Origin: Candidatus Komeilibacteria bacterium S5_K13
GTDB lineage: Bacteria > Patescibacteriota > Patescibacteriia > UBA1558 > S5-K13
Reading direction: 5' to 3'
Assembly: GCA_019248485.1 (NCBI GenBank)
Contig: JAEHGL010000001.1
Location: 11,446 to 75,445, forward strand
Length of the DNA: 64,000 nt
Numbering within the stretch: the stretch's first letter is position 1; the number at the start of each line of letters is the position of its first letter. The notes below the pieces were generated by a model, which did no database searches, was not told the origin of the DNA, and worked only from the letters and a program-made list of their open reading frames with translations. Position numbers and translations under genes: made by a program. Shown here one piece after another: positions 1 to 64,000 of the stretch.

Positions 1-442
1 TAAGCTCATTGGAAATATTTTCCATGGTAAAAGAAAAAAATGTTCCCGGAATTTTTGCATATTTCTCCGGATCTAAATCAAACGTTGCTTTATTAACGTT
101 TGTTTGTCCATTAAATTCTCCTCTCGCTGCACCAGGCATATAAACCTTCAAAACCTTACCAGCGGAGGGATTCTCTATTATTTCTCCTATCTTTTCTTCT
201 GACATATCAAACATTTTTCTTAAAAACCCCCTCCAATCATCCTTTGTAATGTGCTCGTGTTCATAAAAATCCTCTTTTTTCATATCCACTTTAAATACAA
301 CCCCATTATGACCACTTCCAATTTCACTAGCTTCTTGAATAAGATGATCCAAAATAATTTTCATCATTTCTGCACTTCTTTCTTTTTCTTCATCACCCAC
401 CTGGGATTCTGAATCTTTATTATTATCTTTATATCTTTCCAT
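1..442 (-). CDS. Partial CDS (5' part only; continues beyond the window start). Hypothetical protein with a Gly-rich loop GSGHNGVVFKV followed by K, which looks kinase-like.
   Basis: Open frame on the minus strand starting with ATG at 440-442. There is no stop before the window edge. The GxGxxGxV-K motif resembles the P-loop of protein kinases or phosphotransferases. Confidence 0.35.
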   Translation of the reverse strand, partial: MERYKDNNKDSESQVGDEEKERSAEMMKIILDHLIQEASEIGSGHNGVVFKVDMKKEDFYEHEHITKDDWRGFLRKMFDMSEEKIGEIIENPSAGKVLKVYMPGAARGEFNGQTNVNKATFDLDPEKYAKIPGTFFSFTMENISNEL

Positions 443-448
443 AAAAAT

Positions 449-1555
449 TTATTTTAATTTATTAAAAACCTTAATCGTTTCTTCTGCTGTTTTTTTCCAA
501 TTATACTGCTGAGAAATTGAATAATTCGCGTTAATTATTTCATTTCTTAAATCATCATTACTTAAAATTGTATCTATTTTTATTGCAATACTTCTTGGGT
601 CGTTCTGACAAAAACAATACTCATGAACTCCTAATTCTTTAAATACTTCAAGATTTGACAACAGCATCGGTATTTTACAAAACATTGATTCAATAATTGT
701 TATTCCAAAACCCTCAAAATGACTAAAATTTAGATAAATTTTGGCATTTTTTAACAAACAAATCTTTTCATCCTCTCTAAGCCATCCAAGAATTTTTATA
801 TCTCTCCTGTATGGAGATTTTTTTATCTCTGCATCTATAATATTATATCCATAGCCCCCTTTTCCAATCAATAAAAGCTTTAAATTTGATTGATAATTGC
901 TTCTAAAATAATTATAGGCGTGAATAATAATTTCAACATTTTTCTTTGTCTCGAGCCTTCCTATAAATACAACATAATTGTTATCCATAATTCCATATTT
1001 TTTCAAAATATTTTCTTTGAACTCATTAGAATATTCTTTTTGATATTTATTAAAATCTATACCTAAATGTGTCACAAATATTTTTTTATCATCTATATCA
1101 TATTTACTAAGTATATCTTTCTTTGTAAAAAATGATGGCGTTATTATTGCATTTGCTTTTTTCAATGTCCCAGCTCCATATCTTAAAGAAATAAGCTGTT
1201 TTTTAGAATAATATTCTTTATAATATTCATAACCCAAATCATGCCATGTAACAACTTTTTTGCATGAACAAATTGGTAAATAATGAGAAGGCGAAAAAAA
1301 TAAATCCAGGTTATATTTTCTAATAGAAAGACTAAGTTTTAGTATTGTCCAAAAATATCTAAATTTCCATGATAAAGCAATGTTTTTTACATTAGGAAAA
1401 TTTAAAAACCCAGCATCTAATTTTTCCTTAGAAAACAAAAAATATTGATTATCCCTATCAATATTTAAAATATTCTTAATTAAATAATATGAGTACCACT
1501 CTGTACCTGTTTTTTGTTTTAAATTTAGTCTTGATGCATCAATTCCAATTCGCAT
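449..1555 (-). CDS. Glycosyltransferase family 1 (GT4-type).
   Basis: C-terminal region EGFGITIIESMFCKIPML...SNLEVFKELG is typical of GT-B group-1 glycosyltransferases. Confidence 0.7.
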   Translation of the reverse strand: MRIGIDASRLNLKQKTGTEWYSYYLIKNILNIDRDNQYFLFSKEKLDAGFLNFPNVKNIALSWKFRYFWTILKLSLSIRKYNLDLFFSPSHYLPICSCKKVVTWHDLGYEYYKEYYSKKQLISLRYGAGTLKKANAIITPSFFTKKDILSKYDIDDKKIFVTHLGIDFNKYQKEYSNEFKENILKKYGIMDNNYVVFIGRLETKKNVEIIIHAYNYFRSNYQSNLKLLLIGKGGYGYNIIDAEIKKSPYRRDIKILGWLREDEKICLLKNAKIYLNFSHFEGFGITIIESMFCKIPMLLSNLEVFKELGVHEYCFCQNDPRSIAIKIDTILSNDDLRNEIINANYSISQQYNWKKTAEETIKVFNKLK

Positions 1556-1638
1556 GGACTAGCTTTTAGTTATTAGAATTTAATATTTAGTTAAATCATA
1601 GTGACTAAATCTTAAATTCTAAACTCTAAACTCTATTT

Positions 1639-2652
1639 TTATCTTGTCGAAAGTATACTTCTCTTATATGAATCTAAATTTTCTAAAGCAATGCCAGTTC
1701 CCTTGGCAACACAAAGATATGGTTTGTCAGCTACATAACAAGGAACTCCCGTTGTTTGAGTGAATAATTTGTCTATATTTCTAAGCTGAGAAGTACCACC
1801 CGACAAAATCATACCCTTTTCCATGACGTCAGCGGACAATTCTGGTGGAGTATTATACAAAACTGATTTAATAGCTGAAATAATTCCATATAATTCGTTT
1901 TGAAGAGCTTCGGTAATATCATCTGAAGTAATCTTTAAAATTCTTGGAAGACCAGAAATAATATCACGCCCCTTTATTTCAGTGCTCATTTTATCTTTCT
2001 CATCCAAAAATAATGCAGAGCCTATTTTGATTTTTATTGTCTCAGAACTTGACTCACCTATTGCAAGACCATATTTTTTCTTAATATGTTCCATTATTGC
2101 AGCATCAAATCTTGTTCCACCGATCCTTACTGAATTACTTGTTACTATTCCGCCAAGAGAAATAACGGCTATTTCTGTTGTTCCTCCACCAAGCTCTACT
2201 ATCATGTGTCCTGAAGCAGATCCTATTGGAATTTCGGCTCCTATTGCAGCTGCAAGAGGTTGTTTGATGATATAAGCAGCTTTTGCACCTGAGGCAAGCG
2301 TAGCGCCAATAACAGCACGTCTCTCAGTGGATGTAATCCCAGCTGGAACCGAGATCATAACTTCTGGCCTAAACAATTTAACACCAGACAAGGCTTTATT
2401 TATAAAATATCTAAGCATACTTTCTGTAGTTCTATAGTCTGCTATAACACCATCTTTTAAAGGGCGGTGTGCAATAATAGAATCAGGAGTACGTCCAATC
2501 ATTTCCTTTGCTTCATTACCAACAGCAAGCACTTTTTTATCAATCAAAGAAATAGCAACAACCGAAGGCTCATTTATAATAATCCCTTTTTTTGGCACAT
2601 AAACAAGCGTTGTTGTTGTGCCCAAATCTATTCCTATTTTTTTTCTAAACAT
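1639..2652 (-). CDS. mreB: Rod shape-determining protein MreB (actin-like ATPase).
   Basis: N-terminal IGIDLGTTTTLVYV phosphate-1 motif, with DxGGGTT and actin-fold motifs along the length. Confidence 0.85.
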   Translation of the reverse strand: MFRKKIGIDLGTTTTLVYVPKKGIIINEPSVVAISLIDKKVLAVGNEAKEMIGRTPDSIIAHRPLKDGVIADYRTTESMLRYFINKALSGVKLFRPEVMISVPAGITSTERRAVIGATLASGAKAAYIIKQPLAAAIGAEIPIGSASGHMIVELGGGTTEIAVISLGGIVTSNSVRIGGTRFDAAIMEHIKKKYGLAIGESSSETIKIKIGSALFLDEKDKMSTEIKGRDIISGLPRILKITSDDITEALQNELYGIISAIKSVLYNTPPELSADVMEKGMILSGGTSQLRNIDKLFTQTTGVPCYVADKPYLCVAKGTGIALENLDSYKRSILSTR

Positions 2653-3116
2653 TATTTTATTTCTAAAATTTTACACTTTACAAATCCCTTTGGAGTATTG
2701 ACGTCAAAACCTTCTCCGACTCTTTTATTAATAATAGCCTCGCCAAGTGGAGAAATATAAGAAATAAGTCCATTTATAGCATCACTCTCTGTTGCCCCCA
2801 CAAGTTCAATTTCTTGTTCTTTATTATCAAGAAGTATTTTAACTCTATTTCCAATATTTACAACGTCTTTTTTAGAATCTTTAAAATTTATAACAATTGC
2901 TTTCTTAATCAAATCTTCTAGCTCCATAATTCTTCCCTCTATAAAGCCCTGTTCTTCTCTAGCGTCGTGATATGCTGCATTTTCAGAGAGGTCTCCATAC
3001 TCTCTTGCTATTTCTATTCTTTTAATCACATCTGGCCTTTTTGTATTCTTCAAAAGATCAAGCTCTTCTTTTAACTTGCGTAAACCCTCTTCTGTAAGGT
3101 AATTTTGATTTTCCAT
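2652..3116 (-). CDS. greA: Transcription elongation factor GreA.
   Basis: TEEGLRKLKEELDLL...REYGDLSENAAYHDAREEQ is the GreA N-terminal coiled coil, followed by the FKBP-like C-domain. Confidence 0.85.
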   Translation of the reverse strand: MENQNYLTEEGLRKLKEELDLLKNTKRPDVIKRIEIAREYGDLSENAAYHDAREEQGFIEGRIMELEDLIKKAIVINFKDSKKDVVNIGNRVKILLDNKEQEIELVGATESDAINGLISYISPLGEAIINKRVGEGFDVNTPKGFVKCKILEIK

Positions 3117-3219
3117 GTCTATAATTTTATTTGTCTATTGTTAAAAAGAAAAAACAGATAGCTCTTAGCTCTCTTTTTTTATTTTATAATTAGCTTAAAA
3201 TAGGATATTATTAGCTTTC

Positions 3220-5160
3220 CTATTCGCTAAACCTATCTTTAAAATACCACAATAAAATATCCTTGGCAAGTGGCACCGCTATAGCGCTACCCTCTCCACC
3301 ACCATCTATTAAAACAGTTAAAACAATGTTGGGATCCTTATATGGGGCGTATCCAGTAAACCAGGCATGCGTTTTACTATTATTTGCAAATTGAGCTGTT
3401 CCTGTTTTTCCAACCGCCTCTATTGGCAAAGATGACAATCCACGAGAACTTCCATCTGTCACAGACATTCTCATACCCTCTTGAATTAATTTAATATTCT
3501 TTTCTGAAATAAAGCCAGATCCTTTTATCATAATTGGTCTTTTAATAAACTTATCACCAACACCTATTTTGTCTACCACCCTTGGCTCATATAATATTCC
3601 TTCGCTTGCTATAACAGACGTCATCATAGCTATTTGAAGCGGAGTCGCTAATACATCTCCCTGTCCAATGCTTACATGATATGTATCCCCTATATACCAA
3701 GGTTCACCTGTTAATTCTTTTTTCCATTCTTCTGTTGGTAAAAATCCATTCGCCTCCCCAGGCAAATCAATACCCGTCTTTGAGTCAAAACCAAATTTCT
3801 TTGCGTAAAAATTTATTTTTTCCAACCCTAGGCCATAAAAATCACCATACCCACCCCCTATATTATAAAAATAAGTATTAACAGACTCTGCTATTGCTTT
3901 TTTCACATCCGTAGATCCATGACCACCAGCTTTCCAATCTGGGAAAAACCATGCCCCGATATTGATTCCACCCGTACTTAAAAAGGAGGTATTTGCGTCA
4001 GCAATGCCAGATTCAAGTCCTGCGCTGGCCATCATTATTTTGAAAGTAGATCCTGGAGGATATTCTCCAGATATTGCCCTAAAAAACATTGGCTGATCTG
4101 GATCATTTATAAGCGAATCATACTTTTCTTGACTAAGATTTGCTGAAAAAATATTATTATCATATGCTGGCAAAGACACAATAGCCAAAACAGCACCATT
4201 CCTTGGATCAATTGCAACAACAGACGCCTTTGTTAAATTGTGCTTCTTTAAAAGATCTAATAATAAATCTGTTATCTTTATCTGCAATGGCCCATCTATA
4301 GACAAAATTAAATTTTCTCCGTCTATTGGCTTTTCAACTGCCAAAATCTTTTTCTCCCTGCCTAGGGAATCTATCTCTATCTTTGACTTTCCAAAATGTC
4401 CCCTCAATTCTTTCTCATAAACATACTCTAAGCCACTTTTTCCTATTTTATCATCTAAATAATAACCCTCTTTAGATAAATTCGCATAATCTTTTTCTGA
4501 AATTTTTCCTAAATATCCAAAAACGTGCGAAAAATATCCTAATAAATTATACTCTCTTTTAATACCAGTTGTAACTGATATGCCCTTCAAAGTCTTAGAT
4601 AAAGACATTAATTTCATAGCCTCTTCATATTCCAAAGACTCCTTAACTATTCTCGGTTGATAATTTTCCAAAATATTTTTTGAAACATAATCCAATAAAT
4701 TAACTCTTTGACCAATAATTGTTTTATTTAAGGCCTCTTGCGTTTCAAATAATTCCTGCTCATCCTTTGGCAGGTCGGCGGGAATAATTCTAAGAGAAAA
4801 ATTTGCTACATTTTTGAGAAGAGGGTTCATTAGCGAATCATATATCATTCCTCTTTTTGGATCTATTCTCTCTATCCTCATTCTATTGCCCTCAGCAAGC
4901 GATCTATAATAATCTCCTTTTATAATTTGTAAGTAAAAAGCTCTACAAAAAATTAAACTCCACAAAATAATCAAAAAAGACACAAAAACCAAAAATCTTT
5001 TTGTGTTCATTATAACACCCAAATTCCTACCATCTCCAAATGTATTAAAATAATTACCTTCTTCTCTATGGGCAGTATAATCTTTCACATTTAAATCGGC
5101 TTCGTTTGTGGGTTTAACAATAAAATCTGTTACTTCAAAAAAATTCATATTAATTACCAA
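3220..5160 (-). CDS. mrdA: Penicillin-binding protein 2 (peptidoglycan D,D-transpeptidase, MrdA-like).
   Basis: N-terminal TM segment, SXXK active site (GSTFK) and KTGTA motif. It is located in the mreBCD cluster. Confidence 0.8.
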   Translation of the reverse strand: MVINMNFFEVTDFIVKPTNEADLNVKDYTAHREEGNYFNTFGDGRNLGVIMNTKRFLVFVSFLIILWSLIFCRAFYLQIIKGDYYRSLAEGNRMRIERIDPKRGMIYDSLMNPLLKNVANFSLRIIPADLPKDEQELFETQEALNKTIIGQRVNLLDYVSKNILENYQPRIVKESLEYEEAMKLMSLSKTLKGISVTTGIKREYNLLGYFSHVFGYLGKISEKDYANLSKEGYYLDDKIGKSGLEYVYEKELRGHFGKSKIEIDSLGREKKILAVEKPIDGENLILSIDGPLQIKITDLLLDLLKKHNLTKASVVAIDPRNGAVLAIVSLPAYDNNIFSANLSQEKYDSLINDPDQPMFFRAISGEYPPGSTFKIMMASAGLESGIADANTSFLSTGGINIGAWFFPDWKAGGHGSTDVKKAIAESVNTYFYNIGGGYGDFYGLGLEKINFYAKKFGFDSKTGIDLPGEANGFLPTEEWKKELTGEPWYIGDTYHVSIGQGDVLATPLQIAMMTSVIASEGILYEPRVVDKIGVGDKFIKRPIMIKGSGFISEKNIKLIQEGMRMSVTDGSSRGLSSLPIEAVGKTGTAQFANNSKTHAWFTGYAPYKDPNIVLTVLIDGGGEGSAIAVPLAKDILLWYFKDRFSE

Positions 5161-5659
5161 TTATTATAAATCTGTTTCTTGTATTTTTTGAAAATATATT
5201 TGCCAATAAATACAAAAACGCTGAGAATAAAAAAGTCATAATGAATTCTCTAAAAAAATCTTGGGATATAATACCGATACTAGGCGTATATACAAGAGAA
5301 GCATCTGATGCAAATAAAAATACTAAAAAATAAAAAATCAAATTAAATAAAACAATTCCTAAACAAACCAAAATAAAATAAGTAAAAAATCTATCCCCCG
5401 ATAAAAAATTTATAGATATATATCGCATTATCAAAAAAGTAATGAAAAACGCAAAAAAATAAGCACCAAAAAAAAGGGAAAAAATATCCATAAGCAAGCT
5501 CGCACAAAACAAAAAAATAATTGATTTCTCAAAATCTAAAAAAAACATTATAAATAAAGCGATACTAAAAACAAAATTTATTCTGATGTCATGTATTAAA
5601 TGAACTTGAACAAACGCCACAATGATAGCTGGAATGATAAAAAAAAATATATATTTCAT
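5150..5659 (-). CDS. mreD: Polytopic membrane protein, probable MreD.
   Basis: 169-aa multi-TM protein positioned between mreC and pbp2, as in canonical mreBCD-mrdA operons. Confidence 0.45.
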   Translation of the reverse strand: MKYIFFFIIPAIIVAFVQVHLIHDIRINFVFSIALFIMFFLDFEKSIIFLFCASLLMDIFSLFFGAYFFAFFITFLIMRYISINFLSGDRFFTYFILVCLGIVLFNLIFYFLVFLFASDASLVYTPSIGIISQDFFREFIMTFLFSAFLYLLANIFSKNTRNRFIIIGN

Positions 5660-5660
5660 T

Positions 5661-6458
5661 TTAATTTTTGATTATGCTTACAAAATCAAGCATAGAATAA
5701 TCAACGGGAGAATATATTATAGCGCGCTTAAAAAAATCCCCTTCTTTAAAAATTAATTCCTTTATCTGACCGACAACCAATCCGCTTGACACCTTTTCAT
5801 TGGAACCGCTTGTAACTATAATATCTCCTTGCTTTACATTTGAATCTATAGGAATATAATCCATTTGCAAACTATAATCCAGATCTCCTTTTACTATTCC
5901 GCTAATTTTATCCTCTCCTTCAATAAATACGGTGAGTACACTATTTTTATCTGATAATAAAACTACTTCTGATGAATCATGCTCAATTTTTGCAATAACT
6001 CCAACTATTATTCCTTTTCCATATATAACTGGCATTTTAAGATCAATACCATCATTACTTCCTTTGTCTATTTTAATAACACTATCACTTCCCATATAAA
6101 AACCAGATATTACCCTTGCTGTAACAAGCGAATCTTTTGATATCGCCTTATAAGCTAATTGCTCTTTTAAATTTAAATTTTCTTGTTCTAATTGTTTTGT
6201 ATAAGATAAATTGATAAGATTTTTTGATATTTCATCTTTCAAAAATTGACTTTCTGACCTAATATCAGAATAATGGAAAACTGAATAAAAATAACTGTCT
6301 ATCCCCCTACTTGTATTATAAACAAATCTGCTTATAGGTTTAGTAATATTTACAACAAAATTCTCCACAGGAGAAATAATTTTTGAAAAGTGAAGTGTTG
6401 TTAAAATAATCATTACAATAAAAAACCAAATAATTCTTTTCTTGTTTGAAGATTGCAT
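5661..6458 (-). CDS. mreC: Rod shape-determining protein MreC.
   Basis: N-terminal TM segment, coiled-coil (LKEQL...) and a C-terminal beta-rich domain. It lies directly downstream of an mreB paralog. Confidence 0.6.
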   Translation of the reverse strand: MQSSNKKRIIWFFIVMIILTTLHFSKIISPVENFVVNITKPISRFVYNTSRGIDSYFYSVFHYSDIRSESQFLKDEISKNLINLSYTKQLEQENLNLKEQLAYKAISKDSLVTARVISGFYMGSDSVIKIDKGSNDGIDLKMPVIYGKGIIVGVIAKIEHDSSEVVLLSDKNSVLTVFIEGEDKISGIVKGDLDYSLQMDYIPIDSNVKQGDIIVTSGSNEKVSSGLVVGQIKELIFKEGDFFKRAIIYSPVDYSMLDFVSIIKN

Positions 6459-6475
6459 ATAATTTTAATAAACTA

Positions 6476-7534
6476 TTATTTTTTATAAGAATTTTCAAAT
6501 GTAGGGGGAAGTAATACTTCTTTCAAACTATCGAAGTCCTCCACTACTATTCCTACACCTCTTATAACCGTTGTAAGAGAGTCATCAGCTATAATAACTG
6601 GGATTTGAGTAGCTTCATATATCATTTTATCTAAACCCAAAATATTTGCACCTCCACCCGACAAAACCATTCCTCTTTGATATAAATCTGAAACAAGTTC
6701 TGGTGGTGTATTTTCAACCACATCTTTTATTGCGCTAATAATAATATCTATTGATTTTTTTATTGCCTCTCTTACTTCCTCGCTTTTTAAAACTATTTCT
6801 TTTGGAAGTCCTGTCAAAAGGTTCCTTCCTCTTATTTTCATTTTTTGCGTCTTACTTTCTATTTGAAGCACATTTGCTATTTTTATTTTTACATTTTCTG
6901 CAGTTTTTTCACCCAAGAAAAGATTATATTTTTCTCTAACATAATCAATAATATCATTGTCTAATTTTTCTCCTGCTATCTTAAGAGATTTAGAGGCAAC
7001 TATTCCTCCCAAAGAAATTACTGCTATTTCTGTTTTTCCACCACCAAGCTCTACTATCATATTTCCATTTGCTTCTTGAATTGGCAATCTCACTCCTATT
7101 GCAGAGGCCATTGGTTGTTCGATAAGATAAACCTCTTTTGCGCCAGCAGAAAGTGCAACATCTTCAACCGCTTTTCTTTCAACTTCTGTAATATCAAGTG
7201 GAACGCCTATTATAATCCTTGGACGAAAAAACATAGAAAAAGATTCTTTGTGAATCTTGTCTATAAAATATTTCATCATCTTCTCTGTAATTTCAAAATC
7301 TGATATAACCCCATGTCTTAGTGGTTTGATGGCTAAAATATGTGGCGGGGTTTTTCCAAGCATTCTCCTTGCATCATCTCCAACTGAAAGAATTTGATCT
7401 ATTCTTGTATTAATAGCAACAACAGATGGCTCATTTACTATGATACCTTTTCCACTAACATAAAAAAGCGTGTTTGAAGTTCCTAGGTCAACACCAATGT
7501 CTTTTGACATTTTTGTAAAAAAGTTCTTTAACAT
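6476..7534 (-). CDS. mreB: Second MreB/Mbl paralog.
   Basis: IGVDLGTSNTLFYV and actin-fold motifs. It is a paralog of the gene at 1639-2652. Confidence 0.85.
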   Translation of the reverse strand: MLKNFFTKMSKDIGVDLGTSNTLFYVSGKGIIVNEPSVVAINTRIDQILSVGDDARRMLGKTPPHILAIKPLRHGVISDFEITEKMMKYFIDKIHKESFSMFFRPRIIIGVPLDITEVERKAVEDVALSAGAKEVYLIEQPMASAIGVRLPIQEANGNMIVELGGGKTEIAVISLGGIVASKSLKIAGEKLDNDIIDYVREKYNLFLGEKTAENVKIKIANVLQIESKTQKMKIRGRNLLTGLPKEIVLKSEEVREAIKKSIDIIISAIKDVVENTPPELVSDLYQRGMVLSGGGANILGLDKMIYEATQIPVIIADDSLTTVIRGVGIVVEDFDSLKEVLLPPTFENSYKK

Positions 7535-7587
7535 AATTGTCTAATAAATTTTATATATCTTAACAGAATTTCAGATTTTGTAAAACA

Positions 7588-7890
7588 TTATTTTGCAACA
7601 TGTTTTGATAAAAATGAAATTATCCTCTTTGCCTCGTCTTTTATCATTGCATCATCATATTCACCACTATGAGCAGTATGCCCCTTATAAGAGGCCTTTT
7701 TTTGATCAATGTGGATGCTAAATTCAATCACATTTTTATTATTTTTTATATAGAGATGCCATCTTGGATAAAACTCTCTAGAAATGCTTCTAATATAACT
7801 ATCTCCATATTTTGGGTGTAGTCTATATCCGCACTCTTGTAATATTGTATTCAAATTTTCATTAAAATTTGCTTTTATCTTAAAATCCAT
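7588..7890 (-). CDS. Hypothetical 100-aa protein.
   Basis: ORF only. No recognisable motif. Confidence 0.3.
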   Translation of the reverse strand: MDFKIKANFNENLNTILQECGYRLHPKYGDSYIRSISREFYPRWHLYIKNNKNVIEFSIHIDQKKASYKGHTAHSGEYDDAMIKDEAKRIISFLSKHVAK

Positions 7891-7891
7891 A

Positions 7892-8998
7892 TTAAAATAT
7901 GTTTTTAATATTATTTATGATTTTTCCCCCATATCTCGTAAAATCTTTATAAGTTACCAAAACAATCAAAAACATCAAAAGACTAAATCCAATATTATGA
8001 ATAATTGCTTCTAATTTTTGATTATTTTTTTTGCGTCTTATTTTCTCAATTACCAAAAACATTATTCTTCCACCATCAAGAGCTGGGAATGGTAGTATAT
8101 TAATAACAGCTAAATTTATTGATAATATAGCCATAAACTGCAAAATATATTGCCAACCCATAGAAACGGCTCGACCCGTAAAAACGGCGACTCCAATTGG
8201 ACCAGAAACATCTTCTGCGCCATGACCCTGAAACAAACCAATTACTAAATTGTATAAAGCTTCAAATATAGCTATCGTAAGATTTACAGTGGCACGAAAT
8301 CCATAAATTGGCGCCATATACCAAGGATAAGAGACGATTCCTGTGTCTGACAGAGAAACACCTATAATCTTCTTATTCAAAGAGCTGTCTATTTGTTCTG
8401 GCTTAAGAGTTAGTATCTTCTGGGTATTGCTGTTATCTACTAATATCTTGATTTCCGTATCTTGATTATTCTCAATATAATTTGTAAGATCTACGGATCC
8501 ACTAAAAGTTTTATCATCAAGAGAAACTATATAATCTCCCAATTTAATACCTGATTTTTCAGCTGGAGAATTTGGATACACACTTATTACTTGAATCTTT
8601 TGGTCTCTCACTTTTGCATGATTATAATTTCCACTAAGTGATGTTGGAATTCCAATACCAAATCCAATACTTATTAAAACAAATGCTAAAATAAAATTCA
8701 TAAATACTCCCGCAAAAAGAATTATGACTCTTTTCCATATTGGTGCGTTTATAAAGCTATCACTATCTACTTCATTATCTCCTGACTCGCCTTTTATTTT
8801 TACAAAACCACCTATTGGAATAAGGTTTAAAGAATACAAAACTCCATTTTTCTTGATGCCAAAAATCTTAGGGGGAAATCCAAATCCAAATTCTTCAACT
8901 CCTACTCCCAGTTTTCTTGCACTATAAAAATGACCTAGTTCATGAACAAAAACCAAAATTCCCAAAACTATAAAAAAAATTATTATTGTTAATATCAT
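7892..8998 (-). CDS. rseP: Site-2 protease RseP (zinc metalloprotease with PDZ domain).
   Basis: HELGH motif near the N-terminus, multiple TM segments, an internal PDZ-like segment and an LDGG motif. Confidence 0.75.
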   Translation of the reverse strand: MILTIIIFFIVLGILVFVHELGHFYSARKLGVGVEEFGFGFPPKIFGIKKNGVLYSLNLIPIGGFVKIKGESGDNEVDSDSFINAPIWKRVIILFAGVFMNFILAFVLISIGFGIGIPTSLSGNYNHAKVRDQKIQVISVYPNSPAEKSGIKLGDYIVSLDDKTFSGSVDLTNYIENNQDTEIKILVDNSNTQKILTLKPEQIDSSLNKKIIGVSLSDTGIVSYPWYMAPIYGFRATVNLTIAIFEALYNLVIGLFQGHGAEDVSGPIGVAVFTGRAVSMGWQYILQFMAILSINLAVINILPFPALDGGRIMFLVIEKIRRKKNNQKLEAIIHNIGFSLLMFLIVLVTYKDFTRYGGKIINNIKNIF

Positions 8999-9039
8999 AT
9001 TAAATAAATTTCAAATTACAAACAACAAATTACAAAACG

Positions 9040-9125
9040 CCTCCTTCATTTGGACATTTCTCGCCTCGCTGAAGCTACCTGCCTCGACTTGTGTCTATGG
9101 CAAGGCGGGTGGCGAAGCGGGGAAA
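9040..9125 (+). repeat. GC-rich repeat element, copy 1 (~60-85 nt). Core sequence is ...TCGCCTCGCTGAAGCTACCTGCCTCGACTTGTGTCTATGGCAAGGCGGGTGGCGAAGCGGGG.
   Basis: The same sequence recurs at 38335-38415 and 61175-61292 in the same orientation. A diverged partial copy lies inside the CDS at 40003-40044. It is GC-rich in an AT-rich genome and contains internal inverted repeats. Confidence 0.8.
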
Positions 9126-9143
9126 TTTGTCATTTGATATTAA

Positions 9144-9698
9144 TTAGACCGTCATTATCTCTTTTTCTTTTTTATCTGTCATTTCTTCTATGATCTGATT
9201 CTTCTCTTTTGTCATATCATCAATTTTTTTAAATAAGTCAAATTTGTCATCTTCTCCGATTTCTTTATTTAGTTCTCTTTGCTCTGTATCTTTTCTTGCC
9301 TTATCTCTAATTTGTCTTATAGAAACACGCGAATCTTCTCTTTTGTCATGTAAAATTTTTACAAGCGCCTTTCTTTTGTCCTCTGTAGGAGCTTGAACCT
9401 GCACTCTTACAACATTATCTGAAACAGAAATACTCATATCTAAATTAGCCTTAGAAAGCCCTCTTTCAATGTCTTTTAGAATTGATTTGTCCCATGGCTC
9501 TACTACAAGCATTGTTGGCTCTGGCACTGAAATAGATGCAAGTTGTTTAATTGGAGTCTTTGTTCCATATGACTCTACTAAAACATCTTCAATCATTGCG
9601 GGAATTGCTTTTCCAGCCCTAATTTTGTCTATTTCTTCTTTGTAATGATCTATAGCCTTATCATATTCTTGTTTAAAAACGTCTATCATTTGTGACAT
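9144..9698 (-). CDS. frr: Ribosome recycling factor, with an acidic C-terminal extension.
   Basis: IDVFKQEYDKAIDHYKEEIDKIRAGKA...IERGLSKANL is the Frr signature. Confidence 0.85.
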   Translation of the reverse strand: MSQMIDVFKQEYDKAIDHYKEEIDKIRAGKAIPAMIEDVLVESYGTKTPIKQLASISVPEPTMLVVEPWDKSILKDIERGLSKANLDMSISVSDNVVRVQVQAPTEDKRKALVKILHDKREDSRVSIRQIRDKARKDTEQRELNKEIGEDDKFDLFKKIDDMTKEKNQIIEEMTDKKEKEIMTV

Positions 9699-9744
9699 GT
9701 TATTATTGTCCCGCTCTAGAGCGTAGATTTTAATTAATTATATT

Positions 9745-10821
9745 TTATTTTTTTATTTCTCTAAGTCCCGTAAATATATTACTTCCACTATCTTTATCAA
9801 TTAGAATACTGTATATTAGATTTTGACTTGGAAACTTAACACTTATCCATTCTTTTCCCCCATCTATACTTCTATAAAAAGCATTCAATGTAGAATAATA
9901 AATTTCTTGTGAATTATTTGGATTAATTGCTAATCCATAAATATCGACTGCGTTTGATTTTGATAAAAGCTTTAAAGCGCGCCAAGAATTACCACCATTA
10001 TCAGAAATAAACAATCCGTATTGACTTGCATATATAATTGAATCTTCCTTTGACGAATCAAGTGTCATAGCCCTAAAAGATTTTACACCCCTTGGCATAA
10101 CTTCGACATCTTTTTCAACTTCTTTTATTGATTCTGTTATGTCTCTCCAATTTCCTCCATTATCATCTGATTTATATATGCCATTACTCTTTAATCCAAT
10201 ATATATCTTCTTAGAATCTTTTGGATTTATCAAAACTTGATTTACAGAAGAATCAAAACTCTTTAATACGCTCCATTGATATCCCCCATCACTACTTCTA
10301 AGTAATCTTCCGTCACTTATTCCGATGTAAACCATCTGCGTATTAAATGGATCTATGTCTATTGTTTTCAAACTTTTTCCAGACTCAGTGTATGTGTCCT
10401 TCCATTTCCTTGCACAATCAGTGCTTTTGTACAAAACATTACTAACAAGTGCGTAAATAGTGCAAGAATCTTTTGGATCTATTGCAACATCATTTATAAC
10501 ACCCTTTGAAATTAATGTTCTTTGCCATGAGTCCCCCTTGTCTAAAGAATAAAACAATCCGTGCTCTAGCGTTCCTGCATAAATAGTTTTTGAATCGTTC
10601 GGATCTAATTTTAAAAATGTAATCTGAGAACTGTTAAAAAAGGCTCTTGTCTCACCTATATTCAAAAGCTCTGTTTTAGATACCCATTTTGAACCTTTGT
10701 CATAACTTACAAATATTCCTAGTGGCTGACTCTTTTTCATAGATAGATTAAGACTACAAGCTGAAAGCGTGATTCCCAAAGATAGAATCAAAAATACATT
10801 TATAATTTTCCTATAATTCAT
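9745..10821 (-). CDS. Lipoprotein with BNR/Asp-box (SxDxGxxW) repeats. Sortilin/Ycf48-like beta-propeller.
   Basis: Lipobox LSAC. There are seven or more S-x-D-x-G-x-x-W repeats (SYDKGSKW, SLDKGDSW, SSDGGYQW, SDDNGGNW, SDNGGNSW, SIDGGKEW). Confidence 0.6.
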   Translation of the reverse strand: MNYRKIINVFLILSLGITLSACSLNLSMKKSQPLGIFVSYDKGSKWVSKTELLNIGETRAFFNSSQITFLKLDPNDSKTIYAGTLEHGLFYSLDKGDSWQRTLISKGVINDVAIDPKDSCTIYALVSNVLYKSTDCARKWKDTYTESGKSLKTIDIDPFNTQMVYIGISDGRLLRSSDGGYQWSVLKSFDSSVNQVLINPKDSKKIYIGLKSNGIYKSDDNGGNWRDITESIKEVEKDVEVMPRGVKSFRAMTLDSSKEDSIIYASQYGLFISDNGGNSWRALKLLSKSNAVDIYGLAINPNNSQEIYYSTLNAFYRSIDGGKEWISVKFPSQNLIYSILIDKDSGSNIFTGLREIKK

Positions 10822-10850
10822 ATTTTTTTGCCCCGCCCTGGGCGGGATGT

Positions 10851-11861
10851 TTATATTATTAAAATATTTTCCAAAATAATCCTAGGATTTACATTTTGAA
10901 AAATCATTTTTTTAGCACTTAAAATATTTTTATAAAAATTAATAAGCTCTTCATAACTAAACTTTCTTGAAACTTTTGAAATAGACCCCTTTAGAAACTC
11001 GTGTATTAATTCAATTTCTGGATCTAGTTTAAAAACAATTAAATCCCTTGCAATTTTTAGATAATTATCTAACAAATTTTCAAAATATACATATTGATTG
11101 TCTTTGCTGCCGTTTTTTTTGATAATACTTTCAACCCAAAAAAATTTTTCATTAAGCGAGTTATCCATTATTTCAAGCATTTGGGAAAGATTAGTTTTTT
11201 GAATATTCCAACCTTCTTGATCTTTAAAATAATGAAGCGCTATCCCTGGGGATCCTCCTGCAAATTTGGATAGTTCTTTGGAAATATCGCCACCCGCACC
11301 AAGAGATTTCAAATTTTCATAAATTTCATCATCCGATACATTATTGAAAATAATATTTTGACTGCGCGATCTAATAGTTGGCAAAATATTTTCTATTTTC
11401 TCAGCTATTAAAATTATCATAGAGCTCTTACTTGGTTCTTCAATTGTTTTTAGTAGCGCATTGGCAGATTCTTTATTTAATGAGTCGGCATTGTTGATGA
11501 GTCCGATTTTGTATTTTGATCTCATTGGTGTTCTAGACATTCTATTTTGAAAATCTCTTACTTGTTCTATTGAAATATTTTTCTTTCCCTCTTCTCTATC
11601 GACATATATATAATCTGGATGAGAAAGCTTTGATATTTCAATACAATCATTACAATGATTACATGGAATAGAATTTCTGTCCGAACAAAAAATAGATTTC
11701 ACAAAAAGATCGGCCATTGTCTTCTTGCCAATATCACGAGGTCCGGTAAATAAATATGTATGTAAAAAGTCTTGTTTTTCTATGAGCCTTTCCAGATATT
11801 TGACTATGTTTTGATGTCCTAAAATAGGCCAATTCATATTTTGACTAATATCATTTTCCAT
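10851..11861 (-). CDS. holB: DNA polymerase III delta-prime subunit-like AAA+ protein (HolB; a short DnaX is the alternative).
   Basis: GPRDIGKKT P-loop-like segment, a Cys4 zinc module (CNHCNDC) and an SRS/sensor region. Confidence 0.55.
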   Translation of the reverse strand: MENDISQNMNWPILGHQNIVKYLERLIEKQDFLHTYLFTGPRDIGKKTMADLFVKSIFCSDRNSIPCNHCNDCIEISKLSHPDYIYVDREEGKKNISIEQVRDFQNRMSRTPMRSKYKIGLINNADSLNKESANALLKTIEEPSKSSMIILIAEKIENILPTIRSRSQNIIFNNVSDDEIYENLKSLGAGGDISKELSKFAGGSPGIALHYFKDQEGWNIQKTNLSQMLEIMDNSLNEKFFWVESIIKKNGSKDNQYVYFENLLDNYLKIARDLIVFKLDPEIELIHEFLKGSISKVSRKFSYEELINFYKNILSAKKMIFQNVNPRIILENILII

Positions 11862-11899
11862 ATTTTTAAGAATAGCAAATTTTCGACTAAATTACTACC

Positions 11900-13380
11900 C
11901 TGACATCACCTCAGAGGTGCATCACCTCAGAGGTGTTTAGCTGTGGATAACTACTATTGACAATAACTCTATGACATGCTATGTTACTTTATTGTACATT
12001 AACAATTCACTTCAAATTAACAGCAAGAAAAATGTAGAAGACTCTTTAAGAGGAGCTAATCTTTGGCGCCTTGAAAATAAACAAATTGCCATTTTAGCCA
12101 CTCTTCTACAGCTTTCTTGCTGTTAAAAAGGCTCCCTCTGTCAGAGATATTAGTTGACTAAGGAGCCATGATAAAGATGCCGCTTCCCTTAATTCTTTAT
12201 CCGAAATCAACAGAATTCAATTATTAAATAGGTGTTGATTGGTAGATAGAGGATGTTTCCCAACAATGGAGGTAACATGAGTATTCGGGGACAGCCCTAG
12301 ATTCCAAAATAAAAACAATCCCCCGAGACTTGGGGGAAATTCCGAATAGAAAAATTTTTTTGACAAAAGACATCCCTTGCTCCATTCTCCCCTAAAAGCA
12401 CATTACTACACATTAGAGGGATTTTACGGAAGCATGGGTAATATCTTTTGTCACCCGTCTTGTGGTCTTCGCGTCTGTTCAATGCTCTCGAGTTTTTAGC
12501 AAAGATCATTAGACACCCCTGGTGCCCCCATACGCACAGTAAGCGCACTCCCAACAATTGTTGGGAGTGAAAAAAGCGCTACGATATGTGCTGCTGGTTC
12601 TTTGAACCTGCCCTATAGCACTCAGAAATAGCGATGGGGGCTCACCAGAAAAACACCAAAGGCAACCTAGCAATTTTCCGGCTAATCCATGGTAACTCCG
12701 TTTTTTTTAGCGGTAATATCCATAGACAAAACCGGCCTAGGATGCCCGAGTGTGCGGACCAAAAGACTGTTAAGGGTTTACCTAAGGGCGCCCTTTCGCA
12801 CCTAGCTTGGTGCGAGCACAGTTTTGGCCACACGCGGCGACCCATGTCCCTGGCGCCTTCGCTCAATTGCTCATCGGGCTAAAACCTCCGATAAGAGCTA
12901 GAGAATCGTATTGCGAAGGCGCCTAATTCAATCAGTTCACATTGGTCCTTTATTGGATCAAACGGACCAAGGCCTAAAAAGCCCCGGCCTGTGCCAGCAG
13001 AAAGCTGACCAAGGCTCTCAAGTCCGAACCCAATGTGAACTCAAACCCCATTCTCTTTGGGGCTTGAATCGATAAGCGTAAAACAAATTACGCAAGTTGT
13101 TTACAAGCCCCCTTGAGATTTCAAGAAACAACCCCCGCAGTCTAATTGACTAGAGGGGTTAATGAAAGAAACATAAGTTTCTGAGAACCTCACGCCGAGG
13201 AATAATGCCTCTAGATAGAGTGTTCTCAGGGAAGACCGTCCAGAAGTCCTTCTGGACTCTAAACGACAACAAGCTTGACTGTAACCGAAAGGTACAGCCC
13301 GCCACGTCGTTAGACTCCTTAGGACTTCTGGAAAATTTTAACTAAGACCCGTAATACACTGTGGTCTTTTTTATTTGTCA
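11900..13380. ncRNA. Large GC-rich (~50% GC), hairpin-dense noncoding locus. Candidate structured RNA(s) of unknown family; strand unresolved.
   Basis: No credible ORF (the three track ORFs overlap each other on both strands). There are many perfect hairpins, for example CACTCCCAACAATTGTTGGGAGTG, GGCGCCTTCGC...GCGAAGGCGCC, and a long-range pair GTTCACATTGG/CCAATGTGAAC. A + strand promoter-like site sits at about 11957-11985 and a terminator at 13345-13377. Confidence 0.4.
13345..13377 (+). terminator. Hairpin AGACC-N13-GGTCT followed by a T-run.
   Basis: Stem-loop plus TTTTTTATTT at the 3' edge of the GC-rich locus. Confidence 0.45.
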
Positions 13381-13424
13381 GAAACCGACCCTGAGGGTCG
13401 ACCTAAAAATCTGCTCTTGACGAT

Positions 13425-13455
13425 TATATTTATATGTGATAAAATGCTACATTAA
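13425..13455 (+). promoter_or_regulatory. Sigma70-like promoter (TTGACG -17- TAAAAT) upstream of the beta-barrel gene.
   Basis: TTGACGATTATATTTATATGTGATAAAATG, followed by a strong SD AGGGAGG 6 nt before the ATG at 13481. Confidence 0.5.
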
Positions 13456-13480
13456 ATAAAATCAATAAAGGGAGGATATC

Positions 13481-14452
13481 ATGAAAAAAATGATATTTAT
13501 CATCATGTCAGTCTGCCTATTCGCAGGTTTAGTGGCACAAACAACACCCACCACCTCACCCACATTTTATGGGAAACTAATGATGGGAACATGGTACAAT
13601 ACTGGAAATAGTACTTTTTCTGAGCAGATGTATTCCAACTCTCGTCTTGGTATCAGATGGAATAATGGACATTCTTATGACTTCATAGGGGAGATGGGAA
13701 TGAGTCCCAACGGTATTGTGTTAAGAAAACTGACATGCGTCATGAATATCTGGAATGGTTGCGATCTCAAAATTGGGAATGATTGGTTTAGTGGACTTGA
13801 TCAATGCACTAATGGAGCAACTGGCCCCACTTATACATCTGATAGCCCTACAGAATCTGGTCCTGCAGTAATTGCCAGAACACCACAGATAACATTGATA
13901 CACAATGATTTGTATCTTAGTTTTCTACCGGGTATAACGGTTAATCCAACCGGAACAGAGACAACAAAAAGCATTCCCAGACTGGCTGTCTCAAAAAAGG
14001 TTAAAATCTTAGACGTAAATTTTACTCCTGCATTATCCTATGGACATTACTGGGATAAACAAAATTCTTATAATGCCTGGGTGGTCTGTATCACAGCTAA
14101 AAGTAAAATTTTTGATTACGACATTACTACACAAGGATTTATAGCCAATAATTTTGGCGATTTGGGTGGATTAAGTATTGCTCAATCTAACGCAACTGCT
14201 ATTAATCAAAATATTCAATCAGGTGGTGCTTTTGCACAAATTAGATATCAAAACTTTTATGTAGGTGCTGGATATACCAAAAATAAAACAATGGAAACAG
14301 ACGCCGGTACCACGTTTTTCCAATATAACAAAACCATGTGGAAAAATGGAAACATTACATTAACACTAACTCCTGAAATGGGATTGTTCTTTGGAGATAA
14401 TGTCTCCAAAAACACTTTATATTTCGGAAGTAAGTGGACAGCCCAATTCTAA
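13481..14452 (+). CDS. Secreted protein resembling an outer-membrane beta-barrel/porin (C-terminal Phe, alternating hydrophobic strands). GC content is higher than its neighbours.
   Basis: Signal peptide MKKMIFIIMSVCLFAGLVAQ. C-terminus ...YFGSKWTAQF. Strong SD. ~40% GC. Confidence 0.5.
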   Translation: MKKMIFIIMSVCLFAGLVAQTTPTTSPTFYGKLMMGTWYNTGNSTFSEQMYSNSRLGIRWNNGHSYDFIGEMGMSPNGIVLRKLTCVMNIWNGCDLKIGNDWFSGLDQCTNGATGPTYTSDSPTESGPAVIARTPQITLIHNDLYLSFLPGITVNPTGTETTKSIPRLAVSKKVKILDVNFTPALSYGHYWDKQNSYNAWVVCITAKSKIFDYDITTQGFIANNFGDLGGLSIAQSNATAINQNIQSGGAFAQIRYQNFYVGAGYTKNKTMETDAGTTFFQYNKTMWKNGNITLTLTPEMGLFFGDNVSKNTLYFGSKWTAQF

Positions 14453-14475
14453 TCAAGCTGTTAATAAAACATAAA

Positions 14476-14500
14476 ACGGGCTCCATGAGTCCGTTTTTTT
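14476..14500. terminator. Bidirectional intrinsic terminator between the 13481 gene (+) and rnhA (-).
   Basis: AACGGGCTCCATGAGTCCGTTTTTTT, with an A-run on the other side. Confidence 0.55.
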
Positions 14501-14518
14501 CTTATCTCAAAATTAATG

Positions 14519-14917
14519 TCAGATATTGTCCAATGCCTCATTCACAAGCGCATCAGCTTCTTGATTTTTTTCACGTGGTACATGGTGAAAACTAATTTTT
14601 TTAAAACCAATAGCGATATTCCAAATTTGTACAAAAATTATTGCTAATCCCTTATCTTTTACCTTATATTCTCTTTTCATTTGCTTTACAACAAGCTCAC
14701 TATCTAAATAACATTCTACTATTTCTGCATTATGTTTTTTTGCAATCTCTAGTGCTTTAAGAAGTGCACGATATTCTGCTTGATTATTAGTAGTTTTTCC
14801 AATACATTCTTTAAAAAAGTCAATTTTGTTTTTATTTTCATCATAAAGAACACCACCTATTGCAGCAGGGCCCGGATTGCCACGAGAACCACCATCTGTA
14901 AAAGTTATTATTTTCAT
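14519..14917 (-). CDS. rnhA: Ribonuclease HI.
   Basis: FTDGGSRGNPGPAAIGGV...AEYRALLKALE...HVPREKNQEADALVNEAL is the RNase H fold with the DEDD catalytic pattern. Confidence 0.75.
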   Translation of the reverse strand: MKIITFTDGGSRGNPGPAAIGGVLYDENKNKIDFFKECIGKTTNNQAEYRALLKALEIAKKHNAEIVECYLDSELVVKQMKREYKVKDKGLAIIFVQIWNIAIGFKKISFHHVPREKNQEADALVNEALDNI

Positions 14918-15044
14918 AATATTAGAAATAACAAATTACAAATTACAATCATCAGATAAATTCCAATAAACAATATCAAATGACCATTTGAATATTGGAA
15001 TTTGTATATTATCTGTTATTTGGAATTTGAATATTACAATTTAA

Positions 15045-16763
15045 TTATTCAATCTTCTTAAAATCTAATAGATATATTTCCAAACTTCTATTTCCATTCC
15101 ACTCATTTACGCCAAGTTCTACTACTATATCAATTTTATCATTATTTTTTATATCAACAAAATTTTTGCTCATAGAAAATCCAACTACTTTTTTTACTGT
15201 TCCAAACTGATCCACCTGAAGACGTAAGTGATTATCCTCTTTTCCCATAAAACTAATATCATTTATTTTACAATCTTTTATCAGGAACTTTGGTCTGCTA
15301 TTTTCCATCCCAAATGGCTCAAACTTTTCCAAATAATCCCACAGATCCCAATCAATATCTGATAAGTTTATCTCACAATCAAGTGTTGTGCTAGGAGACA
15401 ATTCCAAATCTTTTAACCTTTTTCTAACATCAATTTCGATCAAATTTCGTACCTCTTCAAAATTTTCTTCTTTTACGGATAATCCAGCTGCTGATTTATG
15501 CCCTCCAAAACGCTCTAACTTATCTGCAACCTTGGTTATTACTTCCATAAGATCTATTTCATCAATTCCGCGAACAGATCCTGTCCACAATTTTCCATCA
15601 TGTCCAAAAACAAAACTTGGTCTATAATATTCTTGAGACAATTTTCCAGCAACAAGCCCCACTACTCCAAGATTCCAACTTTTATCATATACCCAAATTA
15701 ACTTCGTATCTTTGTCTACGCAATCAAGCTGACTTTTTGCTTGTGATAAAATTTTATTTGTAATATCTTGTCTTTTTCTATTGTTTAAGTTTAGCTCATT
15801 TGCAATTTCAATGGCTCTTTCTAGATTTTTGGTTCTAACAAGCTCAAATGAAGTATTTGCATGATCTATACGGCCAGCAGAGTTAATACGAGGCCCTATT
15901 TGAAATCCTATTGTAGTGCTATTTATTTTTTCTACATTTGTTCCCGATATTTCATATAACTTTTCAAGTCCAAGTCTTCTTGTTTTTTTCATCACCATAA
16001 GTCCATACTTAACAAGTGTTCTGTTTTCCCCAACAAGAGGCACCATATCAGCAACAGTTCCTATGGCAACTAAATCCAATAACCATTTTTCTGCGATTTC
16101 CTTGTCTTTGTCTGATAAATGACATTTTTCACTTTGCAAAATTCCTACAGCAAACTTATATGCAATACCTACTCCTGCTAAAATATGAAATGGATATTTT
16201 GTCTCTCTCTTTAGCCCTGCATGAATAATTGCATAAGCATTTGGTAGTGTTTCAGGCTCCTTATGATGATCGGTAATAATAACATCAATATTATTCTTAT
16301 TAAACAACTCTACTTCTTCTATATTTGTAATAGCGCAATCGCATGTAATTATCAAATTAAATTTTCTATCTATAATCTCTTGGACAGAGCTCATATTAAG
16401 TCCATAGCCCTCCTTTTCTCTCTGAGGAATATAAACACCTGCTCTTATTCCAATGCTTTCTAATACCTCTACTAGAAGTGCAGAGCTAGTTACACCATCA
16501 GCGTCATAATCACCATAGACAAGCACCTCTTCTTTATTTTCAAGTGCTTTATATACACGCTCCACTGCTTTTTTCATATCAATCAGCAAATATGGATCGT
16601 GGGTATCGTCAATATAATCAGCATTAAAAAACTCATCTATAGCAACTTGAGTATCTATTTTTCTATTTTGGAGCAGCTGCAAAACTATAGGATTCAAATT
16701 TGGAAACCCCTTAATAAATTCTTCACTAATTTTTGGCAAAACATGCCATTTCTTTTTCATCAT
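15045..16763 (-). CDS. recJ: Single-stranded-DNA-specific exonuclease RecJ.
   Basis: DHH motifs (VYGDYDADGVTS, ITDHH) and the DHHA1 C-terminal domain (GGHKSAAG). Confidence 0.85.
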   Translation of the reverse strand: MMKKKWHVLPKISEEFIKGFPNLNPIVLQLLQNRKIDTQVAIDEFFNADYIDDTHDPYLLIDMKKAVERVYKALENKEEVLVYGDYDADGVTSSALLVEVLESIGIRAGVYIPQREKEGYGLNMSSVQEIIDRKFNLIITCDCAITNIEEVELFNKNNIDVIITDHHKEPETLPNAYAIIHAGLKRETKYPFHILAGVGIAYKFAVGILQSEKCHLSDKDKEIAEKWLLDLVAIGTVADMVPLVGENRTLVKYGLMVMKKTRRLGLEKLYEISGTNVEKINSTTIGFQIGPRINSAGRIDHANTSFELVRTKNLERAIEIANELNLNNRKRQDITNKILSQAKSQLDCVDKDTKLIWVYDKSWNLGVVGLVAGKLSQEYYRPSFVFGHDGKLWTGSVRGIDEIDLMEVITKVADKLERFGGHKSAAGLSVKEENFEEVRNLIEIDVRKRLKDLELSPSTTLDCEINLSDIDWDLWDYLEKFEPFGMENSRPKFLIKDCKINDISFMGKEDNHLRLQVDQFGTVKKVVGFSMSKNFVDIKNNDKIDIVVELGVNEWNGNRSLEIYLLDFKKIE

Positions 16764-16790
16764 ATAAAGATTATAGTTGAAATATTGAAA

Positions 16791-16818
16791 TTAGGCAAAA
16801 TAAAAACGGGCAACCCGT
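16791..16818 (-). terminator. Intrinsic terminator after the ferredoxin gene.
   Basis: On the minus strand, ACGGGTTGCCCGT is followed by TTTTTATTTT. Confidence 0.55.
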
Positions 16819-16852
16819 CTCTATATAAAAACTAAACCCTAAATGCTAAATA

Positions 16853-17077
16853 CTAACCCCCTATTTTAATAGCACCATCTGGACAAATTCGCTCACAAGC
16901 TTTGCATTGAATACATAAATCAATATTACATTCTACAGTATCATTACCATATACCCCTCTATTATTGTCTTTTAGGGCAAGGCATTTTTTAGGACATATC
17001 TCTACACAAAGGCTACAGCCCTTGCAGTATTTGAAGTTGTTTATAAATATTTTATTTTCTTTTTGTGTTTTGTACAT
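16853..17077 (-). CDS. 2x[4Fe-4S] ferredoxin.
   Basis: Two CxxCxxCxxxCP motifs (CKGCSLCVEICP and CIQCKACERICP). Confidence 0.75.
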   Translation of the reverse strand: MYKTQKENKIFINNFKYCKGCSLCVEICPKKCLALKDNNRGVYGNDTVECNIDLCIQCKACERICPDGAIKIGG

Positions 17078-17080
17078 TGG

Positions 17081-17186
17081 GTTGGGTGGTTAGAAGGTTT
17101 CAGCCAGAGGCTGATCCGCCTTTGGCGGAAGATGGTTAGAGGGTTAGGTGGTTAGTAATCTATTCTAACCCTACTAACCTCACTAA
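17081..17186. repeat. GGTTAG/CTAACC hairpin element. The left arm is rich in GGTTAG, the right arm in CTAACC(C/T)TACTAACC.
   Basis: GGTTAGAGGGTTAGGTGGTTAG...TTCTAACCCTACTAACCTCACTAATC. Related copies lie at 30311-30378 and 30797-30866. Confidence 0.7.
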
Positions 17187-17195
17187 TCTACTGAC

Positions 17196-18017
17196 CTAAT
17201 ATTTAACTTGTATCATTGAACCATCTTTATCAAGACGTATTCGCGCTGTAAGTTTTAATGGAAATAATTCTACGACAACGCCTTCTCCGTCTTTTGTTTT
17301 TACTTTATCTCCAATTTGAGGAAGTTTTAATATTAATTCTTGATAATTTTTTTCTTCATAAGCCAAACAGCACTTAAGTCTTCCGCACATTCCTGATAAC
17401 TTGTCTAAACCTCGATGAGCAATTTGCTGATCTCTTGCAAAGCCGGTATTAATACTTTCTAATCTTTTTAAAAATCTCTTGCAACAAAGCACTTGCCCGC
17501 AATCACCAATATCTCCACACAATTTTGCTTCATCTCTTACACCAAGTTGATATAGTCTGATTTTTTTCTTATATTTTTTGGACAGTTCTTTTACAAGTTC
17601 ACGAAAATCAACGCGACCATCAGCAATAAAAGAAAAAACCATAACACCTTCGTCATACGCAATATGAATGTCTGATAATTTCATATCAATATCATACTTT
17701 TTGACGATTTTTCTAGATTCTCTTAATATTTTTTTGTTATTGAGATTGTTCTTTTTTACAATATCAATATCTTCATCTGTTGCAACTCTTATAACTTTTT
17801 CTATTTTTTTCTGATCAAAATCTTCTGGAATATTATCAATTATTTCTATTACTTCTCCAATATCCTCACCAATTGATATGTCAAAAATATATTTACTTCC
17901 TTTTTTAAGTTGTAAATCATTATCCTTTGCCTCATCAAACAAAAAATATCTCTCTTCATCCCAACTTATAAATTTTATTATCGCTGTTTTTAACCCGTTA
18001 GATGTGTTGTTATCCAT
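17196..18017 (-). CDS. ricT: PSP1 C-terminal domain protein (RicT/YaaT family).
   Basis: CGDIGDCGQVLCCKRF...GMCGRLKCCLAYE is the conserved Cys-rich PSP1 core. Confidence 0.7.
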   Translation of the reverse strand: MDNNTSNGLKTAIIKFISWDEERYFLFDEAKDNDLQLKKGSKYIFDISIGEDIGEVIEIIDNIPEDFDQKKIEKVIRVATDEDIDIVKKNNLNNKKILRESRKIVKKYDIDMKLSDIHIAYDEGVMVFSFIADGRVDFRELVKELSKKYKKKIRLYQLGVRDEAKLCGDIGDCGQVLCCKRFLKRLESINTGFARDQQIAHRGLDKLSGMCGRLKCCLAYEEKNYQELILKLPQIGDKVKTKDGEGVVVELFPLKLTARIRLDKDGSMIQVKY

Positions 18018-18127
18018 ATAATTGATTCTAGTTTAAATATTACGCCCATTTTGAGACCAGCTAATAAAACGAGATCTCTCGGGTTTCAATCCATTAGACA
18101 TATTATCTAACGGGTTTTCATAATTTG

Positions 18128-18829
18128 TTAAGAGACTATAGTGCCAATTTCTTCTCCGTTTACTGCTTTTAATAAATTTCCCGCTTCATTCTTAAAGACT
18201 CTTATTGTCATATGATTTTCCATTGCAAGAGCAAATGCTGTAAGATCCATAATCTTTAGCTTCTTTTCTAGTGTCTCAGTATAAGATAGTGAATCATATT
18301 TTATAGCATCGTCAAACTTGTTTGGGTCTTTATCATATATTCCGTCAACTTGAGTTGTCTTTAGAACTGCATCTACCTTCATTTCTACTGCTTTTAAAAT
18401 TGCTGCTGTATCAGTTGTAAAAAATGGATTTCCTGTTCCACCGCAAAAAACTAATACTTCTCCATTTTCCCAATATGTTTGAGCTTTTTTATTGGAATAT
18501 TTTTCTACAACACCCTCCATAGAAACACTTGAAAGAGCCCTTACTTTCATACCATTTTGTTTAAAAACGGCTTCAAGACACAATCCATTTAATATAGTAG
18601 CTAGCATGCCCATTGTATCTGATTCAACACGACCAATTTCATTATTTTCTACCATTCTAGCTCTAAAAATATTTCCGCCCCCAACAACGATTCCAATTTT
18701 TGTTCCAAGTTCATATACATCTTTGATTTCTTTTGCAATTTTATCTACTTTTTTAAAATCAAAAATAAACTCGTCATTAGATAGAGTTTCTCCTGATAAC
18801 TTAATAAGTATTTTTTCTAATTTTTTCAT
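18128..18829 (-). CDS. pyrH: UMP kinase.
   Basis: LIKLSGE...GIVVGGGNIFRA...FCGGTGNPFFTTDTAA motifs. Confidence 0.85.
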   Translation of the reverse strand: MKKLEKILIKLSGETLSNDEFIFDFKKVDKIAKEIKDVYELGTKIGIVVGGGNIFRARMVENNEIGRVESDTMGMLATILNGLCLEAVFKQNGMKVRALSSVSMEGVVEKYSNKKAQTYWENGEVLVFCGGTGNPFFTTDTAAILKAVEMKVDAVLKTTQVDGIYDKDPNKFDDAIKYDSLSYTETLEKKLKIMDLTAFALAMENHMTIRVFKNEAGNLLKAVNGEEIGTIVS

Positions 18830-18872
18830 AAACTTAAATCATAGTTAATTGTAAACTATAATTTAGTATATA

Positions 18873-19655
18873 TTATAAGCTGTATCTTGTAAATTTTTCT
18901 ATTTCTACGCCTTCGCCAGCATTTTTTAACAGTTGTTCTATAGAAATCTTGTCATCCTTAATAAATACTTGCTTAATAAGACAATTCTCTTTGTAAAATT
19001 TTTCTACCTTTCCGTTTAATATATTTTCTATCATATTTTCTGGCTTACCTTCTACTTTCAATTGTTCTCTATAAATTTCTTTTTCTTTTTCAAGAATTTC
19101 AGCTGGAACATCTCCTGGGACAAAATACTGTGGGCTCATAGCAGTAATATGCATTGCGATTTCTTTTGCCAATTCTTTGCTTCCATTCTTTAGGCAAACT
19201 ACGGCTGCAATTTTTCTATTTGAGTGAATATAATAGTCTTGGGTATCACATTCAATAATATCACACTTTCCAAGCTGTAAATTTTCTCCAATTTTTACAA
19301 TAAGTTCATTCTTTATTTTGTCTGTTGCCCAAGTTTCAAACTCTTCTACAGAATTCATTTCTAATAATTTATCTGAAAATTCCTTTCCTGATGCAATAAA
19401 TCCATCGTTTCTTGCAACAAAATCTGTTTCGCAATTTAGAGAAACTACAGCGATTTTGTTATCTTTTTCTGAAATAGAAATAATACCCTCTTTTGCTGTT
19501 CTTGAAGATTTTTTGTCAGCCATTTTCTGACCTCTTTTTCTAAGCAATTCTACCGCCTCATCTAAATTACCATTTGCTTCTTGTAAAGCATTTTGGCAAT
19601 CCATTACACCGGCACCAGTCATATCTCTTAATTGTTTTATTTGTGATAAATCCAT
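18873..19655 (-). CDS. tsf: Elongation factor Ts.
   Basis: IKQLRDMTGAGVMDCQNAL UBA-like N-terminus plus the dimerisation domain. Confidence 0.85.
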   Translation of the reverse strand: MDLSQIKQLRDMTGAGVMDCQNALQEANGNLDEAVELLRKRGQKMADKKSSRTAKEGIISISEKDNKIAVVSLNCETDFVARNDGFIASGKEFSDKLLEMNSVEEFETWATDKIKNELIVKIGENLQLGKCDIIECDTQDYYIHSNRKIAAVVCLKNGSKELAKEIAMHITAMSPQYFVPGDVPAEILEKEKEIYREQLKVEGKPENMIENILNGKVEKFYKENCLIKQVFIKDDKISIEQLLKNAGEGVEIEKFTRYSL

Positions 19656-19792
19656 GTTTGTTTTTGTTAAAAATTATTTAAGTATAAAATTCTATAAAGC
19701 TTCTTCCGTGGGTGAAAAAAATTATTTAAGCTTAAAGTCAAAAAACATAAAGCATTTATAACTCTACAACTCTGTATTTTTTGACTAAGTTT

Positions 19793-20473
19793 CTATTTCT
19801 TTCCTTCTAATACAGCCTCACTTATTACAGAAGAAATTAATTTAAGTGTGTTTACAGAGTCATCATTTGCTGGAATAGGAAAGTCTACTAACTCTGGATT
19901 TACGTTTGTATCAGTAATAGCAATTATAGGGATTTTTTTCTTTCTTGCCTCTTCAATTGCTGTTTTGTCATCTTTTATATCAACTACAAAAATAGCTCCT
20001 GGAAGCTTGTCCATTTCTCTAATTCCTTCTACCATTTCTTTAAGCTTGATGATTTCTCTATCAATAATAAGCTTTTCTTTTTTTGTATTTTTATCATAAA
20101 CACCAGCTACTTTTTCCTCTTCTAGGGTTGTAAGTTTTTTTGGTAGTTTGTAGATATTATTGAAGTTTGTAAATGTTCCACCAAGCCAACGAGAAATTAC
20201 ATAAGGCATAGAACACTTTTCTGCAGCCTCTTTAACTATAGATTTTGCCTGTCTTTTTGTTCCAATAAACAAAATTTTGTTTCCATTTCCTACAGTCTTT
20301 TTTACAAAATTAACTGCAGATTCTAGACAAACGATTGTTTCTTCTAGATTAATAAGATGTGCGCCATCCTTAACACCAAAAATATATTTTTCCATTTTTG
20401 GATATCTTTTTGATTTTTTGTGTCCAAAATGTGCTCCACTCTTCAAAAGGTCTAATATTGATACTGTTTTCAT
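19793..20473 (-). CDS. rpsB: 30S ribosomal protein S2.
   Basis: LLKSGAHFGHKKSKRYPKM...WLGGTFTNF. Confidence 0.9.
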   Translation of the reverse strand: MKTVSILDLLKSGAHFGHKKSKRYPKMEKYIFGVKDGAHLINLEETIVCLESAVNFVKKTVGNGNKILFIGTKRQAKSIVKEAAEKCSMPYVISRWLGGTFTNFNNIYKLPKKLTTLEEEKVAGVYDKNTKKEKLIIDREIIKLKEMVEGIREMDKLPGAIFVVDIKDDKTAIEEARKKKIPIIAITDTNVNPELVDFPIPANDDSVNTLKLISSVISEAVLEGKK

Positions 20474-20683
20474 ATTTTACTCTTAAAATTAAATAAATAA
20501 ATAAACACTAATAAGGTCTAAATATATGCCTTAAAGTGTTTAAATATTATCATAATCACCAAAAAAAAGCAATGGCTGGGCTTCCACCTCCGGAGTGATA
20601 AATACCAAACTCGGTAAAATCTACTTAAATATACTCTTTTTAACTATTTCCACCTCCGGGGTGTAACAATGGTAAAAGTCTTG

Positions 20684-20712
20684 CCTTTTATTAAGTATTG
20701 TGCTAATATTTT
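20684..20712 (+). promoter_or_regulatory. Promoter-like TTGCCT -17- TGcTAATAT upstream of rpmE.
   Basis: Sequence spacing. About 25 nt to the ATG at 20739. Confidence 0.35.
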
Positions 20713-20738
20713 ACTCAGTTATTAATAAAATCATACAA

Positions 20739-21020
20739 ATGAAAAAAGAAATACATCCAAAATACTATAAAACAAAGGTTACTTGTACATGTGGCAATTC
20801 TTTTGAAATTGGCTCTACAGTAGAAGAACTATACATAGAACTATGTTCAAAATGTCATCCATTTTACACTGGTAAACAAAAACTTATCGATGATAGTGGC
20901 GTTATTAATAGATATCACAATAGATTAAAGAAAAATGAAGACGCATCAAAAACAAGAATTGGTAAAAAAGTAAAAAAAGCTACTGTAAAAGCAAAAAAGG
21001 TAAAAAAAGAGGAAAAATAA
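20739..21020 (+). CDS. rpmE: 50S ribosomal protein L31, with a Lys-rich C-terminal tail. The track ORF starts at a GTG at 20700; ATG at 20739 is preferred.
   Basis: MKKEIHPKYY...CTCGNSFEIGST...CSKCHPFYTGKQK. Confidence 0.85.
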   Translation: MKKEIHPKYYKTKVTCTCGNSFEIGSTVEELYIELCSKCHPFYTGKQKLIDDSGVINRYHNRLKKNEDASKTRIGKKVKKATVKAKKVKKEEK

Positions 21021-21036
21021 CATAAGAATATAAAAA

Positions 21037-21068
21037 AACACCCTAAAATTCTTTTTGGTGTTTTTTTA
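21037..21068 (+). terminator. Intrinsic terminator after rpmE.
   Basis: AACACC...GGTGTT stem plus TTTTTTT. Confidence 0.6.
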
Positions 21069-21089
21069 TTTAATAGACAAATTTCAAAT

Positions 21090-21165
21090 AACACCTGCCT
21101 GCTCATTCGAGTCTGAGCTTGAAAGCTCAGCTCTCAGAGTCGAAGACCGGAAGGCAGGAATATCA
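21090..21165 (+). promoter_or_regulatory. GC-rich structured element upstream of prfA (nested hairpins with a GAAA loop).
   Basis: ACCTGCCTGC...TTCGAGTCTGAGCTTGAAAGCTCAGCTCTCAGAGTCGAA...GGCAGG. Nested inverted repeats. Confidence 0.4.
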
Positions 21166-21227
21166 AAGAAATTCCAAGTCTCAATAACCGAAAATTTGAA
21201 ATTGGATCTTGATTATTATCTAGTAAT

Positions 21228-21256
21228 TGATTATTGATCATTGATTATTTATAATA
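21228..21256 (+). promoter_or_regulatory. TTGATT -16- TATAAT promoter that places the TSS at or near the prfA ATG, so the mRNA is leaderless.
   Basis: Three ATTGATTATT direct repeats span the -35/-10 region. TATAAT lies at 21250-21255. Confidence 0.4.
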
Positions 21257-21261
21257 AATAT

Positions 21262-22317
21262 ATGATTCTAGAAAACAAAATAATTGAACTAAAATCTAAG
21301 TCAGAAGAGTTAGAAGAGAAAATGAAAGATCCTCTTATTTTTAATGATAGCCAAAAACTAAAACCACTTTCAAAAGAATACTCTGAGGTCAATAAAATAC
21401 TTGAAAATATTTCAATACTTGAATCACTAGAAAAACAACTTAGAGAATGTGAAGAAGCGCTCAAATCTCAAGATCTAGAATTAATAGAAATGGCAAACAT
21501 AGAAAAATTAGAGCTTGATATAAAAATCAAATCTCTTACGCTTGAAATAGAAGAAATGATAAATCCATCTTCTCCATATGACAAAAAAAGCGCAATTCTA
21601 GAAATTCGTGCTGGAACGGGTGGAGATGAGTCAGCTCTATTTGCAGGAGACTTATTCAAGATGTACTCAAGATACTGCGAAACAAGGGGGTGGAAAATTG
21701 GAATAATTAGCGAAAATAGAACCGAACTAAACGGATTTAAAGAAATAATATTTGAAGTAAATGGCGATAATGTTTTTGGAATACTAAAATATGAAAGCGG
21801 AACACATCGCGTGCAAAGGGTTCCTGAAACAGAAAAAGCAGGAAGAATTCATACCTCTGCAGCAACTGTCGCTGTAATGCCTGAAGCAGAAGATCTGGAC
21901 GTAAAAATTGAAGAAAAAGATTTGCGCATTGATACATTTTGTTCAAGCGGTGCTGGTGGTCAATCAGTAAATACGACTTACTCAGCGGTTCGTATTACTC
22001 ATATTCCATCAGGACTTATTGTTTCGTGCCAAGATGAAAGATCTCAAGGACAAAACAGAGAAAAAGCAATGCAAATCTTGAAATCTCGTATCCTTGCAAT
22101 GGAAGAAGAAAAAAGACAAGCAATTCTTGATAAAGATAGAAAAAACCAAGTAGGAAGTGGTGATAGATCTGAAAAAATAAGAACCTATAACTATCCTCAA
22201 AACAGAGTCACGGATCATAGAATAAATCTTACTTCACATAATTTAGAAGGATTTCTAAATGGTGATATTGAAGAATTCTTGATTAAACTAAAAGAATACT
22301 ATAGAAATGAAAATTAA
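21262..22317 (+). CDS. prfA: Peptide chain release factor 1.
   Basis: GGQ motif ([11 protein letters not shown]), PxT-type region and RF-1 domain order. ATG at 21262 (the track start at 21241 is a TTG). Confidence 0.85.
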
Positions 22318-23134
22318 AGACGCCCTACTTACGGGATTTCAATTCTTGAAAGAGCATAATATTGATTCATATTTCTTGGATACTGAATTAATTCTTTGTT
22401 TTACTATAAAAAAGAAAAAGGAATGGGTCTTGTCAAACTCTGACTTTGAGCTGTCTGTAAATCAAGTTAAAAGATTTAAAAAACTAATTCTAAAAAGATC
22501 CAAAAATTACCCAATAGCCTACATTACAGGATATAAATATTTTTTTGGACTTAAGCTTAAAGTAAATAAGCACGTTCTTATTCCAAGACCTGAAACTGAA
22601 TTATTAGTAGAATCGACCCTCAAGGTCGCCGACCCTCAGGGTCAAATTTTAGACATTGGAACAGGATCTGGAGCTATTGCGGTATCTTTGGCTAAAAATT
22701 TAGAAAACGCCAAAATAATAGCAAGTGATAACTCCTCTTTTGCTCTAAGTATGGCAAGGAAAAATGCAAGGACTTATAAGTTAAATAAAAAAATAAAGTT
22801 TGTAAAAAGCGATTTACTAGAAAAATTCAAAAACCTTAAAATTAACATTATTATCGCAAACTTACCTTATGTAAAAAATGATTGGGATCATGCATCTATC
22901 AAACATGAACCTCATAGCGCACTATATTCTGGGAAATCTGGACTTGTTCATTATTTTAAGCTATTAAAACAAATAAAAAAATACAATATAAATCCTAAAT
23001 ATCTAATTATAGAAATTAGCCCTGAGCAAGTTGAAATTATTTCAAAAAAAACGAAAGAATTGTTTGTAAATGCAAATATTGAAATAAAAAAAGATCTTGC
23101 AGGCTTAGATAGGGTCATAATAATAAAGTTTTAA
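22307..23134 (+). CDS. prmC: Release-factor glutamine N5-methyltransferase PrmC/HemK.
   Basis: [14 protein letters not shown] motif and NLPY catalytic motif. Overlaps the prfA stop. Confidence 0.8.
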
Positions 23135-23150
23135 TAATATAGCTAAAAAA

Positions 23151-23178
23151 ATCTTCACAAATTTTGTGAGGATTTTTT
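23151..23178. terminator. Bidirectional terminator between prmC (+) and tmk (-).
   Basis: 9-bp stem ATCTTCACA/TGTGAGGAT with T-runs on both sides. Confidence 0.6.
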
Positions 23179-23196
23179 GTTTCGTTGTTTATAAAT

Positions 23197-23889
23197 TTAA
23201 GATATTTTCTTTTCAACCTCTTTAATAATGAGATCTGATATAGTTTCTCTAGATAAAATAGCCCCGTCTTCAACACAATTTATTGTAATCCATTCGCTAC
23301 CCTGTGATAATTGTTTATATACTTTATAAGATAGTTCCAAAAACTCCTTATTATTTTCATGAAGATCTCTTTTAGATCCACCAACATAATCCCTATTCCC
23401 CTTTTGATCTACCAAAAACTGCCCAATTACTGGCGGAACGTCTAATAAAAGATATAAGTCGGCCCTTGGTATTCCAAAAATATTGTATTCCAGATCTTCC
23501 AACCAATCAAAAAATTCTTGACGTTCTTTATAATCCTTTATCTTAGCACCTTGATAGCCGGCATTAGAAGATACATATCTATTTGATATAACAATTTTAC
23601 CAGAATTTATTGCCTCAATCATTTTACCCTTAACAGCAAAACGATCTACTGCATAAAAAGCAGATGCAGCACGAGGTCCAACATCATCAATCCCACCAAA
23701 ACGACCATTAAGATAATCTTCTACCATTGTACAAGATCTCTCTCCATATCTTGGAAAATCAAAAATTTCCACCCCAAATCCTCGATCTTCTAAGTTTTTT
23801 TTCAAAAGGTCTTGTTGAGTTTTTTTGCCACCACCATCGGTACCTTCAATTACAATAAAAATTCCTTTTTTCATTTTGCTTTCCTTCAT
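23197..23889 (-). CDS. tmk: Thymidylate kinase.
   Basis: GIFIVIEGTDGGGKKTQ P-loop plus DRY-like and lid regions. Confidence 0.8.
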   Translation of the reverse strand: MKESKMKKGIFIVIEGTDGGGKKTQQDLLKKNLEDRGFGVEIFDFPRYGERSCTMVEDYLNGRFGGIDDVGPRAASAFYAVDRFAVKGKMIEAINSGKIVISNRYVSSNAGYQGAKIKDYKERQEFFDWLEDLEYNIFGIPRADLYLLLDVPPVIGQFLVDQKGNRDYVGGSKRDLHENNKEFLELSYKVYKQLSQGSEWITINCVEDGAILSRETISDLIIKEVEKKIS

Positions 23890-23901
23890 TTATTTTAATA
23901 T

Positions 23902-24096
23902 TTATTCTTTATCTTCTTTATTGTCTATATTCTCTTCATTTTTAATATCTTGCGCGCTAGCCCAAATATCAGAAAACTCAAAAGATGTAGCATCATTTGT
24001 CTTTAGACTTTCATAAAAAAGGTCTAATCTCTTTCTCTGCTCTTCTGTAATACTATCCTCTCTTTTTATTGTTTTTGGTGTTTGATCTGAGTCCAT
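23902..24096 (-). CDS. Small acidic hypothetical protein (64 aa).
   Basis: ORF only. Confidence 0.3.
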   Translation of the reverse strand: MDSDQTPKTIKREDSITEEQRKRLDLFYESLKTNDATSFEFSDIWASAQDIKNEENIDNKEDKE

Positions 24097-24104
24097 ATAT
24101 TATA

Positions 24105-24356
24105 TTATTTAATTAATATTCCATCTTCTATTCGTTGTCTAAATTCTGCCTTAATAACTTCTATTTCTTCTGGTGTTTTACCCTTTATTCTATTTTGCCA
24201 CTCATCCCATGCCCTTTTAGAATCTGGATTAGTTGGAATATCTTGCTCATCAAAAGGTTTTCCAAGGTTATCTAAAAATTTAAGAGTTTCTTTATCTAAT
24301 TCTTCATCTAATTCTTTTTTTTGAGAAACATTGTTTAATCCGTTTTCAATGCTCAT
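24105..24356 (-). CDS. Small hypothetical protein (83 aa).
   Basis: ORF only. Confidence 0.3.
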   Translation of the reverse strand: MSIENGLNNVSQKKELDEELDKETLKFLDNLGKPFDEQDIPTNPDSKRAWDEWQNRIKGKTPEEIEVIKAEFRQRIEDGILIK

Positions 24357-24416
24357 ACTTTTAATTTTTATTATTAATTAAACTATTAACTATTATACTA
24401 TTAAACAATTATCATA

Positions 24417-25715
24417 TTAGTCAATTTTTTCTGTTATATCCTGCGTTCCTCTTCTTATATCCCAATTATCACGACTCATGTCTGATTGCAATTTAAGCTC
24501 TGGGAATATTTTCATAATCTCATTGCTCATTTTGTGCGCAATTTTTCTAAGTGTTGGATGAACCGTTGTGCCAGATCTAAGCTCTATTACATAACATGCC
24601 CCTGGAAGACCATAGGACACGCGACAGGCAACATTAAATCCAAGAGATATATAATATTGTCTTTCATCCTCGCTTATCTCTAGTTTATTTATACGATTTA
24701 TTTGAGTTTTTATCAAGTCCTCTGCCTGAACTTTCAAATCTTCTGGTAATTGTGACAAATACCAATCATTAAAACCATGATTTATTGTAAGAAGTGGCAT
24801 TCGACAAACTCCATTTCTATGTCTTTGCAAGTCTCTAAAAGACCCAAAATCAAGTAAAAAATCAAATCTTACTATGCCTAGCTCTGCTAAAAATTGTGGA
24901 AATCCTGTTTTACTAGACCTCTTATCAAACAAGTCTTTATATTTTATGAGCTCATCATGTTTTATATCAGTATAAAATGAAAAATTATTTTCTATTTTTT
25001 CCCCATTATAATAACCGTATTCTTTCATTAAATATTCTCTATAGTTTTCTTGATTTTCAAATAATTCATTACTAAAACTATGTGAATATTTTTCTTTTAG
25101 ATTATTCCAAATGCCATCTGAAATTTCTCTAACCTCTTTAAGTGGCCAGTGGCGCATTAGAGAAAGCTTATCAGATGCTTGACGTAAATTGCTATGCCAT
25201 GAAAGCTGAGTTGTAATTCCTGCAGGCAAAAATCCCCTCATTATATCAAAGCACCTTGCGTTAACTGCTTTTTGATAAATTATTTCATCCTCGTTTTCTT
25301 TTTTTGGATAAAGCCCTCTAATATACTCTTTTAATCTTTCTTGACTTCCAATATAAAAATCCATCCAGCTTTTCAAAATTACTTTTGACTCTTCACTTTC
25401 AAGTGGATCTATAATTTCCTGTTTAGACATATCAATATAACGAGTGCTTGTTTCTTGACCACTGTAAAGTGGCCAGTCTTGAATAGCTTTGTCAGCCAAT
25501 ATACTAAGTTTCTCTATAAAAATAGTTGTGCTTCCACAATCAGCAATGCTTGAATGACCATAGCCAAGATAAAAAGTCTCCATAAACTTTCCTGATCCAG
25601 ATTTTCTTACTTTTTCAACATGATCTACAACGCTACTTGCACTTCTTGAATAAAGCGCTTGAAGCATTGCGTTGTCTTCTGGATTAAACTCATCAAAAAC
25701 AAATATTTTGGCCAT
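24417..25715 (-). CDS. thyX: Flavin-dependent thymidylate synthase ThyX, tandem (pseudo-dimeric) form.
   Basis: The N-terminal LQALYSRSASS resembles the ThyX N-terminal helix. The first half lacks RHR (WPLYSGQETSTRY sits in its place). The second half keeps the RHR motif (FRDLQRHRNG). Located in a dTMP-pathway cluster. Confidence 0.6.
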   Translation of the reverse strand: MAKIFVFDEFNPEDNAMLQALYSRSASSVVDHVEKVRKSGSGKFMETFYLGYGHSSIADCGSTTIFIEKLSILADKAIQDWPLYSGQETSTRYIDMSKQEIIDPLESEESKVILKSWMDFYIGSQERLKEYIRGLYPKKENEDEIIYQKAVNARCFDIMRGFLPAGITTQLSWHSNLRQASDKLSLMRHWPLKEVREISDGIWNNLKEKYSHSFSNELFENQENYREYLMKEYGYYNGEKIENNFSFYTDIKHDELIKYKDLFDKRSSKTGFPQFLAELGIVRFDFLLDFGSFRDLQRHRNGVCRMPLLTINHGFNDWYLSQLPEDLKVQAEDLIKTQINRINKLEISEDERQYYISLGFNVACRVSYGLPGACYVIELRSGTTVHPTLRKIAHKMSNEIMKIFPELKLQSDMSRDNWDIRRGTQDITEKID

Positions 25716-25779
25716 ACGTTTAGTTGTTAGTATTTAGATTTTAGTATTTAGCTAATTACTGAAAACTGAAAGCTGACAG

Positions 25780-26211
25780 CTAACTGCCTGTGCTTCCCCA
25801 TTTTCCTAATCCCCTATCTGTCTCGTTTAAATTTTCAACTTCTATAAGCTCAGCCTGTATAATCGGCTGTATTAAAATCTGAGCTATTTTATTTCCTTTT
25901 TTTATTTCACAAGCATATTCCCCTAAGTTGATAATACAAACCATATATTCTCCTCTATAATTTGAATCAATTACTCCTCCCAAAACCTTCAGACCATACT
26001 TAGAAGAAAGTCCACTTTTATCCCAAATTAAAGCGCAATAACCATTTGGTATCTCTGTCGCAAAACCAAGTGGAAAAACATGCCTCTCGCCAGAATTTAT
26101 TACAACATCATCCAAAGAAAATACATCCATTCCAGCATCTCCATTCAAAGCATACGATGGTAAAATGACATCTTCTCTAAGTTTTTTAATTTTTATACTC
26201 ACGTTGCTCAT
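25780..26211 (-). CDS. dut: dUTP diphosphatase.
   Basis: LNGDAGMDVF plus GLSSKYG and RGxxGxGS-type C-terminal motifs. Confidence 0.85.
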   Translation of the reverse strand: MSNVSIKIKKLREDVILPSYALNGDAGMDVFSLDDVVINSGERHVFPLGFATEIPNGYCALIWDKSGLSSKYGLKVLGGVIDSNYRGEYMVCIINLGEYACEIKKGNKIAQILIQPIIQAELIEVENLNETDRGLGKWGSTGS

Positions 26212-26790
26212 TTATTTAAAAATTTTATTATATATCTTTTCCAAGCCATCTCTTAACTCTTTAACGTTTGTTTCATTTACTAGCGTATAATCGGCCATCG
26301 CTATTGGTCCTGCTTTTGCAATGTTTTCAATTTCAGCATAATCACGACTTTTTGCCTCAAGTGGCGAGAAAGAACGATATTTCATTTGAGGATCTGACTC
26401 ATACCTACTTACTCTATCATCTAATCTCTTGTATCTTGTCTCAGGGCTCGCATAGACAGCTATAATTATTAGATTATCACCATATTTTTCTTTTAATATC
26501 TTATATTCATCCCAGCTATAAAGTCCATCTCCAATAACATTTCCAAACTCTAGTAATTCATCAAATTTTGGAATATTTAGAATTGCAAAAGCGCCTTGTC
26601 CATGAATTTTTCTAAATTCTTCACGAATTGGCCTTTCGTTTTCTTCTTTTGGTTCAAGTCCACGACGAGCTACTTCATCAAGTGTGATTTGACCAAAACG
26701 AACATAAGAAAAACCTTTGGATACAAAAAAATCCGACACTTCACTTTTGCCAGATCCGCACATTCCTACAATGCATATCAATTTATTCAT
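26212..26790 (-). CDS. P-loop nucleoside/nucleotide kinase (putative dNMP kinase).
   Basis: Walker A CIVGMCGSGKSE. Shares a YASPETRYKRLDDRV motif with its neighbour paralog. Confidence 0.5.
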   Translation of the reverse strand: MNKLICIVGMCGSGKSEVSDFFVSKGFSYVRFGQITLDEVARRGLEPKEENERPIREEFRKIHGQGAFAILNIPKFDELLEFGNVIGDGLYSWDEYKILKEKYGDNLIIIAVYASPETRYKRLDDRVSRYESDPQMKYRSFSPLEAKSRDYAEIENIAKAGPIAMADYTLVNETNVKELRDGLEKIYNKIFK

Positions 26791-26824
26791 AAGCTTATTT
26801 TAATTTAAATTCTTGTAATATTTC

Positions 26825-27388
26825 TTAATCCAATTCTCTTATTTTCTCTTGAATATACCTTTCTATTTTCTCTATTAGTTCTTCCGGTGTTCCATTATTA
26901 TCTATTTTTATGTCAGCTTGTTCTGATACTTCTTGTAATTGAATTTCACATTCATTTTCTTGAGACTTTTGAAATTCTTCATAAGAAATCTTGTCTTCAC
27001 CTATATTCTCAACTCTATCTAAAAGCCTTTTATATCTTAATTCAGGATCTGCATAAATATGAACTAAATAAAAATTAGGCAGTTTTTTCAAATATTCAAT
27101 ATCTTCTTTAAGTCTTATTCCATCTACTACGACAACTTCTCCTGCATCTTTAGATACATCCCCTGCTATAACCTTTGCGAGAGCATCTTGGCCAAATTTT
27201 TCTCTAATCAAAGTCGAGATGTCTTGCAAATTTTCTCTTGTTTTATCTATTTCTAATCTATTTAAAAGATCTCTCAAAATATCAGAAAATCTATGAGATT
27301 TTGCTCCATATTTATCCTCAATATATTTTACTGCAGTTCCCTTGCCAGATGCAATCTCTCCTACAAAACCAAAAATAATTTTGCCCAT
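26825..27388 (-). CDS. P-loop nucleoside/nucleotide kinase, paralog of the previous gene.
   Basis: Walker A GFVGEIASGKGT and YADPELRYKRLLDRV motif. Confidence 0.5.
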   Translation of the reverse strand: MGKIIFGFVGEIASGKGTAVKYIEDKYGAKSHRFSDILRDLLNRLEIDKTRENLQDISTLIREKFGQDALAKVIAGDVSKDAGEVVVVDGIRLKEDIEYLKKLPNFYLVHIYADPELRYKRLLDRVENIGEDKISYEEFQKSQENECEIQLQEVSEQADIKIDNNGTPEELIEKIERYIQEKIRELD

Positions 27389-27403
27389 TTCTTTAATATT
27401 TAC

Positions 27404-27964
27404 TTAATCAAACTTTGGAATATTATCTCCCCAAATTTCCTCTAAATATTTTTTACCATTTATATTATGGCAATCTATATCTGGTCTAGATAACAATAGT
27501 CTTGTAATTGCTTCATTGGTAACAGAATTTGTCATAGAATTCTCATTGTGATCAGTCTTGCTTTCAACAACAAAATTTTTATAAATAATATGCTTTATAC
27601 CGGATTGAATTATGTGTTTTAAACAATTCTCACAAGGAGCATAAAGGCTATACAAAATACAATCCTCTAGATCTCTCCTAGAAAAAAGGATGGCATTCAT
27701 TTCAGCATGAATAATTAAATGATACTTTATTGGACGTTCATATGACATAATAGATTCATCACAATTACCAACAAAACCATTATAACCAAAAGATATAGGC
27801 CTATGTTTACTATCCACTATAACAGCACCTGTTTTTGTTGAAGGATCTTTTGATCTTTTTGCCACTTCTTCTGTAATATTTATAAAATATTCATCCCAAG
27901 TTGGTCTATCGTATTTTTTTTCTTCCATATGTTTAATTTTTAAGCTATGAATACACATAGCCAA
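27404..27964 (-). CDS. dCMP deaminase (ComEB-like).
   Basis: HAEMNAI...YAPCENC zinc-binding CDA motifs. Confidence 0.8.
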   Translation of the reverse strand: MAMCIHSLKIKHMEEKKYDRPTWDEYFINITEEVAKRSKDPSTKTGAVIVDSKHRPISFGYNGFVGNCDESIMSYERPIKYHLIIHAEMNAILFSRRDLEDCILYSLYAPCENCLKHIIQSGIKHIIYKNFVVESKTDHNENSMTNSVTNEAITRLLLSRPDIDCHNINGKKYLEEIWGDNIPKFD

Positions 27965-28051
27965 TTAATTAATAGCTTTAACAATTTTATCAATAATTTG
28001 GAACAATGGCAAACAAAAAAGGAGTTATATCAATAACTCCCATTAATTATT

Positions 28052-28318
28052 CTAATAACCATTGTGAAAGCATTTATCAAAAATCATTTTATATGTATAT
28101 AAAGTCTGATTTTCGTCTCCAGCTTTCAACAGAAAATAAACATCACTTGCGGAGTTGTAAAAACACTCCGGAAACTCCCTAAAAAGCACATCTACCAAAT
28201 CTTCATAACATATTTGGTCAAATGAACTAATAACAGCGCATTTATGAACCAACTTTTGAAACTCTGGGTTAACATCTTGTAATTTAACCAATTCCTTGAT
28301 CTGAAATTGATTTAACAT
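28052..28318 (-). CDS. Small Cys-containing hypothetical protein, paralog A.
   Basis: Shares KCAV...EYPDCF...YFLL.G...Q.LYTY with the ORF at 28427-28711. Strong GGAGGA SD 5 nt upstream of the ATG. Confidence 0.4.
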   Translation of the reverse strand: MLNQFQIKELVKLQDVNPEFQKLVHKCAVISSFDQICYEDLVDVLFREFPECFYNSASDVYFLLKAGDENQTLYTYKMIFDKCFHNGY

Positions 28319-28426
28319 TATTATCCTCCATTTTTTAATATATCAAACGGAATATAGCAGGATTTTAAAAAAATGTCAAAAACAAAAAGGCCATTGTTTC
28401 TATGGCCTATAAATGATGTGGTTTTG

Positions 28427-28711
28427 CTATGCGGTTTTTTTGTCGCAAAGCTCTATCAATGTAAAATAGGTGTAAAGTTTTTGTGTATCTGCGCCCACTC
28501 TTAAAAGAAAATAGGCTTCTCGAAGACCCTTGCAAAAACAGTCTGGATATTCTTGTGACAGCACATAAGCAAGGTCGTGCCCGCTTATATCTTCAACACT
28601 ATCCAACACGGCACACTTGGTAACTGTCATGCCTCTGAAACAGCTATCATCAGCAATTTCCAATGTAATCTTGTCTTTGATCTTTTGATACGTAAGCATT
28701 GTATCCTCCAT
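28427..28711 (-). CDS. Small Cys-containing hypothetical protein, paralog B. The likely true start is the internal Met (MLTYQ...).
   Basis: Paralog of 28052-28318. Same conserved upstream block CTGCTATATTC-GTTT...AAAAAATGGAGGATA. Confidence 0.4.
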   Translation of the reverse strand: MEDTMLTYQKIKDKITLEIADDSCFRGMTVTKCAVLDSVEDISGHDLAYVLSQEYPDCFCKGLREAYFLLRVGADTQKLYTYFTLIELCDKKTA

Positions 28712-28773
28712 TTTTTTATTTTATTAAACAGAATATAGCAGACTTTATACTAATGGTCAAGTCCAAAAACAAA

Positions 28774-28802
28774 GGGGCCTGACCCCAAAAGGGTCAGGCC
28801 CC
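28774..28802 (-). terminator. Perfect 12-bp GC hairpin (GGGGCCTGACCC/GGGTCAGGCCCC), followed on the minus strand by a U-run. This is the orphaned rplA terminator.
   Basis: Hairpin plus TTTGTTTTTGG on the minus strand. Lies just downstream of the duplicated rplA 3'-end copy. Confidence 0.55.
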
Positions 28803-28817
28803 AAACATTTGAAATAT

Positions 28818-28850
28818 GTTATACACTAACCTTAAGTCCAGGTCCCATAA
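28818..28850 (-). repeat. Copy of the last 9 codons of rplA (would encode MGPGLKVSV-stop), with synonymous differences. Direct repeat with 29552-29583.
   Basis: ATACACTAACCTTAAGTCCAGGTCCCAT versus TTACACACTAACTTTAAGTCCAGGTCCCAT at the real rplA end. Confidence 0.75.
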
Positions 28851-28958
28851 TAAGTTATCCACAATTAACACTTGACATAATATTATATATATACTATTAT
28901 AATATATTCTCAATAGAGAATTTAGTAAATAAAATAATATTCTTTTCTGGAGGAAGAA

Positions 28959-29483
28959 ATGAAAACATTAGTTTTTATCATTGTCATTACCATTATTATG
29001 TTATCCACCGGCTGCAGTGAAAGAGAAGTCTTTTTCAACCTTTTTGGCTATATCGATGATTCATTCAATTGCTCAGGTATATTTATTAGTGCCTCAAAAG
29101 GATACTATGAAGCTTTTGGAGAAAATCCGACTTATGGTTGGGTCATAAATCATGCAGAACATGACTCATTAATCATAAAAACAGAATCATATCTATCTTT
29201 TGCTCGCAGATACAAAGAGGATTCATCAAAAGTATATTACCTTATTGTTAAAAGGGGCAAAGAAAAATGGAACGTACCAATAAATCCTGAGACAAGTCAG
29301 GTATTAGACCTAAATGCTTTTATAACAAAGAATTCAGATGTTGGGGTTACAAAACTACGTAATAGAATTAGATTTTACCTTGACAATAAGTCAAACATCC
29401 AATACATTTTGGACACAATAAATAAGTGTCCAGAAATAAAACAGACAAATATGGCAATCCCATGGAAACCTGGATTGCATTAA
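28959..29483 (+). CDS. Lipoprotein, hypothetical (174 aa).
   Basis: Signal peptide plus lipobox LSTGC. Strong SD GGAGGA. Own terminator. Confidence 0.55.
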   Translation: MKTLVFIIVITIIMLSTGCSEREVFFNLFGYIDDSFNCSGIFISASKGYYEAFGENPTYGWVINHAEHDSLIIKTESYLSFARRYKEDSSKVYYLIVKRGKEKWNVPINPETSQVLDLNAFITKNSDVGVTKLRNRIRFYLDNKSNIQYILDTINKCPEIKQTNMAIPWKPGLH

Positions 29484-29492
29484 TATCAAATT

Positions 29493-29530
29493 CAAAAAGC
29501 ACCTGCGTGTAATGCGCAGGTGCTTTTCTT
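29493..29530. terminator. Bidirectional intrinsic terminator (9-bp stem GCACCTGCG/CGCAGGTGC) serving both the lipoprotein gene (+) and rplA (-).
   Basis: AAAAAGCACCTGCGTGTAATGCGCAGGTGCTTTTCTTT. Confidence 0.8.
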
Positions 29531-29551
29531 TATAATAAGTATAAACAAATA

Positions 29552-30229
29552 TTACACACTAACTTTAAGTCCAGGTCCCATTGTTGAAGATATTGCGATA
29601 GTTCTTATATAAGTTCCTTTATATCCTGCTGGCTTTGCTTTTTTTACAGAATCAACAAATGTATTTATATTTTCTATAATTTTAGCTTCATCAAAACTAA
29701 CTTTTCCAACTGATAAATGAACATTTGCACTATCATCGTTCTTGAAGGTCTCTTTTCCTTTTTTAATTTCTTCAATCATTTTCTTTACGTCAGGAGAAAT
29801 TGTTCCACTTTTTGGATTTGGCATAAGACCTTTTTGACCAAGTATTTTTGCAATAACAGCGAGCTTTGGCATAATTTCAGGTGTTGCTACAGCTACATCA
29901 AAATCACATTTACCTGTTTTTTTGATCTCTGCCATAAACTCTTCGTCACCTATTATATCAGCTCCCGCTTCTTTTGCTTCTTTGGTATGAGTTGTAAAAG
30001 CGGCCACTCTTTTTGTCTTTCCATTTCCGTGTGGAAGAACAACTGTAGATCTTACAATTTGATCACCTTTTTTTGGATCAATTCCTAGAGCAACGTGCAC
30101 CTCTACAGAAGAATCAAATTTTACACTTGATGTTTCCTTCAAGATTTTTACAGCCTCTTCAAGAGAATAAACTTTTTTACTATCAACTTTTTCTCTTACT
30201 GCTTTCATTCTTTTTGACAATTTTGCCAT
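29552..30229 (-). CDS. rplA: 50S ribosomal protein L1.
   Basis: MAKLSKRMKAVREKVD...VALGIDPKKGDQ...GTYIRTIAISSTMGPGLKV. Confidence 0.9.
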   Translation of the reverse strand: MAKLSKRMKAVREKVDSKKVYSLEEAVKILKETSSVKFDSSVEVHVALGIDPKKGDQIVRSTVVLPHGNGKTKRVAAFTTHTKEAKEAGADIIGDEEFMAEIKKTGKCDFDVAVATPEIMPKLAVIAKILGQKGLMPNPKSGTISPDVKKMIEEIKKGKETFKNDDSANVHLSVGKVSFDEAKIIENINTFVDSVKKAKPAGYKGTYIRTIAISSTMGPGLKVSV

Positions 30230-30310
30230 ATAATTTTTTACCCCGCTCTTGCGTGGGTCCTTTCTTTTGAGGTATTAGCCCATTTTTATAAAACGGTCCC
30301 TCATTAATAT

Positions 30311-30378
30311 TTAGTGGATTAGTTGATTAGATAATTAGAAATATATATCCCTAACCCTACTAACCTTACTAATCTAAA
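30311..30378. repeat. GGTTAG/CTAACC hairpin element, copy B.
   Basis: TTAGTGGATTAGTTGATTAG...CCCTAACCCTACTAACCTTACTAATC. Confidence 0.7.
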
Positions 30379-30788
30379 CTCTCGTTGTGTTTTTCTTTTT
30401 GTATAATTCTCCAATGTATAAAATATACTGGAAAACCTACTAATATCATAGCAATGGCAGTCGCTGCCTCTCTTTGTCTATTTGATGTAACTGGATTTTG
30501 ATTTTTATTATTTTCCTGCCAATTTTTGTAATCAGCTAACCACATTGTCATACTTTCCTTATCAGCTTCTGTAAATTGATCACATGTTTTAAGTGCTTCA
30601 ATTTGATTTACAGATTTTGCTAAATATAATTCACTTGGAGCGCCGTTATAGTTCATGTCAGCTTTTGTGAAGACAAATGCTTTTAGCCCAGTATTTACAA
30701 TAGTGACCGATCCTATAATAAAAACTATAAGACCAATTGCTGTCATAAGATACAAATACACAATTCTAACCCAAGGGATTTTAGACAT
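30369..30788 (-). CDS. Hypothetical 2-TM membrane protein (139 aa), inserted between rplK and rplA.
   Basis: ORF with two hydrophobic segments. Bracketed by two copies of the GGTTAG element. Confidence 0.4.
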   Translation of the reverse strand: MSKIPWVRIVYLYLMTAIGLIVFIIGSVTIVNTGLKAFVFTKADMNYNGAPSELYLAKSVNQIEALKTCDQFTEADKESMTMWLADYKNWQENNKNQNPVTSNRQREAATAIAMILVGFPVYFIHWRIIQKEKHNESLD

Positions 30789-30796
30789 AAATTTTG

Positions 30797-30866
30797 TTGG
30801 TTAGGTGGTTAGTTGATTAGATGGTTAGCGACTTATTCTAACCTTACTAACCCTACTAATCCACTA
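30797..30866. repeat. GGTTAG/CTAACC hairpin element, copy C.
   Basis: GGTTAGGTGGTTAGTTGATTAGATGGTTAG...TTCTAACCTTACTAACCCTACTAATCC. Confidence 0.7.
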
Positions 30867-30872
30867 AAATTA

Positions 30873-31295
30873 TTACTCAACTTTTACACCCATTTGTCTT
30901 GCAGTGCCTTCTATGATTTTTGCTGCTGCTTCAACGTCATAAGCGTTTAAATCTTCCATCTTTTTGGTAGCTATTTCTCTACATTGATCTTTTGTAAGCG
31001 TTCCGACTTTTGTTGTAAGTGCATTTGAAGATCCTTTTGCAATTCCTGCGGCCTTTTTAATAAGTTCAGATGCCGGAGGAGTTTTTAAAACAAAAGAAAA
31101 TGACATGTCTTGATAAACTGTTATTACAACTGGAGTAAGTTCACCCATTTTATCTTGTGTTGCTTCATTAAATTTTGTACAAAACTCTTGAATATTTACA
31201 CCATGTTGACCAAGTGCAGGACCTACTGGTGGAGCTGGATTTGCCTTACCGCCCATAATTTGCAATTTCAGAGTTGTCTTTATTTTTTTTGCCAT
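30873..31295 (-). CDS. rplK: 50S ribosomal protein L11.
   Basis: [27 protein letters not shown]. Confidence 0.9.
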
Positions 31296-31431
31296 ATAAT
31301 TATTAGAATTTAGTATTTAGAATTTAGTTTTTAGAGGAACTAATAAACCACACAATTATCAATATTTAAATTCATAATACTTACCTAAGAAGCCTACACC
31401 ACCAAAGCGGGAGTAGATAAGTAAAAAATTA

Positions 31432-31977
31432 TTATCCTTTTTTGATTTGTAAAAAATCTAATTCAACAGGAGTTTCTCTTCCAAACATTGAAACAAGAAC
31501 CTTGATTTTACCATGATTTTGATCAATACTTGAGACCTTGCCTTCAAAATCCTTGAAAGGGCCGTCTATTATCTTCACGGTATCACCCTTTAAAACGTCA
31601 ATCTTGTATTCTGGTTCTTCAACGCCCATTCTTTTTTGCAATGACTTAATTTCTTCCTCTGTCATAGGGGTAGGAATAGTGCCCGTTCCAATAAATCCAG
31701 TTACGTTTGGCGTATTTCTTACAACATACCAAGAATCGTCATTTACTATCATATTTACTAATACGTATCCAGGAAAAATCTTTTCTCTTACTGTCTTTCT
31801 TTTTCCATTTTTAATCTTAATTTTTGTTTCAGTTGGTATCAAAACTTCCAAAATTTTATCTTGCATATTCATTGATTCTATTCTTTGCTCTAAATTTCTC
31901 TTTACATTTTCTTCGTATCCAGAATAAGTATGCAACACATACCACTTTAAACCCAAATTTTCATTTTGCTTTGGCAT
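31432..31977 (-). CDS. nusG: Transcription antiterminator NusG.
   Basis: WYVLHTYSGYEENV NGN domain plus KOW (GDTVKIIDGPFKDFEG). Confidence 0.85.
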   Translation of the reverse strand: MPKQNENLGLKWYVLHTYSGYEENVKRNLEQRIESMNMQDKILEVLIPTETKIKIKNGKRKTVREKIFPGYVLVNMIVNDDSWYVVRNTPNVTGFIGTGTIPTPMTEEEIKSLQKRMGVEEPEYKIDVLKGDTVKIIDGPFKDFEGKVSSIDQNHGKIKVLVSMFGRETPVELDFLQIKKG

Positions 31978-31995
31978 TGTATTTTATTTATTTTT

Positions 31996-32187
31996 TTATC
32001 TATATAAAACAAATCTTTCTAAAAGTTTTGTTAACCCATAATCTATAATACCTAAGAAAATTGCAACAAAAAAACTCAAAAAAATTACTTGCGATGTTTT
32101 CTTAATTGTTTCTTTTTTTGTGGGCCAAATTACCTTCTTTAATTCAGCGATTGAGTCTATAAAATATTGCTTTATTTTATTTGTCAT
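31996..32187 (-). CDS. secE: Preprotein translocase SecE, short form. The track ORF extends to 32250, but a consensus promoter lies inside that extension.
   Basis: MTNKIKQYFIDSIAELKKVIWPTKKE plus a single TM segment. Canonical secE-nusG-rplK-rplA order. Confidence 0.65.
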   Translation of the reverse strand: MTNKIKQYFIDSIAELKKVIWPTKKETIKKTSQVIFLSFFVAIFLGIIDYGLTKLLERFVLYR

Positions 32188-32239
32188 AAAGTTATTTAAT
32201 AATAAAAACACTATAGTCCGCAAACTATAACTTATAGAT

Positions 32240-32269
32240 ATTATATACAATCATAGAAAAGTTGTCAAC
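32240..32269 (-). promoter_or_regulatory. Consensus sigma70 promoter (TTGACA -18- TATAAT) for the secE-nusG-rplK-rplA operon.
   Basis: Minus strand reads GGGTTGACAACTTTTCTATGATTGTATATAATATC. Confidence 0.6.
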
Positions 32270-32379
32270 CCAACCCGCCTCACCCATATAAAGCTAATAC
32301 AAAAAACACAATTTTCATGAAAACTGTGTTTTTTAGTATAAAAATAATGCTTAATACAACATTTATATGAATAAGACGA

Positions 32380-34656
32380 TTATAACTCTAATCTATTTAC
32401 TTCTTTCCAATTGACTTCATCATATATAATCATTGTGCTATCACTTAAAACATATAGATAATTATTTATATACAAAGCTCGATTTATAGAATTCTCCGAT
32501 ATTGCTTTTTTTAGAATTAGCTCATTATCTTCATAACCAAACACATATGACCCATTTCCACCAGGTAAGAAAAAAACTTCATTATCCTTATCAAGCAAAA
32601 ATGCGTGATGATTATTCTCTAGCTCAGTCCAATATTCATTTAACATATATGTATCAATTTCTTTAGGGTTTGTAGGATCAGAGACATCAAATATAGAAAT
32701 CTTTACATTTTGATCTTCTTTTCCTATGCCGAGGATAATATCGTCGGAAATAGGATGTAAATAAGATGAATATCCAGGAATTTTTAGCTCTCCTTTTAAA
32801 CTAATATTCTTAGGGTCTGTTAGATCAATAACATAAAAGGGGTCTACTTGCTTAAATGTAACCACGTATCCTCTATCTCCCAAAAATCTTACTGAATAAA
32901 TTTTTTCACCCCTGCCCAAATTCATTACAGAAGACATCTTGTTTAATTCAGCATCCAAAACATAAACATCGTTAGCGCTTTTTGGATTAATATTGCCAAA
33001 ATAATACCAAGAATTTTGACCTATTGTTGTAGCAACTCTTAAATTACTATTATATTCGTCCATTGAAAATTGATTTAAAAGTTTTCCTGATACAGACCCT
33101 CCTGCAATAATTTGCAAATCTTTCAAAGAAATTTTCATTATTCCAGTTTTTTCAAGAGATCTCATTTCTAATTCATAATAACTGGAAATTCTATTCGTAA
33201 GTTCACTTTCAATTCTAAGTCGTTCATCATTATCTAAGCTTGCATAATAGTTTGAAATAATTTTTGATAATTCTATTGATTTTGCTTCATAGCTTATATC
33301 ATAAGAAATCAATTTTTCAACCTTAGAAGATATTGTTTCTGGAAATAAGTCTGTAGCTCTTTTATTTAAAAAATTATAAAAAAATTTGATATTATCAATA
33401 GTATAAAAATAAGAAATATACAAAGCATCTTGAGACATATATATATTTGAAGACTCATTAGATCCGACAAAAGATGTTTTGTTTAATACATTTCCAGAAC
33501 TAATATCTATTTTTAATGCCGTAAAAATAGAATCTACTTTAAGTGGTATTTCTGGATGATAAATATCGCTACACATTACTTCAAAAGACGTAGAGTTTAT
33601 ACTGAAAGGTTTGATGGGGCAAGGATTTATATTATTTATATAATTTGACACTACAAGATAAATTTTATCTCCATACATTCTAGAATCCTTTATATAAGTA
33701 TTGTCTTCTAGCTTTATTTTCCATTTTTCTTCTGGATTCTTTGGATCACTAATGTCATATCCAAAAACTTCATTACCCGAAAAAACTACCAACACATTTT
33801 CATTTACAAACATTTCTCCAGACTTTTTTATTTTTGATAAAATTTCCACATCATCTACTGGAAGCGCATTTATGATTTTGATACTGGCATCATCTTGATA
33901 GGGTGGCATTATCATTTTATCCATCATAATCCCAGGTTCTGATCTGTATATATTGCGCTGACTTGATGATAAATAAATATTTTTTCCATCTGTTTTTATA
34001 ATATCTGGCTCATCAATATTCAACACTTGCGTATTTGTTTGTGATACTCTTGCAGCATCTAATGCAATACTTTCATTAATTACTTGATGGGTTGTCTGTG
34101 TGTCTGGAGCTTCTCCAGATATAGAGCCCTCCACCACGTCTGCTGTCAAAATTTCTTTAGAGGTTGCCCTTGAATCAATGGCGTTCAAAAATTGTCCATA
34201 TTGTCCTTGCGGTGATTTTGCTAAATAACCTTTAAATTCTTCTACAGACAAGAATTGCTTAATCTGATTTATATCAAATTCTTTGTTTGATTTAACCTCG
34301 CTATTACTACTACGATTAGCTACATCTTGCTGATTTCTTGTAACCCAAGCATATCCACCTATTACAAACAAGAGGATAATCAACCACGCAAAAATACTAT
34401 TTATTTTACGATTATTCTTTGGCTTTAAAATAGTATCAGCTTTTGGTATTTCTATAATTTCTTCTAATTTAGGAGCTGTAATAATTGGATCACCTTGAGC
34501 TGGGATAGGAACAACCTTTTTTATTTTTCTGTTTAATTTTTGTTTTGTAGGAATAGATTGTTTTGTAACTATTTTTTTTACTACCTTTTTTTGAATTGGT
34601 TTTTTTATTTTAATCTCTTTCTCTATCGGTTTTTGTATTATTTTTTTTGTTGGCAT
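32380..34656 (-). CDS. Secreted or membrane-anchored protein with a Lys-rich N-terminus, one TM segment and a C-terminal beta-propeller domain (COG4880-like).
   Basis: KKxIxKP repeats, a TM segment at ~95-115, and a long beta-rich C-terminal region ending in VDPFYVIDLTDPKN-type blades. Confidence 0.5.
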   Translation of the reverse strand: MPTKKIIQKPIEKEIKIKKPIQKKVVKKIVTKQSIPTKQKLNRKIKKVVPIPAQGDPIITAPKLEEIIEIPKADTILKPKNNRKINSIFAWLIILLFVIGGYAWVTRNQQDVANRSSNSEVKSNKEFDINQIKQFLSVEEFKGYLAKSPQGQYGQFLNAIDSRATSKEILTADVVEGSISGEAPDTQTTHQVINESIALDAARVSQTNTQVLNIDEPDIIKTDGKNIYLSSSQRNIYRSEPGIMMDKMIMPPYQDDASIKIINALPVDDVEILSKIKKSGEMFVNENVLVVFSGNEVFGYDISDPKNPEEKWKIKLEDNTYIKDSRMYGDKIYLVVSNYINNINPCPIKPFSINSTSFEVMCSDIYHPEIPLKVDSIFTALKIDISSGNVLNKTSFVGSNESSNIYMSQDALYISYFYTIDNIKFFYNFLNKRATDLFPETISSKVEKLISYDISYEAKSIELSKIISNYYASLDNDERLRIESELTNRISSYYELEMRSLEKTGIMKISLKDLQIIAGGSVSGKLLNQFSMDEYNSNLRVATTIGQNSWYYFGNINPKSANDVYVLDAELNKMSSVMNLGRGEKIYSVRFLGDRGYVVTFKQVDPFYVIDLTDPKNISLKGELKIPGYSSYLHPISDDIILGIGKEDQNVKISIFDVSDPTNPKEIDTYMLNEYWTELENNHHAFLLDKDNEVFFLPGGNGSYVFGYEDNELILKKAISENSINRALYINNYLYVLSDSTMIIYDEVNWKEVNRLEL

Positions 34657-34767
34657 ATTTTTTTGTTTTATAAAATAAAAAAATTATTTTATTTTCTTTT
34701 TATATAAAAAATTATAGCACAAAAATAGCAAATTGATAATTTATTGTAACAAACTTATTAAAAATAA

Positions 34768-35265
34768 TTAAGAAAAAATATTATTAATGATTTTTCCTAT
34801 AAAATAAGAAAGTGTTATTACCAAAACTGTCATACCCAAATGTTCAAATATAGTATTTTTTATATTTACATTATTTTTCTTTGCCATAAAATAACTAAAA
34901 AATCCCAAAATAAGAACTCCGATAATAGCGCTTATTATCAAGGCATTAAATAAACTTGGTGTTAATAAAATTGGAATAACAAATATAATCGCAAACAAGA
35001 ATTTTGATAAGAATGTAAATAAAGTTGACCACCAAATCTCCTTAGTTTCTTTTCCTCCTGCAAATTCAGTAGATATATGAATTCCTAGAGCATCGGAAAG
35101 CGCATCTGCAATTGCGATTGTAATAATAGAGCCTATTACAGCTAATTTACTATTTGTGCTTGTTGCAACGCCAACCATAAGACCAAGCGTTGTAATAACA
35201 CCCGAACTAAGACCGTAACTAAAGCCAATTTTTAAAGATTTAAGCATTCTATTTTTTTGCGTCAC
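34768..35265 (-). CDS. VIT1/CCC1-family (DUF125) membrane protein, putative Fe/Mn transporter.
   Basis: GLSSGVITTLGLMVGVA and IAIADALSDALGIH motifs. Five TM helices. Confidence 0.55.
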   Translation of the reverse strand: MTQKNRMLKSLKIGFSYGLSSGVITTLGLMVGVATSTNSKLAVIGSIITIAIADALSDALGIHISTEFAGGKETKEIWWSTLFTFLSKFLFAIIFVIPILLTPSLFNALIISAIIGVLILGFFSYFMAKKNNVNIKNTIFEHLGMTVLVITLSYFIGKIINNIFS

Positions 35266-35271
35266 AATGCT

Positions 35272-37797
35272 TTATGAGGCAGTGCGAGCTGTTAAATTAT
35301 TTTTTTTATCTATATATTTATAATAAGCAATTTTTACAAATTCAGATGATACAAACTCAAGAATAACAACTCCCAAAATAATCATAAGATGATTAAAGCT
35401 GGGGCTAATAAATTTAAACAAAGAATGGCCAAGTCTTGTAAATGGTATTAATACTGTTAAAAAAGTTGCTACTAAAGAAAGGATAATCATTGAAAATGCG
35501 GGGAACTTTGCTTTTAAAAATAAACCCCTAGATCTTATTGAGAATATAAAAACTATCTCTGTTAGTATGCTGGATATAAACCAATTGGTTTGTAAAACTT
35601 GTGCAGGATAATGAAAGAAAAACGCAAATACAATAAAGTCTGATAAAGAGCTTACAATACCCAAAACCGTACAAAAAAGCATCATTTCTCTAATATCGTA
35701 AAACCTTGGCTTTTTGACCTCGCTAGAGTCTACTGAATCATTTGCAATGGCTATCATTGGAAAGTCTGACAATAAATTCAGTAACAATATTTGAATTGGC
35801 AACATTGGTAAATATTTTATAAACAATGATGCTATAGCAACTGAGTAAAAATTTCCAAAATTTGAAGCAAGGGTAGTTTTAATATACTTTGTTGTATTTG
35901 CAAAAATTTCTCTTCCCTCTTTTATTCCATCTACAATAACCTTCAAATTCTTTTTCAACAAAACAATGTCTGCATTTTCTCTAGATATATCTGATGCGCT
36001 TTGCACCACTATAGAAACACCAGCAAGCTTTAGTGCTGGAGCATCATTTATGCCTTCGCCCAAAAATCCAACTTGATATTTTGACTGCAAAAGTTCAATA
36101 ATATGAAATTTTTGCTCTGGAGAAATTCTACAAAAAACAGAGTATTTGTCTATCGCCTCTAATTGTCCTTTTTGATCTAGCTCATCAAACTCTTCTCCGG
36201 AAATTACATCTTCTGGATTTTTCAAAAGACCCACTTTCTTACCAACAGCACCAGACACTTCACGACTATCTCCTGTAATAATTTTTATCTTAACACCAAG
36301 CTCTTCAGCCTGTTTTACGGCAGAAACCGTAGTTGACTTTATTGGATCTACAAAAGATATTACCCCCAAAAACTCTAAATTCTTTTCATAATATTTAATA
36401 TCTTGTTTTTTTGAGAAAACAACCTTTTTCTTTGCTATTGCCAAAACTCTGTGACCCAAAATGCCCTCTGCTTTAATCCAATTATTAATATTAGTTACTT
36501 CTTGTTTACTAATTTTGCATATTTGAAATATTACTTCAGGTGCGCCACGAGAAATAAGTTCATATTTTCCACTACTAGAAACTAACACGCTATTTATTTT
36601 TCTTTTTGGATCAAATGGACATTCAGATATCCTTTTGTATTTATCATAATCACTTTCATTTTTCTTATCCATCTCGCTCCATAATGCTATGTCAAAAGGC
36701 TCTATTTTATCCTTAGAAATAGATGTTGTTCCAAGATTAGAGTATAAAATTAAATTATTATTTTGTGGATTATAATAATTTGCTACAGTAAGCTCATTTT
36801 CAGTAAGAGTTCCTGTTTTGTCAGAGCATAGAACTTGTATACCTCCCAAATCTTCTATTGCGGAAAGTCTTCTTACTACAACTTTTTTTCTTGCCAATTG
36901 AAGAGCCCCCTTTGAAAGAGAAAATGTCATAACAACGGGAAGTGCCTCTGGAATTACGCTAACAGCAAGCGCTATAGAAAAAATAATAAGCTCAACAATA
37001 TTCGCCTCCCTACCTTTAATCAAAATATTAGCCACCAACATTGCAACAAGAGTTATTGAAACAAGCTTTAGTATAAAAGAACTAAACCTAGCAATCCCCT
37101 TTTCAAAATTACTAACTCTTTTCGTTTCAACTGCTAAACTTGTAATATCTCCCATTCTAGTCTTTTTACCAGTAAATAAAACAAGTGCCTTTGCACTACC
37201 AGAAACAATAGAAGTACTAGAAAAAGCCATATTTGAAAACTCCTCATTAATCTCTACACCTTTTTTAACAGAAATAGACTCACCCGTTAATACAGACTCG
37301 TTAAGACCAAGATCATAAGTTTCTAAAAATCTCACATCTGCGGGCACTTTATCTCCTGTCACAAGTTTTATGATATCGCCAGGAACAAGATCTCGTGATT
37401 TTACAAGCTCTTCTTTGCCATCTCTTATAGCTTTTACCAGCGATGCGGAATATTTTTTGAGAAGCTCTAATGTTTTTTCTGATTTGTATTCTTGAGAAAA
37501 TCCCAAAATAGCATTTATAAATATAAAAATCAGAATCATTATTCCGTCTGTCATTTCTTTTAAAACAAAAGCTAATATAGCTGCTCCAAGAAGTAAATAA
37601 ATAAAAGGCGATTTAAATTGCCTTAATAATATATGATACCATCTACTCTTTTTTAAGATAATCTCATTTGGTCCATAGTTTACAAGTCTTTGAGTTGCGT
37701 CCTTTTGACCCAATCCATTTTGTAAATTTGTTTTAAATTCTTTTATTAAAATTTCTGAATCTAATTTTGAAATTCTAGAAAAGTCAACTCTATCCAT
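35272..37797 (-). CDS. P-type cation-transporting ATPase (P2/P3 type, Mg2+/Ca2+-like).
   Basis: CSDKTGTLT phosphorylation site, PEALP TM4 motif, TGDSREV and GEGINDAPALK motifs. Ten TM helices. Confidence 0.85.
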   Translation of the reverse strand: MDRVDFSRISKLDSEILIKEFKTNLQNGLGQKDATQRLVNYGPNEIILKKSRWYHILLRQFKSPFIYLLLGAAILAFVLKEMTDGIMILIFIFINAILGFSQEYKSEKTLELLKKYSASLVKAIRDGKEELVKSRDLVPGDIIKLVTGDKVPADVRFLETYDLGLNESVLTGESISVKKGVEINEEFSNMAFSSTSIVSGSAKALVLFTGKKTRMGDITSLAVETKRVSNFEKGIARFSSFILKLVSITLVAMLVANILIKGREANIVELIIFSIALAVSVIPEALPVVMTFSLSKGALQLARKKVVVRRLSAIEDLGGIQVLCSDKTGTLTENELTVANYYNPQNNNLILYSNLGTTSISKDKIEPFDIALWSEMDKKNESDYDKYKRISECPFDPKRKINSVLVSSSGKYELISRGAPEVIFQICKISKQEVTNINNWIKAEGILGHRVLAIAKKKVVFSKKQDIKYYEKNLEFLGVISFVDPIKSTTVSAVKQAEELGVKIKIITGDSREVSGAVGKKVGLLKNPEDVISGEEFDELDQKGQLEAIDKYSVFCRISPEQKFHIIELLQSKYQVGFLGEGINDAPALKLAGVSIVVQSASDISRENADIVLLKKNLKVIVDGIKEGREIFANTTKYIKTTLASNFGNFYSVAIASLFIKYLPMLPIQILLLNLLSDFPMIAIANDSVDSSEVKKPRFYDIREMMLFCTVLGIVSSLSDFIVFAFFFHYPAQVLQTNWFISSILTEIVFIFSIRSRGLFLKAKFPAFSMIILSLVATFLTVLIPFTRLGHSLFKFISPSFNHLMIILGVVILEFVSSEFVKIAYYKYIDKKNNLTARTAS

Positions 37798-37843
37798 AAT
37801 TATAAAAATTATTTATTACCATCTAATTATACTAAAAAATATA

Positions 37844-38323
37844 TTAAAAATTCAATTTCCAGATAAAGAAATTCAATACAGATGCAAAACTTACCCATAA
37901 TATATATGGGATTAAAATAAGTGACGCAATTCTTGAAATTTTATAAAACCCAATAATGGTTGCAAATATAGAAATCCACAAAATCATTATTTCAAAGAAT
38001 GCAAACATTGGAGATTCTAATCCAAAAAATAGTATTGACCAAAGAATATTTAAAATAAGCTGTATAGCAAATATTATTATTACTTCTTTTTTATAAGCCC
38101 TATCTTTGAATTTACTTGTCCAAATAATATAAAGAGAGATTCCCATTAAAATAAATAGAATTGTCCATACCGGCCCAAAAAGATAATTTGGTGGATTAAA
38201 AGATGGCTTTGTAACGCCTTGATACCATGTAGCTATTTTAGGAGTTGTAAAAAAAGACCCCAAAAATCCAGCAAACTGACAAATTAAGATAGAGATAATT
38301 AGCTTTAGTGTTTTAGATTTCAT
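37844..38323 (-). CDS. tspO: TspO/MBR family tryptophan-rich sensory protein.
   Basis: WYQGVTKPSFNPPNYLFGPVWTILFILMG signature. Confidence 0.75.
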   Translation of the reverse strand: MKSKTLKLIISILICQFAGFLGSFFTTPKIATWYQGVTKPSFNPPNYLFGPVWTILFILMGISLYIIWTSKFKDRAYKKEVIIIFAIQLILNILWSILFFGLESPMFAFFEIMILWISIFATIIGFYKISRIASLILIPYILWVSFASVLNFFIWKLNF

Positions 38324-38334
38324 ATTTTCTTTGT

Positions 38335-38415
38335 CCGGTTGCTCGCCTCGCTATCGCTACCTGCCTCGACTTGCGTCTATGGCAAGGCGGGTGGCGAAGC
38401 GGGACTAACCGGATA
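38335..38415 (+). repeat. GC-rich repeat element, copy 2.
   Basis: CCGGTTGCTCGCCTCGCTATCGCTACCTGCCTCGACTTGCGTCTATGGCAAGGCGGGTGGCGAAGCGGG. Confidence 0.8.
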
Positions 38416-38419
38416 TTAA

Positions 38420-39739
38420 TTACTTAACAAAAATTAATCCCAAGAAACTGACCCCTACTATTATTAGAGCTGATACAAAAAATCTAAGTGCAAATTTACG
38501 ACTTCCCTGAGCATAAGAAAAAATACTCTTGCTAAATAAATTTGTAGCGTTCACAAGCAAAAATACAAAAGTTGCAAATTGAAACGTAATGTCACGACCC
38601 GCCATTTCGGCAAGAGAAACAAGTATTGCGTCTAATCCTGTAAAAGAAGCTATTATAGAACTTATTACAAAACCAGCCTTACCAAACAATACCAAGCAAA
38701 TCTTTGTTACTATTTTTACAATTATTAAAATTCCTGCAAACTTGAGCGCTGGCATAAGTGCAAATATTTTACCCTCTGTCTCTTCGACTTCCTTTTGCTT
38801 TTTCTCTTTTTCTTTTTTACGCAAAAATATAGTAGCTATAATAGCGGCGGAAATTATCATTATTGAAATACTTGGCAAAATAGATACAAGCCAAGCTGCA
38901 TTAAGTGGACCGACTAATAAAAAGATTTGAAAAAAACTAGCTAGGTTTGATAAAATAGCAGCACCAAGCAAATAATTAACAGTCGATGACTTTTTACTTC
39001 TTTGAGCTAAAGACTGAGTTGTTGATGTTGAAGAAACAAAACCCCCTACAAAACTTGTAAGACTAAAACTACTTTTATTACCAATAAGTCTTCCAAGTAG
39101 ATATCCAAAAAGATCTATTCCTGTAATCAAAACTACAACCATCCATATTTTTCTTGGATTGATTAATTCAATTACAGCAAATTTTCCAAGATCAACATTT
39201 AGACTTGCAAATATTTGAGCTAAAAACGGAATGTCCATTAGCTTGTATCCTACGTTTGGCAGAAAAGGCAAAACAATTAAAGCTATAATTGCATAACTTA
39301 TAAAAGACTGTAATTCTTTTTTTGAAACACTCTGGGTAATTTTTTGAGTTGTTGCTTTTACAGACAAAATCAAAATTACTACCACAAACAAAGCTATGAT
39401 TAAATAAAGCGGTAAAATATTAAGTGTTATAAGTAGACCCATTAAAAATGTAAATAAAATAGCCAACTCACTTGTCAGCCCCAAGTCTTTTGTAATAATA
39501 GAGCTTATTAAATAAGAAGAAATGAGTAAAACAAAAAAAGCGCTTGATATAAGAAGTGCAAACATCGGCAATTGACTAGAATAAAGTATTCCAGCAACAG
39601 ATCCAAGAAGACCTATCATTGAATATGTTCTTAGCCCACCAGCAGACCCCAAATCCTGATTACTATTTTCACGCTCTAATCCTATAGCAGCACCTAATAA
39701 AAGTGAAAGTAGTAACTTCCCCACCAAAGTCTCAAACAT
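38420..39739 (-). CDS. MgtC/SapB-family membrane protein with a DUF4010-like C-terminal extension.
   Basis: LLLSLLLGAAIGLERE...AGGLRTYSMIGLLGS is the MgtC N-terminal signature. About ten TM helices. Confidence 0.65.
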   Translation of the reverse strand: MFETLVGKLLLSLLLGAAIGLERENSNQDLGSAGGLRTYSMIGLLGSVAGILYSSQLPMFALLISSAFFVLLISSYLISSIITKDLGLTSELAILFTFLMGLLITLNILPLYLIIALFVVVILILSVKATTQKITQSVSKKELQSFISYAIIALIVLPFLPNVGYKLMDIPFLAQIFASLNVDLGKFAVIELINPRKIWMVVVLITGIDLFGYLLGRLIGNKSSFSLTSFVGGFVSSTSTTQSLAQRSKKSSTVNYLLGAAILSNLASFFQIFLLVGPLNAAWLVSILPSISIMIISAAIIATIFLRKKEKEKKQKEVEETEGKIFALMPALKFAGILIIVKIVTKICLVLFGKAGFVISSIIASFTGLDAILVSLAEMAGRDITFQFATFVFLLVNATNLFSKSIFSYAQGSRKFALRFFVSALIIVGVSFLGLIFVK

Positions 39740-39841
39740 AAATTATTTTTAATAATTATATGAATTAATTATAACAGATTAGAAAACATTATAAAATAAA
39801 AAATACCCTGTAGGATGAATATTTATTTTTTTAAAAAAACG

Positions 39842-40642
39842 CTATCTTAACTCGTACAAAATAATTCCTGCACTTATTGCAACATTAAGAGATTCTATTT
39901 TATCAATGCTTAGAGAGATCATTCCATCTGATTTATCTAATATGGCCTGACCTATACCATTTGCTTCATTTCCAAAAACAATACAATATTTTTTGCTCGC
40001 CTTGGCGTAGCTGGAGCTCCGCTTCGGCGAAGCCATGTCTTTTAGTTTTTCTGGTAGTACCCCACCCGTCATAACGGTAGAATAAATTTTCATTTCTTTT
40101 TTTATTTTTTGAAATATTTCTAGGTCCTTGTCAAAAGAAATATTTAGCTTAAAAATAGAATCTTTACTGGCATTTATTACTTTTGGATTATAAATATCTA
40201 CACAGGTATCATCTACAACGATGTTATAAAACCCAAACGCAAGAGAGGTCCTAAGTATTGTTCCCATATTTCCAGGATCATTTATTCCATTTAGATAAAT
40301 AATATTACTTTTAAAATCAATATCTCTATTTATCTTATCATATATAGCATAAATTCCTGAAGAGGTTGTGAGACAAGAAATATAGTCATTTACCCCTTGA
40401 TTTATAATATGAAAATTTTCTACTTTTGATAAAATAAAATTAGCATCTTCACCATTTTTGTCTAATAAATCCCCTCTTATAAATAATTCCTTTGGCAAAA
40501 TACCAAACTCAATCGCGTCATGAATAGTCGTCAAACTCTCAACAAAAAAGAGATCATCTTCACTCCTCGTCTTTTTATCTTGAAGTTTCTTTAGATATTT
40601 TATTTTTTCATTATTTGTGCTTCTAATAATTTCTTGTTCCAT
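39842..40642 (-). CDS. SpoU/TrmH-class RNA 2'-O-methyltransferase, carrying an in-frame GC-rich insert (..MASPKRSSSYAKASKK..).
   Basis: IVFGNEANGI and LNVAISAGIILYE SPOUT motifs. Nucleotides 40003-40044 match the GC-rich repeat family in reverse orientation. Confidence 0.7.
   Translation of the reverse strand: MEQEIIRSTNNEKIKYLKKLQDKKTRSEDDLFFVESLTTIHDAIEFGILPKELFIRGDLLDKNGEDANFILSKVENFHIINQGVNDYISCLTTSSGIYAIYDKINRDIDFKSNIIYLNGINDPGNMGTILRTSLAFGFYNIVVDDTCVDIYNPKVINASKDSIFKLNISFDKDLEIFQKIKKEMKIYSTVMTGGVLPEKLKDMASPKRSSSYAKASKKYCIVFGNEANGIGQAILDKSDGMISLSIDKIESLNVAISAGIILYELR
40003..40044 (-). repeat. Diverged partial copy of the GC-rich repeat, embedded in frame within the SpoU methyltransferase CDS.
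   Basis: The reverse complement GGCTTCGCCGAAGCGGAGCTCCAGCTACGCCAAGGCGAGCAAA aligns with the right part of copy 3 (GGCGAAGCGGGCCTACGGCTACGCCGAGGC...). Confidence 0.5.
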
Positions 40643-40646
40643 GTGA

Positions 40647-40931
40647 TTACCTTATATTTAAGTTCTGTGTATTTATGAAAGTGCCATATGAAGCACTTTG
40701 TAAATTTGAATTGGCACCTTGAAAACCACTGCCACTAATTTTTGTATCCTGAACTCCAGAAGATGCATTTTGAATTTTCGAAGAACCAAAAGAATTAATG
40801 CCCAATCTAATAATACCTCCAGAAATATGAGATTCTTGTTCTTTTTCTTGGTTTCTAAAGATAGCCACTATAAAACTAACTATTACTATAGCTGTTATTG
40901 TAAGCGAAATATACGATTTATTTATTTTCAT
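40647..40931 (-). CDS. Small membrane-anchored hypothetical protein (94 aa).
   Basis: N-terminal TM segment plus a Ser/Gly/Asn-rich tail. Confidence 0.3.
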   Translation of the reverse strand: MKINKSYISLTITAIVIVSFIVAIFRNQEKEQESHISGGIIRLGINSFGSSKIQNASSGVQDTKISGSGFQGANSNLQSASYGTFINTQNLNIR

Positions 40932-40975
40932 GACCGTGATTTCATTCTGTCATAAATAGAATTAAAAGTAAAATG

Positions 40976-41719
40976 CTATTTATTCAAAGTTTTAACTATT
41001 TTAAAATCAAAAATATCTTGTTTGATACCTAATTTTCTTGCTAATTTTCTTGCATTTTTCTCTCCTCCAACATAGCTAAATAATTTTTTTAGATTTCTAG
41101 GATAACGCCATTTTTCTATAGTACCTAAATTCTTTAAAAGCAAGTCCACTTCTTCTTTTGTGGGTTGCTTAAATCCTAAATGCATAAATCTAAGACAAGC
41201 AAACAAATTTGCTGGATGACTTATATTTTCTACTTTTATTTTTTTATTTTTTAGATCATTTAATGATCCTGGTAAAGATATAAGTTTTTCAAACCAATTT
41301 TCTTTAAAAATATCTTTCAACGATATCATTGAACCATTGATAGTAAAATTACAAACACATTTAGGAGTCTTTTCTTCTGATAAACAAATATCTAAATACA
41401 AATAGTCTCTAAAAATATCTTCTGGCCTAGAAACTTTTTTTATTTTCAAAACAACAGATTTTTTTCGTCTTATTTTTCCATATGTAAAACCCTTATCTCT
41501 AAGATTTTTTACAAACAATCTAAGATCCCCTCCCAATAATACATCAAAATCTCTTTGGGGTAGTATTTTCTTAAAATATTTATAATATATCGCGTTTCTT
41601 ATAGCACCACCCACTAAATAAACTTTTGTATTCTTGGGAATACAAGAAACAACAATCTGAAATATTTCATTATTTTTTTCGTTATGCAGAAACAATGGCA
41701 ATTTTTTGTTGATTTTCAT
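40976..41719 (-). CDS. Nucleotidyltransferase of the CCA-adding/poly(A) polymerase family (head domain only).
   Basis: VYLVGGAIRNAIY...RDFDVLLGGDL matches the GGxVRD...DxD pol-beta head. Confidence 0.5.
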   Translation of the reverse strand: MKINKKLPLFLHNEKNNEIFQIVVSCIPKNTKVYLVGGAIRNAIYYKYFKKILPQRDFDVLLGGDLRLFVKNLRDKGFTYGKIRRKKSVVLKIKKVSRPEDIFRDYLYLDICLSEEKTPKCVCNFTINGSMISLKDIFKENWFEKLISLPGSLNDLKNKKIKVENISHPANLFACLRFMHLGFKQPTKEEVDLLLKNLGTIEKWRYPRNLKKLFSYVGGEKNARKLARKLGIKQDIFDFKIVKTLNK

Positions 41720-41788
41720 ATTCTTATTCTATCAAAATTACTACAAAAATGAAATCTACTGCATCTTATGTTAATAAACGAAAATAAA

Positions 41789-41822
41789 TCGCCTATTAAT
41801 ATAAGCGATTTATTAGAGTGCA
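41789..41822 (-). terminator. Hairpin AAATCGC-N12-GCGATTT after the large surface-protein gene.
   Basis: 7-bp stem followed by a U-rich tract on the minus strand. Confidence 0.35.
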
Positions 41823-41848
41823 AATAACTATTCGTTTTCTAAATCAGA

Positions 41849-44800
41849 CTATCTAAATATTTTTCCCAAAAACCCCTTCCAACTCTTTATAAAACTATTT
41901 ATAGTTTTTAATGCCCTACTTTCTTTATTGTTTTGATTATTTATCTTCGTATTGTTTACAACAACATATGGTCCATTTGAGCTTGCTGGAGACTTTTTAA
42001 TGACAACTTCTATATCTTTTGTATTCTTTTTGATATCATCAAGATTTTTTTCTATTTTTTCCTTAGCCTCTAATTTAATAGGCTCATTATTTTTTGTTTC
42101 CGAAATAACGTTTTTTATTTCTTTAATATTGGAGTCTATTTTACCAACGATTTTCTTTACTTCTTTAGTCTTTGAAGACATAGGAGCTTGTTGAATCGTA
42201 GAATTCGTAATAGATTTTTCAATCAAATTCTTTGAACTCTCAATCTTGGCTACGCTATCTGTAATATTGGCCTTAATTTCTTTTGTCAAATTGATGTTTT
42301 GATTCAAAGTAGTGGTTGATGATGAAATAGAAGGCTTTGCTATTATAGTCGCTTTTGCAGTACTAACGTCTCTTGATATATTATTAATACTTTGTTTTAT
42401 TTCTTGAATAACCATAGGGCTAATATTTTCTTTTGCAAATAAAATAGTTTTTGATATTGGATCTGAAGAAACTCCATATTTTGTATAAAACTTCACATAT
42501 AAAGTTTTTTCACCATAACCCTCAGATAATTTGATTTGTCTTGTCTCTGAATATGCATCTAAAGAAGCATTTTTGAACTCTTTATCTTCTGAAATAGCGA
42601 CTTTATTTACATCTGAACTTACAAAAAACTGCAAAGTCACTATATTAGAATATGTTATTTTTTCATTTTTATTTATAATAAAGTTAAGTCCGCCATCTGG
42701 ATTTTCTTTTGTTGATTTTGGACTTTGTGGAGCTAAAGATGCCTCTGGTGGCAATCCCCCACCACCAGAAATAGACGACTTAATAACTTCAACTGTTCTT
42801 TCTGCCATTGACGTTCTTCCAAAAGAATCTGTGACAGCATATCTTATCGTATATGTACCTGGCCTAGTAACGTCAACCGAACCAGATGTTACAATAGAAT
42901 TTGTGATATCCTGATTGTTATTATCCGTCGCCGTTACACCAGCATCTTGATACAATGAATTTTGTTCAATACTCACAGAATTTTCTCCCAAAACTGTGAT
43001 TATAGGAGGTGTCTTATCTGACCAAGAAAAACTAGCAAAAGATGGCGCACGATAAGCACCAATAAAACCAAACGCTCCACCCACATATAAATTATTATCA
43101 TTCATACTTAGTGAATTTACTTCTCCATCTGGATTAACAACAAATGCATCATCTACGTCGCCACTTTCTGTACTTATATCAATCTTAGCTAATCTTGAAA
43201 TATTTTTATCTCCTATTTTAGAAAACGCGCCACCAATATATAAATTATCTCTATGGATCATCAATGTTTTTAATGATGCATTTGGAAAAATTGAAAAATC
43301 TTTTATTAGTTCTCCTGTTTGATTATCAATTTTTGCTAAATAAGGAGATGCACTTCCATTTACTTCAAGAAAATCTCCACCAATATATATTGCATCATTA
43401 TCAACACTTATTACATTTACAATTCCTTTGACATTTGCCGTGAAGCCGTCTACGAGAGCACCTGTATTCAAATCTACAAATGCGAGATTATTAGTAAAAT
43501 TTCCTCCAACATATAATCCATTTTCAGATATTGCCATTGAATAAACAGGACCATTCAAACCCGCTTCAGATGACAAATTCTTTTTTCCTGTTTTATTATC
43601 TACAAATAATAAATTTGATTCAAATTCTCCACCTATGTATAAATTCCCAGCATTAGATAACAATGCATTAACAGTTCCATTCAAGTCAACTGCAAAGAAT
43701 TCATCAACACTGTTTGTTGCAATATCTATTTTTGCTAAATTAACAACTGGCGAATTAAATTTTCCACCAATATACAAGTTATTATCATCCAAAACCATTG
43801 TATTGACAGCTCCATCTACACCAAAATTAAAATCTCTATCTACCACTCCAGTTGTTGCATCTATTCTTGCTAAATTAGAAATATTTTCTCCACAAATACG
43901 ATCAAAATCTCCACTTAAAAAAATATCCCCACCATCCAAAAGAGTAATTGTGCTAACGCTGTCATTTGGATTAGGATAAAATACATCCTCTACCACATCA
44001 TAATCTACATTGATTTTTATAATATGCTGTGAAGCATTTGGAAGATCAAAATCTCCAACAGCATATAAATAATTTCCACGAATTAATATTTTATTAACAC
44101 TTCCAGTTAAATCATGATCAAAATTTAAATCAATGGAAAAGGTATCCATATCAATTTTTGCTAAACCACTTATATTATTTTTAAGACTGAAATCTCCACC
44201 AAAATACATATCTTGTCCATATATAACCACATCATTAATCACATTAATTCCAGTAGTATCTACGATAAATTTTTCATCAATTTTCCCATCCTCAATCACA
44301 AACCTTCCTAATTTAGAGACATTAGAGCTCCCGACACTCAGAAAATCTCCCACAAAATATATATAAGATTTATCCTTAACAAGACCACGTATAACACCCT
44401 TTCTTATATCAATATTAAATGTTTCATCAAAAACCATATCACTTAAACTCATTTTTCCGATACCTTTTATAGGAGCACCATTTACAGAACTAAACCCACC
44501 CCCTATATATAAAATTAAAGCCTCTGAATCAATAAGTAAAGAAAAAACTGGGCCATTAATATCAAATCCAAAATCAGAATTTACAAGATATTTATCAATG
44601 TTTATTGTAGCTAAATTTAATGCTGAAAATCCATTTATAGAATTAAAATCTCCTCCAACATATAATTGATTATTATAAGAATACAAAGCGTAGACAACTC
44701 CATTTACATCAAAAGAAAAGTTTGTATCCAGTGTATAATCAGCATTTATATGAGCTAGTCCCGCCTTGGCATATCCATTTATAGAAGTAAAATCCCCTCC

Positions 44801-45130
44801 TATATAAAGCCCCCCTTCTCCGTCTGAAATAGCGGTGTAAACAGATCCTGTTATATCCAAACCAGCATTTATTAAAGTACCGGTTTCTGCGTTTATTACA
44901 GCAGCTCCTCCAGCATAAGGCCCCACGTAACTAAAATCTCCACCAATGTATATCTTGTCATTTTTTGAATCCGTAACTATAGAATTAATTACTCCATCCG
45001 TTGTATAAAGATTTACATTTGGGACATTAGAAATTTCTATTGTAGCAGCAGATACATAAATAATAATAAATAATAAAAACACCAAAGGCGAAAAAATTAA
45101 GAATTTTTCAAAAATCTTTTTAATCTGCAT
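41849..45130 (-). CDS. Large secreted repeat protein (1093 aa). About 20 delta-60-type beta-propeller repeats, an Ig-like domain and a Lys-rich coiled-coil tail.
   Basis: Recurring LYIGGDF-SINGxxxxxLA(K/R)ID motif every ~45-50 aa, a C-terminal DUF5011-like Ig domain (PPIITVLGENSVSIE...) and a K-rich tail. Confidence 0.6.
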   Translation of the reverse strand: MQIKKIFEKFLIFSPLVFLLFIIIYVSAATIEISNVPNVNLYTTDGVINSIVTDSKNDKIYIGGDFSYVGPYAGGAAVINAETGTLINAGLDITGSVYTAISDGEGGLYIGGDFTSINGYAKAGLAHINADYTLDTNFSFDVNGVVYALYSYNNQLYVGGDFNSINGFSALNLATINIDKYLVNSDFGFDINGPVFSLLIDSEALILYIGGGFSSVNGAPIKGIGKMSLSDMVFDETFNIDIRKGVIRGLVKDKSYIYFVGDFLSVGSSNVSKLGRFVIEDGKIDEKFIVDTTGINVINDVVIYGQDMYFGGDFSLKNNISGLAKIDMDTFSIDLNFDHDLTGSVNKILIRGNYLYAVGDFDLPNASQHIIKINVDYDVVEDVFYPNPNDSVSTITLLDGGDIFLSGDFDRICGENISNLARIDATTGVVDRDFNFGVDGAVNTMVLDDNNLYIGGKFNSPVVNLAKIDIATNSVDEFFAVDLNGTVNALLSNAGNLYIGGEFESNLLFVDNKTGKKNLSSEAGLNGPVYSMAISENGLYVGGNFTNNLAFVDLNTGALVDGFTANVKGIVNVISVDNDAIYIGGDFLEVNGSASPYLAKIDNQTGELIKDFSIFPNASLKTLMIHRDNLYIGGAFSKIGDKNISRLAKIDISTESGDVDDAFVVNPDGEVNSLSMNDNNLYVGGAFGFIGAYRAPSFASFSWSDKTPPIITVLGENSVSIEQNSLYQDAGVTATDNNNQDITNSIVTSGSVDVTRPGTYTIRYAVTDSFGRTSMAERTVEVIKSSISGGGGLPPEASLAPQSPKSTKENPDGGLNFIINKNEKITYSNIVTLQFFVSSDVNKVAISEDKEFKNASLDAYSETRQIKLSEGYGEKTLYVKFYTKYGVSSDPISKTILFAKENISPMVIQEIKQSINNISRDVSTAKATIIAKPSISSSTTTLNQNINLTKEIKANITDSVAKIESSKNLIEKSITNSTIQQAPMSSKTKEVKKIVGKIDSNIKEIKNVISETKNNEPIKLEAKEKIEKNLDDIKKNTKDIEVVIKKSPASSNGPYVVVNNTKINNQNNKESRALKTINSFIKSWKGFLGKIFR

Positions 45131-45372
45131 AAATTTTTATATTAATACTTAAGCTATATTATTATAACATATTTCGTCTATAAATACTCATAAAAACAAA
45201 AAAACATCACTTCTAAGCAATGTCTTTTCTAATCAGTGTTCGAGATTCATAGTCATATTTAATATATCAGCTTCTCGACTTCATCCCGCAACAATTATAA
45301 ATTATATAGAGGCGGGATTATCCGATTAAGCAATTATTCTATTATACTATTAACCTATAACCTATTATTCTG

Positions 45373-46734
45373 TTATCTCCTTCTTCCATAACTTCTTCCA
45401 CCGCCTCTAAATACTTTTCTTTTGCCATAACTTGGCTTGTATTCAATATCATCAATAGTTTCTACGAACTTCGTCATCTTAAGACTTTTGTTTATAAGTT
45501 TTTCAATGATCTTGATTTGCCTTTGTTCTCCTGGGGTTGCAAGTGTTATTGCTTTTCCTGATTTTCCAGCACGACCAGTTCTTCCAATTCTATGAACATA
45601 ATCTTCACAATTGTCTGGTAAATTATAATTTACTACAAGTTCAATTCCTTTTACGTCTAACCCACGAGATGCAACGTCTGTTGCGACAAGAATTCTTTCT
45701 CTTTTGCTTTTGAAAGCAAGTAATGCGCTACGACGACGACTTAGAGACAAATTTGAATGAATTTCTATAGCTTTAAATCCTGCTGCACGAAGTTTGAGGG
45801 TAAGTGTGCCTGCGCCATGCTTTGTTCTTACAAAAATCAAAACTGATCCATCATATTCTTTTAAAATTTTTTCTAAATGAGTAAACCTATCTTCATTCTT
45901 TATCATAAAAATTTCTTGATCTACGTCTGTTGCTGTTGTTCCAGGACGAGCCACTTCAATACTTACTGGAAGTTTCATGTGCTTGGTAGCAATTTTTACA
46001 ATTGTATCGGGCATAGTTGCTGAAAAAAGCAATGTCTGACGCTCTGCTGGCACCTGTCTAAGAATCTCTTGAATCTGCGGAGCAAATCCCATATCAAGCA
46101 TCATATCTGCTTCGTCCAATACCAATGTATTTACTTGTGTAATTTTAAAAGTTCTTCGTTCTAAATGATCAATAAGACGCCCAGGAGTTGCCACTACCAC
46201 ATTTGGATTTTTACGAAGCGCATAAAGCTGACGATCTATTGCCTCACCTCCGATAAGAATTGCCGTCTTTAGTCCCATTGAACTCCCTAACTTACTAATA
46301 CTTTCCTCTACTTGTTGAGCAAGCTCACGAGTTGGAGCAATAACAAGGCCTACGCCCCCCGTTTCTAAAATGCGCTCAAGCATTGGAATGCCATATGCAA
46401 ATGTTTTTCCAGTTCCAGTTTGTGCAACACCTATTACATCTTTACCTTGTAAGGCGATAGGAATGGTTTTTTGTTGAATTGGAGTTGGTATTACAAGGTT
46501 AAGTCTTTTTAGGACGTTTAAGATTTCATTACAAATTCCAAGTTCTGAAAATTTCAAAACTTCTTCCGTAAGTGTTTCTGGAATTTTATCTTCAACTATC
46601 TCTTTTTCTTCTTTGATAGTTTCTTTTTTTTGCATTTCTCTTGGCTTAAAAGCCCTTTGATAGCCTGATTTTGTATTTTTTTTATTGTACATATTTATGT
46701 TTAAAAATAAGTGACCCGGTTTTCGAAAGGCCAC
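45373..46734 (-). CDS. DEAD-box ATP-dependent RNA helicase.
   Basis: Q-motif, AQTGTGKT, DEAD, SAT and HRIGRTGRAG motifs. The N-terminus is possibly shorter than the track ORF. Confidence 0.85.
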   Translation of the reverse strand: MAFRKPGHLFLNINMYNKKNTKSGYQRAFKPREMQKKETIKEEKEIVEDKIPETLTEEVLKFSELGICNEILNVLKRLNLVIPTPIQQKTIPIALQGKDVIGVAQTGTGKTFAYGIPMLERILETGGVGLVIAPTRELAQQVEESISKLGSSMGLKTAILIGGEAIDRQLYALRKNPNVVVATPGRLIDHLERRTFKITQVNTLVLDEADMMLDMGFAPQIQEILRQVPAERQTLLFSATMPDTIVKIATKHMKLPVSIEVARPGTTATDVDQEIFMIKNEDRFTHLEKILKEYDGSVLIFVRTKHGAGTLTLKLRAAGFKAIEIHSNLSLSRRRSALLAFKSKRERILVATDVASRGLDVKGIELVVNYNLPDNCEDYVHRIGRTGRAGKSGKAITLATPGEQRQIKIIEKLINKSLKMTKFVETIDDIEYKPSYGKRKVFRGGGRSYGRRR

Positions 46735-46835
46735 TTCAATGACTATACGAACTCTGGAATCTTTTGTTAAGTTAAATCAATGCTTAATCATAACATGGAT
46801 TTATAAATAAGTCAAATATAATAATTGACAACACA

Positions 46836-46866
46836 AAAATTATGTGATATTCTTGAGAACACTTTA
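46836..46866 (+). promoter_or_regulatory. TTGACA plus an extended -10 (TGTGATATT) promoter for typA.
   Basis: TTGACAACACAAAAATTATGTGATATTC lies 25 nt upstream of the ATG. Confidence 0.5.
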
Positions 46867-46889
46867 ATACACTCAAAAATTACAATATC

Positions 46890-48686
46890 ATGGAAATAAG
46901 AAATATAGCCATTATTGCTCATGTTGACCATGGCAAAACTACCATTACAGACGCTCTAATGAAGCAAACTGGTATGTCTACTGGTGAGACAAGTATGGAC
47001 AGCAATGACTTAGAGAAAGAAAGGGGTATTACAATATACTCAAAAAATACTTCGATTTACTACAAAGACACAAAAATAAATATTGTTGACACTCCTGGTC
47101 ATGCTGACTTTGGCTCTGAAGTAGAGAGAGTTCTTCGCTCCATAGACTCTGTTGTTCTTGTTGTCGATGCACAAGAGGGGCCAATGCCTCAGACAAAATT
47201 CGTATTAAAAAAATCACTAGACTTAGGACTAAAACCCATTGTTGTAATAAACAAAATTGACAAACCAGCAGCAAGTCCGAGCGATGTTAAAGAAATGGTA
47301 TATGAATTATTTCTAGATCTTGGCGCTGATGATGATCAGCTAGATTTTACTGCGATTTATGCTATAGCGCGCGACGGTGTTGCAAAAAAACATTTACACG
47401 AAGAAGCGCGAGATTTTTCTCCACTTTTAGATATCATCTTAGAAAAAGTTCCTGTCGCTTCCAGTCCTGAGCTTACAAACAAAGAGCTTCTTGTTCAACC
47501 ATTTAATCTAGGCTATGATAATTTCCTAGGACGCTTAGCAATATGTCGTATATATGAAGGAACAATAAATCAAGCCCAAACACTAGTTATCAAAAACTCA
47601 GAAGGAATTGCAAGGCGTGGAAAAATTACAAAATTATTTACCTTTGAAGGACTTATAAAAAAAGAAATTGAAAATGCTTCGGCGGGAGATATTGTAATGA
47701 TCGCAGGGCTTCCTGATATCTACATAGGCGAGACAATTTGTGAAAATGAAAATCAAAAATCGCTTCCAGCGATAAGTATTGATGAGCCTACAATTTGTCT
47801 AAACTTTTTAATAAACAATTCTCCGTTTGCAGGACGTGAAGGAAAATTTGTTACAAACAGACAACTCAAAGAAAGACTTGAAAAAGAATTAGAAATAAAC
47901 GTCGGGCTAAAAATTGATTTCTCATCCACTGAATCTTACAAAGTATTTGGCCGTGGTGAAATGCACATTGCGATTCTTTTAGAAAATTTAAGAAGGGAGG
48001 GCTACGAGCTTCAAGTTTCTCAACCCCATGTAATCATCAAAGAGATTGATGGTGAAAAACACGAACCATACGAAGAAGTTATTATTAATGTACCTCAAGA
48101 AATGAGCGGGGTTATTATCCAAAAGCTTTCAAAACGTCGTGGAACAATGATAGAAATGGAGCCAGAGCATGGAAATCTTAGAATGGTTTTTGAAGTTCCT
48201 ACTCGTGGACTTCTGGGCTACAAAAATGAGTTTGTTGTTGATACAAGGGGTGAGGGAATACTATATTCACGCGTAACGGGTTTTAAGCCATATGCTGGAA
48301 AAATAGACAAGACAGAGCTAGGATCAATGATTTCAATGGCAACTGGAAAAGCGCTTGGATTTTCACTTTATAATATACAGGAGCGTGGGACTCTTTATAT
48401 CAAGGCAAATACAGAAGTTTATGAAGGAATGGTTGTTGGAAATGTTGCAAAGGGAAATGATATGGTTGTAAATGTTATAAAAGGAAAACAGCTTACAAAT
48501 ATGAGATCTTCAAACGCTGATGAAGCAATAAAACTTACTACTCCTCTTGAGATAACTCTAGAGCGTGGAATGAGCATAATGAATGATGATGAATATCTTG
48601 AAATTACACCTCACAATATTAGGCTTAGAAAACAATATCTTACTGAAATTGAACGTACTAGATTTGGAAGAAAAAAAGAAAAATAA
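46890..48686 (+). CDS. typA: Translational GTPase TypA/BipA.
   Basis: IRNIAIIAHVDHGKTT G1, DTPGHADF G3 and NKIDK G4 motifs, plus the BipA C-terminal domain. Confidence 0.9.
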   Translation: MEIRNIAIIAHVDHGKTTITDALMKQTGMSTGETSMDSNDLEKERGITIYSKNTSIYYKDTKINIVDTPGHADFGSEVERVLRSIDSVVLVVDAQEGPMPQTKFVLKKSLDLGLKPIVVINKIDKPAASPSDVKEMVYELFLDLGADDDQLDFTAIYAIARDGVAKKHLHEEARDFSPLLDIILEKVPVASSPELTNKELLVQPFNLGYDNFLGRLAICRIYEGTINQAQTLVIKNSEGIARRGKITKLFTFEGLIKKEIENASAGDIVMIAGLPDIYIGETICENENQKSLPAISIDEPTICLNFLINNSPFAGREGKFVTNRQLKERLEKELEINVGLKIDFSSTESYKVFGRGEMHIAILLENLRREGYELQVSQPHVIIKEIDGEKHEPYEEVIINVPQEMSGVIIQKLSKRRGTMIEMEPEHGNLRMVFEVPTRGLLGYKNEFVVDTRGEGILYSRVTGFKPYAGKIDKTELGSMISMATGKALGFSLYNIQERGTLYIKANTEVYEGMVVGNVAKGNDMVVNVIKGKQLTNMRSSNADEAIKLTTPLEITLERGMSIMNDDEYLEITPHNIRLRKQYLTEIERTRFGRKKEK

Positions 48687-49269
48687 ATATAGAGTTAAAT
48701 CAACAAGACTAAGTTACTGGGATTATTCTAATCCTGGTTTTTATTTTGTCACAATATGTACTAAAGATAGAAAAAATATGTTTGGTGAAGTTAAAGATGA
48801 AAAGATGATTTTAAATAGATTAGGATATATTGTAAAACATTGTTGGCGTGATTTAACAAATCATTATAAAAATTGTAATTTAGATTCGTTCATTGTAATG
48901 CCGAATCATTTACATGGAATTATTAAAATAAAAAATTTCAATTCTAATGAACCCGTAGAGATGGGTTTACAACCTAGTGTAGCGATTCGCATCGCACCCG
49001 TAGAGATGATTCATGAATCATCTCTACGCGAATCGCCAAACAATAATTACAAAATAGAAAGGCGTAAAATGTTGTTATCAAAAATTGTCGGTAGATTTAA
49101 AATGCAATCATCTAAAAAAATAAATCTAGTAAATCGTGCAATACATTTTCATTGGCAACTAGGATTTTATGATCACATAATACGTATAGAATTTGATTTA
49201 TGGAAATCTAGAAAATACATAATAGATAATCCAGCAAATTGGAAAAAAGATAATAATTATAGAAAATAA
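48583..49269 (+). mobile_element. REP-associated tyrosine transposase (RAYT, IS200-like Y1 HuH). The N-terminal 27 codons overlap typA and are probably not translated; the likely start is the TTG at 48664.
   Basis: YWDYSNPGFYFVTICTKDRKNMFGEV..., HuH motif MPNHLHGII, and C-terminal WQLGFYDHIIRIEFDLWKSRKYIIDNP. An internal GC-rich palindrome TAGAGATGATTCATGAATCATCTCTA lies between the HuH and Tyr regions. Confidence 0.7.
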
Positions 49270-49329
49270 AAAAACACCCCGAAAAACTGGATTTGATTAT
49301 TTAACCTATTCTTCCTACATATAAACTGA

Positions 49330-50502
49330 TTACTCTGAAAACCTCTTCGCTGTATTTATCAAAACCGCATTGATTTCTCCTCCAATTAATCTAATGTCAA
49401 GAATTCGTTTTAATGCATTTAATTGCTTTGGCATTATTGATTGACCACATAATTTCTGCACTCTATCAGCGACCTTATCTAAATCGTCAAAAGATATAAC
49501 CATACTTTCAAGACCTACTTTTTTCAAAATCTCCGCGCAACCCATCTGATCACTTACCAAAACTGGTATGCCTAAACATACTGCCTCCATTGGGACATTT
49601 CCAAATGTTTCAAATTTTGATGGACAAATTATTAAACCCTGAGAAATATAAAACTCCTTCAAGCCCTCAGAAGTCATTTCTGGAAAAACCTCTATTGTTT
49701 TTGGAAGTTTTTTGATACTTGCGTTTGGATTGGTTATAAAAGATGCGCTATGTCGCCATCCACGTTTTAATAATTTTTTATGAAGCTCAAAGAACAAATC
49801 AAAATTTTTGATATCTGTATAGCGACCTACCGCTGCAATTCTACGCTCTAGGGAATAATTTACTGCACAAGGATCTATGAAAACTCTTGAAACAGAATTT
49901 GGTATAACATAACCGTTCTTTATTTTACCCACAACAACCTCTTTCTCAACAACATCCCTACACAATTGAGATGGAAAAATAACCTGATTTGCTCTAGATA
50001 AAACAGACTTCTCCATTTGACGAAAAATCTTTTTTGGACCTTCTTTGAAATATTCTATCTCTCTAGATAATACTCCGGCATATCGAAGTACAATTGGAAT
50101 TTTTTCTTGACGAGCCGCTATTGATATAAGCCATGGCAAATAATAAGTGCCACTTAATAACATAACATCTGGTTTTGTTTCTTTTAAAATACTTCTAATG
50201 ATTTTTATTGATTTACTATATACGCTCTCAACATCTTTAATGTTCTTAGCCTTTTTTATTACAACTTCTATCGGTAAATCATGAATATTTATTATATGAT
50301 GATCAAAAATTTCGGGCGAAAAATGACGAAACAAGGCAGAGCCTCTCATGTGAACTTTTCGATTTAATTCTATACCTAAAAATTCATAGTCTAATTCATA
50401 TAAATATTTTATAAGATTAATATTAGAGGCCGTAATGCCACCAACGTTTTCTCTAGTAAGATTTATAGCTACTTTTAACATAATGTTTTTGTTATTTATC
50501 AA
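49330..50502 (-). CDS. Glycosyltransferase family 1.
   Basis: FETFGNVPMEAVCLGIPVLVSD C-terminal GT-B motif. Confidence 0.7.
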   Translation of the reverse strand: MINNKNIMLKVAINLTRENVGGITASNINLIKYLYELDYEFLGIELNRKVHMRGSALFRHFSPEIFDHHIINIHDLPIEVVIKKAKNIKDVESVYSKSIKIIRSILKETKPDVMLLSGTYYLPWLISIAARQEKIPIVLRYAGVLSREIEYFKEGPKKIFRQMEKSVLSRANQVIFPSQLCRDVVEKEVVVGKIKNGYVIPNSVSRVFIDPCAVNYSLERRIAAVGRYTDIKNFDLFFELHKKLLKRGWRHSASFITNPNASIKKLPKTIEVFPEMTSEGLKEFYISQGLIICPSKFETFGNVPMEAVCLGIPVLVSDQMGCAEILKKVGLESMVISFDDLDKVADRVQKLCGQSIMPKQLNALKRILDIRLIGGEINAVLINTAKRFSE

Positions 50503-50634
50503 TTTATGTTTGACAAAATATGATAAATATCATGTTCTTTGTCTACTCAGTCATTCTCTCACACTTATCTCAATAATCAAAATAAAAAAACCATCTTTAT
50601 TAAAGATGATTACAATTTAAAAAAATTATTACTA

Positions 50635-51936
50635 CTAATCTTCTATGCTTGCTTGTTTTTTGTGAACTTTTGGCTTCATTTCTCCTTTTGCAGCCTTTGA
50701 GAGAACCAACAACTTTTTTTCATATTCATGAACTTGTGGATCAAGTTTATAGGCCATATCATTTATTCCAAGCAAATATAATCCATCTAAGCTTGTAAGA
50801 CGAGACAGTGCGACATAGCCCATTCCATAGCCAAAAGATTTGCTCAAATCTATCTCTGCGGACTCAAGTGTCATACCCTGGCTTTTATGAACTGTAATAG
50901 CCCACGCCAAACGAAGTGGAACTTGATTTATTTTTGCCAAAATCCTATCTTCAGCATCTATAGTCCAAGAATCTGGCAAAACCTGTATATCATCTCCCGA
51001 ATTAAGTCTTACAATGGGAAAATTATTTTCATCAAAACCAACCACAATTCCCATACTACCATTTACGTATACTACTTTATCATCTTTGAATTTATTTTTT
51101 ACAAACATTACTACAGCTCCTTTCTTAAGAATCAAATCCTCTGGTGCCAAACAATTTTTCATTAGAGAATCTACTAATTTTCTCTCACCATCCCCTGTCA
51201 TACGATAACTATATTCAGGCTCTCTAATTTTTTGAAGCTCACAACTATTTATTAGATCAACGTCAACATTATGAGTAAAAAGTCTCACTGGTCTAATTTT
51301 ATGAATAATTTTTTGATTCATTCTACCCCTTAACAAACTTATTATCTCTTCGCTTACTATGTCCTCCCTAAAACTTTTTAAAATAGCAATCATATTCTTA
51401 TCATTTTGACGATGCTGTTCATCAAGATAACAAACTCGTAAATCCATTTCCTTCCACACGCTAGACTTGTATACAAAATCTGCTTCTTTGTTTAAAGGGG
51501 ATATTGGCGGAAGCTGAAAAAAATCTCCAGACATTACTATTTGCATTCCCCCAAACGGTAAAAAATTTTTCTTGAAAGACTGACAAACACGATCAATCAT
51601 GTCTAGTCTATATGAGTGAAGCATTGAAATTTCATCTATTATCAAGACATCTGTTTTTGCAAACTGCTTCTTAAGATAACTCTTTTTGGTAAGTGCCTTA
51701 ATATCTTGAGAAGAAATCTGATCTTTTATGCCAATTCCTGCCCATGAGTGAATAGTGCGACCCCCAATATGAGTTGCTGCAATGCCTGTAGAGGCTGTAA
51801 TTGCAACACCTATTTTTCTTCTTTTTAAATGATCTACATATTGATTTAACAAGTATGTTTTACCACTTCCAGCGGGACCAGTAAGAAGAACGTTGTGTCC
51901 TAATTTTAATATATTTAATGCGTCTTTTTGTTTCAT
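50635..51936 (-). CDS. Pif1/RecD-family 5'-3' DNA helicase.
   Basis: LLTGPAGSGKTYLL Walker A, ITASTGIAA, DEISM and QSQG motifs. Confidence 0.75.
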   Translation of the reverse strand: MKQKDALNILKLGHNVLLTGPAGSGKTYLLNQYVDHLKRRKIGVAITASTGIAATHIGGRTIHSWAGIGIKDQISSQDIKALTKKSYLKKQFAKTDVLIIDEISMLHSYRLDMIDRVCQSFKKNFLPFGGMQIVMSGDFFQLPPISPLNKEADFVYKSSVWKEMDLRVCYLDEQHRQNDKNMIAILKSFREDIVSEEIISLLRGRMNQKIIHKIRPVRLFTHNVDVDLINSCELQKIREPEYSYRMTGDGERKLVDSLMKNCLAPEDLILKKGAVVMFVKNKFKDDKVVYVNGSMGIVVGFDENNFPIVRLNSGDDIQVLPDSWTIDAEDRILAKINQVPLRLAWAITVHKSQGMTLESAEIDLSKSFGYGMGYVALSRLTSLDGLYLLGINDMAYKLDPQVHEYEKKLLVLSKAAKGEMKPKVHKKQASIED

Positions 51937-52031
51937 ACACTAATATTACAGGAAATGTAATACTATTTGAAGGGGTAAAGCACAAAATAAAAAACCCTGA
52001 TTTGACTCAGGGATTTTTAGATATATAGTAA

Positions 52032-52742
52032 TTAATATTTTGTAAAATACTTAATCTTTGCTTTTTCCTTTAAATCATCTATCTTAGCTTGAATTTCTGT
52101 ATTAACCTTTTGACTACTTAATTGACTTCTAATTTGCTCATTAGTAGCTGCCTCCTCTCCTTTTGGAACTACGGTATTACTATCTTTAATATATTTTGCA
52201 ACCTCCTCATCAGTTACATTCACTCTATCTCCTACCAACTTCTCGACCTGTTTTTGTAGTTTGATTTGTTTTTCCAAGTCAGCCCTTGTCATACCCTGTT
52301 GCTCTAATAAATCATCTATTTTAGCACCCTGTGCAGTAACAGATGCTTCTATTTTTTTTATTTCAGCGGACACATCTTCTTTACTTATAACAATTTTCTG
52401 CGCCCTAACCTCATTTTCTATAAGTTTCTCTGTAATAATAGAATCAAGTAGCGCTGTTCCATATTGCTTTTCAAGCTTTTGAGTTATAGAAGCACGACTA
52501 ATTAAACGACCATCAACAGAAGCCACCACAAAAGTGCTTCTAAGTGCAAAAAACAAAATTACTAAGGCTATTATTATTAATGCAATAATAATAAACTTTT
52601 TGTTATTTTTGATTAATTTTTTAAAGACAGCCATTTTTGCTTCTTTTGCAATTGCTGACTCTTCTTTTTTTTCTTCTTGTTGAACATCTTCTGTATTTAC
52701 AAATTCTTGCTCAACTATGGTTTCATTTTTTTCTTCTTCCAT
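52032..52742 (-). CDS. Membrane-anchored SurA/PpiD N-terminal-domain chaperone-like protein (no PPIase domain).
   Basis: Acidic N-terminus, one TM segment, then a SurA_N-like helical region (RLISRASITQKLEKQYG...). Confidence 0.45.
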   Translation of the reverse strand: MEEEKNETIVEQEFVNTEDVQQEEKKEESAIAKEAKMAVFKKLIKNNKKFIIIALIIIALVILFFALRSTFVVASVDGRLISRASITQKLEKQYGTALLDSIITEKLIENEVRAQKIVISKEDVSAEIKKIEASVTAQGAKIDDLLEQQGMTRADLEKQIKLQKQVEKLVGDRVNVTDEEVAKYIKDSNTVVPKGEEAATNEQIRSQLSSQKVNTEIQAKIDDLKEKAKIKYFTKY

Positions 52743-52919
52743 AAAATTGTGTTTTATTTATAAGAACTCTAATACCATATAATAATCTCATATATTTAGC
52801 CAAAAATCAACATAGCTAATTAAAATATACCTGCTTCGTAGCATAGCTATTCAAATGGTGTTATACTGAAATTAGAAGAAACGATTTATATTTAAGATTG
52901 AATAACCCAAGTTAATTTT

Positions 52920-53069
52920 ATGTTAACTACAATCGCGATAATTTTAATCATTCTTTGGCTTTTGGGACTACTAACATCCTACACTCTTGGAGGATTTGTC
53001 CACATTCTTCTTGTTGTAGCAGTTATTATGATTCTGGTAAGACTTATTAGAGGACAAAAAGTATTATAA
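52920..53069 (+). CDS. lmo0937-family small membrane protein (49 aa). It is below the track cutoff.
   Basis: MLTTIAIILIILWLLGLLTSYTLGGFVHILLVVAVIMILVRLIRGQKVL matches the LLG...GG.IH.LLVVA signature. Confidence 0.5.
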   Translation: MLTTIAIILIILWLLGLLTSYTLGGFVHILLVVAVIMILVRLIRGQKVL

Positions 53070-53200
53070 AGCTTTTTTTCCTTGTCTAATTAAAAATTTA
53101 TACACCTTTGCAAAAAAACAAATCTTATATTTTTAGTTTAAATATAAATGAAAAAATAGTTCCCGAAGAACTATTCTCTTATATAGTTTTAATCAATAAT

Positions 53201-54211
53201 TTAAGGACACCTAGCAAATTCGCAATTTTCTCCTGCACGAGAGACATACGAACCATCTGGACATAATTTTGCCTCTAAGGTACATGCAATAGCGCTAGAT
53301 CCAGTTGCAAATACAATAGGAATTTCAAGCGCATCATCGTTTTTGGGCAGTCCTGATGGATTGTCTTTTTTTAGAATTAAGGCTCCTCTATTACTATATA
53401 CATTTTTATCTAATATAAAATTAAGGGTTGCTTCAAATGGAACAAATTCATTTGTCATCCAATCACTCTTTGCATTTGCAATCCCTTGAGATATTATTCT
53501 ACCATCCCAATCAACCAGAAATACCGGAAAACTTGCTTCAAAGAACCGAGATCCTCTTGCACTTCCCTTAATGCTTAGCGGGCTAATAATAATCTGATTT
53601 GGCAGTGGATTTTCAAGCTTAATAAGATTTATTTTCTCTAATACGTTACCAACATCTTCTACAAAATTTTTATCGCCATATTTGCATTGTCTTGGATATG
53701 ATTCCATTACTGGACTTCCTGTAGAAACACAATCTTCAAAATTATTTACAGCTTTTGACCAAACAATATTTGTAATTTCTGGAATTTGCAACAAATTCAC
53801 CTCTACTTGAGGCTTGCAATAACACATAACTATTGATACTCCTGCCCACCCATCAAATTCTGGAATATAAACAGTTCCATCTTTTTCTGTAATATCAAGC
53901 TGATTCATAACGCTATTGCACGCTCCTGTTGTTGCTACATTTATTGTTTCTTTTATTATGTCTAGCTTTGTTGGATTCATTTCTCTAGTGCTAATTGACT
54001 TTGAAATAATGATTGTTTTTTGATATCCCACACTATCCATATTTTCACCATTACAATACTTTGTAGTATCTTCACTAGACATAAGATAATTAATTGTATT
54101 TATAGGGACAATAACTTCTTCCGTGGTTGATTGATTCAAGGTTTCATAAATCCCAAATACAGTTATTAGTGAAATAACTATAAATAATGATATGTATATT
54201 TTTTTACTCAT
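53201..54211 (-). CDS. Secreted protein, possibly with GerMN/Gmad2-like Ig domains and a Cys-rich C-terminus.
   Basis: Signal/TM N-terminus. SD AAGGAG upstream. GC content higher than the genome average. Confidence 0.35.
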   Translation of the reverse strand: MSKKIYISLFIVISLITVFGIYETLNQSTTEEVIVPINTINYLMSSEDTTKYCNGENMDSVGYQKTIIISKSISTREMNPTKLDIIKETINVATTGACNSVMNQLDITEKDGTVYIPEFDGWAGVSIVMCYCKPQVEVNLLQIPEITNIVWSKAVNNFEDCVSTGSPVMESYPRQCKYGDKNFVEDVGNVLEKINLIKLENPLPNQIIISPLSIKGSARGSRFFEASFPVFLVDWDGRIISQGIANAKSDWMTNEFVPFEATLNFILDKNVYSNRGALILKKDNPSGLPKNDDALEIPIVFATGSSAIACTLEAKLCPDGSYVSRAGENCEFARCP

Positions 54212-54316
54212 ACATTAATCTTACTCCTTTTAAAGAAATAAAGCACCTAATACATGTTGACAAACTCACATATGAATGGTAATCTGTCATATTAATAAAA
54301 ATCCATGGAGGATAAA

Positions 54317-55165
54317 ATGAAACAAGAGCAATTAGTCGGCCGATTACCCCTTACAAATAGTGGGGAATTACAAACTTTCTTCTTTGGCGTTGGATCTGCT
54401 AGTGCGATCAAACATTTCCAAAACAACTTTGTTATAATCAAGGGAAATCAACATATATCTGTTGACCTTGGAAACAAATCTCAGCTTGCCCTTGAACATA
54501 TAGCTGGGCTCAAGATGACAGATATTGAATTCTTTTTACCCACCCATTCACATGCTGATCATGTGGGTGGAATTGAAACCTTTGCTTTGGATAGTAGATA
54601 CGTAGGCATTCCTCGTTTAGGAAAGGAAAAACCAAGCGTCATTATCACAGAGGAATATCAAAGAATTCTTTGGGATGATACCTTGCGTGGAGGAATTTGT
54701 TTCAATGAAAGAGAAGAAGAAAATAAAAGGAATCTCTGCTTTGGAGATTATTTCAATGTTATTAGGCCGATTTGGAAACAAAAACAACCCAGAGAAATTT
54801 GGGAGCTTGATTTAGGTGGAATACACTTGGAAATTTTCCGGACCAAGCACGTTCCAGACAGTGCTGAAACCTGGGAAACATCCTTTGTTAGCTATGGCCT
54901 ATTTGTTGACGGGCATGTATTTATTTCCTGCGACACCAGGTTCGACATTGATCTGATAAACATGTATGCGAGTAGATCTTCAGTCATGTTTCACGATGTT
55001 CAATTCTTCAATGGTGGTGTACACGCATCCCTTGATGAATTGAGAACTCTTCCAGCGGAAATCAAGGCAAAAATGTACCTTATGCACTATGGCGACAACT
55101 GGGAGACTCAAGATATCACCGGATTTGCCGGACTGGCTCAACAAGGCGTTATTTATACGCCCTAA
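54317..55165 (+). CDS. MBL-fold metallo-hydrolase.
   Basis: LPTHSHADHVGG (HxHxDH) motif. SD GGAGGA. The track start at 54305 is in frame, but the ATG at 54317 has better SD spacing. Confidence 0.75.
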   Translation: MKQEQLVGRLPLTNSGELQTFFFGVGSASAIKHFQNNFVIIKGNQHISVDLGNKSQLALEHIAGLKMTDIEFFLPTHSHADHVGGIETFALDSRYVGIPRLGKEKPSVIITEEYQRILWDDTLRGGICFNEREEENKRNLCFGDYFNVIRPIWKQKQPREIWELDLGGIHLEIFRTKHVPDSAETWETSFVSYGLFVDGHVFISCDTRFDIDLINMYASRSSVMFHDVQFFNGGVHASLDELRTLPAEIKAKMYLMHYGDNWETQDITGFAGLAQQGVIYTP

Positions 55166-55182
55166 ACCAGACCAAAAACAAT

Positions 55183-55219
55183 AATCCTCGTCACAAAAAT
55201 GTAGCGAGGATTTTTTATT
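55183..55219 (+). terminator. Intrinsic terminator after the MBL gene.
   Basis: AATCCTCG...CGAGGATT stem plus TTTTTTATTT. Confidence 0.55.
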
Positions 55220-55338
55220 TAAAATATACTTAAAAATAAAAAACAAACGAATCAATTAAATCAATTAACATGAAAATAATAATTTAGTCTCGTCTTATCA
55301 GGTCTAATCACGCAATACAATTAAAATCATTATATTCA

Positions 55339-56253
55339 TTAAAATAAATATTGAATAATAAGTCCCGTAACTACACTAACCACAAATAACAAGCCGATCA
55401 CCTTAAAAATATCTTTTTTATTTTTGTCTTCTCGAAACAAAACCAAAATTCCCAAGCCACCACTAGCACACAATCCAGAGATTATAGAACCATAAGAGAT
55501 TACGCCATTAATATATAATTGCGTTATAACAACCGATGCAGCGCAATTAGGAATTAATCCTATTAGAGCAGCTATAAATGGTTGCCAAAAGCTATTGACC
55601 AAAAATAAATTAGCAAAATTTTCTTCACCAATATAAAAAATACTAAAATTTATAAACAAAGTTGCTATCAATATAAATATAAAAATTTTAAACGTATGAA
55701 TTAGTGGATGAAAAAATATTTCTTTGTAACTAAATTTTTTAGCTGATGCATTAATACAATGCCCACAACAAGCTATTTTTTCAACAATAGACTCATGATG
55801 ATGACTGCTATCGTCATTTCCTTTATTATAAATATCAATATGGGCTAATATTTTTTTATTAGATTTTTTAAAAATCAAATCGACAGCATATCCCGCTACT
55901 AGAGCTATGAAAATTTTTGTTAAAATAATTGGCAATATCAGACTAGTTTTATCTGGATAAGACAAAATAACTGGAATTGCCTCATCAGAAGTTGATAATA
56001 AAACCGCTAAAAAAGTGCCTATGGTTACTAATTTCTGGGTATATAAAGCTGCTGTCACTACTGAAAAACCACACTGCGGAAAACTTCCAACCAAAGCTCC
56101 TAATGCTGGACCAGCATAGCCCGCTTTTTGAATTTTTTCTTTTATTAGATTGCCAAATTTATATTCAATTATTTCGATGATTATATAAACAAACAATAAA
56201 AAGGGGATCATTTTTATTGTATCAATAAGGGCGTCTAAAAATATTTCTTGCAT
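55339..56253 (-). CDS. Polytopic permease with a His/Cys-rich loop (DDSSHHHESIVEKIACCGHC), putative metal transporter (ArsP_2/DUF2899-like).
   Basis: About ten TM helices, a GPALGALVGSFPQCGFS motif and an HHH/CCGHC cluster. Confidence 0.4.
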   Translation of the reverse strand: MQEIFLDALIDTIKMIPFLLFVYIIIEIIEYKFGNLIKEKIQKAGYAGPALGALVGSFPQCGFSVVTAALYTQKLVTIGTFLAVLLSTSDEAIPVILSYPDKTSLILPIILTKIFIALVAGYAVDLIFKKSNKKILAHIDIYNKGNDDSSHHHESIVEKIACCGHCINASAKKFSYKEIFFHPLIHTFKIFIFILIATLFINFSIFYIGEENFANLFLVNSFWQPFIAALIGLIPNCAASVVITQLYINGVISYGSIISGLCASGGLGILVLFREDKNKKDIFKVIGLLFVVSVVTGLIIQYLF

Positions 56254-56466
56254 AAATATTATTCTCTAAAAATAAAAATTATACATTTATTTTCGCATAA
56301 TTTATACAAAAAGACAATAATAAAAAACATTACTCCTTCGGCAATGTTCTTTGGTAGTTCCATATAGTTCGGGACGTTAGAACTATTATCCAACAACAAA
56401 ATGAATATATTCATATTCCTAGTTTAAAATATAGCTGATTTATAACTTATCCTACTACCCTACTCA

Positions 56467-57669
56467 CTATTGTTTTCTTAGTTTTTCTTTACTTATAAAA
56501 TTTACTGCCAAAAAAGTGGCGATAGGAACAGCTAAAATAATTCCAATACTACCAGTCAAAGCTCTAACTATTTCTGTAGCCATCATTTCATTATCTATGA
56601 CCTGATTAAATGTCAAAAATGGCTCTTGTTTAACACTAAATAAAATTAAAAGTGGTAAAGATGCTCCAGCATAAGCCAAAAACAAAGTATTTATCATTGA
56701 GCTTAGATGCGAGACTCCAACGCGCATAGCTTGTTTATAAATTTGATTTTTTGACAATTCTGAATTTGATATTTTTAATTCTTTGACTAGAGCTACTTGA
56801 GAAATTATCACATCGTCTAATACGCCTAATGCACCAATAATAATACCCGCCAATAATAGACCCTTAATATTTATATTTCCTCCAGCAAGTCCAACTAAAT
56901 AAGTTGCCTCTTCGCTAGCAAAACCCGTCAATTTTGTTATTGATGAAAACCAAATAGATAATAATCCAGTAATTATTAAAGAAATTAGAATAGAAAAAAT
57001 AGAAATTGTTGATGTTCTTTTAAGCCCCTCTGTAATATAAACACCAAAAACTAAAATAAATAATGAGCCAACTATTGTAATAAAGAGTGGGTCTGCTCCA
57101 GATAATATTTTTGGAATAATAAATTTTAAAATAACTAAAAATGTTAACAATAACACAACTAAAGCTCGAGCACCTTTAAATCTACCTATAATTACCACAG
57201 TCAAAATAAATAATAAAACTAGCCAATATATACTACTAGTTCTAGAAAACCCTATAACATAAAAACTCTCACCACCGCTCGGTTCAACGCTATAATGAAC
57301 CAAAACCTTATCTCCAACCTTATATTCACTAGCAGATGAAACGTCATATTCTGTTCCATTAAAAAATACCTCCTTATTTCTCCAACCATCTTCAAGTCCT
57401 ATAAGTTTTAATTTTTGTTGAATTGAAATTGAACCATCATCACGTAGTATGCTGTTATTTTCAATTACCTCTACAACTCTAGCTTTAAAAATTTCTTCTA
57501 CACTATTAATTTGTAAATCTATTTCTTGAGGCGCAGCTTCTTCTGACACAATTTCTTCGTTAAGATTGTTGGAATTTTCTTCTTGTGCATTTGCAAAATT
57601 TACAGTTTGAAATAAACCAAATAAAGTAATTGGGAATAAAATAAAAAATAATAATAATTTAATTTTCAT
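56467..57669 (-). CDS. YibE/F-family membrane protein.
   Basis: Signal peptide, extracellular N-domain, then eight TM helices with GVLDDVIISQVA-type motifs. Confidence 0.45.
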   Translation of the reverse strand: MKIKLLLFFILFPITLFGLFQTVNFANAQEENSNNLNEEIVSEEAAPQEIDLQINSVEEIFKARVVEVIENNSILRDDGSISIQQKLKLIGLEDGWRNKEVFFNGTEYDVSSASEYKVGDKVLVHYSVEPSGGESFYVIGFSRTSSIYWLVLLFILTVVIIGRFKGARALVVLLLTFLVILKFIIPKILSGADPLFITIVGSLFILVFGVYITEGLKRTSTISIFSILISLIITGLLSIWFSSITKLTGFASEEATYLVGLAGGNINIKGLLLAGIIIGALGVLDDVIISQVALVKELKISNSELSKNQIYKQAMRVGVSHLSSMINTLFLAYAGASLPLLILFSVKQEPFLTFNQVIDNEMMATEIVRALTGSIGIILAVPIATFLAVNFISKEKLRKQ

Positions 57670-57683
57670 AATACAAATCGGCT

Positions 57684-57959
57684 CTAATTAATTATTTTAA
57701 TTGCCTTTCCGTTTATTAACGCATCTGCTATTTTTTTATAAGCTGAATAAAGTATTCTCTGATATGTGCTTGTTGATGTATGCATTTTTTTTGCAGCCTC
57801 TTGTTGCTCCAAGTCATTTGCATGACGCAAACGATAAGCCTCTATTTCCTCTATAGTAAGCTCGACAGTCTCAAGATTCCTCATAGGAATTCCTTGGGGT
57901 TTAAAATAGGTAACATTTGGATTAAACTCTATTTTTCTACAAAGTCTTGGTCTTGGCAT
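57684..57959 (-). CDS. DUF134 (UPF0251) putative DNA-binding protein.
   Basis: MPRPRLCRKI...YFKPQGIP...EIEAYRL signature. Confidence 0.65.
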   Translation of the reverse strand: MPRPRLCRKIEFNPNVTYFKPQGIPMRNLETVELTIEEIEAYRLRHANDLEQQEAAKKMHTSTSTYQRILYSAYKKIADALINGKAIKIIN

Positions 57960-58114
57960 ATTATTTTATTTGCAATAATACTTAATGTATCTTTGGCTTT
58001 TATTATATTATTAAATTCAAATATTGAAAAGTCATAATAAATCTGATATTCTTTTTATAAAGAAGGTGCTTCGGCTCTCCGTCTTTAATGAAGAGCCGTT
58101 TCCAGTGCCTTCTT

Positions 58115-58348
58115 TTATTTTTGGTCTTTTAGAGCTTCTTTTTCTGATTTTATGATTTCTAATTGTTCTAAAAGCATTTTCTCTTCATTTTCTAATGCTT
58201 GTAATTCGTTTTTGGGAGAAATAAATCTTCTAAATCCAAACCCATTTCTACAACCATAACCCATTCCATTCCCATTTCCGCAACGACCCATTCCACGACC
58301 AGTCATTGGACCTTCACCCATTGGGCCTGTTCCATTTTTATTTGGCAT
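58115..58348 (-). CDS. DUF5320-family small protein.
   Basis: Gly/Met-rich NGTGPMGEGPMTGRGMGRCGNGNGMGYG plus a C-terminal coiled coil. Adjacent to DUF134. Confidence 0.6.
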   Translation of the reverse strand: MPNKNGTGPMGEGPMTGRGMGRCGNGNGMGYGCRNGFGFRRFISPKNELQALENEEKMLLEQLEIIKSEKEALKDQK

Positions 58349-58508
58349 ATATTTGTCCTTTCTTTAATTTTTTATATTTTGGCAATTCGATCTTTATATA
58401 TTACCTATTATGAGTATACGCCCATAACTATTAAATGTCAAATCATAATCATTTGACTTTTATAACACTTATATTCATAATAAATAAATAATCGATTAAT
58501 ATAACCAT

Positions 58509-58937
58509 ATGAAAAAAGGAATCATTGTACATACCATCGTTTTTAATTCAAATAAAGAAATCTTATTAATAAAAAGATCTAGTGCCGAAACTACTTTACC
58601 TGGATACTGGGATATTCCTGGCGGGACACTTGAAGACGGCGAAGATCCAACAAATGGTGCAATTAGAGAAACACTGGAAGAAACTGGCATAAAAATAGAT
58701 AGGCCGAGTTTGTTTTTCTATACATCAAATATAGATACTCAAAAAAATAAACAATTTATTCTTATGATATTTATAACCCAAACCTTTAACTCACAAGTTA
58801 TATTAAACAAAGATGATCATGAAGATTATAAATGGATAGATATAAATGATCCACTTCAACTTAGTGTAGTTTTCTATATTAAAGATTGTTTTAAACTATT
58901 GAGGTCTAAAAAACATAAGTTATTAAAATTTATATAA
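58509..58937 (+). CDS. NUDIX hydrolase.
   Basis: Nudix box GGTLEDGEDPTNGAIRETLEETGI. Confidence 0.75.
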   Translation: MKKGIIVHTIVFNSNKEILLIKRSSAETTLPGYWDIPGGTLEDGEDPTNGAIRETLEETGIKIDRPSLFFYTSNIDTQKNKQFILMIFITQTFNSQVILNKDDHEDYKWIDINDPLQLSVVFYIKDCFKLLRSKKHKLLKFI

Positions 58938-58946
58938 TCGCTTAAA

Positions 58947-58995
58947 CGTTTTTTAAAACAAAAAGACGTCTTGATATAAAACGTCTCTTATGCTC
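58947..58995. repeat. 49-bp direct repeat A (Bro-N gene 3' end plus terminator hairpin AGACGT...ACGTCT). Its mate lies at 61120-61168, with one mismatch.
   Basis: AAAACAAAAAGACGTCTTGATATAAAACGTCTCTTATGCTCTAATATGT. Confidence 0.8.
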
Positions 58996-59866
58996 TAATA
59001 TGTGATTCATTACTATTTTGAAAAACCTTTTTTAACTTTTTTTGCTTTGATAATCTTTTAAAATTGTTTTTACTCACTATCGGCTTACCAGTTTTTTGTT
59101 CCAATTCTAAACGAGCATTTTTCGCAACATGTCCACCTTTTTTTGCGGGAATTTTATTATCTTCTACTCCTTTTGTTTCCATTGTTTCTGCAATTTGGCG
59201 TGTAGAAAGTTCTGCTAAAGCTGTAAAAACTAGCTCGGCATCTGTCATGTGATCTCGTAAATTTTCTTGACGCAAATCTTTTAAGCTCTTGTGTTCTTTT
59301 ATTGTAAGATCACTCCATTCTTTATGAATAATATTTGTCAAAATAGCATACTCCTCTTTTTTTCTTACTTCATTATCCTTCCAATAATCAGTCAATTTAT
59401 TGCGAATTTCTTGTCCCATCATTCTCTGTTGTATCCATTTTTTATCTCGTCCCATTTTCTGCCAATATTCACAACTTCTATCTAAAGCTCTTTCTGGATC
59501 ATTCATTTCTTGCACTCTTTCATAACCAACTTTTGCTAACCATAATTTAATAGGTTCAGCCTTTTTGCTTGGAATAGATTGAATAAGGCGCAAAATTGTT
59601 TCTACGTCAGCAACATCTGTTTTATAAAATTTACCATCTGCGGACAAAAGTTTCAGTTTGTCACATTTTGTGACAGACTCATTTCCCTCTCTTTTTAAAC
59701 GATTTTTAAGAGTTGCCCAATAACTTTGTGCTTTTTTGAAATCTATTTGCTCAATTAAAATAGCAACGATATCAATTACTGAAAAATACCATGTCTCAGT
59801 CTTTTCATCATAATATCGACGAATTTTGTGAGTTTTAAAAATAGCAATGTTTTTATTTTTTTTCAT
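58988..59866 (-). CDS. Bro-N domain protein with a DinD-like (DNA-damage-inducible protein D) C-terminal region.
   Basis: The N-terminal IAIFKTHKIRRYYDEKTETWYFSVIDIVAIL resembles Bro-N. The C-terminal FTALAELSTRQIAE...KKGGHVAKNARLELEQKTGKPIVS is DinD-like. Confidence 0.55.
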   Translation of the reverse strand: MKKNKNIAIFKTHKIRRYYDEKTETWYFSVIDIVAILIEQIDFKKAQSYWATLKNRLKREGNESVTKCDKLKLLSADGKFYKTDVADVETILRLIQSIPSKKAEPIKLWLAKVGYERVQEMNDPERALDRSCEYWQKMGRDKKWIQQRMMGQEIRNKLTDYWKDNEVRKKEEYAILTNIIHKEWSDLTIKEHKSLKDLRQENLRDHMTDAELVFTALAELSTRQIAETMETKGVEDNKIPAKKGGHVAKNARLELEQKTGKPIVSKNNFKRLSKQKKLKKVFQNSNESHIRA

Positions 59867-59949
59867 ATATTCTCTGTCCCTTTGAATAACCGGACAGTAA
59901 TTATATTATAACTTAATCTTGCCATAATTCATTCTAGAAATCAATTGAA

Positions 59950-60537
59950 TTAATTTTCATTCTCTTTGCTCCAAAAATCTACGTCTTCCCCATCTTCATG
60001 AATACTATCAAAAAAATCTGCTGGCATGTCTTTATATTTACTCTTTAAAATTATTGCCTCAGCCTCGCTTATCCATAATTTCTCATATTCAACCTTACCC
60101 TCTAATCGCTCTAATCTATTTTTAACTAAAACATAATAATCTTCACTAAAATTATATTTCCATTCTTCTAATTTCTTTGGATCTTTTATATTATTCATAA
60201 TTCTATTATGTAATTCTCTATCTAAATCTAATTCTTCCAACGCTGTTGCTGCAGCATTAATCTTGATCATTTTTTGATATAATTGATCTTCTCTTATTCT
60301 AAACATTTTAGCCAAACGAAAATCTTTTTCTTCATTTTCACTATCAGCAGAATAATAAAAAAATTCTGCTTCTTCAAGTGCTAGTTTAGCAAAATCTTGT
60401 AATTCTTTATCTTTGCTAGTTTTAATAAAGTTTTTTATTTGTTGAATAGATTGCTTCGTCCCCTCATGAGCCCAACCAATAAGTTAAGCCTTATCATCTG
60501 ATTCTCCCATGTTTTTTAAAAATTGTTTTTTTGTCAT
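59950..60537 (-). pseudogene. Hypothetical gene with an in-frame TAA (at 60484-60486) separating a 17-codon N-terminal piece from a 179-codon continuation. Probable nonsense-disrupted gene.
   Basis: Minus frame reads MTKKQFLKNMGESDDKA-stop-LIGWAHEGTKQSIQQIKNFIKTSKDKELQDFAKLALEEAEFFYYSADSENEEKDFRLAKMFRIRED... The track ORF starts at a TTG at 60315. Confidence 0.4.
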
Positions 60538-60584
60538 ATTATTTTTTAATAATTAAATTACACCATTTAAAAATATCGTTATTT

Positions 60585-60914
60585 TTAATTATCAAAAATA
60601 GCAACATCTCCCTTATCATATTCTCCGATTTCAAAACCATCATATTTAAAATTATCTCCGTTTTGATAAAAAAATAAGGATACTTGTTGATTAAGCACCA
60701 AAATAAAACCTCGCTCATTGATACTAGTAGAAAAAATATCAATTTTCTCAGATGTAGAAAAAATTTTATGTAATTTATGAAAATCTATACTTGTCTTTGT
60801 TTCTTTTGTCGTAAACTTAAATATAGATTGTGGCCAAAGTTTAAACAATACTTTTTGCCATAAAGATAATTTCAAAGCTTCTAGACCATTTTCTTTTAAA
60901 AATTCTTTGTTCAT
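60585..60914 (-). CDS. Hypothetical protein (109 aa).
   Basis: ORF only. Confidence 0.3.
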   Translation of the reverse strand: MNKEFLKENGLEALKLSLWQKVLFKLWPQSIFKFTTKETKTSIDFHKLHKIFSTSEKIDIFSTSINERGFILVLNQQVSLFFYQNGDNFKYDGFEIGEYDKGDVAIFDN

Positions 60915-61119
60915 AAAATTTCAATATATTTATTAAATAAAAAACGCTCCATAAATTCGCTTTTTCTAAATTGTGACCCAATTAATACCTAAGTCTTAAC
61001 AAAACATTATAATAAGGTATAAAAATATTCAATAATGATATGCACCTATATTAAGCCGTCTAATTTATTAGAAATACATACTAAAAATTACTCTGCAATT
61101 AAATTATCTTATTACAATC

Positions 61120-61168
61120 AAAACAAAAAGACGTCTTGAAATAAAACGTCTCTTATGCTCTAATATGT
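61120..61168. repeat. 49-bp direct repeat B (orphan copy of the Bro-N gene end and terminator).
   Basis: AAAACAAAAAGACGTCTTGAAATAAAACGTCTCTTATGCTCTAATATGT. Confidence 0.8.
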
Positions 61169-61174
61169 TATTTT

Positions 61175-61292
61175 CGACGCAACCCCGTCTTCGCTCGCCT
61201 CGCATTCGCTACCTGCCTCGACTTGTGTCTATGGCAAGGCGGGTGGCGAAGCGGGCCTACGGCTACGCCGAGGCAGGTCGGTTGCTCGAAAC
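61175..61292 (+). repeat. GC-rich repeat element, copy 3 (the longest). It has an additional right arm containing CGAGGCAGGT, which is complementary to ACCTGCCTCG.
   Basis: ...CGCCTCGCATTCGCTACCTGCCTCGACTTGTGTCTATGGCAAGGCGGGTGGCGAAGCGGGCCTACGGCTACGCCGAGGCAGGTCGGTTGCTCG. Confidence 0.8.
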
Positions 61293-61638
61293 ATGTACTA
61301 AGTTGGCTCCCTAAATCGGACCCTAATCTGTTAAGTACCAAACCATAAACATTGATTATTTTATAAATAGTGTTATTATATTTATATATTCTAAAAATAT
61401 GATTTCAAACAGATTTCAAACAACGAACAAGTCTTGGTGGACTACCCATAATATTGGGTAGACGCTCTTTTGTTTAAAATATTTTCATAAAACTACTCAA
61501 TATTATTCCAAAGTATTGGGTAGTTTTTTATTTACAAAAAAATAAGTTTATGCACTATTATTTTCATAACAAATCAACAGAGCCTTGGCGATGCAATAAT
61601 TACGTATCTTATTTTATTAATATTTAAAATTAAATTAT

Positions 61639-62841
61639 ATGAAAAATTCATTAAAACAATCCCCTAATCAATTTGGTTATTTCGGTAAATATGGTGGACA
61701 AATTATTCCACCAACATTAATACCAATATTCGATGATATAGCTAAGGCATACAAAATTGCTCAAGCTGATCCTGATTTCCAAACAGAATATCAAAATCTA
61801 TTAAAAAATTATGTTGGTAGACCATCACCGTTATATTACGCCAAAAACTTATCAGAGAAATTAGGTGAAGCAAAAATATATTTAAAACGTGAAGATTTAA
61901 ATCACACCGGCGCACATAAGATAAATCATACTCTTGGTGAAGCATTACTTGCTAAGAGAATGGGCAAGACTAAACTACTAGCAGAAACTGGTGCAGGACA
62001 ACATGGCGTAGCACTAGCTACAGCAACTGCACTTGTAGGAATAGAATGTGAAATTCACATGGGTGAAATTGATGTCTTAAAACAACATCCAAATGTTATT
62101 CGCATGCAACTACTGGGTGCAAAAGTTGTAACTGTAAAATCGGGCGGACGCTCACTAAAAGATGCTGTCGATAGCGCCTTTGATGCTTTTGTAAAAGATC
62201 CAAAAAATATATTCTTTGGTATTGGCTCAATAGTTGGGCCACATCCATTTCCTATGATGGTTAGAGATTTTCAATCTATTATTGGCAAAGAAGCGAAAGT
62301 TCAAATTTTAGAACAAGAAGGCAGATTACCGGATTATTTAATTGCCTGTGTTGGTGGTGGTTCAAATGCGATTGGCTTATTCCATGAATTCTTAGATGAT
62401 GAGAGCGTAAAAATGATAGGAGTTGAACCCAGTGGAAGAAGTTTCAATCATGGAGACAATGCAGCGACTCTAACACTAGGTAAACCTGGAAATATTCATG
62501 GAATGTTTACTTATTTACTACAAGATGATAACGGAGAACCGTTACCAGTTCACTCTATTGCTTCAGGATTAGATTATCCAGGAGTTGGACCAATTCATTC
62601 TGATTTAAAAGATTCAGGAAGAGTAACATATGAATCAATAAATGATGTAGAAGCGCTAGATGCTTTCCAAACTCTAACTAAATTAGAAGGTATTATTCCC
62701 GCACTAGAAAGTTCGCACGCATTAGCACATGCATTTAAAATTGCACCTAGTATGAGTTCTGACAAAATCATTATTATTAACTTATCTGGTAGAGGTGATA
62801 AAGACATTGATTATGTTGCAGAAAAGTTAGGTTATAAGTAA
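61639..62841 (+). CDS. trpB: Tryptophan synthase beta chain (standalone; no trpA in the window).
   Basis: [35 protein letters not shown] (PLP Lys), GAGQHGVA and GGGSNAIG motifs. Confidence 0.9.
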
Positions 62842-62887
62842 AATACTTAAAATCAAAATTTTATTTTATTAATTTATTTATAAAATA

Positions 62888-62921
62888 AAAACCCCATAAT
62901 TATATCTGGGGCTTGGTTTTG
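62888..62921. terminator. Bidirectional terminator between trpB (+) and tRNA-Cys (-).
   Basis: AAACCCCATAATTATATCTGGGGCTTGGTTTT. Confidence 0.5.
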
Positions 62922-62945
62922 ATTTCAGACATCTTTTTTAAAAGA

Positions 62946-63019
62946 TGGAGGTCACGATCGGAATCGAACCGACGATGAGAGTTTTGCAGACTCCTGCCTT
63001 ACCACTTGGCTACGTGACC
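62946..63019 (-). tRNA. tRNA-Cys (anticodon GCA). CCA is encoded and the discriminator is U73.
   Basis: Manual fold. Acceptor stem GGTCACG/CGTGACC (7 bp), U8A9, D-loop with GG, anticodon stem GGAGT/ACTCT, loop CTGCAAA, T-arm GTCGG-TTCGATT-CCGAT, and 3' TCCA. Confidence 0.8.
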
Positions 63020-63156
63020 CCTAAGGAATTAATCCATATCTTATCTTGTGGATATCTTTACATATATTGTTATAAAAGTCAATAACAATAAACTTTTAAA
63101 AAATTTATATTTTTTATGTTAATTTTTCTATATAAAATTTTTAATTTATTAATGTT

Positions 63157-64000
63157 TTATTCTATGTTATATAAATCAGTGCTCAAATATTTCTCTCCTC
63201 TATCTGGGGATATAATTACTATGTTGCCACTTTTTATTTTTTTACTTATTTTTTTTGCCGCATATAATCCAGCACCAGAACTCATACCAAGCAACAATCC
63301 TTCTGTTTTCGCTATTTCTCTAACGGATTGTTTAATTAATTTATCTTCCAACTGAATTTTAACATCAAAAGCAGATTCATCATATATTTTCGGCACAATA
63401 CTCTCTTTCATATTTTTTAATCCTTGGATTTTATGTCCAAGAATTGGTTCTATGGCTATAATTTGTATATCTTTATTGTATTCTTTAAGTTTCTTTGATA
63501 TCCCAACTATAGTACCAGAGGTACCCAAGCCAGCTATAAAATGAGTTATTTGTGGCATGTCTTTTATAATTTCTTCAGCAGTCTTTTTATAGTGTATTTC
63601 TGGATTAGCAGGATTTTCAAATTGATTTGGCATCCAATATTTGTGAGGATTTTGTTCTATTATTTTTTTTGCTTTTAAAATGGCGCCATCTGTACCCTCC
63701 TCTTGATTTGTTAATATGATTTTTGCACCCAAGGCTTTCAAGATTTTTTTTCTTTCTTTTGTAACACCCCTGGACATTGTTAAAATAATTTTATATCCTT
63801 TTTGTGCTGCCACCATTGCCAAACCTATTCCAGTGTTTCCAGATGTGGGCTCAAATATGATTTTTTCTTTTGTAAGTTCACCGGATTTTTCAGCTGTCTC
63901 TATCATATTTAGAGCTATTCTATCCTTTACAGACCCTCCTGGATTTTGACCCTCTAATTTGATATAAATATTAACATTTGGATTTTCTGCATTTTTTATT
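63157..64000 (-). CDS. cysK: Cysteine synthase (CysK/CysM-like PLP enzyme). Partial: the N-terminus runs past the window end.
   Basis: TSGNTGIGLAMVAA and GTGGT(I) motifs. The upstream in-frame sequence reads LEGQNPGGSVKDRIA (PLP Lys). Confidence 0.8.
   Translation of the reverse strand, partial: IKNAENPNVNIYIKLEGQNPGGSVKDRIALNMIETAEKSGELTKEKIIFEPTSGNTGIGLAMVAAQKGYKIILTMSRGVTKERKKILKALGAKIILTNQEEGTDGAILKAKKIIEQNPHKYWMPNQFENPANPEIHYKKTAEEIIKDMPQITHFIAGLGTSGTIVGISKKLKEYNKDIQIIAIEPILGHKIQGLKNMKESIVPKIYDESAFDVKIQLEDKLIKQSVREIAKTEGLLLGMSSGAGLYAAKKISKKIKSGNIVIISPDRGEKYLSTDLYNIE

Follow-up and report, generated by a model that had tools for sequence, protein, structure and literature searches.

Canonical SD sequences and raised GC3 coincide in flexible gene cassettes of a largely SD-less Patescibacteria genome

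A divergent gene pair with an Apyc1-type gene

The window, i.e., the whole stretch of 64,000 nucleotides analyzed here, has a GC content of 31% and derives from an AT-rich member of the Patescibacteria (Parcubacteria group). Its closest named relative is a genome assigned to Candidatus Buchananbacteria. At positions 53201-55165 two genes are oriented divergently. From sequence comparison and structure modeling, the plus strand gene (54317-55165, 282 aa, GC 0.40, GC3 0.37) is predicted to encode an MBL-fold cyclic-nucleotide phosphodiesterase of the Apyc1 family. The profile PF23023 (Apyc1) matched residues 18-264 with 94.3 bits (gathering cut-off 50, E 1e-26). A profile of the protein matched the solved Apyc1 structures 7T28, 7U2S and 7U2R with E values of 1e-37 to 1e-41, followed by the next best match at 7e-8. 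For the AF2 model (pLDDT 91.8) the best structural matches were Apyc1 proteins as well (TM 0.85-0.90), with Foldseek E values of 1e-19 to 1e-21 versus 1e-11 for YhfI. Residues H77, H79, D81, H82, H178, D206 and H257 were found invariant in 30 homologs, as was the HxHxDH di-metal motif, which reads THSHADHVGG. The protein shares full-length sequence, fold and this metal site with the described Apyc1 family, and its gene stands alone on the chromosome like more than 80% of the bacterial family members (PMC9117128, PMC11724313). It differs from the characterised enzymes by an identity of only ~30% and by ~30 additional residues. Loop-length variants of Apyc1 are known to differ in activity (PMC11724313).

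The SD of this gene, GGAGGA at 54307-54312, was read from the sequence (TGGAGGAtaaaATG), with its GGAGG core 5 nt from the ATG at 54317. A promoter-like TTGACA-17-TAATCT (54257-54285, a consensus match) ends 31 nt upstream of the ATG, and an inverted repeat followed by TTTTTTATTT forms a putative terminator (hairpin and T-run, 55175-55220) on the same strand. Neighbours in the window are Gmad2, ArsP_2, YibE_F and DUF134. This neighbourhood is not conserved, and the gene is missing at the same site in the sister species. TypA (80%) and Apyc1 (~60%) were found together in only one relative genome. No phage, prophage or anti-defence island was detected around the gene, four other loci showed housekeeping or pilus neighbours, and no Pycsar or cyclase neighbour was present in the loci examined. 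The sole PHROG match of the protein was a generic metal-dependent hydrolase. On other AT-rich Patescibacteria contigs, close homologs retain an SD as well. SD 5-mers were observed upstream of Apyc1 homologs in 6 Patescibacteria-type loci, where the neighbouring genes were mostly without. For homologs of at least 55% identity, GC3 equalled or exceeded that of the flanks in 12 of 12 loci, with an excess of at least 0.07 in 8 of them.

The minus strand gene (53201-54211, 336 aa) encodes a protein that combines a Gmad2 Ig-like domain (PF10648, E 1e-9) with a membrane anchor at its N-terminus. An earlier note on this DNA had counted it among the genes with a strong SD. This assignment was abandoned, given an AAGGAG (54224-54229) located 12 nt from its own ATG and 8 nt from an out-of-frame ATG, a GC3 of 0.20 typical of the genome, and an ortholog in the sister genome L003 with 82% protein identity and an identical leader. 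It is a resident gene outside the SD class.

Five SD-led genes and their cassettes

A canonical SD was required to be complementary to the CCUCC core of the 16S 3' tail over 5 or more consecutive bases and to end ~4-9 nt before the start. About 63 credible genes of the window entered the census (5 with SD, ~58 others). A perfect GGAGGA 4-5 nt before the ATG (GGAGG core 5-6 nt) was found in exactly 5 of them: besides 54317, these are 13481 (GGGAGGAtatcATG) and 28959 (TGGAGGAagaaATG) on the plus strand, and 28699 (TGGAGGAtacaATG, the true start of the 28427 ORF) and 28318 (TGGAGGAtaataATG) on the minus strand. Hence, apart from the Gmad2 gene, the strong SDs proposed in the earlier note at 5-8 nt from the ATG were recovered. 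All five share the same hexamer at a uniform spacing, embedded in AT-rich leaders with 22-32% GC. From the window-wide frequency of GGAGG, 0.13 SDs were expected by chance (Poisson P = 2.8e-7). The proposed lack of GGAGG-type SDs in core genes was confirmed. AT-rich leaders without SD precede rpsB, tsf, rpmE, prfA, two mreB genes, frr, pyrH, rplA, rplK, nusG, secE and the gene of a TrpB-like PALP (pyridoxal-phosphate-dependent) enzyme (61639-62841). All of these were confirmed by Pfam, while typA, with a leader of the same kind, was identified from its TypA relatives. No 16S rRNA, the carrier of the anti-SD, was found in the window or in 168 further loci searched, and the window contains no rpsU either.

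The five genes also stand apart in composition. Their GC3 of 0.29-0.40 was completely separated from the 0.14-0.27 of the 58 other genes (Mann-Whitney U at its maximum, p = 1.2e-4), so that the five top GC3 values of the window belong to the five SD genes. The visibly higher GC noted before thus holds for GC3 in all five, and for whole-gene GC in three (0.37, 0.40, 0.40). Ribosomal protein genes showed a GC3 of 0.16-0.19. Because these most highly expressed native genes have the lowest GC3, the raised values do not represent expression-linked codon bias.

Each SD gene consists of a single ORF with its own TTGAC-17-TAnnnT promoter (consensus matches), a short leader of ~25-50 nt, the SD and a hairpin terminator. 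TTGAC within 100 nt upstream was present in 5 of 5 SD genes versus 8 of 62 others (Fisher p = 1.3e-4), and a hairpin with T-run directly follows each of the five ORFs. Judged by these signals, the SD-led genes appear to be autonomous, "moron-like" expression cassettes. Hendrix and colleagues reportedly described phage morons as individual ORFs that carry a promoter and a terminator of their own and deviate in composition. The cassettes resemble them as promoter-(SD)-ORF-terminator units placed between unrelated genes and unlike their neighbours in composition, but they are located between core chromosomal genes (rplA, rnhA, others) instead of in a prophage. No phage genes were found adjacent to them, and PHROGs yielded no specific match. 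For the four SD genes other than 54317, Pfam, PHROGs and NCBIfam provided no family. Two candidate common features were considered. Compensation of a more structured start region by the SD was not supported, as mRNA folding was the same with and without SD (-30 to +30, p = 0.21; +1 to +45, p = 0.16; n = 5 SD genes). Secretion as a common theme failed on the clade-wide frequency of signal- or membrane-anchor-like N-termini (17% of SD-led versus 16% of SD-less ORFs).

The cassette of the 13481 gene (13417-14500, plus strand) comprises the promoter TTGACG-17-TAAAAT (13417-13445), the SD GGGAGGA (13470-13476), the CDS (13481-14452) and the terminator (14474-14500). Its 323 aa product, a putative beta-barrel according to the earlier note, has a signal-peptide-like N-terminus and Phe as last residue, matched only itself among 5.8 billion proteins, and gave an unusable single-sequence AF2 model (pLDDT 30.7). 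In the congener L171 the cassette is wholly absent, and an RNA gene abuts rnhA there. In the window, this conserved structured RNA occupies 12.0-13.4 kb (11,990-13,380) and is the GC-richest stretch, and high GC alone was rejected as a marker of foreign genes. A recoded or degraded protein gene was considered for this stretch and dismissed in favor of an RNA gene, with all three stop codons present in all six frames. Rfam gave no match for it even at E <= 1, a covariance model of its 3' module, run over loci totalling 1.86 Mb, retrieved nothing beyond the two sequences it was trained on, and scans of viral contigs yielded a single 22-nt match within a viral ORF.

The lipoprotein cassette (28816-29581, plus strand) is bounded on either side by direct repeats of 33 nt (28816-28848, 29549-29581), which duplicate the last 9 codons and the stop of rplA, are identical at 30 of 33 positions and occur in both species. 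It contains a promoter (28872-28900), the SD GGAGGA (28949-28954), a CDS of 174 aa (28959-29483, lipobox ...STGC) and a terminator (29495-29527). In the sister genome L169 the flanks are ~96% identical, while the encoded proteins share 27% identity. Such a pattern indicates that the ORF was swapped between the sister species inside conserved flanks. The protein matched only itself among 5.8 billion proteins. On the minus strand, two small-protein cassettes are arranged in tandem. Cassette A (28427-28760) carries the promoter TTGACC-17-TATATT (28732-28760), the SD GGAGGA (28704-28709) and a CDS of 90 aa (28427-28699); cassette B (28052-28379) carries TTGACA-17-TATATT (28351-28379), GGAGGA (28324-28329) and a CDS of 88 aa (28052-28318). 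The upstream regions of the two paralogs are ~85% identical versus 38% for the proteins. In the sister genomes L169/L170 an ortholog of A was found (83% identical, SD retained, GC3 0.37) and none of B, i.e., the tandem duplication exists in one species only. Just 7 representatives of the family were detected among 1.84 billion proteins. The SD motif was kept between the paralogs and in the sister ortholog though the coding DNA diverged. By this comparison the SD is maintained by selection in place, and is more than a relic of a donor.

Distribution among relatives and across the clade

Genomes with a TypA of 96-97% identity lacked 4 of the 5 SD genes or carried a replacement; among the 38 SD-less genes within the range covered by this comparison, the same was true of 4 (Fisher p = 0.0026). 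The combination of SD and GC3 marks the flexible genome. Its sensitivity as a marker is low, because the tmk block (23197-24356) and ORF 48583 are variable too, yet without SD and with ordinary GC3. The earlier note had gone further and taken the dichotomy as a marker of horizontally acquired genes. Flexible genes and orphan or rare families are indeed what it marks, while transfer is directly supported for one cassette only. We consider a horizontal origin of the SD-led genes likely, with direct structural support confined to the lipoprotein cassette, where the 33-nt flanking duplication coincides with the allele swap. At the 13481, Apyc1 and small-protein cassettes no flanking repeats above shuffled controls were detected, and the Pfam annotation of the window contained no integrase or transposase, with a sub-threshold Bro-N domain (58988-59866) as the only related hit. 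Since four of the SD genes have essentially no homologs, neither a donor nor phylogenetic discordance is demonstrable; we infer the foreign origin of the genes and the direction of the insertion and deletion events.

Lawrence and Ochman are said to have established that atypical GC3 and codon usage mark recently transferred genes and later decay toward host composition. In agreement with such compositional markers, the GC3 outliers found here are genes varying between close relatives. Different from them, a translation signal co-varies with composition, and the GC3 excess of at least one gene survives speciation. The 28427-28699 gene was inherited vertically between the sister species with an intact SD and a GC3 of 0.37-0.40, and therefore its GC excess outlasts a simple decay toward host composition.

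For the clade, 56 sources (55 Patescibacteria loci and the window) with 934 ORFs were compared, using gene starts from a simple ORF heuristic. A total of 69 ORFs (7%) were SD-led. No homolog in other loci was found for 77% of these versus 46% of the remaining ORFs (p = 7e-7). Permutations within loci, with the window excluded (55 loci), showed SD-led ORFs to be less conserved (p < 2e-4) and richer in GC3 (p = 0.003), the latter effect being modest (mean within-locus percentile 0.59). The clade SD has the canonical form (A)AGGAG(G) at a spacing of 5-8 nt. Across 830 clade ORFs, SD 5-mers peaked ~ten-fold at -14 to -9. Because of this peak at the canonical distance, and because the motif outlives coding divergence, the SD sites are probably still read by the ribosome of this lineage.

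Possible origins of the pattern and related systems

The explanation we hold to be rather probable is that the SD-led genes are autonomous cassettes of the flexible genome, with a GC3 derived from imported or exchanged DNA and an SD which is still read. In this lineage ~92% of the genes start without SD, using A/T-rich leaders or, partly, leaderless transcripts. Presence or absence of 13481, the swap of the lipoprotein ORF, duplication of the small-protein cassette and the missing Apyc1-type gene in the sister would reflect gene flux, and the high GC3 would most likely be a composition which DNA, imported or exchanged within the pan-genome, has not yet lost. A bolder form holds that SD-poor Parcubacteria keep the interaction of SD and anti-SD chiefly as an adaptor through which the flexible genome is expressed, with cassettes sitting at the 3' ends of core genes in fixed "slots" and SD-ORF modules exchanged between species without a recognisable integrase. 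The 3' end of rplA with its 33-nt att-like repeats might be such a slot; we regard this extended form as improbable.

Alternatively, SD and GC3 could define a special expression class with strong, conditional or ribosome-state-dependent translation, to which foreign origin does not apply and the accessory link is secondary. Retention of SD and promoter between diverged paralogs and sister species is in line with this, and so is the Apyc1-type gene, whose SD (like its GC excess) is retained across many hosts with SD-less neighbours, so that a gene-specific requirement is possible. Rare, regulated SD genes in Bacteroidia offer a precedent (PMC9976891, PMC13000453). However, the SD genes have no function in common and four of them are orphans, native highly expressed genes lack both SD and raised GC3, folding of the start region is alike in SD and SD-less genes (p = 0.2), and the patterns of presence/absence and replacement are not predicted. 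Overall, we rate an expression class as rather unlikely. An even smaller chance is given to GC-biased gene conversion, acting at recombination-prone variable loci to produce the GC3 excess without a GC-richer donor, with the SD just accompanying monocistronic leadered transcripts. Biased gene conversion has been hypothesised in bacteria, and it is this general knowledge on which the proposal builds. The recombinational exchange of the lipoprotein ORF with conserved flanks and the GC3 excess in both sister species fit it. Nevertheless, the variable tmk block and 48583 show no rise in GC3, native genes with leaders and TTGACA promoters (typA, DEAD-box helicase) have no SD, and the orphan status is left unexplained. 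Finally, chance purine runs or artefacts of start codon choice might be suspected, as the longest ORF begins upstream of the SD-associated ATG in two genes (54305/54317, 28711/28699). With 5 motifs observed versus 0.13 expected, an identical hexamer at uniform spacing in AT-rich leaders, conservation in the sister genome, and a source annotation which uses the 282-aa start for the 54317 gene, its probability is close to nil, and it is effectively refuted by statistics and conservation.

Regarding related systems, no more than 48% of Parcubacteria were found to have an anti-SD; those without overlap the uL1-lacking lineages, and bS21 is frequently missing from the group (Tsurumaki et al., 2022, PMC9297842). 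The present case comes from the same broad lineage and shares the weakened SD-based initiation. While that study examined rRNA and not which genes keep an SD, and its anti-SD-less lineages overlap those lacking uL1, the genome of the window encodes uL1 and displays positional and evolutionary signs of SD use. In Bacteroidia the anti-SD is sequestered by bS21/bS18/bS6, and the rare SD genes belong to a regulatory core (rpsU, prfB frameshift site) (PMC9976891, PMC13000453). Both systems have a nearly SD-free genome with few SD-led genes and A/T-rich leaders instead, but the rare SD genes described here are accessory or orphan cassettes, not regulatory core genes. Under the extended form regarded above as improbable, a separately translatable pool of accessory genes might also be gated by the state of the ribosome, as in Bacteroidia. 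Literature searches turned up no earlier report connecting the presence of an SD with the origin of genes in the candidate phyla radiation. The pattern is genuine and of use; it brings together SD-poor lineages, outliers in composition and autonomous cassettes, and as such extends known principles without adding a new mechanism. If true genome-wide, the joint occurrence of a canonical SD and a raised GC3 would, from sequence only, point to genes gained or exchanged recently in metagenome-assembled Parcubacteria-type genomes. This would be of value where orphan genes dominate and phylogenetic transfer tests usually fail. It also raises the questions why SD reading persists in a lineage translating its core genes without SD, and whether SD-dependence helps or limits the expression of incoming genes. 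With the predicted enzyme of 54317-55165 and more than 1000 close homologs, Patescibacteria would join the hosts of chromosomal Apyc1-type phosphodiesterases.

Shine-Dalgarno sites and GC3 in the window

All GGAGG and AGGAG motifs were listed on both strands, and the 25 nt 5' of each ORF were read. GGAGG located 5-6 nt before an ATG was found at exactly five gene starts, namely 13481(+), 28959(+), 54317(+), 28699(-) and 28318(-), with GGAGGA as the motif in 5/5. From the window-wide GGAGG frequency 0.13 cases were expected by chance (P = 2.8e-7). For two of these Shine-Dalgarno (SD) genes the longest ORF opens a few codons upstream, within the motif; the SD-associated ATG (282 aa) is the start chosen by the source annotators. 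The leaders of the ~58 remaining genes are A/T-rich and lack any SD. GC at third codon positions (GC3) separated both groups completely, with 0.29-0.40 in the five SD genes versus 0.14-0.27 in all others (Mann-Whitney p = 1.2e-4). Expression-linked codon bias was ruled out as source of this excess, since the ribosomal protein genes showed the lowest GC3 (0.16-0.19).

The earlier note had named six genes as SD-led. The dichotomy holds for five of them, which carry GGAGGA and the top GC3 values, and fails for 53201-54211(-), where AAGGAG and ATG are 12 nt apart and GC3 is 0.20. By domain search this gene encodes a membrane-anchored Gmad2 Ig-like-domain protein; it is conserved in the sister genome L003 (82% protein identity), as is its leader. 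Within 54209-54229(-), its AAGGAG (54224-54229) is placed at the optimal 8-nt spacing to an out-of-frame ATG (54215-54213), opening a 3-codon ORF (ATG TAT GAG TAA) that overlaps the true Gmad2 start. The corresponding frame in L003 extends ~22 codons, and this difference in length makes a conserved upstream ORF unlikely.

In all five SD genes a -35 element TTGAC and a -10 element TAnnnT, separated by 17 nt, are present 31-58 nt 5' of the ATG, while TTGAC within 100 nt was found for only 8/62 other genes (Fisher p = 1.3e-4). A GC-rich hairpin with T-run follows every SD-led ORF. Having their own promoter and their own hairpin, the five genes are monocistronic promoter-leader-SD-ORF-terminator units with predicted promoters and terminators. 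The two small paralogs (88 and 90 aa) stand in tandem and share 38% protein identity. The 75 nt 5' of each, comprising promoter and SD, are ~85% identical, while the coding DNA diverged far more, so the expression signals are under selection in this genome. This argues that the SD is probably read by the ribosome and is no decaying relic. About half of the Parcubacteria show anti-SD loss, overlapping with uL1-less lineages (PMC9297842); the window genome encodes uL1, consistent with a retained anti-SD.

Gene identities and host genome

The product of 54317-55165(+) is an Apyc1-family metallo-beta-lactamase-fold (MBL) phosphodiesterase of predicted activity. It matched PF23023 with 94.3 bits (cut-off 50), and a 30-sequence profile retrieved the three solved Apyc1 proteins with E-values of 1e-37 to 1e-41, the next MBL protein following at 7e-8. 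Its AF2 model (pLDDT 91.8) matched Apyc1 structures with TM 0.85-0.90 at ~31% identity, with YhfI and RNase Z well behind. At 55-66% identity the family has over 1000 homologs; only a few have source names, and these are mostly labelled Patescibacteria, with some from other phyla. In bacteria, Apyc1 genes are mostly chromosomal, and a role in regulating cNMP pools is probable (PMC9117128, PMC11724313). The Apyc1-type gene had a different neighbourhood in each of five loci, with phage or defence genes absent. The proteins of 13481 and 28959 are strict orphans as judged by searches, with self-matches only among 5.8 billion proteins; structure prediction for the former was unusable (pLDDT 30.7). 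Of 1.84 billion cluster representatives, 7 belong to the small-paralog family.

The window has 31% GC and most genes lie on its minus strand; NCBI assigns the lineage to the Patescibacteria group, Parcubacteria group. An identical 54317-55165 protein is encoded on contig JAEHHI010000005.1 (GCA_019248045.1). TypA (46890-48686) showed 97% and 91% identity to two metagenome-assembled genomes and 96% to a third (partial match), followed by a Candidatus Buchananbacteria genome (80%) and Falkow-, Komeili-, Morani-, Kerfeld- and Magasanikbacteria (69-77%). Many TPA metagenome-assembled genomes (L003, L004, L006 and others) whose titles read 'uncultured Gammaproteobacteria bacterium' or 'uncultured Candidatus Saccharibacteria' encode TypA 72-97% identical, and the closest share synteny with the window. 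These record titles are unreliable taxonomy, and the Gammaproteobacteria label is evidently a placeholder. Pfam confirmed core genes, several of them named in the earlier note: two mreB, greA, PBP2, mreC, rseP-like, frr, pyrH, tsf, rpsB, rpmE, prfA, prmC, tmk, thyX, dut, rplA, rplK, nusG and secE, and also a TrpB-like PALP enzyme.

Variation among relatives and origin of the SD genes

Syntenic DNA of congeners was recovered through cluster members. The 13481 cassette (~1.1 kb) is wholly missing in the congener L171 (TypA 96%); the gap opens directly behind the terminator of the RNA gene on its 5' side and closes shortly ahead of the rnhA stop codon. The sister genome L169 (TypA 97%) has a single small paralog in the island that separates rplA from the dCMP deaminase gene, 83% identical to 28427-28699, with the SD kept and a GC3 of 0.37; 28052-28318 has no counterpart there. 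Between the L169 lipoprotein gene and 28959-29483 identity is only 27%, while promoter, leader and terminator are ~96% identical; similarity is lost within ~15 nt of the ATG and regained just past the stop codon. In both species this cassette lies between direct repeats of 33 nt (30/33 identical), in which the final nine codons and stop of rplA are duplicated, by sequence an insertion signature. No comparable direct repeats were found at the flanks of the other SD cassettes. The Apyc1-like gene is missing beside the conserved Gmad2 gene in L003.

Between 13.4 and 54.3 kb, the stretch for which sister loci were available, 4/5 SD genes versus 4/38 SD-less genes are absent or replaced in sisters (Fisher p = 0.0026). 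The variable SD-less genes are tmk (23197-23889), two small ORFs and 48583; their existence shows that the SD marker is specific and insensitive. The tmk locus 23197-24356, with small ORFs of 64 and 83 aa, is a replaced locus lacking SD and of ordinary GC3; it has no sister-genome counterpart at E <= 1e-3, and a different 252-aa Thymidylate_kin gene occupies the tmk position there. Block 55339-60914 has no counterpart beside the sister genome's Gmad2 gene; its genes lack SD and have ordinary GC3. At 58988-59866(-), 3 kb from tRNA-Cys (62946-63019, -), a 292-aa protein carries a sub-threshold Bro-N domain (24.0 bits, cut-off 25.6), typical of phage and mobile-element proteins.

Using a canonical 5-mer at a spacing of 3-10 nt as definition, 69/934 ORFs (7%) from 55 related Patescibacteria loci and the window were SD-led. 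Counted from the start, the 5-mers form a ~ten-fold peak between -14 and -9, in the canonical form (A)AGGAG(G) with spacers of 5-8 nt. No homolog in any other locus was found for 77% of SD-led versus 46% of other ORFs (Fisher p = 7e-7). Within-locus permutation, window excluded, placed SD-led ORFs at a mean percentile of 0.59 for GC3 (p = 0.003) and at percentile 0.36 for conservation (p < 2e-4), and showed them to be shorter (p = 0.002). In a 12.8-kb locus of a Buchananbacteria relative the two SD-led genes, one an Apyc1 homolog, are the two GC-richest. Among loci whose Apyc1 homologs are at least 55% identical, six show the SD 5-mer there, with nearly all neighbours SD-less, and the homolog's GC3 equals or exceeds that of flanking ORFs in 12/12 loci, by at least 0.07 in 8. 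GC3 contrasts larger than the window's, and extreme, were seen for the Apyc1-type genes L085 1937-2776 (0.74 versus 0.23 in flanking ORFs) and L167 6001-6855 (0.71 versus ~0.47). TATAAT-like hexamers peak where their 3' ends lie 7 nt upstream of the ATG, with 56 counts over a background of ~20 (830 ORFs, window and L003-L082), which suggests that a fraction of the clade's native genes is leaderless, e.g. recJ (15045-16763) and PSP1 (17196-18017).

The proposal that SD and GC mark horizontally acquired genes is thus partly supported. The dichotomy and its association with the flexible genome are borne out by the GC3 separation, the polymorphism of 4/5 versus 4/38 genes and the clade-wide replication. 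Horizontal acquisition itself has direct support for the lipoprotein cassette only (repeat-flanked insertion, ORF swap). It is plausible for the orphan 13481 cassette, given its insertion/deletion difference between congeners, and for the Apyc1-type gene, given lack of synteny and recurrent GC excess. Evidence stands against a simple fresh import of the SD genes: the SD is maintained by selection, one SD gene is vertically inherited with its GC3 excess intact, and the Apyc1 family keeps the SD in many hosts. A special expression class and GC-biased gene conversion at recombining loci are rival explanations. No support was obtained for the SD as compensation for more structured start regions, and a link to secretion was rejected. 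The phenomenon varies known themes.

A candidate structured RNA at 11,990-13,380

The GC-richest part of the window (~11,990-13,380, +; 40-58% GC in a 31% GC genome) contains no open frame, called gene or Rfam match. A foreign gene was rejected here, the frames being closed and a foldable, conserved candidate RNA found instead; GC content alone is therefore no marker of acquired genes. The region is a strong candidate structured RNA, so far undescribed, of ~1.1-1.4 kb, with a consensus promoter TTGACA-17-TATGTT with TG extension (11957-11985, +) and a terminator predicted from sequence (~13345-13378, +). Its fold reached z-scores down to -6.3 versus shuffled controls. The 5', middle and 3' modules are conserved in L171, with a variable centre. 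Among the 127 predicted pairs of the two best-conserved modules, double compensatory changes were counted 7 times and wobble-compatible single changes 6 times, with 0 pairs disrupted, and several G-U pairs assign transcription to the plus strand. The related loci searched yielded no further homologs.

A 22-nt exact match links the 3' module (13185-13206) to two related IMG/VR viral contigs of 49% GC (L174 4042-4063, L175 995-1016), inside the coding region of a 411-aa ORF and without similarity outside the 22 nt. The match could be chance, since ~1-3 hits were expected in the 18-mer scan, or a spacer-like relationship. The interval separating the RNA promoter from a DNA polymerase III delta-prime-like gene (10851-11861) contains a 16-nt palindromic unit, CATCACCTCAGAGGTG, present as a tandem pair at 11904-11935.

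What the first reader, a model, noticed from the sequence alone, without database searches (positions are those of the whole stretch)
58947..61168. 2.2-kb segment bounded by 49-bp direct repeats, carrying a Bro-N/DinD-like gene, a stop-interrupted gene and a small ORF
The sequences at 58947-58995 and 61120-61168 are identical apart from 1 nt. Each comprises the last codons of the Bro-N gene (..HIRA-stop) plus its terminator hairpin (AGACGT/ACGTCT followed by a T-run). The second copy is an orphan with no gene attached. The enclosed genes are phage-flavoured: the Bro-N domain and the DinD-like C-terminus. The segment is immediately followed by GC-repeat copy 3. This looks like a small integrated or decaying mobile element (phage or satellite remnant) with att-like direct repeats.
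Basis: partly seen in the sequence, partly recalled or inferred. Interest (0 to 1): 0.6.

Follow-up and report, generated by a model that had tools for sequence, protein, structure and literature searches.

The report
Three-gene islet between duplicated terminators
A small three-gene accessory operon sits just downstream of a decayed tRNA-Asn gene in a candidate-phyla-radiation (CPR) bacterium and is bracketed by two copies of a 53-base transcription terminator; it looks like an old, fixed gene insertion, not a phage remnant, and is fairly ordinary.

Summary
The repeat is real. The copies lie at 58955-59007 and 61120-61172: 53 nt with 2 mismatches, or 49 nt with 1.

The repeat is not native Bro-N sequence. 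Each copy is a strong intrinsic terminator on the minus strand. In relatives the Bro-N/DinD-like gene stops 11 or more codons earlier, so here it reads through a 19-nt spacer into DR1. DR2, the "orphan", is the copy in native context. In two relatives the same 53-mer joins the same palindrome, which in L094 leads to a tRNA gene. The window keeps only that tRNA's last 7 nt, at 61304-61310.

The whole architecture (tRNA, palindrome, DR2, ORF3, X, BroN, DR1, NUDIX) is conserved in a second species (L094, genes about 77-87% nt identical). The two repeats co-vary within each genome. The three-gene module also occurs without these repeats at an unrelated locus in a third genome, L007.

There is no integrase. 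The phage signal is almost nil. No empty site was found.

Best reading: an old insertion into a tRNA-Asn trailer that duplicated the terminator, now fixed and decaying. X carries a CAA-to-TAA nonsense mutation.

Side lead: Bro-N/DinD (PDC-S13) genes are flanked by locus-specific direct repeats more often than their neighbours (9/68 against 5/263).

The parts
58955..59007 (-). DR1: distal copy of the 53-nt repeat. It acts as the terminator of the module and supplies the last 6 codons and the stop of the Bro-N ORF.
   Evidence: Terminator-like site at 58989-58961. RNA fold -18.2 kcal/mol, z -6.2.
61120..61172 (-). DR2: proximal copy. It is contiguous with the palindrome and the tRNA-Asn trailer, which is its native context.
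   Evidence: Terminator-like site at 61154-61126. RNA fold -19.1 kcal/mol, z -5.5. The same junction with the palindrome is seen in L089 and L094.
58988..59866 (-). Bro-N / DinD-like gene, 292 aa, a PADLOC PDC-S13 candidate defence protein. The last 13 codons (58988-59026) are read-through beyond the point where homology with L007 ends.
59008..59026 (-). 19-nt spacer between the end of module homology and DR1. It is conserved in L094 (16 of 19) and absent from L007.
59950..60537 (-). Gene X, a pseudogene or truncated gene. It has an in-frame TAA at 60484-60486, where L094 has CAA and L007 has CGG. X is intact (198-201 aa) in L007, L094 and L095. It is a lineage-restricted orphan.
60585..60914 (-). 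ORF3, 109 aa. It is found only with X in four genomes or samples, and no family matches it.
60915..61100 (-). Conserved upstream region of the module, probably its promoter. It is shared with L007, L094 and L095.
   Evidence: 85% identity to L094. The promoter assignment is inferred.
61101..61119 (-). Spacer between the module and DR2. It matches L094 at 19 of 19 positions and is not shared with L007.
61173..61291 (.). Palindromic trailer hairpin (arms 61173-61184 and 61280-61291), expanded by nested GC-rich insertions. The outer layers are 61185-61193 and 61256-61279. The 67-nt GC-repeat core is at 61193-61259.
61304..61310 (-). TGGCTCC, the 3'-terminal GGAGCCA of tRNA-Asn. It is all that is clearly left of the tRNA here, and homology with L094 ends at this point.

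Best explanation
On the minus strand, in reading order, the locus runs:
1. a remnant of tRNA-Asn (its 3' end only);
2. a palindromic trailer hairpin, swollen by GC-rich insertions;
3. intrinsic terminator DR2;
4. a promoter region, ORF3, X and the Bro-N/DinD-like gene;
5. intrinsic terminator DR1, which meets the convergent NUDIX gene.

The three-gene operon is an accessory islet. It was inserted into the terminator region of a tRNA-Asn trailer in an ancestor of this species and of the L094 organism. The insertion left one copy of the 53-bp terminator on each side. The likely routes are a Campbell-type or site-specific crossover within that sequence, or repair of a staggered break around it.

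Both copies now work as terminators. DR2 insulates the operon from upstream transcription. DR1 ends the operon. The two copies have been kept alike by gene conversion or recombination between them.

The islet is now fixed and decaying. X has a nonsense mutation, the Bro-N gene has lost its own stop and runs into DR1, and the tRNA is gone.

Shown: the anatomy, its conservation, the terminator predictions, the co-variation of the repeats, and the second location of the module. Inferred: the insertion mechanism, terminator function in vivo, and the defence role of the Bro-N/DinD protein.
For: - The repeat is real and far beyond chance.
- Both copies are predicted minus-strand terminators: 5 terminator-like sites in the region against 0.9 expected, and z -6.2 and -5.5.
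- Homology of the module with L007 runs only from about 59027 to about 61100. L007 has no flanking repeat, and its Bro-N ends earlier.
- L094 is collinear from the tRNA 3' end to NUDIX, with both repeats at the same boundaries.
- L089 has a solo copy of the 53-mer (94% identical) fused to the same palindrome.
- The NUDIX 3' flank of L088-L090 matches the window up to AAAACAAAA and then diverges.
- At positions 23 and 33, both window copies share a state not seen in the other three sequences. At position 50, both L094 copies do. Distance within a genome is 2, and between genomes 3-6.
- X has a CAA-to-TAA change that is also present in a second sample.
- No recombinase domains occur nearby.
Against: - No empty site (NUDIX, single repeat, palindrome, tRNA) was found, so insertion is inferred and not observed.
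- Synteny around NUDIX is poor in this clade.
- 53 bp is far longer than known transposon target duplications, and no enzyme that could make the insertion is identified.
- The co-variation rests on only 3-4 sites.
- The L007 copy shows that the module can exist without the repeats. The repeats may therefore belong to the tRNA-linked site, not to the module.
Confidence: 0.5

Rival explanations
1. The segment is a still-mobilisable element without its own integrase, like a cis-mobilisable element (CIME). The two repeats would act as attL and attR for a recombinase encoded elsewhere. Alternatively they serve as substrates for RecA-dependent loop-out, so the module is gained and lost in the population.
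For: - The repeats are kept nearly identical within each of two diverged genomes.
- They share a 28-nt perfectly identical stretch.
- In a second sample of the same organism (SRR30464888), the assembly breaks exactly at the inner edge of DR1. L002 ends at 59007, and L006 starts 30 nt earlier.
- In that sample the sequence right of 61131, inside DR2, is different.
- The tRNA-Asn 3' heptamer TGGCTCC is a recurrent rearrangement breakpoint in this clade.
Against: - No recombinase was found, and no circular or deletion junction was seen.
- The alternative junction in L006 is not the one expected from DR1 x DR2 recombination. It looks more like a repeated element inserted in DR2.
- The architecture has been stable since the split from L094.
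- X is already a pseudogene in both samples.
Confidence: 0.15
2. Two tRNA-Asn-targeting segments accreted in tandem, each ending in the same right end (53-mer, palindrome, GGAGCCA core). The NUDIX-bearing segment and the module-bearing segment integrated one after the other at the tRNA 3' end. A later deletion removed the palindrome and core behind DR1.
For: - L089 shows such an array: 53-mer, palindrome, TGGCTCC plus arm motif, a 397-aa gene, TGGCTCC plus arm motif, NUDIX to QueC, TGGCTCC/tRNA-Asn.
- The arm motif also occurs in the window at 56362-56383, about 4.9 kb left of the core at 61304.
- In L007 the module starts 12 nt after a GGGAGCCA, and a second copy lies about 110 nt upstream.
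Against: - It needs an extra deletion that ends exactly at the repeat edge.
- The core is only 7 nt.
- No integrase has been seen.
- The genes on the supposed NUDIX segment (YibE/F-like protein, DUF134, NUDIX) look like ordinary chromosomal genes.
Confidence: 0.15
3. The repeat has nothing to do with insertion. A useful terminator was copied locally, by gene conversion or small duplication, to the end of an old resident operon.
For: - Both copies are strong terminators in functional positions.
- The structure is conserved in L094.
- Gene conversion between the copies is evident.
Against: - The copied block includes 18 nt upstream of the hairpin that has no terminator role.
- The module is demonstrably movable (L007).
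- Bro-N/DinD genes in other phyla are flanked by locus-specific repeats more often than their neighbours: 9/68 against 5/263, p 3e-4. That argues for an insertion-linked process.
Confidence: 0.12
4. It is a prophage or phage-satellite remnant with att repeats.
For: Direct repeats are present. A Bro-N domain is present. The Bro-N protein matches phrog_15286 over its full length.
Against: - Almost no phage records carry the gene.
- X and ORF3 have no phage relatives.
- There are no integrase, capsid, replication or packaging genes.
- An identical family member sits in one fixed chromosomal context beside tsaE in ten assemblies.
Confidence: 0.04

Closest known systems
tRNA-linked genomic islets and cis-mobilisable elements (CIMEs): islands that keep attL and attR but have lost integration and transfer genes (definition in PMC6323972)
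   Same: A small accessory gene block next to a tRNA gene, flanked by direct repeats, with no recombinase of its own. It is found at different loci in different genomes.
   Different: The repeat is not the tRNA 3' end. It is the intrinsic terminator 68 nt (L094) to 131 nt (window) further downstream. No cognate integrative element or integrase is known. The structure appears fixed over a species-level divergence. Excision was not observed.
PADLOC PDC-S13, a single-gene 'phage defence candidate' predicted by guilt-by-embedding and untested (bioRxiv 10.1101/2024.01.29.577857). Some JGI annotations name family members as E. coli DinD.
   Same: The 292-aa protein matches the PDC-S13 profile over its full length (E 1.4e-116). 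It has an N-terminal Bro-N fold (pLDDT 77-90 in the model).
   Different: Here it is the last gene of a three-gene operon with two orphan genes. Those two genes accompany it in none of 80 other loci. A defence function has not been shown for any member. Homology to E. coli DinD itself was not tested here.
Duplicated Rho-independent terminators or REP-like intergenic repeats
   Same: A hairpin plus U-run, located at gene ends. Both copies are predicted to terminate transcription.
   Different: There are only two copies in 64 kb, not a dispersed family. The repeat includes non-hairpin sequence. The copies bracket one movable module.

Membership tests
Site-specific integrative element (prophage, satellite or genomic island) | Flanking direct repeats (attL and attR) | tested here: met
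   53-nt repeats at 58955-59007 and 61120-61172.
Site-specific integrative element (prophage, satellite or genomic island) | Integrase or excisionase inside or next to the element | tested here: not met
   Pfam, NCBIfam, PHROGs and PADLOC give no recombinase match for the three genes. No recombinase Pfam domain is present on any called gene, from about 10 kb left of NUDIX to the contig end.
Site-specific integrative element (prophage, satellite or genomic island) | Repeat overlaps the 3' end of the target tRNA gene | tested here: not met
   The tRNA is intact only in L094. The window has only TGGCTCC at 61304-61310. DR2 ends 131 nt from it (68 nt in L094) and shares nothing with the tRNA.
Site-specific integrative element (prophage, satellite or genomic island) | Empty-site allele or circular form in relatives or the population | tested here: inconclusive
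   Relatives of NUDIX show other downstream genes but no clean empty site. The repeat pattern is absent from IMG/VR and JGI metagenomes. Logan contig ends coincide with the repeat edges but do not show the expected junctions.
Site-specific integrative element (prophage, satellite or genomic island) | The same element at different loci in different genomes | tested here: met
   The module in L007 has unrelated flanks. In L094 it is at the same locus as in the window.
Phage or satellite remnant | Phage hallmark genes, or relatives mainly in phage genomes | tested here: not met
Tandem duplication | The repeats are the edges of a longer duplicated block | tested here: not met
   Similarity ends at 53 nt on both sides, and the flanks are unrelated.
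Rho-independent terminator | GC-containing hairpin followed by a U-run on the transcribed strand, at a gene end | tested here: met
   A 12-pair stem, a 5-nt loop and a T-run for both copies. z-scores -6.2 and -5.5. In vivo function was not tested.
Bro-N / PDC-S13 protein family | Bro-N domain (PF02498) above Pfam threshold | tested here: inconclusive
   Window protein 24.0 bits against a cut-off of 25.6. The L007 orthologue scores 27.8 bits. Many close homologues carry PF02498.
Bro-N / PDC-S13 protein family | Full-length match to the PDC-S13 profile | tested here: met
   E 1.4e-116, residues 1-281 on profile positions 1-278 of 286.
Bro-N / PDC-S13 protein family | Anti-phage activity | not testable with these tools
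   PDC systems are untested predictions.
Cis-mobilisable element (CIME) | att sites matching those of a cognate ICE or IME that can act on them | not tested
   No cognate element or integrase was identified in the DNA available.

The most novel reading that the evidence does not exclude
Bro-N/DinD-like (PDC-S13) genes would be self-contained insertion cassettes. They would land just 3' of host genes, including tRNAs, by an integrase-independent mechanism that duplicates 25-135 nt of the target. The window's 53-nt repeat would be one instance, here with two passenger genes.

Evidence not excluding this:
- Tight, locus-specific flanking repeats occur at 9 of 68 family loci across several phyla, against 5 of 263 neighbouring ORFs.
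- The repeats often consist of the 3' end or trailer of the upstream gene, or of a tRNA trailer.
- Nucleotide homology between loci is confined to the ORF.

Evidence against:
- The element has no conserved ends.
- The AlphaFold model shows no recognisable catalytic domain (the C-terminal half is only moderately confident), and no known enzyme fold matches it.
- An identical protein sits in one fixed context in 10 assemblies.
- Two of the repeat cases (L029, L085) look like dispersed intergenic repeats.
Probability: 0.1. Interest if true: 0.8.

Novelty: new member of a known kind. Interest (0 to 1): 0.35.

Why it matters
Mobile DNA and integration hot spots are poorly charted in CPR/Patescibacteria (the phylum of the closest named relatives). 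This locus gives a concrete example: an accessory, candidate-defence operon parked in a tRNA-Asn trailer. The tRNA's 3'-terminal heptamer recurs as a rearrangement breakpoint in related genomes.

The practical lesson is about annotation. The "gene end plus orphan copy" picture was inverted. The gene borrowed its stop codon from a duplicated terminator.

The family-wide excess of flanking repeats around PDC-S13 genes would matter most if it holds up, because it would point to an uncharacterised way of inserting single genes.

Tried and rejected
**RNA families.** Rfam found nothing for the repeat, the palindrome or the GC element. This held at gathering thresholds on the window and four loci, and in E-value mode on 58900-61660 and L089 5950-6450. 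An early idea that DR2 ends a novel small RNA was replaced once L094 showed a tRNA there.

**Integron cassette or attC reading.** I rejected this by inspection of the repeat sequence. It has no R''/R' (RYYYAAC / GTTRRRY) pairing. The repeats around other family members are not palindromic.

**Empty-site search.** NUDIX orthologues at 67-80% identity were looked up. Their downstream genes differ in every lineage, so no clean empty allele exists in the data.

**Pattern scans for the 53-mer.** It is absent from IMG/VR and JGI metagenomes.

**The 29-nt alternative junction in Logan contig L006.** It occurs nowhere else in the window or in the loci fetched up to that point.

**Gene X.** It has only 5 relatives among 5.8 billion proteins and no family hits. 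ORF3 has no family hits either.

**PDB sequence search of the Bro-N protein.** Nothing was found.

**Fold search.** Only a weak DdrC resemblance turned up (E 2.5e-3, TM 0.30-0.37), from a model with mean pLDDT 67. I do not build on it.

**Literature.** Searches for PDC-S13 and for DinD with Bro-N returned nothing specific.

**Recent mobility test.** One identical family protein (P0104) was checked in ten assemblies. It was in the same context every time.
Full report
**Observation**

The window holds two copies of a 53-nt sequence, at 58955-59007 and 61120-61172, spaced 2165 nt apart. They differ at two positions: 58975 T against 61140 A, and 59004 G against 61169 T.
- A 43-nt core pattern matches exactly twice in 64 kb. 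None of 100 dinucleotide-preserving shuffles gave any match.
The first is shifted by 8 nt.
- With that correction, "49 bp, one mismatch" holds.

Three minus-strand ORFs lie between the copies.
- A 292-aa Bro-N-type protein at 58988-59866.
- A gene interrupted by an in-frame TAA at 60484-60486, spanning 59950-60537. I call it X.
- A 109-aa ORF at 60585-60914, here ORF3.

NUDIX lies to the left and converges on the module. To the right are a GC-rich repeat copy and then trpB. The source contig is JAEHHI010000005.1 of GCA_019248045.1. It is AT-rich (about 31% GC), and the closest named relatives of its proteins are Patescibacteria/CPR MAGs.

**What the repeat is**

Both copies are predicted Rho-independent terminators on the minus strand.
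- Each has a 12-pair stem, a 5-nt loop and a T-run. The region has 5 terminator-like sites, against 0.9 expected.
- Fold energies are -18.2 and -19.1 kcal/mol, with z-scores of -6.2 and -5.5.

The repeat is not native Bro-N coding sequence.
- A sister MAG (L007, GCA_019248035.1) carries the same three genes at 77-89% aa identity.
- Nucleotide homology between it and the window runs only from about 59027 to about 61100. L007's Bro-N ends KKFKKR* at the point where homology stops.
- Most of the family is about 280 aa long.
- In the window the ORF has lost that stop. It reads through a 19-nt spacer into DR1, which supplies ESHIRA*.
- "Last codons of the gene" is therefore literally true but secondary.

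**DR2 is the copy in native context**

L094 is a Logan contig from ERR14064755. Its NUDIX is 75% identical at protein level to the window's. L094 is collinear with the window over the whole structure:
1. a tRNA (Rfam 38 bits for model positions 20-71, cut by the contig end);
2. TGGCTCC;
3. the palindrome;
4. DR2;
5. a 19-nt spacer (19 of 19 identical);
6. ORF3;
7. X (intact);
8. Bro-N (271 aa);
9. a spacer;
10. DR1;
11. NUDIX.

Its anticodon arm carries GTT, and it aligns with the tRNA-Asn of L089.

A third relative adds to this. L089 (GCA_964386425.1, NUDIX 77%) has a solo 53-mer, 94% identical, fused to the same palindrome (TTTTCGACGCAAACC|GGTTGCTCGAAAA). It lies at an unrelated locus.

In the window, ARAGORN and Rfam find no tRNA here.
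- Only TGGCTCC (61304-61310) and some residual similarity remain. TGGCTCC is the reverse complement of the tRNA's 3'-terminal GGAGCCA.
- It is the sole TGGCTCC on the plus strand in 64 kb.
- Homology with L094 stops exactly there.

On the other side, the NUDIX 3' flank of L088-L090 matches the window as far as ...TTTTTTAAAACAAAA, which covers the first 9 nt of DR1, and then diverges.

So the outer flank of each repeat copy is found joined to other partners in relatives. That is what a duplication created by insertion predicts.

**Age and dynamics**

The architecture predates the split of the window organism and the L094 organism.
- Genes are 77-87% nt identical. The repeats are 91-93% identical.

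Within each genome the two copies differ at only 2 positions, against 3-6 between genomes.
- At positions 23 and 33 (an indel), both window copies share a state not seen in the other three sequences.
- At position 50, both L094 copies do.
- That is concerted evolution, by gene conversion or recombination between copies 2.1 kb apart. The site count is small.

X carries a single CAA-to-TAA change relative to L094. The same stop is present in an independent sample of the same organism (SRR30464888, L006). This points to decay.

In that sample the contigs break at the inner edge of DR1. L002 ends at 59007, and L006 starts 30 nt earlier.
- Right of 61131, inside DR2, L006 carries 29 nt of unrelated sequence and then stops.
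- This is a structural polymorphism at the repeats, but not the junction expected from DR1 x DR2 recombination.
- A repeated element inserted in DR2 is the simplest guess. I could not resolve it.

**Is it a mobile element?**

For:
- The module occurs at a different locus in L007, with no shared flanks.
- In L007 it begins 12 nt after a GGGAGCCA, again a tRNA 3'-end-like core.
- The same heptamer marks both breakpoints between two 99.7%-identical strains, L088 and L089. One breakpoint is at the 3' end of L089's tRNA-Asn. The other carries a second copy followed by a conserved arm motif.
- That arm motif also occurs in the window at 56362-56383.
- The tRNA-Asn 3' end therefore looks like a recombination hot spot in this clade.

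Against:
- No recombinase domain appears in the module or on any called gene, from about 10 kb left of NUDIX to the contig end.
- No empty site, circle or deletion junction was found.
- The structure is stably inherited.

**Is it phage-derived?**

The Bro-N protein matches PADLOC PDC-S13 over its full length (E 1.4e-116) and phrog_15286. PDC systems are untested candidates from guilt-by-embedding.
- The family is overwhelmingly chromosomal. It has more than 8000 homologues at 73-89% identity across CPR lineages.
- At least 365 genome stretches spanning many phyla encode a relative.
- Only 4 of 50,697 phage records and 2 IMG/VR contigs carry one.
- An identical member sits beside tsaE in the same context in ten assemblies.

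X has five relatives among 5.8 billion proteins. X and ORF3 have no phage hits. Neither accompanies Bro-N in any of 80 other loci.

The AlphaFold model has mean pLDDT 67, with a confident Bro-N domain. It gives only a weak resemblance to the DNA-damage-response protein DdrC.

**Conclusion**

The best-supported reading is an old accessory islet inserted into the terminator of a tRNA-Asn trailer.
- The terminator is duplicated on both sides.
- Both copies now serve as terminators and are homogenised by conversion.
- The islet is fixed and partly decayed.

I put this at about 0.5. The rivals are:
- a still-mobilisable CIME-like element, 0.15;
- tandem accretion of two tRNA-Asn-targeting segments, 0.15;
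- a duplication unrelated to insertion, 0.12;
- a phage remnant, 0.04.

**Side observation worth a follow-up**

Among the family loci fetched, 68 could be tested. At 9 of them the Bro-N/DinD gene is tightly bracketed by locus-specific direct repeats of 25 nt or more. The figure for neighbouring ORFs of 200 aa or more is 5 of 263 (odds ratio 7.9, Fisher p 3.4e-4).
- Several repeats are the 3' end or trailer of the adjacent gene. Examples are a histidine kinase 3' end in L068, a tRNA-Arg trailer in L070, and the end of the upstream gene in L025.
- Homology between loci is confined to the ORF.
- Two cases (L029, L085) look like dispersed intergenic repeats.

The window's repeat may be one instance of a family-wide tendency whose mechanism is unknown.

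Noticed in passing
window 9059-9125, 38341-38407, 61193-61259: The 67-nt GC-rich repeat is a nested insertion at copy 3. L089 has the bare palindrome TTTTCGACGCAAACC|GGTTGCTCGAAAA. L094 has an extra GC-rich layer of about 33 nt at its centre. The window has that layer plus the 67-nt core. The Logan strain (L005) has a further 18-nt hairpin (CCGCCAGAGGCGGACAGG) in the right arm. For copies 1 and 2 the plus strand folds better than the minus strand (-34.4 against -28.4 and -44.9 against -38.3 kcal/mol), because of G-U pairs. No Rfam family matches.
   Followed up: partly
window 61304-61310; L088 and L089 about 7781-7790 and 12728-12736; L007 8688-8696 and 8800-8807: TGGCTCC, the 3'-terminal GGAGCCA of tRNA-Asn, sits exactly at homology breakpoints. 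This holds for window against L094 and for both ends of a 4.9-kb NUDIX-to-QueC segment that has different neighbours in two 99.7%-identical strains. It also precedes the module in L007. This suggests a site-specific recombination core in this clade.
   Followed up: partly
window 56362-56383 (region 56350-56466, between the ArsP_2-family exporter and YibE/F-like genes); L089 6152 and 7801; L088 7801: A conserved arm of about 55 nt (ATAGT..GGGACGTTAGAAC...) lies next to the heptamer or a degenerate copy of it. It overlaps a small minus-strand ORF (56259-56414, 51 aa) whose N-terminus (NIF..LL...SNVP.Y.E) is conserved in L089. Whether it is an att arm, a decayed tRNA half or a small gene is open.
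   Followed up: partly
L008-L087 (Bro-N/DinD family loci): Tight locus-specific direct repeats of 25-135 nt flank the family gene at 9 of 68 loci, against 5 of 263 neighbouring ORFs (p 3.4e-4). Examples are L061 (97 nt), L068 (87 nt, a histidine kinase 3' end), L070 (68 nt, a tRNA-Arg trailer), L025 (47 nt) and L065 (44 nt).
   Followed up: partly
L006 (Logan SRR30464888), equivalent to window 61131/61132: The same organism in another sample has unrelated sequence (TGCTTTAGGCATATACATTTGTCGGTTTC) from 12 nt into DR2. The contig stops 29 nt later. This is probably a repeated element or a rearrangement in DR2. The sequence is absent from the window and from the loci fetched up to that point.
   Followed up: partly
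L094 1431-2246, compared with window 58988-59866: The Bro-N gene is mosaic. By eye, residues about 35-95 (the core of the Bro-N domain) are replaced by a divergent version in L094, while the C-terminal two-thirds stays very similar. Overall identity is 72% aa, against 89% between the window and L007.
   Followed up: no
window 61442-61461 and 61489-61527 (plus strand, upstream of trpB at 61639): Two terminator-like hairpins with T-runs lie in the trpB leader. They share the sequence CTACCCA/TGGGTAG. This may be an attenuator or a leader switch. No Rfam hit was found in E-value mode.
   Followed up: no
window 12001-14000: GC content rises to 0.41-0.45, against about 0.31 for the rest of the window. 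I did not examine this region.
   Followed up: no
window 2022-2644 and 6877-7505: There are diverged direct repeats (190 nt and 94 nt, about 70% identical) spaced about 4.86 kb apart. They are probably paralogous genes.
   Followed up: no

Follow-up and report, generated by a model that had tools for sequence, protein, structure and literature searches.

A family of self-nesting, REP-like GC-rich hairpins with filled and empty alleles in AT-rich Patescibacteria genomes

Three GC-rich intergenic repeats in an AT-rich Patescibacteria genome proved to be members of a family of short hairpins that lie nested within one another and that are filled, empty or further nested at orthologous sites of sister species. 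We interpret these repeats as a non-autonomous, self-nesting, REP-like miniature mobile element made of GC-rich imperfect hairpins of roughly 30 nt, a reading to which we assign a probability of about 0.65. The comparisons given below support a young, low-copy, self-nesting family and its REP-like, mobile interpretation, with the reservation that the copy number is low in the sequence read and that movement is deduced from the comparison of alleles. Coordinates without a locus name refer to the window, i.e. the whole stretch of 64,000 nt of DNA that was analysed.

An exact-pattern scan of the window located the 48-nt core GCTACCTGCCTCGACTTG(Y)GTCTATGGCAAGGCGGGTGGCGAAGCGGG at 9074-9121, 38356-38403 and 61208-61255, always on the + strand, accompanied by a left block CTCGCCTCGC at positions 9060, 38342 and 61194. 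Core and left block together make up a common 62-nt unit (copy 1, 9060-9121; copy 2, 38342-38403; copy 3, 61194-61255), within which only the Y position and a 4-nt internal stretch (TGAA, TATC or ATTC) vary. None of 100 dinucleotide-preserving shuffles contained a match to the core, and the three-copy family with its core and left block stands as originally described. The GC content of the 62-nt element is 62-66% (about 64%) against ~30% for the window, in which GC skew is negative throughout. All three copies lie between ORFs, again as first reported. They also share the + orientation, but the additional claim that they do so regardless of the strand of the flanking genes was overstated: with only one flanking gene of six on the + strand and five on the - strand, the copies are hardly a test of orientation relative to gene strand, and an oppositely oriented nested family member is present in a relative (species C, locus L007, below). 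The genes bordering the copies are functionally unrelated to one another, no homology on which recombination could act is shared among the flanks of the three copies, and each copy is enclosed by an inverted repeat of its own, which differs among copies.

The 62-nt unit is itself a composite, in which a 30-nt hairpin, module A (CTCGCTTCGCCATAGCTTTAGCGAGGCGAG), carries in its loop a second hairpin of 32 nt, module B (CCCGCCTTGCCATAGACACAAGTCGAGGCAGG), an arrangement written here as A[B]. Copy 1, in the frr-rseP spacer, consists of the 5' part of module A (9060-9077), the nested module B (9078-9109) and the 3' part of module A (9110-9121), and is surrounded by a weak host hairpin (GACATTT ... 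GAAATTTGTC; 9053-9131, + strand) that also occurs in the empty site of a sister species. Copy 2 (module B at 38360-38391) occupies the spacer between an mgtC-like gene (MgtC/DUF4010) and tspO. It forms part of an extended unit 'D' (38322-38427, + strand), in which an outer stem (CCGGTTG / CTAACCGG) is joined by AT-rich flanks of about 15-20 nt on both sides, and which adjoins both the tspO start codon and the stop codon of the mgtC-like gene. Copy 3 (module B at 61212-61243) is found in a spacer of 724 nt, bordered by a 109-aa ORF on one side and the gene of a PALP enzyme on the other, where it cuts in two an inverted third module, C (61183-61277, - strand), leaving the pieces CCCCGTCTTCG at 61183-61193 and CCTACGGCTACGCCGAGGCAGG at 61256-61277. 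The whole copy 3 complex is closed by an outermost predicted stem (61173-61290, + strand), in which TTCGACGCAA (61173-61182) pairs with TCGGTTGCTCGAA (61278-61290). The additional arm that the original prediction pointed out in copy 3 is indeed complementary to the core (CGAGGCAGGT at 61269-61278 against ACCTGCCTCG at 61211-61220), and it is part of module C.

Modules A, B and C are 30-33 nt in length, have a GC content of 60-66%, are intergenic throughout and align as diverged homologues of one unit of roughly 30 nt. In the gene-sense orientation the consensus of this unit is CCCGCYTYGCCATAG...CGAGGCRRG, and its ends are CTCGCC... and ...GCGGG. Copy 3 interrupts module C at a position homologous to that where a module A has entered B in species C (L007). 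Neither the outer hairpin D nor module C turned up elsewhere in an 'empty' form, and a covariance model of the unit yielded no extra members in the 225 kb searched. The sites counted amount to four in the 105 kb of the source genome, two in 70 kb of species B and two in 31 kb of species C, i.e. about one per 15-35 kb of sequence read.

The neighbourhood of copy 3 also contains a repeat of 53 nt (58955-59007 and 61120-61172; 96% identity), made up of the last seven codons of a Bro-N gene, its stop codon and an intrinsic terminator, the second copy of which adjoins the outer stem of copy 3. We considered and rejected the idea that copy 3 lies within a decayed paralogue of the Bro-N gene, since only this terminator-plus-stop segment is held in common.

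Orthologous spacers were compared among three genomes. The source genome of our counts is the MAG GCA_019248045.1, in which the window lies on contig JAEHHI010000005.1 and which also contains loci L011 and L012. Species B is represented by GCA_964640635.1 (L001, L004, L014 and L031) and species C by Logan run SRR8925722 (frr-rseP spacer, L003; mgtC-tspO spacer, L007). The RseP proteins of species B and C are 85% and 89% identical to that of the window, respectively, and the MgtC-like protein of species C is 88% identical; homologues of the window RseP are named Patescibacteria. Assembly GCA_964640635.1 is titled 'uncultured Gammaproteobacteria', yet has 30% GC and is gene-for-gene syntenic with the Patescibacteria window; its taxonomic label looks wrong.

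The frr-rseP spacer, nearly identical otherwise, exists in three states across these genomes: an empty site in species B (GACAAATTTC^TAATGTC; L004/L005), module A alone (30 nt) in species C (L003) and the composite A[B] in the window. At the mgtC-tspO spacer, species C (L007) carries copy 2 with an additional module A of 30 nt that sits inversely oriented within B, which can only be the insertion of a discrete 30-nt unit. A third orthologous site, by ruvC and ~0.8 kb upstream of a RAYT-like gene, shows the reversed polymorphism: the source genome has a solo A variant (L011/L012), and L014 of species B an A[B] of 90% identity. Presence and absence of the element at orthologous sites are visible in these alignments. 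Species B also contains, at L001, a copy identical to copy 2 including the outer stem and about 15-20 nt of flank, but at a non-orthologous locus whose neighbouring genes are wholly different from those of copy 2. The outer stem of the L001 copy carries a compensatory change (CCGG/CCGG to CCAG/CTGG), and both this copy and copy 2 end 0-2 nt from a start codon. We counted the occurrence of the same core in three unrelated spacers, together with the identical non-orthologous copy at L001, in favour of a mobile element. Of the identities first proposed for the repeats, a REP-type mobile hairpin is the one that suits a dispersed, hairpin-forming and mobile-looking family with filled and empty orthologous sites. 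The element is present in independent assemblies, both NCBI MAGs and several Logan runs. One Logan contig of 2891 nt (SRR10961541, L009) stops within copy 2, which suggests that the element breaks short-read assemblies.

At the junctions compared (frr-rseP, and mgtC-tspO in L007) there was no target-site duplication, footprint or flanking direct repeat, which argues against both classical cut-and-paste transposition and replication slippage. A classical MITE was rejected as a candidate as well: the arms are inverted repeats but a direct target-site duplication accompanies none of the junctions. Every insertion occupies the centre of a local palindrome, and folding of the empty sites, as reconstructed, places the junction in the loop of a hairpin (-2.9, -11.9, -4.3 and about -14 kcal/mol). 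For comparison, among 7,687 intergenic positions of the window, -3 kcal/mol is reached by 11% and -8 kcal/mol by 1.6%; the empty site of copy 1 folds at -3.0 kcal/mol, with the junction in the loop. The strongly paired host hairpins at two sites (S2 and S4) come without an observed empty site, so that their stems could belong to a larger element instead of being targets. Across six sites, the CTCGCC end may favour a position directly 3' of TTG: the triplet that precedes this end is TTG in three cases, the remaining ones having TTA, TCG and CTA.

According to the preferred, mobile-element reading, units and composites would insert in the single-stranded loops of existing hairpins, those of their own family included, and repeated nesting would build two-, three- and four-layer stem-loops, of which copy 3 and the L007 copy would be examples; insertion and loss would both be seamless. 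The likeliest chemistry would be a single-strand 'peel-and-paste' transposition for which a Y1/HUH enzyme is supplied in trans. Three traits of the element, namely its dependence on hairpins, its gain and loss without a scar and the T-rich target on its 5' side, match the outcome of single-strand transposition by Y1/HUH enzymes, and mobilization of this kind via single-stranded DNA is a plausible proposal. We infer the enzyme, an intermediate of single-stranded DNA and any consequence for the host, for instance mRNA stabilization.

A gene for a RAYT-like, IS200-like Y1 (HUH) protein is located at 48664-49269 (+ strand) in the window. It was detected with NCBIfam and Pfam HMMs, scoring 57.2 bits (E=1.7e-15) against REP_Tyr_transpos, for which the curated cut-off is 80, and 21.2 bits against Y1_Tnp, for which it is 23. 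An HLH and a YDH motif are visible in the protein. A regular expression for the HUH-plus-Y motif missed this ORF and the HMMs detected it; phmmer, queried with the protein, failed to retrieve the solved Escherichia coli RAYT from the sequences of the PDB. The original prediction referred to a single RAYT transposase in the window. A RAYT-like gene is present there, but the genome GCA_019248045.1 has at least three, at least two of them beyond the window on other contigs (86% and 80% identical to that of the window), they mostly stand without flanking repeats and their scores fall below the cut-offs. No hairpin element occurs within 10 kb of 48664-49269, the nearest copies lying at a distance of about 10 kb. 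We inspected five RAYT-like loci from three genomes, of which a single one is accompanied by a family member at less than 1 kb, namely L011 together with its syntenic orthologue L014, where a single copy lies 0.8 kb upstream of the RAYT-like gene with an ORF in between; no family member was found near the RAYT-like loci L013, L031 and L032. Synteny with species B suggests vertical descent of one RAYT-like paralogue. The product of 48664-49269 is a candidate for the trans-acting mobilizing enzyme, and the link between the element and the RAYT-like genes is weak. An internal GC-rich palindrome was also observed within the RAYT-like ORF (GCGATTCGC...CGTAGAGATGATTCATGAATCATCTCTACG...CGAATCGC; 48975-49035). 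It recurs at L013 (10320-10348) and L032 (10278-10383), encodes an atypical peptide (VAIRIAPVEMIHESSLRESP) and looks like an intragenic hairpin conserved among paralogues.

Predicted folds of the copies are very stable (-38 to -60 kcal/mol, z-scores -4 to -5). Either strand gives good folds, whether treated as RNA or as DNA, the + strand slightly better ones owing to G-U/G-T wobbles. The whole window gave no match to Rfam 15 at the gathering threshold, and at permissive E-values the region around copy 3 matched unrelated microRNA and sRNA models at best (E about 1). Covariation was not significant, the observed value being reached by 103 of 500 shuffles, although this count is uninformative because the copies are too similar; the one compensatory pair within the element is a change from C-G to U-A in species C (L007). 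No U-tract follows the hairpins of copies 1-3 on either strand. We rejected an intrinsic terminator on this account, a terminator scan having found only the AT-rich terminators with T-runs beside copy 3. A tRNA or rRNA fragment was likewise considered and rejected, as was an integron attC site, the R''/R' core sites (RYYYAAC ... GTTRRRY) being missing or misordered; no integrase was present among the 49 ORFs scanned.

Several other explanations compete with the mobile-element reading. One is a functional RNA family kept by selection, in which spread would be secondary and the repeats would act either as antisense sRNAs from the + strand or as cis hairpins that stabilize, terminate or regulate - strand mRNAs. 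The stability of the folds, the bias of the G-U wobbles towards the + strand, the proximity of copy 2 and the L001 copy to start codons and the two compensatory changes (one in the element in L007, one in the outer stem of L001) all speak for it, and these pairs would also fit selection on RNA or DNA structure. We nevertheless judge it improbable, as there is neither an Rfam family nor covariation above that of shuffles, the hairpins have no U-tract though ordinary terminators occur nearby, and the flanking genes have no function in common; moreover, close relatives lack the element, or have a truncated form of it, at the corresponding operon junction (frr-rseP), so that it is dispensable there. 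The small RNA gene family entertained in the original prediction accordingly gained no support from Rfam or covariation. Its proposal of a REPIN-like architecture also gave way. A canonical REPIN-RAYT system, with REP doublets spread by a single-copy domesticated RAYT encoded in the window, would account for the RAYT-like ORF, for GC-rich extragenic palindromes of REP size, for the inverted partner arm in copy 3 and for the RAYT-like paralogue with a family member upstream that is kept in a sister species. However, copies 1 and 2 are single nested hairpins, and the inverted arm of copy 3 stems from a module C interrupted by nested insertion, not from a head-to-head doublet. The ends carry no terminal GTAG or CGTC, the tetranucleotide for which they were inspected: GTAG occurs solely at the border between module B and the loop of module A (GGCAGG/TAGC) and is derived from the host, and CGTC solely in the loop of the C variant. 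With the absence of elements around the RAYT-like gene of the window and three further loci, and with multi-copy genes of sub-cut-off score, we find such a system quite improbable.

Spread could also have proceeded by means other than a transposase, through gene conversion, template switching between hairpins or, following horizontal transfer, homologous recombination, the short forms arising by replication slippage across hairpins. Palindromes are hot spots for template switching, every insertion here lies within another palindrome, long and short forms alternate in both directions at two loci, and A-like 30-mers occur in unrelated GC-rich viral contigs (below). Against this, the junctions have none of the direct repeats or microhomology that slippage needs, the flanks of copies 1-3 offer nothing for recombination to act on, and the inverted nested module A in L007 demands a discrete 30-nt insertion; the explanation is highly improbable. 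An artefact of assembly or contamination, in which GC-rich foreign reads were joined into an AT-rich MAG, might be suspected from a GC content of ~64%, extreme for a genome of 30% GC, and from the Logan contig that stops inside the element. The same junctions, however, recur in GCA_019248045.1, GCA_019248515.1, GCA_964640635.1, SRR8925722 and SRR10961541, which derive from different projects or runs, with intact syntenic genes on both sides, and these independent assemblies effectively refute an artefact. Beyond the mobile-element reading in its general form, a bolder version is possible but doubtful: that the repeats represent an undescribed type of bacterial mobile DNA, in which hairpins of ~30 nt would target loops over sequence, nest recursively and move seamlessly via single-stranded DNA with the multi-copy RAYT-like Y1 enzymes of Patescibacteria acting in trans, perhaps having come from a GC-rich organism or its phages.

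The family looks restricted to a narrow lineage, as it was absent or nearly so from the databases searched. Two exact patterns gave no match in JGI metagenomes, the B hairpin gave none in IMG/VR, and BLASTN matches among PLSDB plasmids and INPHARED phages stayed at chance level (E of 0.7 or higher); the GTDB representative genomes returned a single match, L001. A 78-nt repeat was observed in IMG/VR contigs of 67-69% GC (L017; L018 at 1132-1209 and 10535-10612; L020; L023; and L028), themselves unmatched in INPHARED. It contains a 30-mer that agrees with module A at 27-28 of 30 positions, 20 of which were fixed by the search pattern, the rest corresponding by estimate to roughly p = 0.006. Judged by this resemblance, a common or horizontal origin of module A and the viral 30-mer is possible. 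The same viral repeat also holds CCGCCAAAGGC, which resembles a second GC-rich family of the window.

This second family is a 29-nt double mini-hairpin (TCAGCCRGAGGCTGATCCGCCTTTGGCGG), found in the window at 17100-17128 and also in L004 (9958-9986), L011 (11137-11165) and L012 (2065-2093). Its place in species B is the middle of an AT-rich palindrome within the frr-rseP spacer, with nothing there in the window or in species C, and it too is mobile-looking. More isolated GC-rich intergenic hairpins lie at 10823-10854, 13387-13399, 22612-22644 and 28774-28802, and the isolated hairpins include GACCCTSAGGGTC (three copies), CCCGCCCTGGGCGGG and GGGGCCTGACCCC-AAAA-GGGTCAGGCCCC. Within the ORF of a SpoU methylase (39842-40642), a 46-nt GC-rich patch of mini-palindromes (39994-40039) has ends, GCTCGCCT...GGCGAAGC, that resemble module A. 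The patch, which species C has conserved, encodes DMASPKRSSSYAKAS within a protein loop and may be an old in-frame hairpin insertion.

Further features of the window were noted in passing. A roughly 1.5-kb ORF-poor stretch (11880-13400) with 40-53% GC in a genome of 30% GC and with many local stems has 83-84% nucleotide identity to its counterpart in the sister species (L004, 5551-7211), where it lies between holB and rnhA. It had no Rfam match even at E<=1, and may be a large unannotated structured RNA. A 323-aa ORF (13481-14452) matched neither Pfam nor NCBIfam, and the roughly 1.1 kb that it occupies has no counterpart in the syntenic region of species B. An 8-nt periodic motif, TTAGnnnn (on the opposite strand, CTAA), recurs in runs within many spacers, often just upstream of genes for ribosomal proteins or others (1559-1635, 17165-17190, 25720-25751, 30311-30376, 30793-30863 and 31303-31334).

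Patescibacteria have tiny, streamlined genomes that are usually described as poor in mobile DNA, and the alleles compared here indicate that their spacers are remodelled on the time-scale of species divergence. A clean series of filled, empty and nested alleles at orthologous sites is rare material on the movement of REP-like hairpins. Should the RAYT-like paralogues prove to mobilize the element, RAYT groups that are not associated with REPINs would gain a substrate, and HUH biochemistry a minimal one of 30 nt. Such repeats break short-read assemblies of genomes from the candidate phyla radiation, and they could serve as strain markers. Full-text literature searches returned no report of REP- or MITE-like elements in Patescibacteria.

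Among small palindromic repeats of bacteria, Rickettsia palindromic elements are 100-150 nt in length and typically lie in-frame within genes, while the small dispersed repeats of cyanobacteria measure 21-27 nt, do not form GC-islands and can nest in each other. Like the present family, both are small palindromic mobile repeats of compact bacterial genomes that can lie inside other structured sequences, but their sequences are unrelated to the element; to our knowledge, neither has been reported from Patescibacteria.

REP and REPIN elements, which reportedly go with RAYT transposases in Proteobacteria, number tens to hundreds per genome, and the canonical RAYT is single-copy and vertically inherited. 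The likeness of the present element to them lies in short (about 30 nt), dispersed, GC-rich, imperfect extragenic palindromes with G-T wobbles in their stems and sub-families differing in the loop, and in a family of Y1/HUH RAYT-like genes in the same genome. A conserved tetranucleotide, GTAG or CGTC, left unpaired at one terminus of the stem, defines REPs (Di Nocera et al., 2013; PMC3733652), and RAYTs are 'almost always' flanked by REPINs (Bertels et al., 2017; PMC5581495). By contrast, the element described here is without such a tag, its units are nested in each other's loops in place of head-to-head doublets, its density in the sequence read is low at about one per 15-35 kb, its RAYT-like companions are multi-copy, below the curated cut-off and mostly unflanked by repeats, and its host has an AT-rich Patescibacteria genome.

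In the models provided by IS608 and ISDra2, insertion takes place directly 3' of TTAC and TTGAT, and the targets are single-stranded. The IS200/IS605 family and the non-autonomous PATEs share with our element a seamless, hairpin-dependent insertion and excision without target duplication and, for IS200/IS605, perhaps insertion 3' of a short T-rich motif, here TTG (for single-strand transposition in this family, see PMC6006769). They differ in that the element is one symmetric hairpin without distinct subterminal hairpins at a left and a right end, that its units, at 30 nt, are far smaller, and that its target is apparently structure, i.e. a hairpin loop, at least as much as sequence; an autonomous parent IS with matching ends was not present in the 225 kb searched.

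The GC clusters of mitochondrial genomes (GC42 of yeast, PMC4478555; RHEs of sponges, PMC2800124) resemble the element in being GC-rich hairpins of 17-84 nt in the spacers of AT-rich genomes, in their presence or absence between close relatives, in merged composites of several hairpins and in changes concentrated in loops. Yeast GC42 leaves an AG target duplication and footprints (PMC4478555), both of which are missing here, and these clusters belong to another domain of life and have no sequence similarity to the family. By analogy of behaviour, then, REP elements, miniature elements derived from IS200/IS605 and mitochondrial GC clusters appear to be the closest relatives in kind of the self-nesting hairpins of these Patescibacteria.
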